The translations under genes were made by a program, and so were the position numbers. The notes beneath the pieces are model-generated. The model saw only the letters and a program-made list of their open reading frames with translations. It ran no database searches and had not been told where the DNA came from. Positions 1 through 35,887 of a DNA stretch of 35,887 nt are shown here, piece after piece. The stretch is taken from contig JALMLS010000396.1 of NCBI GenBank assembly GCA_038496445.1, positions 1 through 35,887 on the forward strand, read 5' to 3'. Source of the DNA: Trichosphaerium sp. ATCC 40318. Its lineage: Eukaryota; Protista; Tubulinea. Numbering within the stretch: the first letter of the stretch is position 1; each line of letters opens with the position of its first letter.

Positions 1-1425
1 TTAACAATAATATTCTTTTAAAATAAATATAAAAATTAAAAACACTTTTAAATTAAGCAACATACTATAAACAAAGGTTTTTAATAATGCAGCAACACAC
101 ATTTATACATAAATTTAAACATTTATACGCAAAAAACTTAAAGTTTTTGGTATTTAAATAAGATTTGATATATATCATCAAAAAACTGTAATTTAATACA
201 CACAACATGGGTCTTCTCAAAGATTAGCCTGTTTAATTTGATATCTGTATCAAGATTCGACGCCATAAAGACTTTTTAACACAGTTAAAAATAGTATCCA
301 CACAATAAAAATGTACTATACGCAAACTCAAGTATATAATTCTTTTTTACTTTTTTTACGTTCTATGCTTGCTTTATTTCTTTTTTTTAAATTTAATATA
401 TATACATAACTATGTTTTTTTTCTTTTTTATTTTTTCTTTTATGAGTTTTTCCTTTTTTTTAATAAGGTGTTTTATGTTTTCAGTGCTTTTATTCTTCTT
501 AAATTTAAGAAGAATAAAAGCACTGAAAACATAAAACACCTTATTAAAAAAAAACCTCATTTTTTTTTTCTTTTTCTAAAAAAAAGAAAAAAAAAAAAAT
601 AAGGTTAAAAAAAAGAAAAATATTATACCCTTTGATCATTATTTTAAAATAATGATCAAAGGGTATAATATTTTTCTTTTTTTTAACCTTATTTAATAAA
701 TTTAAGCTACTCATGATGCTTATATTTAATACATTTAAACTGTATTTTAATTTTTGCTCTTTTTTTTTCAGAAATAACGAAAGAAATAAATAAAAAAAAT
801 ATATTTTTTTTATTATACTCTTTTTTTTTCAAAAATAACGAAAGAAATAAATAAAAAAAATATATTTTTTTTTTAATATACTCTTTTTTTCTTTTATTAC
901 TCTCGTTATTTTTTTTATTTTTTGTTTTACTTCTTTTTTTATTTTTTTTATTTTTTGTTTTACTTCTTTTACTTTTTTAACTTTTTTTTTATTTATTTCT
1001 TTTATTTTTTTTTTTGATCTAATTAAAAAATATATAATATAAGAAGGTATTAGTAATATAAAAAAAAATATCTTTATAATACCCTTTAATATTATAATAT
1101 GTCAATATAACTTTAAAAAAAAATAAAAGTAAAGAAATATATTTTTTATCAACAATATATACGATTCTTAAATCTTCTAATTTTACAAAATATATTCCAC
1201 CATACTTTTAAAAAAAAATCTCATAAATAAAAGTCTTATATCCTATAACTAAGTCAATATCTTATAGTATATATCTCATATTACGCATAAATCAACATGT
1301 TTTAATTATTTCTCACAAAAATATCTTTACATAATGCACTCAACTTAAAATATTTTCAAAAGACGAATAATAAAAAAAAAAACTTAAATAAATAAAAGCG
1401 TAATCTTCTTAATTTCACTTTCATA

Positions 1426-1871
1426 TTACTCAAATTTTTGTATCATATTCAGCTAATTTTTTTTCTTCTGCAGATAGCTTTCCCAATCTTTCTTTCCCTT
1501 CCTATATTTTGTTTTTTTACATCTCTATACCATCAGGACCATACATAAAAATTAATTCCCAAGAATATACTTTCTATTTTTTATAAATCTTTCTCAACTA
1601 TTTTATTACTCTACTTTTTATACTCAAAAATATTTAAGTTTCATTTTTCGCTTCTTTTTCTAAATTCACCTAATAATCTATTAATATAGGAACACCATAC
1701 AAAACATAACATAAGTATATTCGAACTTAAAATATGAGGCTGTCTTTTCACTGCATTAATTTATTTACTCAATATTCATAATATACTATTTTCTTTTATC
1801 TCAACGTTGGTTCCCATACCTATTAACCAATATAATGCACAAAATTATTTCTACTTTACGATAATTATCAT
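1426..1871 (-). CDS. rpl6: rpl6-like, mirror copy
   Basis: Reverse complement of 27187..27633 (one T shorter). Confidence 0.55.
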
Positions 1872-1873
1872 CC

Positions 1874-2059
1874 TTATTTTTGGCACCTAAATAACTTAGA
1901 GCGATCCAACAATTACTTTCCCACAAAAGTAACTAAATCCAAATAAAAAGACTCCTAAAATTTACATAACGACGCTTTACCAACCAAAATTAATTCTTCA
2001 ATAACCCTACCCTCTCTACGTCTACCTATAGGACTAAGCCTCGTCGTACTAATAACCAT
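1874..2059 (-). CDS. rps16: rps16-like, mirror copy
   Basis: Reverse complement of 26999..27184. Confidence 0.35.
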
Positions 2060-2646
2060 CTATATACCCACGTGGATATATATGTAATCAATCAGATAAA
2101 CTCTTATCAATGTCATTATCTTATTATAAAAGAATCAACGGCATAAAAACCAGCTCATTCAAGAGCTCACTCTCTTCAATATCTAATCAATCCAAACGTT
2201 TTTTGTATAATGTACAAATACATGCTTATAACACAAATCTTTTTATAAAGCCATAACGCAAAAATATATTTACAAATTATTATTTTGCAATTTATTAAAA
2301 AAAACTTAAATATACTATTTAAAATTTTTTTTAATAAAAACGTTACCTTGGTAGAAAAATTAAAATTAATTTTTCTTTTTCTAGTTCTTACCTTTTTCTA
2401 CACTATTAAGCAAAAAATTAAAAATCAATTTTTAATTTTTTTCATAAAGTTCTTTAAATACTTTAAAAATATACTCAACCAGAAGTTACACTTTCTAATA
2501 ATTAAGATATAGCCTAAACATTCCCTCAATTGTGTAGTTTCCTTCTTACCTTCTGCTTCTATGATGTAAACGACTCAATAACTGCAACATAGCTAAATCC
2601 CCTAAAATAAGTTTAATAAAACTAAAATTAATAAAATATCAAACAT
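2049..2646 (-). CDS. rps2: rps2-like, mirror copy
   Basis: Reverse complement of 26411..27009 (one base shorter in an A/T run). Confidence 0.45.
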
Positions 2647-2650
2647 TTTT

Positions 2651-3400
2651 TTATTTATATTGTAAACTCTAAATATTCTTATATGAAAATCTTCCGCTCT
2701 GTTTTTTTACGGAACTATTATATGTTCTTCTATGTTAAAATCTAAACTACAAGTGGATACACGACACTTTCCGTTTAGGGTACTTATTAAATAAAAACAT
2801 CACATACTAAAATCAAAAAGATAAAAATTGGTACATTAAAGTAAATCAACAACCAAACAACGTAAACGCTGCAACTTAAAATTAATTTACATGTAAATAA
2901 TTTTTGTCCTCATAATTTAAACTTAACATTTATATAATCTTACTGTATAATTTGGATGCCTTATACTACACCATTTAATAATAAAAACCACAAGATAAAA
3001 ACTTCGTGAATCATACATAGTATCCACAATATTTAATCTAAATACACTACCCCCAATCGACATTCTAAAAATTTAGAATTTGACCAACTACACTTTCCGA
3101 TTTGGCCTTGCTTTCTTATCATATCGCTTATACGCCTATGCGTAAGAAATTATAAAATAATAATAAACGTTGTAAACGTACGAAATACTCCTACGTTTTT
3201 TTCTCTCTTTTCTTGGATAATAATATCTATTCTATATACGAACCTATATTAGCATTTTGATCCGATATTCTCTTCAAATATCTAATACTAGATCTAGCAC
3301 AAATTGCCTGATGGATTTAACCTCACATATGATGTATTTGTCCTGTTAATCTACTTCTAATTGCTAAACTTTTTAACAGTATATTTTAAACTGTTCTCAT
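2651..3400 (-). CDS. rps4: rps4, mirror copy
   Basis: Reverse complement of 25657..26406. Confidence 0.77.
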
Positions 3401-3576
3401 TTATTTTTTTTTTTTTTTTTCAAGATAATCATTAAACATAGCAAAATCTAACTCTAATTGTTCTCTAAAATCTTCTAAAGTTCATTGAACAGATTCGCTA
3501 AATACATAAAAATTATTTAAAAGCACTATTTTAGTTTTTTTAAATAATTTTTCTAAAAAAAAAGGAATATTATTTA

Positions 3577-4686
3577 TTATTTTACTTTTTAATATTTTAA
3601 TTATTATAGTAGATCATGATCTACTACATACTATATATAAAACTAAAAACCTAAATAATAAATAATTAAGCTTTCATTAAATTACAAGATCAAGGATAAC
3701 GCATAGTTTCACCCGAACATACGCTAAATCAACTAAGTTACAAGCTAAAAACATACATATGTTTTTCCTATAATATCAAAATAAACCCTTTCAATTCACT
3801 ACGGCCCAAAAAACCAAGCCTAACAAACAACCTATGGCACAAGCTAAATGTAACAACCTAAATTTTTATTATAAACCAATTTTATCATACATAAAAAGGC
3901 AAAAAATACATTCTGGTTTTATTAATCTTGGCGTCACATAATGTTTGCCAAAATCATATTTTCATACATGTTGCATAAGATCATGAAAATACATATAACC
4001 ATAAACACCTATAACTAAAAAAACACATATAAATCTTTTATTAAAAAATATACACCAAAGCTACCGAATCTATAAATCCATCTCCTCTGTATTATTTGTC
4101 GACCAGTTTCATGTAATAAAATTAAATGCACAAAACTAAACCTAATAAAAAAAAGCTAAAAAAATAATGTAAACTAAAACATCTGTATAACATTTCATGA
4201 CTAAAAGAAAACCTCCCATAACAAAAGGAAAAATTTCTTCTTTCACCCTGGAAAACATCTATTAGATATAATATAATAATGGTAGCTCAATAGCTCATTT
4301 GACTCAAGGTAAAATATAACTAATAAAGCAGTAAATACATTACTAACAATACTAATACTCCTGACATTCATAAATGTGTCTAGGATATAAATAAGAACTA
4401 TAAACAATCCCCTTAGCATATGAATATAAACAACAAAAAAAAACATACAGCACCATGTACATGAGCTAATCTTAATCATCACCTTCGTAAACTTCACGCA
4501 TAATTACATTTAAAGACCTTCAAAATCACCTGCGTATATATTGCCGCTAATAATACACCCGTTAATATTGAATTAATAAAAAAATTAACGCTACCCACCA
4601 TAACTTCAATTATAACTTAAATTAGATGTGCTCTATAACCAATCCAAACTCATATGCTACTTTTGTAATTTATTACTTTTCCACAT
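3577..4686 (-). CDS. cob: cob, mirror copy
   Basis: Reverse complement of 24371..25480. Confidence 0.94.
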
Positions 4687-4694
4687 AACTGATT

Positions 4695-5870
4695 TTACTT
4701 AATTATTTCTATTATTTTTCCTTACCTACTGTATTTGTCCTTCTCTTATTGTAAATTGTAATTTTCATTTAACGCAACTTTAGACATCAACTTTACTCTA
4801 TTTTTTCATTTGCCCAGGTAAAATTACTTCATCCTCATTTAAAACCTTTATTGTCCCGTAACATTAGATGTTCTAAAAAAAAATTGAGGTTGAAAACAGA
4901 ACTAAATGGTTTTTTCTTCCTCCCTCTTTTCTTGTCAAAATATAGACTGCGCTCTAAATTCATTTTTAGGCACAACGCTTTTAAATCACATAAAACCATT
5001 CTCGTATAACTTGTTTTCTTTTTACACTTTTATTAAAACCCAACATTTTCACCCGCCATAGCATCGTTCATTATTTATGAAACATTTCTACACGTAACAT
5101 GTTGTTTTTATTACATCAGAACCTACCAATTCCAAATCTTGACACTTTTTACAATACCTTGTTCTATGCATCCGATACTACAGTACCTCGACCTGAATTG
5201 TATAAACATCTTCTATAGGCATTATAAACGATCATCTTTATTTCTAACTGTAAAGGTATTTTTTCATCTATTAGCGCATTAATTCTTTTACACTTTTATG
5301 CCATTTTCTGAAAAACCCTTTTCTTCCACTTCGTTCATAGCTCATGCGCCGATCCCACAGAGAAAGGTACATCTTCATAACATAAGTTTCTAAAAGCTCT
5401 AAGTTTCCAAAGATACTAAATCTTTTAAATTCGGGTCAATATAGCATCTAATTTATTAAAAAAAGCACCAAATTTTTAATACCTACTTGACTTATTAATA
5501 TTATATGTCCCTTGTTTGTTCTTGAGGACCATCTGTCAAGCTACTACTAAAATAACTCCGTCATCTGGATTGCTCCTATTATCATATTCTTCATAAAATC
5601 TGATGTCCTGGGCAATCAACATGTGTATAATGTCTGTTTCCGTTTCATATTCACATGTAATGCGTTTATAGTAATCCCACGCGCCTTTCTTCTGGAGTTT
5701 TATCAATTTCATCATAATTAAAATTTTAGTTCTGTATAAAACGATAATACCTGAGTTATTGCTGATGTTAACGTTGTTTACCATGATCTACGTGCCCTAT
5801 AGTTCTATTGTTACATGCGGCTTTACACGCTTAAAGACCTCTTTCCCCGTAGATTCTGCTTTAGCAACAT
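4695..5870 (-). CDS. tufA: tufA, mirror copy
   Basis: Reverse complement of 23187..24362. Confidence 0.95.
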
Positions 5871-5873
5871 ACT

Positions 5874-7800
5874 TTAACTAATTTTTTAAATTAAAACAAA
5901 ACAATCTGCAAACTCTTCAAAAAAGCATTTAATTTTTTTACATTTAACTTTACTGACGTTTTCTTATATTATCTTAAACCAATTTCTACCAAATATACTG
6001 TTTCTATACTTACTTTATGCATAATATTTTCAAAAGTAGCTACTTATTTACAGCAATATTATCTAAAAAACTTCAGATGCTGCAAACAAAGATAACAACT
6101 GATGATCTGTTGCATCGGCATTTTATTTTTTTGAACATCATTTGTATTAATCTTTGACCTCTATTATTAAATTTAAGGTAGCCTCATCTAAAGACGATCA
6201 AATTTAGCAAAATCTTCAACTCACGAAATTGAGCCAATTCTAATTTTAAATCTTTTGCTAAATATTCATCATTTTACTTTGAGCCATTGACCTACCCTAC
6301 TTACAGATAACCTAAATTAACAGCAGGTCTTACCCTTTTTTAAACAAGTTTGTATCTAAAACAATTTGTCCATCGTAATAGAAATTAAGTTTGTTGGTAT
6401 ATAAGCTGATACATCTCTTCTATAGTTTCTGCTATAGGTAACGCTGTTAAAGTTCTCCTAATCTCTCTACACATGTTCTCATTTTCATAGCGCGTTAAAC
6501 CACAACGCCATACAGCCCAAGATTCACTAATTTTGCGGATCTTTCTAATAAACGAGAATGCAAATAAAAAACATCCCAGGATAAGCTTCTCGTCCTGGAG
6601 GACGACCCAATAAAAGAGATATTTGCTATAAATATTAGCATGCTTACTTAAATCATCATATATAATTAAAGCATCCATACCCAATTCTCTTCAATATTCT
6701 CCTATAGATGTACTACATAAGGAGCTAAATATTGATAACCATTGCTGAACTTGCAGTTGAACATATTAAAGTTACATTCTTCAACAATTTTTCATTTTTA
6801 ATAACATGCTATTCTTTTAACGTTGACATTTTTTGACCTATAGCTACATAAATAGCATTAAAAATACATTTACTGCACCAAATCTTGGCTTTTTCTTCTA
6901 AATTCTCTACTTTGATGTATTATGTATCTAAACAAATTGCTGTTTTTCTGTCTGTCTATCTCCCAAAACTAATTCCCTTTGACTTTTCCTATTGGTACAT
7001 AGAATCTATTGCTTTAACACAGTTTCCAAAGCTTGAGCTATTGATGTTCTTCTTATAATCCTGGAGCTTTTTTCTCAACATATTTAAATTAACTTGCTGA
7101 TAATAATAATTATGATGTTTCACATTGTTTGTAATCTGTAAAATTTTGGATCCTTATGTATTGTAAAAATCTATTTTTATTGATGTACAATTTCTTTACT
7201 ACCAAACTGACCTAATAGATTTCCAACAAACAAAATAAAGGCAAATTTCTTTTGTTTGTTGAGTTTGCATTATAAAGGTAAAACTAAATTACCAGCAATA
7301 AACCATTTGTACTTTGAATAATATTACAGTATTTACTATATGCTTATTCTTCTCCTATAAAGATAAGAATCCCATGTAATATATTCCCATTCCTTAAAAC
7401 TCTAAAAATTTTTCGCCAAATCATCAATTAGTCCATCATACTCAGAATAACTCTCTATAGAATCAAAAACTACAACCCACTACAATTTATATATTTTTTA
7501 ACAACTAAAGATTGACTAAACCATCACCTATAAAACCACTTTTATACGCGCAACGTTCACATTTAAAACTTTACCAGTTCAAAATAAAAAATCACCTATT
7601 TGAATACTATATCTCGTCCGAAAACTAAGATACTATTCTCTTAGCTTCTAAGTTCATAACTACTCCTAAAGTCCTCCATCTGCAAAAACTACTCGCTCAC
7701 CAGCACTCACTTTCATGATTCTATAGCATAAACTACTCATCTGCAACGTAGCTTACTTACCTAAACCATTAAAATGATAAGAAATTACATGATCGTCCAT
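5874..7800 (-). CDS. atp1: atp1, mirror copy
   Basis: Reverse complement of 21257..23183. Confidence 0.95.
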
Positions 7801-7826
7801 TTATTTTATATTTTTTTAATTTTTTT

Positions 7827-8073
7827 AACCGTAATAATATTAAGCCTTTCCATTTTATTAACGCTTTAAAACTATAAAGAACCAAACCCTCCAACAATAT
7901 TGCTCAGTTCAAATATAATAATAAAACAAAAAATAAAATAGTACGTCAGCTAAAATAACTTCTAAACTAAAAAATTCTAATAAGCATAAAATTAAATACA
8001 AAAAAGAGTTACAAAAAAACACATGATAAATTTAATATTCCTCTTCTAATAATAAAATTATACTAAATGACAT
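7827..8073 (-). CDS. nad4L: nad4L-like, mirror copy
   Basis: Reverse complement of 20984..21230. Confidence 0.45.
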
Positions 8074-8079
8074 TTTGTT

Positions 8080-8251
8080 TAACTAGACATACAATTTATT
8101 TACTTGTACATATTTAACATTAATTCATACCTCAATTTTGTTATTTCTGAGATACCTTTAATATAAAAAAAAACACAAAAAATATACTATAAATAAAGTA
8201 AAAAATAATAAAATAATTTCTGTTGAAAAAATAAAATATCTATTGAATCAT
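8080..8251 (-). CDS. atp8: atp8, mirror copy
   Basis: Reverse complement of 20806..20977. Confidence 0.65.
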
Positions 8252-8319
8252 TATATTTTTTCTTTTTTTTTTTATCACTGTAACTTAACACTATTGATAA
8301 ATATAAAGCATATTAAAAA

Positions 8320-9339
8320 CTAAATCACTTTTATTCCATTCAAAAAGTCTGTTCACATATAAACACCTATAAATAAAACTATCAAATAACATCTACAAAA
8401 TGTCAATACAATTAGCAAAAGCAAATCCCTGTAAATACGTGCACTATAACCATATGTAGATATCGACCAAACATACGCACAAAAAAATTCACCGGCTATT
8501 ACATGACAACCATGTAAACCTGTTAACATAAAGATGTACTTCCAAAAACCCGCTGGTTATACTAAAAGGTAATGTAAAATATTCTATCACTGATTAAATA
8601 AAAATAATAATCCAAAAACCAATGTTACCACATAACCCAAATAACATGATAATATTCACGGCGGCTACAGCCATAGTAGCTACCTGACAAATTAAACTGA
8701 ATATAATAATAATAAAGTATTTATCAAAGGTATACAAAAGGCGCTGGGCTACTTATACCACAACCTGGTCATTACCTCCTATTCTAGCTACATAACACAA
8801 ACATAATAAAAAAAAGCGCAAAAAAAGGTACAAAAAACATCATTCCGCAACTAAAAAAAAAATAAAACATATTGTAAGTTTCTTGCTATTACACTGTTCT
8901 ATGACCTAAAATCACTCTCTATCTAAATCACGCCACCAACCATAAACTGATAATAATGACACATTGTACCAAATAAAAATAAACCAGGGCACAATTTTGA
9001 CAATGCATCCACGTAATAGCCCTAAAAATAAAAGTAACGTCCATAACTTAAAAAAAAAGGCCATGGCTAGCATCTACATAATGCCAACGATGCTTTGACG
9101 ATTTTTTATTTTATCACTATATTGCAAATTATAATGTCGTAAACCCCTTTATAATAGTTATTAACAATATCTAGTTTTATTTCTAAATTTATATATCAAA
9201 TAAATAAATCATAAAAAAAATAAATAATATGTCGACATAAAAGCGATATTTCTATATATGCGTTAATATCAACACTTATTAATAATTTTAAATATAATGT
9301 AAATATTTTAAATTCTTCCGCAAATAACCTTTTATCCAT
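8320..9339 (-). CDS. cox3: cox3, mirror copy
   Basis: Reverse complement of 19718..20737. Confidence 0.9.
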
Positions 9340-9375
9340 CAACTTTTTCACTTTTTTATTATAAATTTAAATAAT

Positions 9376-10074
9376 TTAATTAGATAAAAAATCGCTTAAA
9401 TAAAGCACATTAACATTAAGAAAATATAAGCTGTATTGCCGCAACTATAAATTCTAAAATCATAATTAAAACGTCACTACGATTAAAATTGTTTGTAAAT
9501 ATAAGCTATACTCGCATAAAACACTGCGCATAAACATTTAATAATGCGTGCCAGCTAATATATTAGCCATTAAACGCACATGTAGACTAACTACCTTAAA
9601 ATATAAGATACAAACTCTATATTATTAAAATAAAAAGAATTACGCTTTTATTTCCGGTACAAATAAAGTAATAAACCAGTTCGTTTAAAATAAACCTTAA
9701 TAAACCTGCATATATTCAAATTACGCTGCAAAAAAAAATGCAACTGCCCAAAAACTTGTAATTGATAATCTCCGGGTATCATTGCTATTATATTTAAAAA
9801 CAAAATCTCGCGAAAACAACAAAAATGAAAGGTTTAATATTCTTTTATTTTTATTATTTAAAAAACAACCGTTAATTTCCCAGTTACTCCCCAACAAAAT
9901 TAACTATAAATTCAAAAAAACTAAAAGAACCATCCCTAAAACACTTAATTTAAAAAAAATAAACCGTAAAAAAATCCATAAAAAAAAAAACAACTTACCA
10001 AAATAAAAACCAACTTGAAAACACAAACAACCTAAATTATTTACTACGGGATCAAAATGCTCCAAAACTGACAT
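9376..10074 (-). CDS. atp6: atp6, mirror copy
   Basis: Reverse complement of 18983..19681. Confidence 0.9.
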
Positions 10075-10146
10075 CTTTCTCTTTTCTTTACTTCTTTTAT
10101 TTTTTTATTAAAATAAAATTTAAAATAACCCTTTAAATTTTTTTAA

Positions 10147-11852
10147 TTTTATCAGTTACACCTTCCGATACACTACCCTGTTACGAGTTACAGCAATCGC
10201 TGACATAGGTTTTATAGTCCTTTTTTTTATCTTTTCTACTTTTTAATTATCTTTTAAAGCAGGAGATTTACTCAACCGCTTTTAGCTTACGTTAAAAAGA
10301 TAATTTAAATTTAAATTATCTTTTTATTTCTTGCCCTATTTAGTTTATTTTTCATAAAAAGTTGCTTTTCCTAAGAAAACTCTACTTTAAAATACAAACT
10401 TTTTTGATTTTTTTTTTGATTAATTTAAACTACGTCCAGCCACCCAGCTTTCGCTGGGCCACGGCGGTATGTACGAGCGCAGGCAAGTATTCACGCGGTG
10501 TGATGATCCGCGATTACTAGCAATTCATCTTCATATTCCTATTTCAGGGAATATCCGAACAAGAGATTGTTTTATCAGACTAGCGCTAATCACTTATGAA
10601 TAGCATCTTGTTGTACCAACGTTGTATCACATTTGAAGCCAAACCATTAAGGCCATGACGACCAGTCGTCATCACTACTAACTATCATATTGCATGATTT
10701 GCTAAATTGTATTATTATTTTCACTCAATTTCATGGGTACGCCCGTTTATCCAGTAAGGCGACATATCACTACACGAGCTGACGGCGCCATGCAACACCT
10801 GGACCTAAAGTATTCTCTCAATTTTTAATATAAATTTGAAAAAAACCTACTACTTATAAATATAACTTTATCTTGGGGCATATATCTAGGTTTGTAAGAT
10901 TAAACGCGGATCATCAGATAATCAACATGATCCACTGCTGGTAATACACTCCGCCAATTTCTTAGGTTTACATCTTGCGACATATTTCCCCAGGTGAGAT
11001 ATTTACGCGTAAGCTTCACCACCGGTACAAGTCACAAAGGATTTAAAACCTCCTAGATGTCCAGCGCCAAATATCCATCGGTCACAGCGTAGATTACAAG
11101 GGTATCTAATCTTTTCACTCCCTACGCTTTCGATTACTAACGTCTATTCTTTCACAGTACGCGATTGCTCCGCATGATGGTCTTATAAATCTTAGAATTC
11201 TACTCCTAATTTATAATACCACGTACTCAAAAAAATACAAAGACATAAGTTAAATGAGTTATCCTCAGATCAACCCGAGTTTTTTACTCAAAACTTTATG
11301 GACAGTTTACTTCCCTTTACACCAATCAAGATGAGTAGCACTTGGGCCCCCGTGTTACCGCGACTGCTGGCACGAAGTTAGACAGCCTTTCCAATAATTA
11401 CTATCACTATTATCATTATTTCACTGACTTTCGACTCTGCCTTCTTAAGCGAACAATCTTTCTACAACTGTGCTAAATTTAGCCACACGGCATAACTGGA
11501 TCGTGCATTAAACTTGTCCAAAATCCCTCACTGCTGCGCCTTAACGTTCGGGTCATCTCTCCCCGCTGTGCCAGTTTACCCTCTCAGTCCTGGTACGGTC
11601 TTCGGCTAGGTAAGCTTTACCTTAAACCTACTACTTATCATTTACGATACATTCCTATGTGTCAAAAACTCGTATCTCTTTATATAAAAATTATAAATCT
11701 ATTTACTTTATTAAGCTTATTTTGCTTAACATAGCTAGCTAATATCGATTAATACTCACCTTACGGGCATTCTAAATAATATAGAATATTACCTTGCATG
11801 TGTTAAGTCCACATTAGCACTCACTCAGCGCAAAATCATACGCTAACTTTTA
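10147..11852 (-). rRNA. rns: Mitochondrial SSU rRNA, mirror copy
   Basis: Reverse complement of 17205..18910. Confidence 0.95.
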
Positions 11853-11881
11853 CTTGTTTTTACACCAACTACCTTTAATAA

Positions 11882-11952
11882 CGAGCAAATCGGACTTGAA
11901 CCGATATCTGAAAGGCCGACAACTTCTATTTTACCTTTTAAACTATTGGCCC
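11882..11952 (-). tRNA. trnD: tRNA-Asp(GUC), mirror copy
   Basis: Reverse complement of 17105..17175. Confidence 0.87.
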
Positions 11953-11955
11953 TTT

Positions 11956-12025
11956 TTTGGATAGCAGACTCGAACCTGCACTTTTGGCTCCAAAGCCAAC
12001 ACTCTACCTTTTAAGTTATACCCTG
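11956..12025 (-). tRNA. trnP: tRNA-Pro(UGG), mirror copy
   Basis: Reverse complement of 17032..17101. Confidence 0.87.
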
Positions 12026-12031
12026 TTTTTT

Positions 12032-12104
12032 TTTTGGAGGCCGGACTCGAACCGATCTCCTCAAGGGTCATGAGCCTGCGAGCTAACCTATACTCCACTC
12101 CCGA
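12032..12104 (-). tRNA. trnM: Initiator tRNA-Met(CAU), mirror copy
   Basis: Reverse complement of 16953..17025. Confidence 0.85.
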
Positions 12105-12106
12105 TT

Positions 12107-12186
12107 TTTCAGTGACGGGACTTGAACCGCACGTTTTTTCAAACACAAATTTTGAATCTGACGTGTCTACATTCCACCACACTGAC
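12107..12186 (-). tRNA. trnL: tRNA-Leu(CAA), mirror copy
   Basis: Reverse complement of 16871..16950. Confidence 0.88.
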
Positions 12187-12258
12187 TTTTTCAGGCCGGA
12201 CTTGAACCGACATCAAAGATTTTGGAAACCTCTATTTTACCAATTAAACTACTGATAC
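12187..12258 (-). tRNA. trnW: tRNA-Trp(CCA), mirror copy
   Basis: Reverse complement of 16799..16870. Confidence 0.88.
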
Positions 12259-12267
12259 CTTTTTAAC

Positions 12268-12339
12268 TTCGGGCGACAGGCATCGAACTGCAACCTTTGG
12301 GTTAAAAACCCACTGCTCTACCTATTAAGCTACGCCCCC
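12268..12339 (-). tRNA. trnK: tRNA-Lys(UUU), mirror copy
   Basis: Reverse complement of 16718..16789. Confidence 0.88.
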
Positions 12340-12342
12340 TCC

Positions 12343-12424
12343 CTAACGCGGTGGGATTCGAACCACGAAGAGAAAAACTCAATAAATTTACAATCTACTC
12401 CTTTAACCACTTGGATACACGTAC
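12343..12424 (-). tRNA. trnY: tRNA-Tyr(GUA), mirror copy
   Basis: Reverse complement of 16633..16714. Confidence 0.87.
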
Positions 12425-12428
12425 TTTT

Positions 12429-12496
12429 GTTGGGTAGTTGATTCGAACCAACGTAACTTATTCAAAATCAAGCGCCTAACCTCTCGGCATACCCAT
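12429..12496 (-). tRNA. trnQ: tRNA-Gln(UUG), mirror copy
   Basis: Reverse complement of 16561..16628. Confidence 0.85.
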
Positions 12497-12567
12497 TTAG
12501 CCCAGTGGACTCGAACCCACATCTTACAACTTATGAGTTGCTGTTTTTGCCTTTAAACTATAGTTCT
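12497..12567 (-). tRNA. tRNA-CAU (Ile/Met), mirror copy
   Basis: Reverse complement of 16490..16560. Confidence 0.8.
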
Positions 12568-12577
12568 TTAAAAAAAA

Positions 12578-12647
12578 TATCCACGTTGGACTTGAACCAA
12601 CATCGCCGAATTGAAAATACGTATCCTAACCTTTAGACGACGCAGAC
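12578..12647 (-). tRNA. trnE: tRNA-Glu(UUC), mirror copy
   Basis: Reverse complement of 16410..16479. Confidence 0.85.
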
Positions 12648-12649
12648 TT

Positions 12650-12721
12650 TGGCTCGTAACGGAATTGAACCGTTATTACACTATTTGCAATAGTATGGAT
12701 TAACCGTTATCCTAACGAGCC
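12650..12721 (-). tRNA. trnC: tRNA-Cys(GCA), mirror copy
   Basis: Reverse complement of 16336..16407. Confidence 0.93.
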
Positions 12722-12723
12722 TT

Positions 12724-12803
12724 TTTCAGTGACGGGACTTGAACCGCACGTTTTTTCAAACACGAGATCTAAATCCGACGTGTCTACATTCCACCACACT
12801 GAC
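12724..12803 (-). tRNA. trnL: tRNA-Leu(UAG), mirror copy
   Basis: Reverse complement of 16254..16333. Confidence 0.85.
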
Positions 12804-12986
12804 TTTTTTTTCTTTTTTCCTTCTAACAAGGATTTTTTATAGTTGAGATTGCTTTTTTTAAATATAGATGCAGATCGTAGTTTTGTGCATCTATGGAAAT
12901 ATAAACAATCTTTGAGATTGTTTATATTTCCATAGATGCACAAAACTACGATCTGCATCTATATTTAAAAAAAGCAATCTCAAAAA

Positions 12987-13538
12987 GACTCTATTTCCGT
13001 TATATAAGTATAATCTCTCAATAAACTCCCACTTTCTTAGAGTTCTCTGAAAACTTAAATATGAATAAATCCTACCTTCATAAACTTAACAACCAATCAC
13101 TAAATATTTCATACGACACGCAAACCTACGACGTAAATTTCAAAAAATAAGTAACCTTTCATTAATTTATCTTACTTTTATAATCTATAAAATAATACTA
13201 TAATTATATAACCTTAAATTTAACAATACTTTACGCCCATTAAAGTTAATTTTTTTAAAAGACATGTGAGGCTTTAGTTTCTGTTACTAATTCTCTTCAT
13301 CAATTTTCAAATTTCATCAAATTTTATTCATCGATGAAATTCTAAATAAAAAAAGAAATAAAACCACATGCAAAGAAAATATTCAAGAAATACAAAATTA
13401 AATATACTTATTTTAAATAATTTAAAACATTATATAAAAATCTATTGCATTTTGTATAAATTTATTTATATTTTTTTCAAAACGTTTTGAAAACTATACA
13501 AATTTTAATACCTTTTTCACGACGTCACTAATACGCAT
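12987..13538 (-). CDS. rps7: rps7-like, mirror copy
   Basis: Reverse complement of 15519..16070. Confidence 0.4.
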
Positions 13539-14666
13539 CCTCTTATTTCAACGTTTTTTATTTCTTACTTTTTTTTTTGTTGTTAAATATACTTCTTTAT
13601 TTTTTATTTTTATATTTTGCCAGCTTTTAGTGGTAATAATAGACGCTTGTTTTTTATTTCCTATTAGTATTATTATTTTTTTCTTTTTTTTTTTTCTTTT
13701 TTTTTTGCTTTTGATTTTAATTTTTTTATTTTTATTGTTATTTTTTGCAAGTTTATTTCTTTTTTTTCTTTTATCTGATCTTTTTCACAATTTATTAATT
13801 TTACTTTTATTTTTTTTACCCTTTTTTTTGTTTTACTTTTATAAAGCTGCGTATTAAACAAAAATAAATGTAAAAGCTCACGCGATTTCTGTTCGAAAAA
13901 AAAAGAGTAATATAATCTTATTAAGTTATATTACTCTTTTTTTTTCGAACTCTTTTTAAATACCCATCTTATTTAATTTTTTGTTAATATTACTAAACTA
14001 GTACCATAACTTCTTTTATACATTAATTTTGTCCATAAACTTATAACGCCATAATTTTTTAAAAATCACGCATTCATATTTATATTATTACGCGATTTTT
14101 TACCTCTATTTTTTTTTATATTAAACCTACACCTTTTATTAATCTATTAATTTATTATAAAACATGTATGTATATATTGTTTTAATTTATCTAAACTTTA
14201 TATTTATAATCACTTCTCGCTAAATTTAACCTTCACGGCTCTTTTTTAAAAAATTAAACCTACATTTGTTTGAAAAATATTTCCTATCTTTTATTTAAAA
14301 TAAATTAGATAATATACTCTTTTTTCTCTTCTTTTTCAAAATCTATCCACTAAACGCATTGACCTATTTCACGCATGCGTTTAGTGGATAATACACTTAC
14401 CTTTACTAAAATAATTTGAATATACCAAAGGCAATTTATTTTTGATAAACTTTTATATTTAAATTTTTTACACTAAACTTTCTTTTAATACCCTAAAATA
14501 AACAAAAGATCGGCTTTTAAGATACCTATAGGTATCTTAAAAGCCGATCTTTTGTTTATTTTAGGGTATTAAAAGAAAGTTTAGTGTAAAAAATTTAAAT
14601 ATAAAAGTTTATCAAAAATAAATTGCCTTTGGTATATTCAAATTATTTTAGTAAAGGTAAGTGTAT

Positions 14667-14713
14667 TATCCACTAAACGCATGCGTGAAATAGGTCAATG
14701 CGTTTAGTGGATA
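14667..14713. repeat. Hairpin, 16-bp arms, 15-nt loop (mirror 14344..14390)
   Basis: tatccactaaacgcat ... atgcgtttagtggata. Confidence 0.9.
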
Positions 14714-15106
14714 GATTTTGAAAAAGAAGAGAAAAAAGAGTATATTATCTAATTTATTTTAAATAAAAGATAGGAAATATTTTTCAAACAAATGTAGGTT
14801 TAATTTTTTAAAAAAGAGCCGTGAAGGTTAAATTTAGCGAGAAGTGATTATAAATATAAAGTTTAGATAAATTAAAACAATATATACATACATGTTTTAT
14901 AATAAATTAATAGATTAATAAAAGGTGTAGGTTTAATATAAAAAAAAATAGAGGTAAAAAATCGCGTAATAATATAAATATGAATGCGTGATTTTTAAAA
15001 AATTATGGCGTTATAAGTTTATGGACAAAATTAATGTATAAAAGAAGTTATGGTACTAGTTTAGTAATATTAACAAAAAATTAAATAAGATGGGTATTTA
15101 AAAAGA

Positions 15107-15166
15107 GTTCGAAAAAAAAAGAGTAATATAACTTAATAAGATTATATTACTCTTTTTTTTTCGAAC
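15107..15166. repeat. Hairpin, 25-bp arms (mirror 13891..13950)
   Basis: gttcgaaaaaaaaagagtaatataa ... ttatattactctttttttttcgaac. Confidence 0.92.
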
Positions 15167-15518
15167 AGAAATCGCGTGAGCTTTTACATTTATTTTTGTT
15201 TAATACGCAGCTTTATAAAAGTAAAACAAAAAAAAGGGTAAAAAAAATAAAAGTAAAATTAATAAATTGTGAAAAAGATCAGATAAAAGAAAAAAAAGAA
15301 ATAAACTTGCAAAAAATAACAATAAAAATAAAAAAATTAAAATCAAAAGCAAAAAAAAAAAGAAAAAAAAAAAGAAAAAAATAATAATACTAATAGGAAA
15401 TAAAAAACAAGCGTCTATTATTACCACTAAAAGCTGGCAAAATATAAAAATAAAAAATAAAGAAGTATATTTAACAACAAAAAAAAAAGTAAGAAATAAA
15501 AAACGTTGAAATAAGAGG

Positions 15519-16070
15519 ATGCGTATTAGTGACGTCGTGAAAAAGGTATTAAAATTTGTATAGTTTTCAAAACGTTTTGAAAAAAATATAAATAAATTTA
15601 TACAAAATGCAATAGATTTTTATATAATGTTTTAAATTATTTAAAATAAGTATATTTAATTTTGTATTTCTTGAATATTTTCTTTGCATGTGGTTTTATT
15701 TCTTTTTTTATTTAGAATTTCATCGATGAATAAAATTTGATGAAATTTGAAAATTGATGAAGAGAATTAGTAACAGAAACTAAAGCCTCACATGTCTTTT
15801 AAAAAAATTAACTTTAATGGGCGTAAAGTATTGTTAAATTTAAGGTTATATAATTATAGTATTATTTTATAGATTATAAAAGTAAGATAAATTAATGAAA
15901 GGTTACTTATTTTTTGAAATTTACGTCGTAGGTTTGCGTGTCGTATGAAATATTTAGTGATTGGTTGTTAAGTTTATGAAGGTAGGATTTATTCATATTT
16001 AAGTTTTCAGAGAACTCTAAGAAAGTGGGAGTTTATTGAGAGATTATACTTATATAACGGAAATAGAGTC
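15519..16070 (+). CDS. rps7: Probable ribosomal protein S7 (frameshifted cryptogene, divergent)
   Basis: Reconstructed segments NKFI..., KLKPHMSFKKINFNGRKVLL (cf. xKPxVEVKxRRVGGxxYQVP) and a C-terminal EGRIYSY..K match S7 motif order. Similarity is weak. Confidence 0.45.
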
Positions 16071-16073
16071 TTT

Positions 16074-16214
16074 TTGAGATTGCTTTTTTTAAATATAGAT
16101 GCAGATCGTAGTTTTGTGCATCTATGGAAATATAAACAATCTCAAAGATTGTTTATATTTCCATAGATGCACAAAACTACGATCTGCATCTATATTTAAA
16201 AAAAGCAATCTCAA
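16074..16214. repeat. Long hairpin, ~69-bp arms, 3-nt loop, with nested hairpins (mirror 12843..12983)
   Basis: ttgagattgc...aacaatct caa agattgtt...gcaatctcaa. Each arm contains an internal atagatgca...tgcatctat stem. Confidence 0.95.
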
Positions 16215-16253
16215 CTATAAAAAATCCTTGTTAGAAGGAAAAAAGAAAAAAAA

Positions 16254-16333
16254 GTCAGTGTGGTGGAATGTAGACACGTCGGATTTAGATCTCGTGTTTG
16301 AAAAAACGTGCGGTTCAAGTCCCGTCACTGAAA
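16254..16333 (+). tRNA. trnL: tRNA-Leu(UAG)
   Basis: Type II cloverleaf, loop tttagat. T-stem is one G short (gcgg[g]/cccgt). G1xA72 mismatch. Confidence 0.85.
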
Positions 16334-16335
16334 AA

Positions 16336-16407
16336 GGCTCGTTAGGATAACGGTTAATCCATACTATTGCAAATAGTGTAATAACGGTTCAATTCCGTTA
16401 CGAGCCA
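16336..16407 (+). tRNA. trnC: tRNA-Cys(GCA)
   Basis: Complete cloverleaf: ggctcgt/acgagcc acceptor, loop ttgcaaa, T-arm aacgg-ttcaatt-ccgtt. Confidence 0.95.
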
Positions 16408-16409
16408 AA

Positions 16410-16479
16410 GTCTGCGTCGTCTAAAGGTTAGGATACGTATTTTCAATTCGGCGATGTTGGTTCAAGTCCAACGTGGATA
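16410..16479 (+). tRNA. trnE: tRNA-Glu(UUC)
   Basis: Loop ttttcaa. The 3' acceptor strand needs one extra C (ccaac[c]gtggat) to pair with gtctgcg. Confidence 0.85.
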
Positions 16480-16489
16480 TTTTTTTTAA

Positions 16490-16560
16490 AGAACTATAGT
16501 TTAAAGGCAAAAACAGCAACTCATAAGTTGTAAGATGTGGGTTCGAGTCCACTGGGCTAA
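16490..16560 (+). tRNA. tRNA with CAU anticodon (Ile-lysidine type or elongator Met)
   Basis: Anticodon arm gcaac/tcataa/gttgt has only a 6-nt loop. T-stem gtggg/[c]ccac. Acceptor positions 1-4 pair poorly. Confidence 0.8.
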
Positions 16561-16628
16561 ATGGGTATGCCGAGAGGTTAGGCGCTTGATTTTGAATAAG
16601 TTACGTTGGTTCGAATCAACTACCCAAC
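16561..16628 (+). tRNA. trnQ: tRNA-Gln(UUG)
   Basis: Acceptor atgggta/tacccaa, loop ttttgaa. About three single nucleotides are missing (position 9, anticodon stem, T-stem). Confidence 0.85.
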
Positions 16629-16632
16629 AAAA

Positions 16633-16714
16633 GTACGTGTATCCAAGTGGTTAAAGGAGTAGATTGTAAATTTATTGAGTTTTTCTCTTCGTGGTTCGAA
16701 TCCCACCGCGTTAG
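16633..16714 (+). tRNA. trnY: tRNA-Tyr(GUA)
   Basis: gtaga/ttgtaaa/tttat arm and long variable arm. T-stem gtgg[g]/cccac. Acceptor pairs 1-2 mismatched. Confidence 0.88.
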
Positions 16715-16717
16715 GGA

Positions 16718-16789
16718 GGGGGCGTAGCTTAATAGGTAGAGCAGTGGGTTTTTAACCCAAAGGTTGCAGTTCGATGCCTGTCGCCCGAA
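16718..16789 (+). tRNA. trnK: tRNA-Lys(UUU)
   Basis: gtggg/tttttaa/cccaa arm. T-stem gcag[g]/cctgt. Acceptor pairs 1-2 mismatched. Confidence 0.9.
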
Positions 16790-16798
16790 GTTAAAAAG

Positions 16799-16870
16799 GT
16801 ATCAGTAGTTTAATTGGTAAAATAGAGGTTTCCAAAATCTTTGATGTCGGTTCAAGTCCGGCCTGAAAAA
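16799..16870 (+). tRNA. trnW: tRNA-Trp(CCA)
   Basis: gaggt/ttccaaa/atctt arm, canonical D and T arms. Acceptor pairs 1 and 3 mismatched. Confidence 0.9.
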
Positions 16871-16950
16871 GTCAGTGTGGTGGAATGTAGACACGTCAGA
16901 TTCAAAATTTGTGTTTGAAAAAACGTGCGGTTCAAGTCCCGTCACTGAAA
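16871..16950 (+). tRNA. trnL: tRNA-Leu(CAA)
   Basis: Near-identical to tRNA-Leu(UAG) except the anticodon arm tcaga/ttcaaaa/tttgt. Confidence 0.9.
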
Positions 16951-16952
16951 AA

Positions 16953-17025
16953 TCGGGAGTGGAGTATAGGTTAGCTCGCAGGCTCATGACCCTTGAGGAG
17001 ATCGGTTCGAGTCCGGCCTCCAAAA
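16953..17025 (+). tRNA. trnM: Initiator tRNA-Met(CAU)
   Basis: Loop ctcatga. One G duplication (cag[g]g/ccctt) restores the three G-C pairs typical of initiator tRNAs. Confidence 0.85.
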
Positions 17026-17031
17026 AAAAAA

Positions 17032-17101
17032 CAGGGTATAACTTAAAAGGTAGAGTGTTGGCTTTGGAGCCAAAAGTGCAGGTTCGAGTCTGCTATCCAA
17101 A
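17032..17101 (+). tRNA. trnP: tRNA-Pro(UGG)
   Basis: ttggc/tttgga/gccaa arm with a 6-nt loop (needs tttgg[g]a). T-stem one base short. Acceptor pairs 1-2 mismatched. Confidence 0.88.
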
Positions 17102-17104
17102 AAA

Positions 17105-17175
17105 GGGCCAATAGTTTAAAAGGTAAAATAGAAGTTGTCGGCCTTTCAGATATCGGTTCAAGTCCGATTTGCTCG
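17105..17175 (+). tRNA. trnD: tRNA-Asp(GUC)
   Basis: gaag[g]/ttgtcgg/ccttt arm. Acceptor gggccaa/ttg[g]ctc with G discriminator. Confidence 0.88.
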
Positions 17176-17204
17176 TTATTAAAGGTAGTTGGTGTAAAAA
17201 CAAG

Positions 17205-18910
17205 TAAAAGTTAGCGTATGATTTTGCGCTGAGTGAGTGCTAATGTGGACTTAACACATGCAAGGTAATATTCTATATTATTTAGAATGCCCGTAAGGTG
17301 AGTATTAATCGATATTAGCTAGCTATGTTAAGCAAAATAAGCTTAATAAAGTAAATAGATTTATAATTTTTATATAAAGAGATACGAGTTTTTGACACAT
17401 AGGAATGTATCGTAAATGATAAGTAGTAGGTTTAAGGTAAAGCTTACCTAGCCGAAGACCGTACCAGGACTGAGAGGGTAAACTGGCACAGCGGGGAGAG
17501 ATGACCCGAACGTTAAGGCGCAGCAGTGAGGGATTTTGGACAAGTTTAATGCACGATCCAGTTATGCCGTGTGGCTAAATTTAGCACAGTTGTAGAAAGA
17601 TTGTTCGCTTAAGAAGGCAGAGTCGAAAGTCAGTGAAATAATGATAATAGTGATAGTAATTATTGGAAAGGCTGTCTAACTTCGTGCCAGCAGTCGCGGT
17701 AACACGGGGGCCCAAGTGCTACTCATCTTGATTGGTGTAAAGGGAAGTAAACTGTCCATAAAGTTTTGAGTAAAAAACTCGGGTTGATCTGAGGATAACT
17801 CATTTAACTTATGTCTTTGTATTTTTTTGAGTACGTGGTATTATAAATTAGGAGTAGAATTCTAAGATTTATAAGACCATCATGCGGAGCAATCGCGTAC
17901 TGTGAAAGAATAGACGTTAGTAATCGAAAGCGTAGGGAGTGAAAAGATTAGATACCCTTGTAATCTACGCTGTGACCGATGGATATTTGGCGCTGGACAT
18001 CTAGGAGGTTTTAAATCCTTTGTGACTTGTACCGGTGGTGAAGCTTACGCGTAAATATCTCACCTGGGGAAATATGTCGCAAGATGTAAACCTAAGAAAT
18101 TGGCGGAGTGTATTACCAGCAGTGGATCATGTTGATTATCTGATGATCCGCGTTTAATCTTACAAACCTAGATATATGCCCCAAGATAAAGTTATATTTA
18201 TAAGTAGTAGGTTTTTTTCAAATTTATATTAAAAATTGAGAGAATACTTTAGGTCCAGGTGTTGCATGGCGCCGTCAGCTCGTGTAGTGATATGTCGCCT
18301 TACTGGATAAACGGGCGTACCCATGAAATTGAGTGAAAATAATAATACAATTTAGCAAATCATGCAATATGATAGTTAGTAGTGATGACGACTGGTCGTC
18401 ATGGCCTTAATGGTTTGGCTTCAAATGTGATACAACGTTGGTACAACAAGATGCTATTCATAAGTGATTAGCGCTAGTCTGATAAAACAATCTCTTGTTC
18501 GGATATTCCCTGAAATAGGAATATGAAGATGAATTGCTAGTAATCGCGGATCATCACACCGCGTGAATACTTGCCTGCGCTCGTACATACCGCCGTGGCC
18601 CAGCGAAAGCTGGGTGGCTGGACGTAGTTTAAATTAATCAAAAAAAAAATCAAAAAAGTTTGTATTTTAAAGTAGAGTTTTCTTAGGAAAAGCAACTTTT
18701 TATGAAAAATAAACTAAATAGGGCAAGAAATAAAAAGATAATTTAAATTTAAATTATCTTTTTAACGTAAGCTAAAAGCGGTTGAGTAAATCTCCTGCTT
18801 TAAAAGATAATTAAAAAGTAGAAAAGATAAAAAAAAGGACTATAAAACCTATGTCAGCGATTGCTGTAACTCGTAACAGGGTAGTGTATCGGAAGGTGTA
18901 ACTGATAAAA
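17205..18910 (+). rRNA. rns: Mitochondrial small-subunit rRNA
   Basis: Universal motifs: taacacatgcaag, gtgccagcagtcgcggtaa, gattagataccc, gtcagctcgtg, gaattgctagtaatcgcg, tcgtaacagggtag. Ends approximate. Confidence 0.97.
18731..18764. repeat. 34-bp perfect palindrome inside the SSU rRNA expansion
   Basis: taaaaagataatttaaatttaaattatcttttta. Confidence 0.9.
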
Positions 18911-18982
18911 TTAAAAAAATTTAAAGGGTTATTTTAAATTTTATTTTAATAAAAAAATAAAAGAAGTAAAGAAAAGAGAAAG

Positions 18983-19681
18983 ATGTCAGTTTTGGAGCAT
19001 TTTGATCCCGTAGTAAATAATTTAGGTTGTTTGTGTTTTCAAGTTGGTTTTTATTTTGGTAAGTTGTTTTTTTTTTTATGGATTTTTTTACGGTTTATTT
19101 TTTTTAAATTAAGTGTTTTAGGGATGGTTCTTTTAGTTTTTTTGAATTTATAGTTAATTTTGTTGGGGAGTAACTGGGAAATTAACGGTTGTTTTTTAAA
19201 TAATAAAAATAAAAGAATATTAAACCTTTCATTTTTGTTGTTTTCGCGAGATTTTGTTTTTAAATATAATAGCAATGATACCCGGAGATTATCAATTACA
19301 AGTTTTTGGGCAGTTGCATTTTTTTTTGCAGCGTAATTTGAATATATGCAGGTTTATTAAGGTTTATTTTAAACGAACTGGTTTATTACTTTATTTGTAC
19401 CGGAAATAAAAGCGTAATTCTTTTTATTTTAATAATATAGAGTTTGTATCTTATATTTTAAGGTAGTTAGTCTACATGTGCGTTTAATGGCTAATATATT
19501 AGCTGGCACGCATTATTAAATGTTTATGCGCAGTGTTTTATGCGAGTATAGCTTATATTTACAAACAATTTTAATCGTAGTGACGTTTTAATTATGATTT
19601 TAGAATTTATAGTTGCGGCAATACAGCTTATATTTTCTTAATGTTAATGTGCTTTATTTAAGCGATTTTTTATCTAATTAA
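18983..19681 (+). CDS. atp6: ATP synthase subunit a (cryptogene)
   Basis: MSVLEHFD start. Reconstructed IEFVSYI..VVSLHVRLMANILAGHALL and LEFIVAAIQAYIF. Multiple single-base gaps. Confidence 0.93.
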
Positions 19682-19717
19682 ATTATTTAAATTTATAATA
19701 AAAAAGTGAAAAAGTTG

Positions 19718-20737
19718 ATGGATAAAAGGTTATTTGCGGAAGAATTTAAAATATTTACATTATATTTAAAATTATTAATAAGTGTTGATATTAACGCATA
19801 TATAGAAATATCGCTTTTATGTCGACATATTATTTATTTTTTTTATGATTTATTTATTTGATATATAAATTTAGAAATAAAACTAGATATTGTTAATAAC
19901 TATTATAAAGGGGTTTACGACATTATAATTTGCAATATAGTGATAAAATAAAAAATCGTCAAAGCATCGTTGGCATTATGTAGATGCTAGCCATGGCCTT
20001 TTTTTTTAAGTTATGGACGTTACTTTTATTTTTAGGGCTATTACGTGGATGCATTGTCAAAATTGTGCCCTGGTTTATTTTTATTTGGTACAATGTGTCA
20101 TTATTATCAGTTTATGGTTGGTGGCGTGATTTAGATAGAGAGTGATTTTAGGTCATAGAACAGTGTAATAGCAAGAAACTTACAATATGTTTTATTTTTT
20201 TTTTAGTTGCGGAATGATGTTTTTTGTACCTTTTTTTGCGCTTTTTTTTATTATGTTTGTGTTATGTAGCTAGAATAGGAGGTAATGACCAGGTTGTGGT
20301 ATAAGTAGCCCAGCGCCTTTTGTATACCTTTGATAAATACTTTATTATTATTATATTCAGTTTAATTTGTCAGGTAGCTACTATGGCTGTAGCCGCCGTG
20401 AATATTATCATGTTATTTGGGTTATGTGGTAACATTGGTTTTTGGATTATTATTTTTATTTAATCAGTGATAGAATATTTTACATTACCTTTTAGTATAA
20501 CCAGCGGGTTTTTGGAAGTACATCTTTATGTTAACAGGTTTACATGGTTGTCATGTAATAGCCGGTGAATTTTTTTGTGCGTATGTTTGGTCGATATCTA
20601 CATATGGTTATAGTGCACGTATTTACAGGGATTTGCTTTTGCTAATTGTATTGACATTTTGTAGATGTTATTTGATAGTTTTATTTATAGGTGTTTATAT
20701 GTGAACAGACTTTTTGAATGGAATAAAAGTGATTTAG
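19718..20737 (+). CDS. cox3: Cytochrome c oxidase subunit 3 (cryptogene; conserved part starts ~19955, possible N-terminal extension from 19718)
   Basis: Reconstructed HRWHYVDASPWP, GWWRDLDRE, FMLTGLHGCHV, YWHFVDVIW (W=TGA). Confidence 0.93.
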
Positions 20738-20805
20738 TTTTTAATATGCTTTATATTTATCAATAGTGTTAAGTTACAGTGATAAAAAAAAAAAGAAAAA
20801 ATATA

Positions 20806-20977
20806 ATGATTCAATAGATATTTTATTTTTTCAACAGAAATTATTTTATTATTTTTTACTTTATTTATAGTATATTTTTTGTGTTTTTTTTTATATTAAA
20901 GGTATCTCAGAAATAACAAAATTGAGGTATGAATTAATGTTAAATATGTACAAGTAAATAAATTGTATGTCTAGTTA
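20806..20977 (+). CDS. atp8: ATP synthase subunit 8 (cryptogene)
   Basis: MIQ[L/I]D start (cf. MPQLD), one hydrophobic segment, then ISEITKLR (cf. ISxILKLR). Confidence 0.7.
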
Positions 20978-20983
20978 AACAAA

Positions 20984-21230
20984 ATGTCATTTAGTATAAT
21001 TTTATTATTAGAAGAGGAATATTAAATTTATCATGTGTTTTTTTGTAACTCTTTTTTGTATTTAATTTTATGCTTATTAGAATTTTTTAGTTTAGAAGTT
21101 ATTTTAGCTGACGTACTATTTTATTTTTTGTTTTATTATTATATTTGAACTGAGCAATATTGTTGGAGGGTTTGGTTCTTTATAGTTTTAAAGCGTTAAT
21201 AAAATGGAAAGGCTTAATATTATTACGGTT
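20984..21230 (+). CDS. nad4L: Probable NADH dehydrogenase subunit 4L (cryptogene)
   Basis: Short hydrophobic frame with R-x-N-I-L, FNF and TEAILL..LVL (cf. AESAIGLAILV). Confidence 0.5.
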
Positions 21231-21256
21231 AAAAAAATTAAAAAAATATAAAATAA

Positions 21257-23183
21257 ATGGACGATCATGTAATTTCTTATCATTTTAATGGTTTAGGTAA
21301 GTAAGCTACGTTGCAGATGAGTAGTTTATGCTATAGAATCATGAAAGTGAGTGCTGGTGAGCGAGTAGTTTTTGCAGATGGAGGACTTTAGGAGTAGTTA
21401 TGAACTTAGAAGCTAAGAGAATAGTATCTTAGTTTTCGGACGAGATATAGTATTCAAATAGGTGATTTTTTATTTTGAACTGGTAAAGTTTTAAATGTGA
21501 ACGTTGCGCGTATAAAAGTGGTTTTATAGGTGATGGTTTAGTCAATCTTTAGTTGTTAAAAAATATATAAATTGTAGTGGGTTGTAGTTTTTGATTCTAT
21601 AGAGAGTTATTCTGAGTATGATGGACTAATTGATGATTTGGCGAAAAATTTTTAGAGTTTTAAGGAATGGGAATATATTACATGGGATTCTTATCTTTAT
21701 AGGAGAAGAATAAGCATATAGTAAATACTGTAATATTATTCAAAGTACAAATGGTTTATTGCTGGTAATTTAGTTTTACCTTTATAATGCAAACTCAACA
21801 AACAAAAGAAATTTGCCTTTATTTTGTTTGTTGGAAATCTATTAGGTCAGTTTGGTAGTAAAGAAATTGTACATCAATAAAAATAGATTTTTACAATACA
21901 TAAGGATCCAAAATTTTACAGATTACAAACAATGTGAAACATCATAATTATTATTATCAGCAAGTTAATTTAAATATGTTGAGAAAAAAGCTCCAGGATT
22001 ATAAGAAGAACATCAATAGCTCAAGCTTTGGAAACTGTGTTAAAGCAATAGATTCTATGTACCAATAGGAAAAGTCAAAGGGAATTAGTTTTGGGAGATA
22101 GACAGACAGAAAAACAGCAATTTGTTTAGATACATAATACATCAAAGTAGAGAATTTAGAAGAAAAAGCCAAGATTTGGTGCAGTAAATGTATTTTTAAT
22201 GCTATTTATGTAGCTATAGGTCAAAAAATGTCAACGTTAAAAGAATAGCATGTTATTAAAAATGAAAAATTGTTGAAGAATGTAACTTTAATATGTTCAA
22301 CTGCAAGTTCAGCAATGGTTATCAATATTTAGCTCCTTATGTAGTACATCTATAGGAGAATATTGAAGAGAATTGGGTATGGATGCTTTAATTATATATG
22401 ATGATTTAAGTAAGCATGCTAATATTTATAGCAAATATCTCTTTTATTGGGTCGTCCTCCAGGACGAGAAGCTTATCCTGGGATGTTTTTTATTTGCATT
22501 CTCGTTTATTAGAAAGATCCGCAAAATTAGTGAATCTTGGGCTGTATGGCGTTGTGGTTTAACGCGCTATGAAAATGAGAACATGTGTAGAGAGATTAGG
22601 AGAACTTTAACAGCGTTACCTATAGCAGAAACTATAGAAGAGATGTATCAGCTTATATACCAACAAACTTAATTTCTATTACGATGGACAAATTGTTTTA
22701 GATACAAACTTGTTTAAAAAAGGGTAAGACCTGCTGTTAATTTAGGTTATCTGTAAGTAGGGTAGGTCAATGGCTCAAAGTAAAATGATGAATATTTAGC
22801 AAAAGATTTAAAATTAGAATTGGCTCAATTTCGTGAGTTGAAGATTTTGCTAAATTTGATCGTCTTTAGATGAGGCTACCTTAAATTTAATAATAGAGGT
22901 CAAAGATTAATACAAATGATGTTCAAAAAAATAAAATGCCGATGCAACAGATCATCAGTTGTTATCTTTGTTTGCAGCATCTGAAGTTTTTTAGATAATA
23001 TTGCTGTAAATAAGTAGCTACTTTTGAAAATATTATGCATAAAGTAAGTATAGAAACAGTATATTTGGTAGAAATTGGTTTAAGATAATATAAGAAAACG
23101 TCAGTAAAGTTAAATGTAAAAAAATTAAATGCTTTTTTGAAGAGTTTGCAGATTGTTTTGTTTTAATTTAAAAAATTAGTTAA
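21257..23183 (+). CDS. atp1: ATP synthase F1 alpha subunit (cryptogene, large internal insertion)
   Basis: Reconstructed [88 protein letters not shown]. Confidence 0.97.
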
Positions 23184-23186
23184 AGT

Positions 23187-24362
23187 ATGTTGCTAAAGCA
23201 GAATCTACGGGGAAAGAGGTCTTTAAGCGTGTAAAGCCGCATGTAACAATAGAACTATAGGGCACGTAGATCATGGTAAACAACGTTAACATCAGCAATA
23301 ACTCAGGTATTATCGTTTTATACAGAACTAAAATTTTAATTATGATGAAATTGATAAAACTCCAGAAGAAAGGCGCGTGGGATTACTATAAACGCATTAC
23401 ATGTGAATATGAAACGGAAACAGACATTATACACATGTTGATTGCCCAGGACATCAGATTTTATGAAGAATATGATAATAGGAGCAATCCAGATGACGGA
23501 GTTATTTTAGTAGTAGCTTGACAGATGGTCCTCAAGAACAAACAAGGGACATATAATATTAATAAGTCAAGTAGGTATTAAAAATTTGGTGCTTTTTTTA
23601 ATAAATTAGATGCTATATTGACCCGAATTTAAAAGATTTAGTATCTTTGGAAACTTAGAGCTTTTAGAAACTTATGTTATGAAGATGTACCTTTCTCTGT
23701 GGGATCGGCGCATGAGCTATGAACGAAGTGGAAGAAAAGGGTTTTTCAGAAAATGGCATAAAAGTGTAAAAGAATTAATGCGCTAATAGATGAAAAAATA
23801 CCTTTACAGTTAGAAATAAAGATGATCGTTTATAATGCCTATAGAAGATGTTTATACAATTCAGGTCGAGGTACTGTAGTATCGGATGCATAGAACAAGG
23901 TATTGTAAAAAGTGTCAAGATTTGGAATTGGTAGGTTCTGATGTAATAAAAACAACATGTTACGTGTAGAAATGTTTCATAAATAATGAACGATGCTATG
24001 GCGGGTGAAAATGTTGGGTTTTAATAAAAGTGTAAAAAGAAAACAAGTTATACGAGAATGGTTTTATGTGATTTAAAAGCGTTGTGCCTAAAAATGAATT
24101 TAGAGCGCAGTCTATATTTTGACAAGAAAAGAGGGAGGAAGAAAAAACCATTTAGTTCTGTTTTCAACCTCAATTTTTTTTTAGAACATCTAATGTTACG
24201 GGACAATAAAGGTTTTAAATGAGGATGAAGTAATTTTACCTGGGCAAATGAAAAAATAGAGTAAAGTTGATGTCTAAAGTTGCGTTAAATGAAAATTACA
24301 ATTTACAATAAGAGAAGGACAAATACAGTAGGTAAGGAAAAATAATAGAAATAATTAAGTAA
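23187..24362 (+). CDS. tufA: Elongation factor Tu (cryptogene)
   Basis: Reconstructed [30 protein letters not shown][K/R]ARGITIN, RHYTHVDCPGH, QMDGVILVV, NKLD, SGRGTVV, FTIREG. Confidence 0.97.
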
Positions 24363-24370
24363 AATCAGTT

Positions 24371-25480
24371 ATGTGGAAAAGTAATAAATTACAAAAGTAG
24401 CATATGAGTTTGGATTGGTTATAGAGCACATCTAATTTAAGTTATAATTGAAGTTATGGTGGGTAGCGTTAATTTTTTTATTAATTCAATATTAACGGGT
24501 GTATTATTAGCGGCAATATATACGCAGGTGATTTTGAAGGTCTTTAAATGTAATTATGCGTGAAGTTTACGAAGGTGATGATTAAGATTAGCTCATGTAC
24601 ATGGTGCTGTATGTTTTTTTTTGTTGTTTATATTCATATGCTAAGGGGATTGTTTATAGTTCTTATTTATATCCTAGACACATTTATGAATGTCAGGAGT
24701 ATTAGTATTGTTAGTAATGTATTTACTGCTTTATTAGTTATATTTTACCTTGAGTCAAATGAGCTATTGAGCTACCATTATTATATTATATCTAATAGAT
24801 GTTTTCCAGGGTGAAAGAAGAAATTTTTCCTTTTGTTATGGGAGGTTTTCTTTTAGTCATGAAATGTTATACAGATGTTTTAGTTTACATTATTTTTTTA
24901 GCTTTTTTTTATTAGGTTTAGTTTTGTGCATTTAATTTTATTACATGAAACTGGTCGACAAATAATACAGAGGAGATGGATTTATAGATTCGGTAGCTTT
25001 GGTGTATATTTTTTAATAAAAGATTTATATGTGTTTTTTTAGTTATAGGTGTTTATGGTTATATGTATTTTCATGATCTTATGCAACATGTATGAAAATA
25101 TGATTTTGGCAAACATTATGTGACGCCAAGATTAATAAAACCAGAATGTATTTTTTGCCTTTTTATGTATGATAAAATTGGTTTATAATAAAAATTTAGG
25201 TTGTTACATTTAGCTTGTGCCATAGGTTGTTTGTTAGGCTTGGTTTTTTGGGCCGTAGTGAATTGAAAGGGTTTATTTTGATATTATAGGAAAAACATAT
25301 GTATGTTTTTAGCTTGTAACTTAGTTGATTTAGCGTATGTTCGGGTGAAACTATGCGTTATCCTTGATCTTGTAATTTAATGAAAGCTTAATTATTTATT
25401 ATTTAGGTTTTTAGTTTTATATATAGTATGTAGTAGATCATGATCTACTATAATAATTAAAATATTAAAAAGTAAAATAA
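24371..25480 (+). CDS. cob: Apocytochrome b (cryptogene)
   Basis: Reconstructed PSNLSYNWSYG, YIHMLRGL, GYILPWGQMSYWA, KPEWYFLPFY. 3' end approximate. Confidence 0.96.
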
Positions 25481-25656
25481 TAAATAATATTCCTTTTTTT
25501 TTAGAAAAATTATTTAAAAAAACTAAAATAGTGCTTTTAAATAATTTTTATGTATTTAGCGAATCTGTTCAATGAACTTTAGAAGATTTTAGAGAACAAT
25601 TAGAGTTAGATTTTGCTATGTTTAATGATTATCTTGAAAAAAAAAAAAAAAAATAA

Positions 25657-26406
25657 ATGAGAACAGTTTAAAATATACTGTTAAAAAGTTTAGCAATTAG
25701 AAGTAGATTAACAGGACAAATACATCATATGTGAGGTTAAATCCATCAGGCAATTTGTGCTAGATCTAGTATTAGATATTTGAAGAGAATATCGGATCAA
25801 AATGCTAATATAGGTTCGTATATAGAATAGATATTATTATCCAAGAAAAGAGAGAAAAAAACGTAGGAGTATTTCGTACGTTTACAACGTTTATTATTAT
25901 TTTATAATTTCTTACGCATAGGCGTATAAGCGATATGATAAGAAAGCAAGGCCAAATCGGAAAGTGTAGTTGGTCAAATTCTAAATTTTTAGAATGTCGA
26001 TTGGGGGTAGTGTATTTAGATTAAATATTGTGGATACTATGTATGATTCACGAAGTTTTTATCTTGTGGTTTTTATTATTAAATGGTGTAGTATAAGGCA
26101 TCCAAATTATACAGTAAGATTATATAAATGTTAAGTTTAAATTATGAGGACAAAAATTATTTACATGTAAATTAATTTTAAGTTGCAGCGTTTACGTTGT
26201 TTGGTTGTTGATTTACTTTAATGTACCAATTTTTATCTTTTTGATTTTAGTATGTGATGTTTTTATTTAATAAGTACCCTAAACGGAAAGTGTCGTGTAT
26301 CCACTTGTAGTTTAGATTTTAACATAGAAGAACATATAATAGTTCCGTAAAAAAACAGAGCGGAAGATTTTCATATAAGAATATTTAGAGTTTACAATAT
26401 AAATAA
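25657..26406 (+). CDS. rps4: Ribosomal protein S4 (cryptogene)
   Basis: Reconstructed LECRLGVVVFRLNIVDTMYDSRSFISCG..LNGVVIRHPNYTV fits the S4 RNA-binding domain. N-terminal DLTG. Confidence 0.8.
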
Positions 26407-26410
26407 AAAA

Positions 26411-27009
26411 ATGTTTGATATTTTATTAATTTTAGTTTTATTAAACTTATTTTAGGGGATTTAGCTATGTTGCAGTTATTGAGTCGTTTACATCATAGAA
26501 GCAGAAGGTAAGAAGGAAACTACACAATTGAGGGAATGTTTAGGCTATATCTTAATTATTAGAAAGTGTAACTTCTGGTTGAGTATATTTTTAAAGTATT
26601 TAAAGAACTTTATGAAAAAAAATTAAAAATTGATTTTTAATTTTTTGCTTAATAGTGTAGAAAAAGGTAAGAACTAGAAAAAGAAAAATTAATTTTAATT
26701 TTTCTACCAAGGTAACGTTTTTATTAAAAAAAATTTTAAATAGTATATTTAAGTTTTTTTTAATAAATTGCAAAATAATAATTTGTAAATATATTTTTGC
26801 GTTATGGCTTTATAAAAAGATTTGTGTTATAAGCATGTATTTGTACATTATACAAAAAACGTTTGGATTGATTAGATATTGAAGAGAGTGAGCTCTTGAA
26901 TGAGCTGGTTTTTATGCCGTTGATTCTTTTATAATAAGATAATGACATTGATAAGAGTTTATCTGATTGATTACATATATATCCACGTGGGTATATAGAT
27001 GGTTATTAG
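26411..27009 (+). CDS. rps2: Probable ribosomal protein S2 (cryptogene)
   Basis: N-terminal GYILIIR and C-terminal LNEAG....D.DID...IDYIYP resemble the S2 motifs YIxxxR and EAxxLxIP..DTN..IDYxIP. Confidence 0.5.
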
Positions 27010-27184
27010 TACGACGAGGCTTAGTCCTATAGGTAGACGTAGAGAGGGTAGGGTTATTGAAGAATTAATTTTGGTTGGTAAAGCGTCGTTATGTAAATTT
27101 TAGGAGTCTTTTTATTTGGATTTAGTTACTTTTGTGGGAAAGTAATTGTTGGATCGCTCTAAGTTATTTAGGTGCCAAAAATAA
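26999..27184 (+). CDS. rps16: Possible ribosomal protein S16 (cryptogene, short)
   Basis: RREGRVIEEL (cf. RDGRxIExLG) followed by YVNF..L..W. Weak similarity. Confidence 0.4.
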
Positions 27185-27186
27185 GG

Positions 27187-27633
27187 ATGATAATTATCGT
27201 AAAGTAGAAATAATTTTGTGCATTATATTTGGTTAATAGGTATGGGAACCAACGTTGAGATAAAAGAAAATAGTATATTATGAATATTGAGTAAATAAAT
27301 TAATGCAGTGAAAAGACAGCCTCATATTTTAAGTTCGAATATACTTATGTTATGTTTTGTATGGTGTTCCTATATTAATAGATTATTAGGTGAATTTAGA
27401 AAAAGAAGCGAAAAATGAAACTTAAATATTTTTGAGTATAAAAAGTAGAGTAATAAAATAGTTGAGAAAGATTTATAAAAAATAGAAAGTATATTCTTGG
27501 GAATTAATTTTTATGTATGGTCCTGATGGTATAGAGATGTAAAAAAACAAAATATAGGAAGGGAAAGAAAGATTGGGAAAGCTATCTGCAGAAGAAAAAA
27601 AATTAGCTGAATATGATACAAAAATTTGAGTAA
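27187..27633 (+). CDS. rpl6: Probable ribosomal protein L6 (cryptogene)
   Basis: YIWLIGMGTNVEIKENSI.MNIG (cf. LxLxGVGYRA....LxLxLG) and C-terminal GIR......RKGKK. Confidence 0.6.
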
Positions 27634-27634
27634 T

Positions 27635-27945
27635 ATGAAAGTGAAATTAAGAAGATTACGCTTTTATTTATTTAAGTTTTTTTTTTTATTATTCGTCTTT
27701 TGAAAATATTTTAAGTTGAGTGCATTATGTAAAGATATTTTTGTGAGAAATAATTAAAACATGTTGATTTATGCGTAATATGAGATATATACTATAAGAT
27801 ATTGACTTAGTTATAGGATATAAGACTTTTATTTATGAGATTTTTTTTTAAAAGTATGGTGGAATATATTTTGTAAAATTAGAAGATTTAAGAATCGTAT
27901 ATATTGTTGATAAAAAATATATTTCTTTACTTTTATTTTTTTTTA
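27635..27945 (+). CDS. Unidentified frameshifted reading frame downstream of rpl6
   Basis: ATG immediately after the rpl6 stop and coding-strand base skew. No recognisable motif. Confidence 0.3.
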
Positions 27946-28090
27946 AAGTTATATTGACATATTATAATATTAAAGGGTATTATAAAGATATTTTTTTTTA
28001 TATTACTAATACCTTCTTATATTATATATTTTTTAATTAGATCAAAAAAAAAAATAAAAGAAATAAATAAAAAAAAAGTTAAAAAAGTAA

Positions 28091-28302
28091 AAGAAGTAAA
28101 ACAAAAAATAAAAAAAATAAAAAAAGAAGTAAAACAAAAAATAAAAAAAATAACGAGAGTAATAAAAGAAAAAAAGAGTATATTAAAAAAAAAATATATT
28201 TTTTTTATTTATTTCTTTCGTTATTTTTGAAAAAAAAAGAGTATAATAAAAAAAATATATTTTTTTTATTTATTTCTTTCGTTATTTCTGAAAAAAAAAG
28301 AG
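28091..28302. repeat. Two adjacent tandem duplications (~33 bp and ~62 bp periods) in an A-rich spacer
   Basis: aagaagtaaaacaaaaaataaaaaaaataa occurs twice. gagtata...aatatattttttttatttatttctttcgttattt occurs twice. Confidence 0.85.
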
Positions 28303-28364
28303 CAAAAATTAAAATACAGTTTAAATGTATTAAATATAAGCATCATGAGTAGCTTAAATTTATT

Positions 28365-28462
28365 AAATAAGGTTAAAAAAAAGAAAAATATTATACCCTT
28401 TGATCATTATTTTAAAATAATGATCAAAGGGTATAATATTTTTCTTTTTTTTAACCTTATTT
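28365..28462. repeat. 98-bp perfect palindrome (mirror 597..694)
   Basis: Centre gatcattatttt|aaaataatgatc. Confidence 0.95.
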
Positions 28463-28504
28463 TTTTTTTTTTCTTTTTTTTAGAAAAAGAAAAAAAAAAT
28501 GAGG

Positions 28505-28604
28505 TTTTTTTTAATAAGGTGTTTTATGTTTTCAGTGCTTTTATTCTTCTTAAATTTAAGAAGAATAAAAGCACTGAAAACATAAAACACCTTATTAAAA
28601 AAAA
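28505..28604. repeat. 100-bp perfect palindrome (mirror 454..553)
   Basis: Centre ttcttcttaaa|tttaagaagaa. Confidence 0.95.
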
Positions 28605-29255
28605 GGAAAAACTCATAAAAGAAAAAATAAAAAAGAAAAAAAAACATAGTTATGTATATATATTAAATTTAAAAAAAGAAATAAAGCAAGCATAGAACGT
28701 AAAAAAAGTAAAAAAGAATTATATACTTGAGTTTGCGTATAGTACATTTTTATTGTGTGGATACTATTTTTAACTGTGTAAAAAGTCTTTATGGCGTCGA
28801 ATCTTGATACAGATATCAAATTAAACAGGCTAATCTTTGAGAAGACCCCTGTTGTGTGTATAAATACAGTTTCTATGATGATATATATCAAATCTTATTT
28901 AAATACCAAAAACTTTAAGTTTTTTGCGTATAAATGTTTAAATTTATGTATAAATGTGTAGCTGCATTATTAAAAACCTTGGTTATAGGTATGTTGCTAA
29001 ATTAAAAGTGTTTTTAATTTTATATTTATTTTAAAAGAATATTATTGTTAAGTATAAAAGGTGTAAGGCATTCAGTAATAGAAATAGGATATCAAAAAGA
29101 AAAGAAATATAGAGCATGGGAAAATAGCTGGTTGAACAGAAATAGAAATAAAAAATAGATTAAGGAAGCTTGGGAAAAGGAAGTTAAGGTTACCTATATT
29201 AAAAAAGCTGAGGAAATATCTATGAGGAGCTTTATAAAAAAGCAATGGATGAAGG

Positions 29256-29636
29256 ATGATAAAGATTATTTATAAATTATCGCAGCGCATGGTCATCCAG
29301 GAACTTTATGAAAATGACTCAAATAGATTATTGGGCAGATACAAAAAGAGAAAAGATAAGAAACAGAAAAAAAGAGAAAAAAGAAAAAAAGTGATAGTAA
29401 AAATATTGTCTTTTTTTTTTAAATCTATTAATTTTATATTTTTTAATTTTATAAAATTAATATTTTTATGTTTAAATAGATTTGATTTGTATGATTATTT
29501 ATTTTTTAATTTAGAAAAAAAAATGAAAAATAAAATAAAAAGATTTGAGCAAAGAAAAAAGAAAAAAGTAATATCTAAAGAAGAAAAAGAACAACTCGAA
29601 TGAGAATTAGCTGTATCAGGTAAAATTGAAGAGTAA
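29256..29636 (+). CDS. Orphan ORF segment (Lys-rich / hydrophobic / Lys-Glu-rich), probably part of a longer edited frame ~29080-29880
   Basis: Track ORF 29256..29603 extends to the TAA at 29634-36 when TGA=Trp. Coding-like sequence continues on both sides in other frames. Confidence 0.45.
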
Positions 29637-29890
29637 AAATGGATTATTTGATAATAAGGTAGAATTTTTTTCCTGAGTCCATACAAAATGCAACATTTTT
29701 ATTTGAAGAAGAATTGAAAAAAAAATGAAATAATATTAAATTTAAAAAATTAAAATTAAATAAATTTTTCTGGGAAGAAGAATATCATTTAAAAAAAAAG
29801 AGAATAGAAAATTGGTGAGGTTGGGATTATTATTATTTCAACAAAGAGGAAATAATTTTAAAGGTTTATTTAAAAAAGAAATAAGAAAAG

Positions 29891-29958
29891 AAAAAAAATA
29901 AATAAAAGAATAGAGGTATTAAACGTTTAATACCTCTATTCTTTTATTTATTTTTTTT
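29891..29958. repeat. 68-bp perfect palindrome
   Basis: Centre gaggtattaaac|gtttaatacctc. Confidence 0.95.
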
Positions 29959-30061
29959 AGTATAAGTATTTTATATCAAGTAAAGTATCAAATTTTTGAA
30001 ACTTTTTAATTAAATTATTTAAATTTTTTAATTACTTTAGTGTTAAGCTTATATAGTTTTA

Positions 30062-30211
30062 TATTAAGGAGAAAAGAAGATCCTTTTATAGAGGTCACTA
30101 AACTTACTTTTATCCATATATCGCTCACGTCTTGAATTCAAGACGTGAGCGATATATGGATAAAAGTAAGTTTAGTGACCTCTATAAAAGGATCTTCTTT
30201 TCTCCTTAATA
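30062..30211. repeat. 150-bp perfect palindrome
   Basis: Centre cacgtcttgaa|ttcaagacgtg. Confidence 0.96.
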
Positions 30212-32208
30212 CAAAGAAATAAAGAAAATTTAATAAAAGCATTTGAGAAAGTGACAATTTGTTAAAAAATTGAAAAAAGAAGGCAAGAAGAAGATTTAGA
30301 TTTAGAAAATTATACGTTTCTAGAAAAATGAAGTATGAAATGATAAATAAAGTGGGTTTGTATTTTGGTGGATCATATGGACCTTCAGTCAGGTTTATGA
30401 AAATATCTATTATATAGGGAGAATGTGAAGGAGTTTGATCACAGAGATGATTGAATGAGGAAATAAAAAAATATATATCTTTAGTTTTTTGCAGGTAGGT
30501 CTTGCTTTTAAGGTAGTAAAAAAGAAAATCCGATGAGTGACTTGAACAGACTGTTGGCAACAGTTTAGGCCAAAGATAAATACTAAAAATTATAATATAG
30601 GAAACGTGGATTTCCAATTAATCAATTTATACAAGGTTATAATTGGGGGGACTTTTAGTGCATTGAGAAACTATGGGCGTAATAATTTTGAGGTATACAT
30701 GATTATGTTTACATATACAAAATATGTTGGATTCTTTAGTGATGTAAACTTTAAAACAAAAATAGGGGAATCAAGAGAGCTGATGTATTTTCTATTCGTT
30801 TAAAGATCGTTTTAAAAGTTTGTATTTCTTAATTTATTAAATTTGATAAAAGACAAGATGTTTATTTTTTTTTAATAAAGTAAGAGTAGTTTTAATAGAC
30901 AGGGTGATTTTTTGTACTGCAAAATATATATTTTATGAAGATATTGCATTTTTAAAAGAGATAATTTTCGAAGTAAAAGGATGAGTGATCTGGGGAATTT
31001 TACTTCGAACTAGACAAACAAAATCAAGGTACTCTTATGATATTCAAGAATTGCATAGAGATTTTTTTTTTAAGCGTCGGTTGATCTTTATAAGTTTTTT
31101 GCGTTTGCTTAGAGGAAGAAGTTCGTATTTGAATGAATGGGGTGATTTGGTAGGGAAGTTGCAAGACCTAAACTTTGGAATGTTTACATAGTGATTCTTC
31201 GAATCAAATTTTAGTATACATCCTTTACTTATGACTCGTTGATTTTGTCAAATAGTGTTACGATTTAGTATATAAACAGAATTAAGATTTAATATATTAT
31301 CTTTTGGGAATGAATTTTACCTTATTTAGATAGTGTTATTTTGATAATTTTGAAGCGTTTAAATGTTGTATTTTTGTAGTAATGAAAATTTTTTGTTGGT
31401 GCATCGTTGAGTTTACCAGATTTTTGACGTTATGAGTCTTGTTTGATATATATAAAATTGGTCAAATAAGTGGTTATAAAAGTGTTTACATAGATAATTT
31501 TTGAGTATTAAGGGGAAACCTAATTGTTGAAGTATCAAGTAAGTGTTAAAGTTTGTTTTTTTTTAATATAAAAGAATATATAAAAAACGTAGTTAAGTAA
31601 TGTTTATGATAAATAATTTTTATCATTGTGAGATGTAGTGTTTGAGCAAATTTGTTTTAATATTTTTATGGAAGAGGAGTAAAAAAAAGTATGTGCGGTT
31701 TAGAACTAAAGTCTACGAGGTTGTTATACAACAGTAGCATTATATATATAGGTATTGATGTACACAGTAGCCATTTAGTGAAATTTTTGGATTAAATATT
31801 TGTTTTTTCTGTAAGGTTTGTTTGTGAGAGGTATGTTATTGTTTTTAAACATGGAGGTAATCTAGTACCCATTTAAAGTTTTTATTTTTTTTTTTAGTTT
31901 TTTTCTCGGACTTTTTTTTAAATTATTGTTATTTTTATTTTTAATTTTTTTATTTTTATATTTTTTTTATTTATATATAAAGTTCTAAAAACTATAATAA
32001 AGTTAAGTTATAATATGAGTTTATAGATTATATTGCGATATTACTAAAAATAATACGTTAGGTGGTTTGTTGCAATGTTAGAAAAAAAAAGTGAAATTAT
32101 GAAAAGTATTATTTTTTTAAGATAATTATTGTGTAAATAGTGGATTTAATGTTAAATAAGTTCTATAATATTAAGTCGACTATGAGGTCAAGTTATTCAT
32201 GTGTAATA

Positions 32209-32276
32209 ATTTTAAATGGTTAGATATAAAATTCAAATTTGGAGGAATTTGAATTTTATATCTAACCATTTAAAAT
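32209..32276. repeat. Hairpin, 31-bp arms, 6-nt loop
   Basis: attttaaatggttagatataaaattcaaatt tggagg aatttgaattttatatctaaccatttaaaat. Confidence 0.94.
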
Positions 32277-33123
32277 AGGAAAAAATTATGATACTGTAAA
32301 AAGACGTCGAGATAGTCATTTTAAAGTACTTATGAAAGTAAATAAATCTAGAGTGAGAGGAAAATATTTTAAAAAACCATGGGCATTTGAACATGGTTTA
32401 GTAGGTAAGAGGTCGTGAGATGAAATAGAATCAAAATTAAAAATAGTATCTGATTATAAGTTAGATAGATTTCATTTTGATAATAGGAAGTTGATTATTT
32501 ACGGAATTAGATTTTTTAATAAAAGATTTGTATTTAATTTAGGAGTAAGAGATAATGAATCTTCTATATTTGCTGGCAAATGATGGATCCTAATAAGGAT
32601 GACGTTATTGTGAAATACCTAGGCAAATAGATCAAAAGTATGGGATCGTTATCAAATAAAGCATGTTGATTTATTTGATAACGAACGAAAACCAATAATA
32701 GATAAAGAAGGAAACGTTAGTTATAGTCTTGGCTTAGATAAAATTGCAATAACTAGACCGACTATTTTTAAAGATGAAATAACAAATAAATCAGATGGAG
32801 TATCGAGTGGAGTAGATTTAGAGTTTATAAATCATCAAGAGGTTTTGAAGATGAATGGTAGATCCTTTTGATTTAAAAGTCTTTTTAGAAGATATATTTT
32901 TAGGAGGCATTAAAAAACAACGTGGCAAAGAATGAATAAAAAAATGATAGATAATTCAGAAGATCTTTATATTATAATTCTATTATAGAGATTTAATAGT
33001 AAACTTACAGAACCTATACATAGTTTTTTTTATACTAAATTTATTTGTCGCGCTCGAAAAAATTTACGTAAACAAACTTGATATTTTAAATGTGAAACTA
33101 AAGAAGAGTTAGTAAAAAAATAA
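32266..33123 (+). CDS. Orphan reading frame, sparsely interrupted
   Basis: With TGA=Trp one frame is stop-free over 32266-32619 and 32623-32910. The TAG at 32620 and TAA at 32911 can each be bypassed by three single-base duplications (e.g. tgg[g]at, gt[g]gaa, aa[a]gta). I did not reconstruct the TAG at 32986. Confidence 0.6.
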
Positions 33124-33535
33124 ATTTTAGAAATATTTATTTTTTAAGGGAAGCTCAAAGGCTCTTTTTAATAAAATGATTTAATTTATAGAGGATTAAT
33201 AAGTACACCAGAGCAAGGGCATACAGTATAGAATCTGATGAAATGGAATGTGATATTATCCTTATCCTATGAAAACAAAAGAAAAACCAAACGATTTAAT
33301 ATTGCATAGATGATTTGATAATTTTGAGAAATGCTTTATGATGATTATGTTGAGATGAAAGTGAGGAAATTGAGCATACTGATTTAAGGTTGAAAATGAA
33401 AGTAGATTAGTGTTTTGAAAATTTTATTTTTGAGGAGAATTTTAGAAGTAGCGGTTTTATTTTTAAAGATATTGTAATGAAGATTTTTATTATTGTTCTG
33501 AATGTATAAATTTAGATTAAATAATATTAATGAAG

Positions 33536-33651
33536 GGTAAAAAATCGTGGATTTAAATTAAAAGCTTGCGAACTAACAGCTTCTTATTTAATATATTAAA
33601 TAAGAAGCTGTTAGTTCGCAAGCTTTTAATTTAAATCCACGATTTTTTACC
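33536..33651. repeat. 116-bp perfect palindrome
   Basis: Centre cttatttaata|tattaaataag. Confidence 0.96.
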
Positions 33652-34326
33652 AATAATTGGGATTTAAATTTATTGAGTTTATTTTTGATTATAAGGTACA
33701 TTTTCTTTTTGGATATATTTCTAGATGATTTTTTTTTGAAGTTAACAATATAACCTTAATGTATTAGAGAGAAGAATAAAGAAATCAACTTGACGGAGCG
33801 ATTTTATAATAGCGATCTAATAGACAATTTATAGATTTTGGTTTGAAGCATTATTGAGGTAGAAGTTTACCACCGCGTCGACTAAAGTGTTTTGCCCACC
33901 AGTACAAGAAGGTTTATGGGTTTTTTGCTCGATGAGATGATATATGAGTGAAGAATCTAAACTTATTTTTTGAATAGTATATATAGAGATGAGCTTTATA
34001 TGGTGAAAATAATAGGCTGAGATAAGACAAGAGAAAGTAAGTTGATTTGGTTTTGAGTGATTACATCGTTCAGAAGAAATGTTAGATAACCATTGAGGAG
34101 CCTCTTGAGATTTACATGATATTATTATAGATTTAGATCTTGGTTTTTTTAAAAGTGAAATCATATGTTGGTAGATTTACGAAGTATGAAGAGCATAATC
34201 GTTTATTTCTTTTGTTAAATCTTATGTAGATATAAAAAAAATTTTAGTAATGGTAGTTTTAAAGTAATCGTATTTTCGCGATTAAAAAATTAAAAACGGA
34301 ATATTTTTATTAAATACTATGTTTAT

Positions 34327-34496
34327 CTCAAAGTAAGACATATATATAAAGTAAATATAAAGGTATTGTCAATACCGTATCACAGATAATGCTTTAATAT
34401 TGCAGTTCATCGATGAACTGCAATATTAAAGCATTATCTGTGATACGGTATTGACAATACCTTTATATTTACTTTATATATATGTCTTACTTTGAG
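34327..34496. repeat. 170-bp perfect palindrome with a nested ggtattgtcaatacc hairpin
   Basis: Centre gcagttcatc|gatgaactgc. Confidence 0.96.
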
Positions 34497-34573
34497 TAAT
34501 TTTAAATTTTGAGCATTTATTTGTTTTTTTATTAATTTTTGTATGTTATTATTAAAAGTAATATTCTATTTAT

Positions 34574-34707
34574 TTATATATTGATGAACATTAATTTTTT
34601 TAGTATTTTTGTCGGCTGGATTTATTTTTTAATCGGTTTTAAAACCGATTAAAAAATAAATCCAGCCGACAAAAATACTAAAAAAATTAATGTTCATCAA
34701 TATATAA
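34574..34707. repeat. 134-bp perfect palindrome
   Basis: Centre aatcggtttt|aaaaccgatt. Confidence 0.96.
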
Positions 34708-34815
34708 TTTAGTTTATTTAGTAGGGCGTAATAGTTTGTAAGCTATATTTATCTTTAATTTTAACTAAATCTGAGTATAAGTTATTATAAGTTTATTTAA
34801 ATTTGTAAAAAGTAA

Positions 34816-35475
34816 AAAAAAAGAAAAAAAAGACGCAAAAGAAGCAAAAGCAAGTTGAACTTGAACCTGAATAGTGTTACTTGTATCAAACTTTTTAAAT
34901 GGTTTGACGGATTTAGAATTTTATTTAGTTTTATTTGCGTCTTTTTTTTCTTTTTTGCTCTTTTTTTTAATACTTCAAGAAATTTTTGTTTGAATAGAGA
35001 AAAAGTTAAAAAAAGAGCAAAAATAAAAAAATATAAAAAAGAAATACAAAAATTAATAGTCAAAGAGAATATTATGGAGGAAAAGATAGCTAAAATAGAA
35101 GAGAAATTAACAGTAGAAAATCTTATTAAAAACTATGATTCAAAAGAGGAAAAACTATTTACGGAGGATGCAGCTTGAAATAATTTTAAATCTTTTATGA
35201 AGCAAAGAAATTTACTGTTAGAAGAACGTATAAAAATAATTGAGTTGTGACTAAAAGAAGAAGATTCAAAAGAATTGAAAAGGCAATGTAAAATATATTT
35301 AGGTTATAGTTTAAAAACAAAAGAAAAACTAAAAATAAAAAGTAAAATAATGAGCGATATTGAAGATATACATTTTAGGGCACGTTTTAGTTTTCGAGGT
35401 TTAACTAAAGAAAAAGTTATAGAAATTATAGAATTAGAAGAAAAATTAAAAGAATCGTTATCTATTTATTATTAA
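34816..35475 (+). CDS. Uninterrupted orphan ORF (219 codons under code 4): one hydrophobic segment plus a Lys/Glu-rich coiled-coil-like tail
   Basis: Track ORFs 34855..35178 and 35275..35475 are in the same frame and separated only by TGA codons. Start codon unclear (first ATG at 35074). Confidence 0.7.
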
Positions 35476-35887
35476 GTAATAGCATATTCATTCTTTATTG
35501 TTTTGTTTTTTATAATAGTTTTTTAGTATCAAAAAAGCATATGTAAGAGGGGAATTTTTGAAAAAAATAGTAAAAAAAAAAGAGAATGTTATTTGTATTA
35601 TAAATGAATATCTAAAAAGGATAGTTATTTGTTTATAATTTTTTATAGTTTCAAGGGAAGAAGCGAAATTAAAAATAAATTAAGTTCTTTAAATTTTATA
35701 TTTTTTGTTTTTTATAATTAAAAGTAAAAAGAAAGAAAGAAATTATGATTTTAGTATAGTTTTTTTTTCCTTTATGTAGTGTATTAATTTTAGTCTTTAT
35801 GGTAAAAATTTGGGGAATCGTTTCGTATAAATATATCAATATTTTATTTATTTAATGGTTTATTATGTTCGTGCTATGCTTGTATGG

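Follow-up and report, generated by a model that had tools for sequence, protein, structure and literature searches.

How can a mitochondrion use tRNA genes whose sequences do not encode a complete cloverleaf? This question is raised by a cluster of 12 tRNA-like units in the mitochondrial DNA of Trichosphaerium sp. ATCC 40318. A preliminary description, made from the sequence alone, had claimed that 10 of these units fold canonically only after addition of bases identical to a neighbor, and that the missing letters are supplied at the RNA level. Here, we examined the cluster with structural models and with contigs from public sequencing runs. Our results indicate that insertional RNA editing by duplication of a neighboring base very probably restores 10 of the 12 tRNAs in this mitochondrion, a reading to which we assign a probability of roughly 0.85.

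The tRNA cluster is present in both arms of a mitochondrial palindrome

The analyzed stretch of DNA, hereafter the window (35,887 nt), is mitochondrial and AT-rich, with 20 to 39% G+C. It contains a giant perfect palindrome, the arms of which (2412 to 14528 and 14529 to 26645) are 100% complementary and separated by no spacer. A position p on the plus arm corresponds to 29057 minus p on the other. The tRNA cluster is found on the plus strand, and an identical mirror copy lies on the minus strand (Table 1). The order of the units in the table is that in which the Rfam tRNA model found them along the cluster, and the mitochondrial SSU rRNA follows directly downstream. Fragments of atp1, cob and cox3 were also found in the window; they are interrupted by frameshifts, and the longest open reading frame comprises at most 159 codons. 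Rfam matches to miRNA families at 16075 to 16213 and 28512 to 28597 were rejected, as these are long perfect hairpins and not miRNAs.

Table 1. Features of the tRNA cluster and its surroundings, with the neighbor copies predicted for each tRNA. Threading scores are given for the encoded sequence and for the sequence with copies.
Feature	Position	Strand	Rfam model	Predicted copies	Threading score	ARAGORN and remarks
tRNA cluster, 12 units	16254-17177	+
Mirror of the whole 12-tRNA cluster	11880-12803	-				Exact reverse complement of 16254-17177
tRNA-Leu(UAG), Leu-1, class II cryptogene	16254-16333	+	25.0 bits, below the 29-bit threshold	3: T-stem G in run 16312-16313; D-loop G19, G after 16270; third by paralogy with Leu-2	36 to 55 with T-stem G
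tRNA-Cys(GCA), complete in DNA, unedited	16336-16407	+	61.2 bits	0	Gain 0-2	Match on DNA
tRNA-Glu(UUC) cryptogene	16410-16479	+	28.2 bits, two deleted model positions	2: anticodon-stem C after 16436; C at 16472, first base of the 3' acceptor strand	36 to 70
CAU-anticodon tRNA (elongator Met or Ile) cryptogene	16490-16559	+	27.7 bits, three deleted positions	3: C at 16520, giving a 7-letter anticodon loop; T-stem C in run 16549-16550; acceptor G in run 16554-16556	13 to 66	Match requires all three copies
tRNA-Gln(UUG) cryptogene	16561-16628	+	27.0 bits, three deleted positions	3: position 9/10 (G at 16569 or T at 16568); anticodon-stem T at 16597; T-stem C at 16617	13 to 70	Match once copies are added
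tRNA-Tyr(GUA), class II cryptogene	16635-16711	+	22.2 bits	1: T-stem G in run 16693-16694	34 to 54	One copy suffices for a match
tRNA-Lys(UUU) cryptogene	16718-16788	+	G53 absent from alignment	1: T-stem G at 16769	39 to 64	One copy suffices for a match
tRNA-Trp(CCA), probably unedited	16799-16870	+	48.9 bits, gapless	0	Gain of at most 7 from a single insertion	Match on DNA
tRNA-Leu(CAA), Leu-2, paralogue of Leu-1	16871-16950	+		3: one within 16866-16887 (T at 16872 or 16886); D-loop G19, G right after 16887; T-stem G in run 16929-16930	41 to 60 with T-stem G	Three insertions in RNA contigs
Initiator-type tRNA-Met(CAU), Met-i, cryptogene	16953-17025	+	19.7 bits	1: G in run 16981-16982, giving three G-C pairs adjoining the anticodon loop		Anticodon position 33 to 34 once the copy is added
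tRNA-Pro(UGG) cryptogene	17032-17101	+	6-letter loop and T-arm gap	2: one letter in the six-letter anticodon loop (G in run 17066-17067, giving UGG); T-stem C at 17090	7 to 67	Called Pro(tgg) with copies added
tRNA-Asp(GUC) cryptogene	17103-17177	+		2: anticodon-stem G at 17134; acceptor G at 17171	53 to 77
Mitochondrial SSU rRNA, directly downstream of the cluster	17206-18630	+	RF00177, 401.8 bits
SSU rRNA mirror	10427-11851					Other arm of the palindrome

Ten of the twelve tRNA units have structural defects

On the unmodified DNA, ARAGORN recognized 4 of the 12 units per cluster copy (Cys, Trp, Met and Asp). The Rfam tRNA model detected all 12. Cys and Trp were the only units to align with no model position deleted, and the gathering score of 29 bits was missed by six (Glu, CAU, Gln, Leu-1, Tyr and Met-i). 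We then threaded each unit through a custom cloverleaf scorer that tried every insertion, with the inserted base either restricted to a copy of its neighbor or chosen freely. Nine of the 10 defective units gained 13 to 60 points from one to three insertions, compared to 0 to 2 points for Cys and at most 7 for Trp. The remaining defective unit, Met-i, gained only 7 points. The anticodon-stem G predicted for this tRNA could not be scored by threading because the variable loop of the scorer is limited to 4 to 5 letters; scored by hand, it was worth 5 points in its arm.

Rfam alignments and threading thus uphold the claim of the preliminary description that 10 of the 12 tRNAs are defective and that Cys and Trp need no addition. 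The sites that it had named were also recovered in our structural tests, namely, the T-stem G in Leu-1, Leu-2, Tyr and Lys, the T-stem C in Gln and CAU, the letters missing from the six-letter anticodon loops of Pro and CAU, the acceptor C in Glu, the acceptor G in Asp and, by hand scoring and by the shifted ARAGORN anticodon, the anticodon-stem G in Met-i. All 11 listed insertions are therefore sound, but the list was insufficient. In the comparison of detector output before and after insertion that the description had suggested, here performed with ARAGORN, the number of recognized units rose from 4 to only 9 of 12 with these 11 copies and reached 12 of 12 when eight further ones were added (19 in total): the D-loop G19 of both Leu tRNAs, the anticodon-stem C of Glu, the acceptor G of CAU, the position 9/10 letter and anticodon-stem T of Gln, the T-stem C of Pro and the anticodon-stem G of Asp. 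Overall, about 10 more insertions than listed are needed, and the total is about twice the list.

As a control, 300 random sets of 18 neighbor copies were introduced into the cluster, and ARAGORN found between one and six tRNAs. When insertion of any base at any place was allowed, 15 of the 17 insertions with the highest gain were neighbor copies. With random loss of letters, neighbor copies would be expected to make up about 54% of the insertions, and the probability of obtaining 18 out of 18 is about 1e-5. The resulting site model comprises about 21 single-letter neighbor copies in 10 tRNAs, with one to three in each and none in Cys or Trp. They correspond to approximately 11 G, 6 C and 1 T, plus 3 of uncertain place that are most likely T or G. 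G predominates (11 of the 18 modeled sites), and all 19 model sites tested with ARAGORN are copies.

These tRNAs are the best-constrained substrates for such an analysis. As the preliminary description had argued, base pairing tells which letter is missing independently of codons and reading frame. Its second argument, that ribosomal frameshifting cannot be the sole explanation, holds as well because tRNAs are untranslated; the tRNA case shows the process acting on RNA that is never translated.

Apart from these sites, Leu, Trp, Met-i, Pro and CAU retain acceptor mismatches despite the modeled insertions. They include G1.A72 and A3.A70 in Trp, C1.A72 and A2.A71 in Pro, and C2.A71 and G3.A70, which are left after the copy, in Met-i.

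Extra letters occur across the tRNA cluster in RNA-derived contigs

Parts of the stretch occurred in 20 public runs, of which four (X1, X3, X5 and X11) were aligned to positions 16200 to 18700, all as contigs. X11 is recorded as RNA-Seq, and X5 is guessed to be RNA. X3 is a marine metagenome guessed to be DNA. We consider X1, probably obtained from the source sample, to be cDNA because one loose end corresponds to a template-switch oligo. Extra letters were present in the RNA-derived contigs and absent from the probable DNA-derived contigs, and the Cys tRNA was untouched. Indeed, the X5 contig covering 16312 to 16436, which includes the whole Cys tRNA, aligned with 0 gaps and 0 substitutions. 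The next contig of this run had 490 letters on the 479 window bases from 16409 to 16887, corresponding to 11 insertions. Contig 26, over Leu-2 (16866 to 16952), had 90 letters on 87 bases (3 insertions), and contig 27 (16968 to 17222) had 260 letters on 255 bases (5 insertions, 4 of which are attributed to Pro and Asp). None of these three contigs showed a substitution. Similarly, contig 10 of X11 (17090 to 17226) contained exactly 2 insertions, while the X11 contig over 16617 to 17062 had 10 gap letters for a net gain of 4, which we read as 7 inserted and 3 omitted letters.

The site model predicts 11, 3, 5, 2 and 7 insertions for these contigs. These numbers equal the observed counts, the last one only under the 7-in, 3-out reading of X11, and since the model was refined with the contig counts already in view, the match represents consistency and not an independent test. 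The counts were accounted for without any site in Trp. Taken together with the structures, they suggest that the copy rule applies in the tRNAs themselves. The presence of extra letters in the X5 and X11 contigs, in numbers matching the model, supports the restoration at the RNA level by neighbor copying that the preliminary description had put forward.

Contig ends allowed us to place three of the insertions. Adjacent contigs overlap by exactly 30 letters, as seen in the unedited X1 pieces, and insertions can be placed from clipped ends on this basis. X5 contig 24 matches up to 16436 and has 2 non-fitting letters beyond it, and contig 25, which overlaps it, has no substitutions, which locates an insertion directly after 16436, in the anticodon stem of Glu. 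Contig 24 starts with 6 non-fitting letters just before 16312; with the 30-letter overlap, this indicates an insertion within 16306 to 16313, in the T-stem of Leu-1. Finally, contig 25 ends at 16887 with 7 non-fitting letters, which by the same reasoning points to an insertion directly after 16887, at G19 in the D-loop of Leu-2. One further insertion within 16866 to 16887 is required by the overlap. All three contig-end insertions coincide with predicted sites; for the others, we infer the exact position from the model.

The probable DNA run X3 derives from a diverged strain with scattered substitutions. Its contig over 16411 to 16895 is 14 letters shorter than the window sequence, and among the substitutions listed in the cluster, spacers account for six and the initiator tRNA for three, with the short forms kept. 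Bases encoded in the DNA, the finding that according to the preliminary description would speak against editing, were thus not seen in this run. X1 contains an unedited contig over 16306 to 16895 with 0 gaps and an even depth of about 1100, as well as edited rRNA pieces whose depth reaches about 100,000 toward the 3' end. Its unedited cluster contigs probably represent carried-over mitochondrial DNA; alternatively, they could be unedited transcripts.

The best-supported insertions in the SSU rRNA duplicate the next base

The SSU region contains about 40 insertions in total. The best-supported 12 of the 82 insertions recorded are all located in the SSU rRNA and consist of 7 G, 3 C, 1 A and 1 T. 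Each of these 12 is a single letter that duplicates the next base. Nine of them lie at single-letter runs, and the longest affected run has at most 3 letters. All 12 were present in X5, X11 and X1, and their depth was 0 in X3 although its contigs cover the sites. Being edited like the tRNAs, the SSU rRNA was our positive control for the RNA runs. In X5 and X11, insertion depth equaled total depth at nearly all of these best 12 of 82 sites, bearing in mind that contigs omit rare variants and that X1 has unedited contigs. The choice of sites is selective, with only 5 of 56 single G's edited between 18262 and 18618; no sequence motif was seen around the edited sites.

The extra letters may be added during transcription

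We propose that the 12 tRNA genes are transcribed, apparently together, as the contigs cover several tRNAs and spacers, and that the RNA would gain, at about 21 fixed places in 10 tRNAs, one nucleotide repeating the adjacent encoded base. The added letters would restore the T-stems and G53, G18-G19 in the D-loop, the seven-letter anticodon loops, and the anticodon and acceptor stems; without them, the RNAs would be unable to form a cloverleaf. Insertion could occur during or right after transcription, as suggested by the precedent of the amoeba BB2 (see below) and by the edited multi-tRNA contigs. The simplest agent would be the mitochondrial RNA polymerase, reading one template base twice at specified sites. 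The identity of the inserted base with its neighbor fits such re-copying of a template base, and we thus hypothesize that the letters result from co-transcriptional stuttering of the polymerase. Insertion would then precede excision of the tRNAs, since fully edited contigs cross six tRNAs and their spacers, with the proviso that these are contigs and possibly not single molecules. That edited contigs extend across several tRNAs and spacers suggests insertion before processing, as polymerase stutter predicts.

The letters could instead be inserted after transcription under the direction of a template, which would be the opposite strand of the stem, as in Acanthamoeba-type editing, or guide RNAs of the kinetoplastid type. 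Most of the inferred tRNA sites are indeed located in stems, in which the opposite strand could dictate the base, and the acceptor mismatches at positions 1 to 3 of Leu, Trp, Met-i and Pro resemble the substrates of 5' tRNA editing. Nevertheless, no pairing partner exists for the D-loop G19 after 16887 or for the letters added to the anticodon loops of CAU and Pro, and stem-templated repair is therefore insufficient. The same copy rule is found in rRNA, neither a partner strand nor a guide would force the inserted base to equal its neighbor, and editing is already complete in contigs that extend over several tRNAs and the spacers between them. Templated insertion consequently appears improbable to us.

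Artefacts, a second complete copy or pseudogenes are unlikely explanations of the short forms

The extra letters would require no editing if homopolymers had been under-called in sequencing or assembly and the real DNA encoded complete tRNAs matching the RNA. Without exception, each missing letter adjoins one identical to it, as is characteristic of such under-calling, and the odd perfect palindrome could hint at assembly problems. Against this, independently built contigs repeat the short form: that of X1 over 16306 to 16895 without a gap, and those of X3 with 0 of the best 12 of 82 insertions. Assembly error is unlikely because X3, a diverged strain and probable DNA metagenome, also lacks the extra letters. 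Moreover, under-calling strikes long runs and not a lone G, whereas 9 of the best-supported 12 sites are single-letter runs and none is in a run of more than 3. About 70 A/T runs of at least 6 letters exist on the arm, but none of them lies in the stretch of the listed insertions, where the longest run is of at most 4 letters. We therefore regard a sequencing or assembly artefact as very unlikely.

There is similarly little chance that a second, complete DNA copy, on another mitochondrial molecule or in the nucleus, is the one that is transcribed. In favor of this possibility, the assembly has the mitochondrial genome split into several pieces, and both forms of the rRNA occur in X1. However, the depth in the probable DNA run X3 is 0 at the best 12 of 82 insertions despite coverage, and the long form is restricted to runs of RNA type, apart from the cDNA run X1, where its depth is very high and biased toward the 3' end.

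Finally, the units could be decaying pseudogenes replaced by tRNAs imported from the cytosol, in line with the 8 of 12 missed by ARAGORN and the six under the Rfam threshold, but this has next to no probability given that the damage consists of single missing letters only with all other conserved tRNA features intact, that the substitutions listed for X3 are mostly in spacers (six, versus three in the initiator tRNA) while the same short forms are kept, and that the compensating letters are found in RNA.

The editing matches that of the amoeba BB2 and is denser

Among known editing systems, insertion of neighbor copies was described in the heterolobosean amoeba BB2, with 475 single-nucleotide insertions, 84% of them G and each adjoining an encoded base to which it is identical (Yang et al. 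2017, PMC5421314). In that organism, mRNAs, rRNAs and 12 of 25 tRNAs are edited with high efficiency, restoring GUUC, acceptor stems and seven-letter anticodon loops, and polymerase stutter was proposed by the authors (PMC5421314). Neighbor-copy insertional editing has been published for this single organism, and our literature search turned up no subsequent report of another organism following this rule.

The system described here matches BB2-type neighbor-copy insertional editing. In both, the insertions in RNA are absent from the mitochondrial DNA, identical to a neighbor, dominated by G and found in tRNAs as well as rRNA. GUUC, acceptor stems and anticodon loops of tRNAs are restored in both, which in our case follows from the model and the contig counts. 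The mitochondrial genome of BB2 also has a very large inverted repeat (PMC5421314).

However, editing is much denser in the present case. In BB2, the 12 tRNA insertions are distributed singly over 12 of 25 tRNAs, whereas we count about 21 in 10 of 12 tRNAs, with up to 3 each. This amounts to about 1 per 42 bases of tRNA compared to about 1 per 150 in BB2, i.e., about four times denser. In the SSU rRNA, 18 sites in BB2 contrast with the about 40 insertions in the SSU region here. Base use differs as well: insertions in BB2 tRNAs include no C, whereas about one-third are C here, and the G share of 84% in BB2 compares with 7 of the best-supported 12 rRNA sites and 11 of 18 modeled tRNA sites. A second and much denser case provides a comparison set for this type of editing.

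Other systems are less similar. Polymerases add a G or A repeating a template base during RNA synthesis in the paramyxovirus P and ebolavirus GP genes and in bacterial slippage. These events depend on a slippery stretch of several identical bases, and their products are mixed, unlike the present case, where most of the listed sites are single bases and the contigs are essentially completely edited. Insertions in Physarum are mostly C, with some U and dinucleotides, and do not copy a neighbor. By contrast, the best-supported 12 insertions here are all single neighbor copies, only 3 of which are C, and G is dominant. In Physarum and Didymium (myxomycetes), dense insertions in mRNAs, rRNAs and tRNAs, about 1 per 25 to 30 bases, are made co-transcriptionally and restore tRNA stems and GUUC (summarized in part in PMC5421314). 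The ascetosporean case involves substitution editing only.

Exact patterns of the Trp and Cys tRNAs had no match in JGI metagenome contigs, GTDB genome contigs or IMG/VR, and no candidate was found in the protein collection for the 63-residue frame that the edited Tyr-Lys stretch is predicted to contain. In the anticodon loop of Pro, copying of C or T instead of G would give the anticodon UUG. We put forward only tentatively, and with some doubt, the broader view that the organism is unrelated to BB2 and that neighbor-copy editing would have arisen at least twice, reaching about 1 site per 42 bases even in tRNAs, with the choice of run in the Pro loop (17063 to 17068) deciding between tRNA-Pro(UGG) and a second tRNA-Gln(UUG). 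In practical terms, tRNA finders overlook two-thirds of the genes in this cluster, and the annotation of genomes of this kind thus needs RNA data.

Acanthamoeba-type editing replaces the first three 5' nucleotides of the acceptor, with the 3' strand as the template, and makes no insertions in loops, T-stems or rRNA. The insertions placed here by contig ends lie in a D-loop (after 16887), an anticodon stem (after 16436) and a T-stem (16306 to 16313). There is nevertheless one likeness, as several tRNAs of the cluster carry acceptor mismatches at positions 1 to 3, and these leftover mismatches may leave room for a separate, second editing system.

Acceptor stems and tRNA identity

We examined the acceptor stems of the mitochondrial tRNA genes after adding the predicted neighbour-copy insertions. 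Despite these insertions, residual mismatches were found at 5' positions 1 to 3 in several tRNAs (16254-17101), namely Leu(UAG), Leu(CAA), Trp, the initiator-type Met and Pro. These mismatched positions face A-rich 3' strands that continue into the poly-A spacers. The CAU tRNA (elongator Met or Ile) retains mismatches at positions 3 and 4.

Acceptor mismatches in the tRNA cluster
tRNA	Mismatches	Modelled insertions included
Leu	G1.A72	yes
Trp	G1.A72, A3.A70	
Initiator-type Met	C2.A71, G3.A70	yes (one)
Pro	C1.A72, A2.A71	yes
CAU	A3.G70, A4.G69	yes

The Leu and Gln acceptors would become perfect if the T at position 2 were copied and the start of the tRNA shifted one base later. A separate 5' repair step may also be at work.

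The anticodon loop at 17063-17068 has six letters (TTTGGA), and copying a G in it gives Pro(UGG), whereas copying the preceding C or a T gives Gln(UUG). The place of insertion therefore sets the identity of this tRNA. One Gln(UUG) gene is already present in the window, at 16561-16628.

Comparison with other contigs

In the diverged strain of run X3 (a marine metagenome, presumed to be DNA), the only substitutions inside tRNAs among those listed for the cluster were at 16955, 17001 and 17016, all three in the initiator tRNA. The last of these (G>A) turns a U.G pair of the T-stem into U-A. The remaining tRNAs were free of substitutions among the X3 changes listed; the spacers diverge.

Over 16617-17062, the contig of X11, a run recorded as RNA-Seq, showed 10 gap letters against the window, yet was just 4 letters longer, indicating that about 3 window letters are missing from it. 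These may be located in the A-run spacers, either as a strain difference or as an RNA deletion.

Additionally, pieces of the mitochondrial stretch were found in runs X3, X7, X10, X18, X19 and others, which include many metagenomes, marine and other, as well as runs bearing the labels of several different organisms. This suggests that the source protist is widespread, possibly host-associated or contaminating.

Palindrome and local hairpins

The window contains a perfect palindrome at 2412-26645, with arms of 12,117 bases each meeting at 14528/14529 without a spacer. Beyond these arms the symmetry, interrupted by small breaks, reaches about 270 on one side and 28784 on the other. The mitochondrial molecule could genuinely have a hairpin-like or inverted-repeat form, or the structure could be a chimera arising in amplification. 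The heterolobosean amoeba BB2, in which neighbour-copy insertional editing has been published, has a 49-kb inverted repeat (PMC5421314).

Long perfect local hairpins were observed at 16093-16195, 28512-28597 and 34362-34682; one of them precedes the tRNA cluster by about 60 bases. Rfam miRNA matches at these hairpins were rejected as spurious. The hairpins may serve as a promoter, an origin or a processing signal.

What the first reader, a model, noticed from the sequence alone, without database searches (positions are those of the whole stretch)
17205..18910. SSU rRNA is also a cryptogene
Seen: universally conserved motifs are one base short and are fixed by duplication. Examples: cataccgcc[c]gt at ~18594 (decoding-site motif ACCGCCCGU), gc[g]gtgaatac at ~18563, gcatggc[c]gccgtcagctcgtg at ~18270, ggc[g]gcagcagt at ~17520. 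Inference: editing acts on mRNA, tRNA and rRNA alike, as expected for a polymerase-coupled mechanism.
Basis: partly seen in the sequence, partly recalled or inferred. Interest (0 to 1): 0.7.

Follow-up and report, generated by a model that had tools for sequence, protein, structure and literature searches.

The report
Mitochondrial SSU rRNA repaired by base-doubling
The mitochondrial small-subunit rRNA gene of this amoeba lacks about 43 single letters, many in universally conserved motifs, and public RNA data show them restored as a copy of the neighbouring letter; this rare editing type has been published only for the amoeba BB2, where it is less dense.

Summary

- **Gene:** The window is a mitochondrial contig of a 70-Mb amoeba genome. 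Its SSU rRNA gene lies at about 17193-18906 (+), with a mirror copy at 10151-11864 (-).
All four short motifs are in the DNA as quoted.
- **RNA evidence:** Contigs from three studies match the DNA with no substitutions but carry single-letter insertions: 5 in 17193-17360, 19 in 17391-18119 and 15 in 18144-18760. Loose ends add at least 3 near the 3' end. The total is about 43 sites, or 1 per 40 nt.
- **Doubling rule:** 15 sites are placed exactly. Each doubles a neighbouring letter (10 G, 3 C, 1 A, 1 U; chance about 6e-7).
- **Examples tested:** The fourth (17520 G) is supported only by a profile-score gain.
- **Not an assembly error:** A DNA-type run that includes a ~4% diverged relative lacks the same letters. 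The edited words are absent from the whole assembly.
- **What it is:** This is BB2-type neighbour-doubling insertional editing (Yang et al. 2017). BB2's SSU rRNA has 18 sites, so the density here is about 2.3 times higher.
- **Mechanism:** Polymerase stuttering is the simplest explanation but is not shown.
- **Earlier work:** The scan had already found this editing on other DNA of the same genome (LSU rRNA, mRNAs, tRNAs). This is a new member of a known kind.

The parts
17193..18906 (+). Mitochondrial SSU rRNA gene, a cryptogene: 1714 nt of DNA, and a mature RNA of about 1757 nt after about 43 insertions.
   Evidence: RF00177 at 401.8 bits over 17206-18630. Helix-45 sequence at 18880-18906. 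Illumina adapter letters joined to RNA contigs at 17193 and after 18906 (+/-1) in X6, and RNA depth falls from 21930 to 3.6 beyond 18925.
10151..11864 (-). Second, identical SSU rRNA gene copy in the other arm of the perfect palindrome (position p maps to 29057-p).
18270..18270 (+). Edit site: C doubled, giving GCAUGGCCGCCGUCAGC (helix 34 region).
   Evidence: table 4: present in X1, X6 and X10; 0 of 12.1 in the DNA-type run X2..
18302..18302 (+). Edit site: A doubled, giving CCUUAACUGG (the conserved UUAAGU loop).
   Evidence: deletion predicted in the CM alignment.
18384..18384 (+). Edit site: G doubled, giving UAGUGGAUGACG.
18417..18418 (+). Edit site: GG becomes GGG.
   Evidence: CM deletion.
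18437..18437 (+). Edit site: G doubled, giving CAACGGUUGG.
   Evidence: CM deletion.
18471..18471 (+). Edit site: G doubled.
18488..18488 (+). Edit site: C doubled.
18504..18504 (+). Edit site: U doubled, giving GUUCGGAUUAUUCC.
   Evidence: CM deletion.
18531..18531 (+). Edit site: G doubled, giving GAUGGAAUUGCUAGUAAUCG.
   Evidence: CM deletion.
18563..18563 (+). Edit site: G doubled, giving CCGCGGUGAAUAC. It completes the 3' strand of an 8-bp helix.
18593..18594 (+). Edit site: CC becomes CCC, giving ACCGCCCGU (decoding-site motif).
18612..18614 (+). Edit site: GGG becomes GGGG.
18866..18866 (+). Edit site inferred from an RNA loose end: G doubled.
   Evidence: table 7 (X6: G plus the next DNA letters).
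18884..18884 (+). Edit site inferred from an RNA loose end: G doubled (helix 45).
   Evidence: table 7.
18904..18904 (+). Edit site inferred from an RNA loose end: G doubled, two letters before the mature 3' end.
   Evidence: table 7 (GAT followed by adapter).
17520..17520 (+). Not individually verified.
   Evidence: Two-base deletion in the CM alignment. Profile gain of +4.4 bits. Lies inside RNA contigs that carry 19 and 23 insertions.
18623..18850 (+). AT-rich expansion inside helix 44. It is retained in the RNA and probably has no edit site in 18612-18760. It is 206 nt shorter in the diverged relative.
   Evidence: (X6 and X10 contigs run to 18760; X2 joint 18622 to 18829).
16336..17177 (+). 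Upstream tRNA cluster, also edited, followed by a 15-nt spacer before the rRNA.
   Evidence: RNA contigs over 16409-16887 and 16968-17222 carry 11 and 5 insertions.

Best explanation
**Shown.** The SSU rRNA gene at 17193-18906, and its mirror copy, is a cryptogene. The DNA lacks about 43 single nucleotides that the functional rRNA needs. The RNA contains them, each as a second copy of an adjacent encoded nucleotide and mostly G. No substitutions, deletions or dinucleotide insertions were seen. The sites lie in stems and in loops of the conserved core, including the decoding-site CCC, and probably avoid the AT-rich helix-44 expansion.

**Inferred.** The extra letters are most likely added during transcription. 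The mitochondrial RNA polymerase would read one template base twice (a stutter or one-base realignment) at sites specified by an unknown signal. The assembly holds one nuclear phage-type polymerase gene, on C209. This is the same scheme proposed for amoeba BB2 and would explain why rRNA, tRNA and mRNA are treated alike.
For: **RNA against DNA.**
- X10, a recorded RNA-Seq library: contig over 17213-18076 with 0 other letters and 23 insertions; contig over 18144-18762 with 1 other letter and 15 insertions.
- X6: contigs with 5, 19 and 15 insertions over 17193-17360, 17391-18119 and 18144-18760.
- X1 carries a SMART template-switch oligo, so it is cDNA, and it shows the same insertions.
- The DNA-type run X2 shows 0 insertions at all 12 listed sites. 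Its contigs include one identical to the window (18128-18279) and a relative with 16 substitutions and 0 indels over 18250-18622.

**Doubling rule.** 15 of 15 exact sites double a neighbour (P about 6e-7). 10 of 15 are G (P = 3.5e-4).

**Restoration of conserved sequence.** Adding the 15 letters raises a bacterial 16S profile score from 293.7 to 355.6 bits. 200 sets of random doublings gave 281.5 +/- 8.6 bits, maximum 303.2.

**No intact copy.** Edited words covering 5 sites are absent from both strands of the 70-Mb assembly. The unedited 45-mer occurs 5 times.

**Precedent.** BB2: Yang et al. 2017, PMC5421314.

**Polymerase.** One phage-type RNAP gene was found.
Against: - All runs were Logan contigs, not raw reads. 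Per-site editing efficiency, unedited precursors and timing cannot be measured.
- Only 12 of the insertions were listed by position. Three more come from loose ends, and the rest are known only as counts per contig.
- X1, a cDNA library, also holds unedited-form contigs (for example 16923-17735 with 1 gap). These could be carried-over mtDNA or unedited RNA.
- X2 and X6 are DNA and RNA only by the tool's guess.
- No cis signal is visible in the 15 site contexts, so site choice is unexplained.
- Nothing here shows that editing is co-transcriptional.
Confidence: 0.85

Rival explanations
1. The missing letters are homopolymer under-calls of a long-read assembly. The DNA really has them and there is no editing.
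For: All the missing letters sit in runs. The C369 copy differs from the window at 6 of 3460 positions, including two one-base doublet contractions inside the SSU, so some assembly noise exists.
Against: Four copies on two contigs are identical. Independent short-read contigs in X2 and X1 reproduce the unedited form with 0 gaps. A ~4% diverged relative lacks the same 12 letters. Most affected runs are only 1 nt long in the DNA (12 of 15), which is not where homopolymer errors occur. The noise rate of 0.17% compares with 2.5% missing letters.
Confidence: 0.02
2. The RNA is transcribed from a separate, intact SSU gene (nuclear, or on an unassembled mitochondrial molecule). The window copy is a pseudogene.
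For: The assembly is in 642 contigs and may be incomplete. The search tool warns that absence of a match is not proof of absence.
Against: Edited-form words for 5 sites are absent from both strands of the assembly, while the unedited word is found 5 times. The covariance search of the genome found only the five unedited copies. The DNA-type run X2 has 0 depth for the inserted form at all 12 sites. Apart from the insertions, RNA and window are identical over about 1.6 kb. A relative conserves the same 12 letter-lacking sites without indels, which is not expected of a decaying pseudogene.
Confidence: 0.03
3. Editing is real but post-transcriptional. A dedicated machinery would cut, add a letter and religate, or would be guided by trans-acting RNAs or proteins, rather than relying on polymerase stutter.
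For: Site choice needs some recognition system. Kinetoplastid U-insertion works this way. X1 contains unedited-form contigs that could be precursors.
Against: The inserted letter always equals a neighbour (15 of 15). Re-reading a template base explains this at no cost, whereas a cut-and-add enzyme would need four specificities. No guide-like copy of the edited sequence is present on either strand for 5 sites. In X6 and X10 only edited contigs assembled over the rRNA, and an edited contig spans tRNAs, the spacer and the rRNA 5' end. In BB2, unedited reads were 0.33%.
Confidence: 0.1

Closest known systems
Mitochondrial insertional editing of amoeba BB2 (Heterolobosea); Yang et al. 2017, Genome Biol Evol 9:1161, PMC5421314
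   Same: Only single-nucleotide insertions. The inserted base is always identical to an adjacent encoded base. G predominates (84% in BB2; 10 of 15 here). rRNAs, tRNAs and mRNAs are all edited. Sites lie in stems and loops. No local motif is visible. The mitochondrial DNA carries very large inverted repeats.
   Different: The SSU rRNA has about 43 sites in 1714 nt here against 18 in 1654 nt in BB2, roughly 2.3 times denser. It is a different organism. Notes from other agents suggest an amoebozoan, which I did not test. Efficiency and accuracy are not measured here.
Physarum polycephalum (myxomycete) mitochondrial insertional editing, including the SSU rRNA (Mahendran et al. 1994, as cited in PMC5421314)
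   Same: Co-transcriptional-type nucleotide insertion that affects mRNA, tRNA and rRNA and restores conserved rRNA structure.
   Different: By my own knowledge, Physarum inserts mostly C. According to PMC5421314, its inserted base is often not identical to a neighbour and some insertions are dinucleotides. Here every placed insertion is a single-base doubling, mostly G, and no consistent substitution was seen.
Paramyxovirus P-gene (and filovirus GP) polymerase stuttering
   Same: The polymerase re-reads a template base and adds a G or A identical to the neighbouring one.
   Different: The viral sites are long homopolymer slippery tracts and give a mixture of products. Here 12 of 15 sites double a lone base, and only the edited form assembled in the RNA runs.
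Kinetoplastid U insertion/deletion editing
   Same: Cryptogenes are restored by nucleotide insertion in mitochondrial RNA.
   Different: That system is U-only, guide-RNA directed, post-transcriptional, error-prone and limited to mRNAs. Here all four bases are inserted, the rRNA is edited, and no guide-like copies were found.

Membership tests
BB2-type neighbour-doubling insertional RNA editing | RNA differs from DNA only by single-nucleotide insertions | tested here: met
   RNA contigs show 0-1 other letters and 5, 19, 23 and 15 insertions. All 12 listed events are single letters. The only shared substitution, 18654 A>G, is absent from X1 RNA and so looks like a strain difference.
BB2-type neighbour-doubling insertional RNA editing | The inserted base is always identical to an adjacent encoded base | tested here: met
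   15 of 15 exactly placed sites; chance about 6e-7. About 28 further sites are not placed.
BB2-type neighbour-doubling insertional RNA editing | Guanosine predominates among the inserted bases | tested here: met
   10 G, 3 C, 1 A and 1 U against 22.8% G in the gene; P = 3.5e-4. The 12 listed sites are the 'best supported' ones, not a random sample.
BB2-type neighbour-doubling insertional RNA editing | rRNA, tRNA and mRNA are all edited | tested here: met
   Insertions appear in RNA contigs over the tRNA cluster (11 and 5), the SSU rRNA (about 43) and the downstream coding region (8-9 in 18940-19300).
BB2-type neighbour-doubling insertional RNA editing | Very high efficiency, with under 1% unedited reads | tested here: inconclusive
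   Only contigs were available. X6 and X10 assembled only the edited form. X1 holds both forms, possibly from DNA carry-over.
BB2-type neighbour-doubling insertional RNA editing | Co-transcriptional action (polymerase stutter) | not testable with these tools
   This is only inferred, and it is also only inferred for BB2.
BB2-type neighbour-doubling insertional RNA editing | Common descent with the BB2 lineage | not tested
   The organism's identity is hidden. An actin search and an atlas search gave no taxonomic signal. Other agents' notes point to Amoebozoa.
Physarum-type insertional editing | Mostly C insertions, not tied to the neighbour's identity, with some dinucleotide insertions | tested here: not met
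   Mostly G, all doublings, and no dinucleotide among the placed sites.
Bacterial-type SSU rRNA (Rfam RF00177) | Score above the gathering threshold over the full model | tested here: met
   401.8 bits against a gathering score of 50, over model positions 1-1533. The 3' end is misaligned because of the helix-44 insert.

The most novel reading that the evidence does not exclude
This organism is an amoebozoan unrelated to the heterolobosean BB2. If so, neighbour-doubling insertional editing arose at least twice or is much older than thought. The rRNA here would be the densest case known, with a DNA gene lacking one letter of the decoding-site CCC. The 12 sites tested are all conserved in a ~4% diverged relative, so comparing species could expose the still unknown signal that tells the polymerase where to stutter.
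Probability: 0.4. Interest if true: 0.75.

Novelty: new member of a known kind. Interest (0 to 1): 0.55.

Why it matters
- **Second organism.** rRNA cannot be rescued by ribosomal frameshifting. Missing letters in the SSU rRNA that reappear in RNA therefore prove that correction happens at the RNA level, and for non-coding RNA too. In the papers I could search, this neighbour-doubling editing had been described only in BB2.
- **Density.** The SSU rRNA here has about 2.3 times as many sites as BB2's.
- **Independent data.** Public RNA data from three studies are available.
- **A relative.** A diverged relative keeps the same sites.
- **Open questions.** This is a better system for asking how a phage-type mitochondrial RNA polymerase can be made to read one template base twice at defined places. 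It may also show how such cryptogenes spread, for example by constructive neutral evolution.
- **Annotation.** Organelle annotation pipelines and rRNA-based surveys will misread such genes.

Tried and rejected
1. **JGI metagenome contigs.** Two scans for a full-length edited rRNA, using 29-nt and 26-nt edit-free words, found nothing.
2. **Spurious ORF route.** I tried to reach RNA contigs through an ORF that spans three edit sites. The protein search found no candidate. No ORF of 30 aa or more lies wholly inside an edit-free interval.
3. **Taxonomic placement.** The ESM atlas search on an mtRNAP exon gave no usable taxa. The actin exon search returned only near-identical actins from all eukaryotes. 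HSP90 and an actin-related gene are split by introns into pieces too short for the length filter. The organism's position relative to BB2 stays untested. From memory only, a 70-Mb marine amoeba with giant-virus genes resembles a published Trichosphaerium draft. A paper search gave nothing to confirm this.
4. **Pfam on the window's ORFs.** No family matched any of ten of the window's longest ORFs, which fits the cryptogene reading.
5. **Deletion columns as a site list.** Covariance-model and MAFFT deletion columns over-predict in 17772-18119 (about 10 against 6 observed). They also sometimes name the wrong base: consensus U at 18270, where the RNA has C. They are leads, not sites.
6. **Sequence context.** The 15 placed sites show no shared flanking base and no purine-pyrimidine rule. 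With only 15 sites, a weak motif cannot be excluded.
7. **Skipping joints.** Joints in X6 and X10 that skip 79-230 nt have short sides of 20-40 nt and were treated as cross-matches from other organisms' rRNA, not as processing.

Full report
**Where the finding sits.** The window is contig C318 of a 70.3-Mb, 642-contig eukaryotic assembly.
- It is AT-rich, with GC between 20 and 39%. GC skew flips sign at about 14,500.
- It contains a perfect palindrome with no spacer: arms 2412-14528 and 14529-26645 are 100% complementary.
- Only 15 ORFs of 80 aa or more exist in 35.9 kb. Ten of the longest ORFs tested match no Pfam family.
- Each palindrome arm carries a tRNA cluster followed by an SSU rRNA gene.
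- The gene matches Rfam RF00177 at 401.8 bits over 17206-18630 (+) and 10427-11851 (-).
- The model stops early because helix 44 holds an AT-rich insert of about 230 nt. The helix-45 sequence, and so the real 3' end, lies at about 18906.

**Checking the observation.**
- The covariance-model alignments show many one-base deletions inside blocks that otherwise align with high posterior probability. I wrote these predictions into the notebook before looking at RNA.
- As a control I fetched bacterial 16S genes and aligned 67 of them with the gene.
- The gene has 23 single-column gaps at columns occupied in at least 95% of the bacterial sequences. Eleven have well-matched flanks.
- The same count on each bacterial gene against the others gave means of 0.22 and 0.01.
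- Bacteria are not an ideal control for a mitochondrial rRNA, but the excess is large.

**The decisive test: RNA against DNA.** One search found public runs. One call laid contigs of four of them on 16300-19300.

| Run | Kind | Interval | Other letters | Insertions |
|---|---|---|---|---|
| X10 | recorded RNA-Seq cDNA | 17213-18076 | 0 | 23 |
| X10 | recorded RNA-Seq cDNA | 18144-18762 | 1 | 15 |
| X6 | RNA by the tool's guess | 17193-17360 | 0 | 5 |
| X6 | RNA by the tool's guess | 17391-18119 | 0 | 19 |
| X6 | RNA by the tool's guess | 18144-18760 | 1 | 15 |

- X6 is RNA by the tool's guess only; its contigs end in Illumina adapters exactly at the rRNA ends.
- X1 carries the SMART template-switch oligo at a contig end, so it is a cDNA library (the oligo is recognised from my own knowledge). 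It shows the same insertions at very high depth.
- The tool printed 12 of the 78 indel places. They are "put in behind" 18269 C, 18301 A, 18383 G, 18416 G, 18436 G, 18470 G, 18487 C, 18503 T, 18530 G, 18562 G, 18592 C and 18611 G.
- Three loose ends in X6 consist of an extra G followed by the next DNA letters. They add sites at 18866, 18884 and 18904.

**The doubling rule.** In all 15 placed sites the inserted letter equals an adjacent encoded letter.
- In 12 of them the doubled letter stands alone in the DNA.
- Given the gene's sequence, the chance of 15 of 15 is about 6e-7.
- Ten of the 15 are G against 22.8% G in the gene (P = 3.5e-4).

**The insertions restore conserved sequence.** I scored the gene against a profile built from the 67 bacterial 16S genes.
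- The DNA form scores 293.7 bits. With the 15 letters added it scores 355.6 bits.
- 200 sets of 15 random doublings of the same bases in the same span gave 281.5 +/- 8.6 bits, with a maximum of 303.2.

**How many sites.**
- The counts per contig are 5 (17193-17360), 19 (17391-18119), 15 (18144-18760) and at least 3 (18761-18906).
- Overlapping contigs (X10 17213-18076; X1 17772-18138, 18109-18209 and 18180-18398) limit what can hide in the two small uncovered intervals.
- The total is about 43, with a plausible range of 42-46. That is one per about 40 nt and implies a mature RNA of about 1757 nt.

**Predicting unplaced sites.** I doubled each of the 1220 homopolymer runs in turn and ranked them by profile-score gain.
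- Ten of the 12 placed sites between 18269 and 18611 appear among 13 clusters with a gain of at least 3.5 bits.
- The method proposes 19 clusters between 17424 and 18163. The RNA contigs show 19-20 insertions in that span.
I count it as supported but not individually verified.
- C18580 gains 7.3 bits and may be one of the three unlisted insertions in the 18144-18760 contig.

**Where the sites fall.**
- By the Rfam structure lines, some sites lie in helices. Examples are 18270, and 18563, where the added G completes the 3' strand of an 8-bp helix.
- Other sites lie in loops or single strands, such as 18302 in the UUAAGU loop, and 18531.
- One is the CCC of the decoding-site motif (18593-4).
- The AT-rich helix-44 insert probably has none in 18612-18760 (P = 0.005 at the density of the neighbouring core). 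All but at most one of the three unlisted insertions must lie in 18144-18268.
- Editing is therefore site-specific, not general slippage. Many GG doublets in the same region are encoded normally.

**Is the DNA really short?**
- Four of the five SSU copies, on C318 and C291, are identical over 1714 nt.
- The fifth copy, on C369, has two further one-base contractions: CC to C at 17688 in the GUGCCAGCAG loop, and AA to A at 18726.
- C369 differs from the window at 6 of 3460 positions overall, so I read those differences as assembly noise of about 0.17%.
- The DNA-type run X2 contains low-depth contigs identical to the window (18128-18279 and 18906-19237, with 0 gaps).
- X2 also contains a relative with 16 substitutions and no indel over 18250-18622. 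A different lineage therefore lacks the same 12 letters in its DNA.
- X2 shows 0 depth for the inserted form at all 12 sites.
- Edited-form words covering five sites are absent from both strands of the whole assembly. The unedited 45-mer is found five times.
- The covariance search of the assembly found only the five unedited copies.
- This makes assembly error, a second intact gene and guide-like templates very unlikely, within the limits of an incomplete assembly.

**Other RNA classes and ends.**
- RNA contigs over the tRNA cluster carry 11 (16409-16887) and 5 (16968-17222) insertions.
- Contigs over the coding region downstream carry 8-9 insertions in 18940-19300.
- The 16968-17222 contig runs through tRNAs, the 15-nt spacer and the first 30 nt of the rRNA, and it is edited. 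This hints that precursors are already edited, but a contig does not prove a single molecule.
- Adapter letters joined at 17193 and after 18906 (+/-1) mark the mature ends. The drop of X6 depth from 21,930 to 3.6 beyond 18925 agrees with the 3' end.

**What is known.** Yang et al. 2017 (PMC5421314) described this pattern in the mitochondria of the heterolobosean amoeba BB2.
- They occur in mRNAs, both rRNAs and 12 of 25 tRNAs.
- Its SSU rRNA is 1654 nt with 18 sites (15 G, 2 C, 1 U) in stems and loops.
- Unedited reads were about 0.33%. No motif and no guide RNAs were found. Polymerase stutter is proposed but unproven.
- A 2025 overview still lists heteroloboseids, citing only that paper, among the lineages with pervasive mitochondrial editing (PMC12710240).
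- Four further full-text searches found no second organism.
- Physarum also edits its mitochondrial rRNAs by insertion. According to PMC5421314, its insertions are only sometimes next to an identical base and include dinucleotides. The pattern here does not fit that.

**Mechanism.**
- *Shown:* insertion-only, neighbour-identical, site-specific, G-biased correction that acts on rRNA, tRNA and mRNA.
- *Inferred:* the single phage-type mitochondrial RNA polymerase (one nuclear gene on C209) copies one template base twice at marked positions.
- The doubling rule is what a one-base realignment of the nascent RNA would give. A post-transcriptional cut-and-add system would need to recognise which of four bases to add.
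- How the sites are marked is unknown. The 15 contexts share no flanking base.

**Relation to the rest of the scan.** Other agents had already reported the same editing on other DNA of this genome: LSU rRNA s1-383649, mRNAs at 18983-27633 s1-409495, tRNAs at 16254-17175 s1-409532, and other mitochondrial contigs s1-390469 and s1-390466.
- My gap counts over the tRNA and coding flanks agree with those reports.
- They call BB2 "unrelated". Other notes mention gene families shared across Amoebozoa.
- I could not test the organism's position.

**Verdict.** It is a new, denser member of the BB2 type of editing, not a new kind. The polymerase-coupled mechanism remains the best but unproven explanation.

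**Limits.**
- Only assembled contigs, not raw reads, were available.

Noticed in passing
window 2412-26645 (centre 14528/14529); also 547-2442 with 26616-28512: There is a perfect 12,117-nt palindrome with no spacer, and further 100% inverted segments beyond it. Almost the first 28.6 kb of the contig is one hairpin-like inverted duplication, and GC skew flips at its centre. On contig C291 the two SSU copies face each other tail to tail instead. This may be the real genome architecture (BB2 has a 49-kb inverted repeat) or a foldback in the assembly.
   Followed up: partly
G000:C369 (L005), equivalent to window 17688 and 18726: A fifth SSU copy has two extra one-base contractions of doublets: CC to C in the universal GUGCCAGCAG loop, and AA to A. 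The contig differs from the window at 6 of 3460 positions, so this is probably assembly noise. If real, these would be newly arising edit sites.
   Followed up: partly
window 18654: The RNA contigs of X6 and X10 read G where the DNA and the X1 RNA read A. This is the only substitution shared by two runs. It is most simply a strain polymorphism in the helix-44 insert, not A-to-I editing.
   Followed up: partly
window 18623-18828: The diverged relative in run X2 joins 18622 directly to 18829, skipping 206 nt. The AT-rich helix-44 expansion is therefore lineage-specific. It is retained in the RNA of this organism. X1 coverage is highest just upstream of the insert's A-rich tract (about 18640-18657), a pattern that oligo-dT priming on that tract would give (my inference).
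   Followed up: partly
run X2 on window 16300-19300: The DNA-type run holds two mitochondrial types. One is identical to the window at a depth of 3-4. The other is about 4% diverged in the rRNA at a depth of 9-16, with many indels in the tRNA-spacer region (27 other letters and 24 gaps in 16411-16950).
   Followed up: no
G000:C209:80072-81521: Only one nuclear gene for a phage-type (T7-like) RNA polymerase was found, split by introns. It is the candidate enzyme for the stutter model.
   Followed up: partly
window, whole: No LSU rRNA match reached the Rfam gathering score in this 35.9-kb contig, so the LSU gene lies on another mitochondrial contig. Rfam and ARAGORN also disagree on several tRNAs: six Rfam and four ARAGORN calls per arm, only partly overlapping. 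That is expected if the tRNA genes also lack letters.
   Followed up: no
G000, many contigs: The Pfam actin model gives 139 matches across the nuclear genome, which points to a very large family of actin and actin-like genes.
   Followed up: no

Follow-up and report, generated by a model that had tools for sequence, protein, structure and literature searches.

Insertional RNA editing of mitochondrial cryptogenes in Trichosphaerium sp. ATCC 40318, very probably by copying of a neighbouring base

The window analysed here is the whole of contig JALMLS010000396.1 (35,887 nt, read on the forward strand) from assembly GCA_038496445.1 of Trichosphaerium sp. ATCC 40318. The stretch 18983-27633 carries a row of mitochondrial cryptogenes followed by further edited reading frames (Table 1), and the complete atp1 gene probably extends over approximately 21290-23105. 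A tRNA gene at 16720-16786 lacks a G in the motif GGUUCGA, an indirect sign that tRNAs may be edited as well. The window also contains a 14.5 kb palindrome, the arms of which (2412-14528 and 14529-26645) are identical over 12117 nt, with single-nucleotide offsets between them near the contig end. Since the arms abut directly (0 nt apart) and are 100 % complementary, the copy in the left arm does not count as independent sequence. The short palindrome at the fold-back point is present three times in contig C291 and also in contig C369, where one side runs into other sequence, and the blastn matches of these two contigs to the window end at 14498/14559; the large palindrome looks like a fold-back artefact.

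Table 1 Features of the window and the basis on which each was assigned
Feature	Position	Strand	Basis
atp6 cryptogene	18984..19690 (approximate)	+	Start MSVLEHFDP, motif ANILAGH, readable only by frame switching; read from sequence
cox3 cryptogene	19960..20705 (approximate)	+	Motifs HRWHYVDAS(P)WP (agc[c]ca tgg at 19989) and LTGLHGCHVIAG (20501-20701); motif-level basis
atp1 cryptogene, part matching E. coli AtpA residues 126-468	21969..23028	+	Alignment, RNA contigs
tufA cryptogene, E. coli TufA residues 3-393	23213..24356	+	Alignment; RNA-verified +G at 24083, 24109
cob cryptogene	24362..25437	+	Alignment to five alphaproteobacterial PetB; RNA-verified sites
Edited transcript, reading frames downstream of cob	25383..26667	+	X6 contig of 1372 nt
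Further edited stretch	26993..27134	+	X11 metatranscriptome contig, 4 insertions
Mirror copy of 18983-27633 in left palindrome arm	1424..10074	-	Arms 100 % complementary
Short natural hairpin, contig fold-back point	14498..14559	.	Palindrome of ~56 nt common to contigs C291 and C369

Missing bases were located in the DNA by protein-to-DNA alignment allowing frameshifts under genetic code 4, using E. coli TufA, E. coli AtpA and five alphaproteobacterial cytochromes b (PetB) as references; positions called in this way may deviate by 7 to 13 nt, as at 24102, for which the RNA shows 24109. The tufA alignment (score 802) contained 38 missing-base and no extra-base events, or about one per 30 nt, and that of atp1 (score 681, 182 of 319 codons identical) contained at least 23 and none, respectively, while cob gave 29 to 33 missing-base against 1 to 4 extra-base events. 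The overall density was approximately one missing nucleotide per 31 bases. A first-pass annotation, made from the sequence, had described single bases missing in the -1 direction throughout, at one per 25-35 nt, and both the direction and the density were borne out. Its count of 12 events in tufA between 23250 and 23600 was reproduced exactly. Its count of six in atp1 at ~22000-22135 was not reached by the alignment, which called four there, but the alignment underestimates atp1, and the RNA described below has 13 insertions over 21920-22312. The individual sites it had named at 22109 (Walker A), 23252, 23278 (GKTT), 23493, 24754 and 25147 (PEWY) were all recovered, and its cox3 string was found at the position given in Table 1. 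Agreement between alignment and RNA was close elsewhere: 21 events were called in 23190-23885, where an RNA contig has 21 insertions, and all 10 RNA-verified cob sites (+G at 25119, 25147, 25166, 25198, 25236, 25268, 25300, 25334 and 25405, and +A at 25382) were found again within 7 nt. Five in-frame TGA codons in cob (24449, 24576, 24687, 24751 and 24768) aligned to conserved tryptophan residues, in keeping with the UGA=Trp code proposed earlier, and the restored frames are translated with UGA as tryptophan.

In the unrestored sequence, Pfam failed to match any of the ten longest stop-free pieces in this region, even at E<=1, or the longest ones in 28-36 kb; Cytochrome_B (PF00033) was not matched in any of six frames of the whole 70 Mb assembly, and a homologous-protein search with 22367-22669 was likewise empty. 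When the duplication rule was tried on homology alone, two-base completions with a neighbour copy had no advantage in score over nine scrambled rules or a rule admitting only non-copies; placement in this trial is loose and the copy rule permits fewer distinct codons, so that the outcome is no argument against the rule.

Transcripts were compared with the DNA using Logan contigs of public runs, an assembly form that drops rare variants. Run X6 was guessed to be RNA, X11 is an RNA-Seq library (metatranscriptome), and X2, from a separate study, was guessed to be DNA. Edited contigs were found in two independent studies (X6 and X11), matched the window DNA at ~99.8 %, and spanned 21900-26667 and 26993-27134; an X6 RNA contig of 3510 nt reached a further ~3 kb upstream of 21900. 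One X6 contig aligned 3111 nt to 3015 nt of DNA and showed 96 gaps and 6 substitutions; an X11 contig (1647 aligned nt of 1650) showed 51 gaps and 2 substitutions against 1596 nt of DNA. The X6 contig downstream of cob carried 40 single-base insertions and 4 substitutions over 1285 nt, the atp1 RNA contigs carried 13, 10 and 16 insertions over 21920-22312, 22287-22724 and 22707-23168, and the X11 contig at the far end carried its insertions within 142 nt. In the RNA pieces of X6, X11 and X1, leaving aside a handful of short, poorly matching pieces that derive from other organisms, the number of gaps equalled the excess length every time (96/96, 51/51, 40/40, 21/21, 16/16, 13/13, 10/10 and 8/8), so every change in these pieces is an insertion of one base; neither dinucleotide insertions nor deletions were present in them. 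At nearly all listed sites X6 and X11 held the edited form at full depth, as far as contigs that drop rare variants can tell, and X1 held both forms. The X2 contigs were colinear with the assembly, with no gaps over ~2.4 kb, and one over 27138-27420 was colinear as well. An edited 44-nt stretch of cob had no match on either strand of the 70 Mb assembly with up to 3 mismatches, and its unedited form occurred within that assembly in this contig only. A scan of metagenome contigs with a pattern fitting cob in either state, edited or not, gave no match.

These comparisons bear on two of the checks that the first-pass annotation had called for, namely that transcripts carry +1 insertions and that the DNA truly is without the bases, the latter on the guess that X2 is DNA. 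This is genuine insertional RNA editing, as had been proposed, and assembly error is excluded. That the missing bases are homopolymer deletions in a long-read consensus could be argued from the fold-back chimera and its arms offset by 1 nt near the contig end, and from the assembly being long-read, provided that it is identical with the published draft of Trichosphaerium. Against this, the independent X2 contigs were identical to the assembly, the two arms agreed at 100 % over their length, the sites were mostly single Gs and not runs, the same bases were absent from two divergent relatives from other runs, and the published assembly had received three rounds of Illumina polishing; such errors are extremely improbable as the source. 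Dead mitochondrial pseudogenes or nuclear copies, with the RNA derived from intact genes elsewhere, have the broken frames as the sole point in their favour and deserve hardly any credence, since RNA and window DNA differ by only ~0.2 % substitutions, the edited cob stretch has no DNA copy in the assembly, the shifts run in one direction, and the sites are kept under clear protein-level constraint in three lineages. Restoration of the frames at translation by programmed ribosomal frameshifting, which is known in a few mitochondria (Perkinsus, birds, turtles), has next to no likelihood because the RNA contigs themselves contain the additional nucleotides. Together with reverse-transcription artefact, these three possibilities are rejected in view of the RNA and DNA contigs.

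The identity of the inserted base was checked base by base for the 12 best-supported of ~160 insertions, so the true share of G and any rare exceptions are poorly bounded. All 12 listed inserts copied the next encoded base; 11 were G and one was A, with no C and no U. An encoded G became GG at seven sites, GG became GGG at three and GGG became GGGG at one, and the A insert extended AAA to AAAA. G thus makes up ~90 % of the inserts in this small sample, often as a lone G that becomes GG, and the earlier statements that the missing base copies a neighbour, is mostly G and often doubles a single G accord with these counts. The C and A insertion sites at 19989 and 23278 were inferred from sequence and alignment. 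A signal in the base following the doubled G (T at 10 of 11 sites) was set aside as being most simply codon usage (GGT, TGG-TAT). Taken together, the window very probably contains mitochondrial cryptogenes (atp6, cox3, atp1, tufA, cob and further frames) in which about one nucleotide in 31 is missing and is restored in RNA as a copy of its neighbour.

In the paramyxovirus P gene, G is added beside encoded Gs by polymerase stuttering during RNA synthesis. Stuttering there is confined to a single slippery A(n)G(n) tract, is partial in efficiency and adds a variable number of Gs, whereas here each of ~30 sites per kilobase, most of them lone Gs, gains exactly one base; homopolymer slippage of the classical type does not account for the lone-G sites, which are seven of the 11 G sites. 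The closest known system is found in the heterolobosean BB2, the mitochondrial genome of which undergoes ~475 single-base insertions genome-wide, 84 % of them G and all adjoining an identical encoded base (Yang et al. 2017, PMC5421314). The first-pass annotation had supposed that editing of this kind was undescribed at whole-genome scale; this did not hold, because that study described neighbour-copy insertion across BB2 and the rule itself is therefore already known. By its rule, the present case is the second of a type of editing published so far only for BB2. Both involve insertions of single nucleotides only, each equal to an adjacent encoded base (12 of 12 listed here), G is the commonest insert in both (84 % in BB2, 11 of 12 in the small sample listed here), and the frames of nearly all genes are repaired; guide-like sequences were found in neither, and both mitochondrial assemblies have large inverted repeats. 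Editing in BB2 is sparser, with ~475 sites in ~70 kb of unique sequence (SSU rRNA, 18 in 1654 nt), so that the sites here are ~four times denser; tufA is absent from the BB2 mitochondrial genome and present here, and regular spacing and cross-species conservation of sites, both seen here, were not reported in the BB2 paper. As the organism here is probably amoebozoan and BB2 is heterolobosean, the origin of the two is probably independent.

For the Physarum machinery, we know of no protein that could serve for comparison. Insertion by a homologue of this non-templated co-transcriptional system, with neighbour copying arising from the nucleotide choice of a factor, would be in line with the comparable density of editing, with mRNAs that are unreadable as DNA, with the co-transcriptional editing without a known local site motif in Physarum and Didymium (PMC3285571), and with hosts that are both (probably) Amoebozoa. 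The location of most G sites outside runs also fits, as does the apparent shortage of bases in COI of arcellinids, which belong to Tubulinea; in this mitochondrial gene, single-base gaps confined to particular clades were read as insertional editing (PMC4807447). Physarum, in contrast, inserts mainly C, preferably after a purine-pyrimidine pair and usually not as a copy of the neighbour, adds dinucleotides and favours third codon positions, while here none of the 12 listed inserts is C, all are single copies of a neighbour, and the G copies often fall in Gly GGN codons; we regard this origin as unlikely. The first-pass annotation's statement on arcellinid barcode editing is borne out by Oliverio et al. 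2015 (PMC4807447), in which 'missing' C or T was inferred at 7 positions in 669 nt of Nebela COI; that case was argued without RNA or a duplication rule, and concerns C or T and not G. It is conceivable, though doubtful, that the doubling seen here, the C insertion of myxomycetes and the arcellinid COI gaps all stem from one ancient amoebozoan co-transcriptional apparatus on the mitochondrial RNA polymerase, which would be near-saturating here with the ~31-nt spacing as its footprint, BB2 being convergent. Post-transcriptional editing of the kinetoplastid kind, in which small guide RNAs direct cutting, insertion and ligation, would account for a precise choice of sites without a local motif, but it is far less probable still: no U occurred among the 12 listed inserts and no deletions were found, the edited cob 44-mer had no match, antisense included, a guide would not require the insert to equal its neighbour, and the BB2 authors likewise found no guides (PMC5421314).

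Editing by neighbour copying, the reading preferred here, has a further regularity in the placement of its sites, which are spaced far more evenly than chance. Site spacing had a coefficient of variation of 0.26 when measured on RNA sites and 0.40 on alignment sites, compared with 0.96 when sites were placed at random, and in 20000 such placements the observed evenness was never reached. Two relatives, L008 and L009, were found by a protein-representative search with the stop-free frame 24560-24811, the sole matches being two short frames in the DNA of these relatives. Across 1144 nt, tufA of the window, L008 and L009 aligned without an indel at 72-76 % identity, and all tufA sites were kept in both relatives. 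In cob, one clean lineage-specific difference was observed at 24608, where the window has GCT-GTATG (G) and L009 has GCAGGCATG (GG). Nearly all sites are thus retained in relatives that differ from the window by 24-28 % at the nucleotide level. A putative mechanism, to which we give about an even chance, is that, at marked sites, the transcribing mitochondrial RNA polymerase goes over one template base a second time, which would explain why the insert always equals its neighbour. For the regular spacing, a possible reason to which we give similar odds is that sites have reached near-saturating density and that each excludes others from a zone of ~15-20 nt around it.

The even spacing, the conservation of sites in relatives, the lineage-specific G/GG site in cob and the use of UGA for tryptophan are new here. 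Site conservation and even spacing place new constraints on any model of this editing, and they also bear on how 'irremediable complexity' spreads and becomes locked in. Standard annotation finds no genes in this region, and similar mitochondrial genomes are therefore probably being thrown out as unannotatable or as low-GC contamination. Neighbour-copy insertion was previously known from BB2, one uncultivated-looking lineage; the second case comes from probably another supergroup and from a culturable amoeba with a nuclear genome assembly and transcriptomes, which makes Trichosphaerium a practical system for finding the editing machinery.

No intact reading frame is present in 18983-27633, the range of mitochondrial genes for which the first-pass annotation had proposed insertional RNA editing by duplication of a neighbouring base. 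The ten longest stop-free pieces of this range gave no Pfam match even at E<=1, and the Cytochrome_B family had no match in the six frames of the whole genome assembly. The genes were read with a custom protein-to-DNA alignment under genetic code 4, in which two-base codons (DNA lacking one base) and four-base codons (DNA with one extra base) were permitted; the cytochrome b references were obtained by a PEWY pattern scan. This frameshift-aware alignment returned the excess of missing bases that the annotation had described. Its count of 12 in tufA 23250-23600 was reproduced as 12 two-base codons, and the sites it had named (22109, 23252, 23278, 23493, 24754, 25147 in PEWY and 19989 in agc-ca-tgg) are all present. 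The atp1 gene has ~19 extra codons relative to E. coli AtpA at 22529-22640, and contigs of other organisms in the compared runs skip this stretch, with joints 22529 to 22640.

Mitochondrial genes aligned with two-base and four-base codons permitted
Feature	Position	Strand	Aligned to	Two-base codons	Four-base codons
atp1 (aligned part)	21969-23028	+	E. coli AtpA residues 126-468	23	0
tufA	23213-24356	+	E. coli TufA residues 3-393	38	0
cob	24362-25437	+	five alphaproteobacterial cytochromes b	29-33	1-4

Four public sequencing runs were compared with 21900-27600, namely X1, X2 (a third study, DNA by the tool's guess), X6 (RNA by the tool's guess) and X11 (a cDNA RNA-Seq metatranscriptome from a separate study), and a few short, high-mismatch pieces were set aside as other organisms. 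One X6 contig (3111 nt) spans 22397-25411 with 96 gaps and 6 substitutions, two further X6 contigs have 16 gaps over 21900-22426 and 40 gaps over 25383-26667, and X11 repeats the pattern, for example with 51 gaps over 23864-25459. In each of these pieces the RNA is longer than the matching window DNA by exactly as many bases as there are gaps, and therefore every change is a single inserted base, at a density of ~1 per 31-32 nt. Six X2 contigs are identical to the assembly with 0 gaps over stretches where RNA, estimated from the measured density, would carry ~75-80 insertions, and X1, probably the source sample, contains both edited and unedited forms. An edited cob stretch of 44 nt is absent from the whole assembly on either strand at up to 3 mismatches, and a search of the whole assembly found its unedited counterpart in the window contig only. 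The mitochondrial transcripts are insertionally edited RNA, shown directly, and the genuine editing claimed from the -1 direction in the DNA is seen in X6 and X11 as single-base insertions only. Assembly error is excluded by the RNA insertions set against the gap-free X2 contigs and by the absence of the edited stretch from the assembly; that absence also argues away pseudogenes whose intact counterpart lies at another locus and so excludes them. Ribosomal frameshifting is excluded because the inserted bases are physically in the RNA contigs. Some X1 contigs start with 15 unencoded A's immediately before 25459 and 25467, close to the cob end; these A's may mark where a transcript ends or be an artefact of priming.

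Among the best 12 of ~160 insertion rows, the inserts were 11 G and 1 A, and the next encoded base was the same as the insert in all 12, as expected if a neighbour, mostly G, is copied. The contexts in these 12 were G to GG (7), GG to GGG (3), GGG to GGGG (1) and AAA to AAAA (1). Alignment-inferred and RNA sites were equal in number in 23190-23885 (21 each), and 10/10 RNA sites in cob were matched by inferred sites within 7 nt; inferred positions in tufA can lie 7-13 nt from the true site. By homology only, with loose alignment placement and fewer codons allowed, neighbour-copy completions scored no better than nine scrambled rules, so the duplication rule rests on the RNA rows and one comparative site, 24608 in cob.

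That site was found in relatives. Two Logan contigs from other runs, L008 (SRR22824304) and L009 (SRR28262571), were reached by protein search via two short frames and share with the window the gene order atp1-tufA-cob and the G excess, at ~70-76% identity (72-76% in tufA). Each has 34 two-base codons in tufA, at residues mostly as in the window. The 1144-nt tufA alignment of the three has 0 internal indels, and therefore all ~38 sites are conserved; an offset scan preferred offset 0 in 93/93 windows for all three pairs. At 24608 there is one clean 1-nt difference (window GCT-GTATG; L009 GCAGGCATG; L008 GCAAGTCTT), which is a lineage-specific site where the window has a lone G and a relative encodes GG, matching the prediction of the rule. 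A third relative, ~87% identical, is represented by a 1600-nt X2 contig over 23266-24866.

The editing sites are far more evenly spaced than chance. Gaps between RNA-verified sites are 28, 19, 32, 38, 32, 32, 34, 48 and 23 nt (coefficient of variation 0.26), and the 38 tufA sites have a coefficient of variation of 0.40 vs 0.96 for random placement, with 0/20000 random placements as regular (largest gap p = 5e-5).

The RNA is shown to gain a copy of a neighbouring base at sites that are fixed, conserved and evenly spaced. It is about an even call that each copy arises in transcription, when the mitochondrial RNA polymerase reads a template base a second time, and the even spacing could come from an exclusion zone that surrounds every site where site density is near saturation. 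Slippage of the classical kind, on runs, does not fit because most sites are a lone G, and direction by guide RNAs is unlikely. Non-templated machinery related to that of Physarum is a live alternative to double copying by the polymerase; density there is alike, but Physarum inserts mainly C and not neighbour copies (PMC3285571), and the Physarum-like density under a different rule that the annotation had suggested holds.

TGA lies opposite conserved Trp at five cob positions in the alignment to cytochromes b, and therefore UGA encodes Trp, as had been proposed; another in-frame TGA, read from the sequence at 25366, lies between RNA-verified sites. The sole tRNA-Trp seen (16799-16870, +) has anticodon CCA despite these codons. 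For UGA to be decoded, this anticodon would have to be edited or modified, or another tRNA would have to be encoded elsewhere or imported. Several tRNA genes in 16720-17176 (+), mirrored at 11880-12337 (-), have mismatches in the first 1-4 acceptor-stem pairs; 5' tRNA editing, with such mismatches, is known from Acanthamoeba and others. The tRNA gene at 16720-16786 lacks one G of the conserved GGUUCGA T-loop.

The window, one of 642 contigs in a 70.3 Mb eukaryotic assembly, is AT-rich with G >> C on the coding strand and recurs in marine metagenomes; it encodes a mitochondrial SSU rRNA and a cluster of tRNAs. It forms a perfect palindrome: arm 2412-14528 is the exact (100%) complement of arm 14529-26645, the two meet with a 0-nt spacer (centre 14528/14529), and complementarity extends with 1-nt offsets to ~274/28784 (whole palindrome ~1-29057). 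The range 18983-27633 has its mirror at 1424-10074, and the two are therefore not independent sequences. A natural hairpin of ~56 nt at the fold-back point is common to two further mitochondrial contigs of the assembly, C291 and C369, whose matches to the window stop at 14498/14559 and which run beyond the hairpin into different sequence. In C291 a second, non-symmetric inverted junction joins window 24348 to 20631 reversed. The simplest reading is that the fold-back and this junction are probably chimeras of whole-genome amplification and do not reflect the native structure. The published Trichosphaerium draft used REPLI-g amplified DNA, Canu assembly of Nanopore and PacBio reads and 3x Illumina polishing, and its paper does not mention mitochondria. 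Beyond the right edge of the palindrome, 28785-35887 (~7 kb) contains no recognisable gene; its frames are rich in lysine and of low complexity, and ten pieces from it gave 0 Pfam matches.

The heterolobosean amoeba BB2 has ~475 mononucleotide insertions, 84% of them G and all beside an identical base, in mRNAs, rRNAs and tRNAs throughout the mitochondrial genome (PMC5421314). With BB2 the duplication rule was already known, so the first-pass statement that it had not been described genome-wide was overstated. The rule is the same here, but the density is ~4x higher, the lineage is probably a different one, and tufA, which the BB2 mitochondrial genome lacks (PMC5421314), is present; mitochondrial tufA is also known from the tubulinean Vermamoeba. 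In arcellinid COI, C or T was inferred at the 'missing' positions (PMC4807447), whereas here they are mostly G. Full-text searches of the literature yielded no description of this editing type in organisms other than BB2 and no paper on Trichosphaerium mitochondria. The features that are new are the even spacing, the conservation of sites in tufA and cob, the site of G/GG turnover and the evidence for UGA as Trp.
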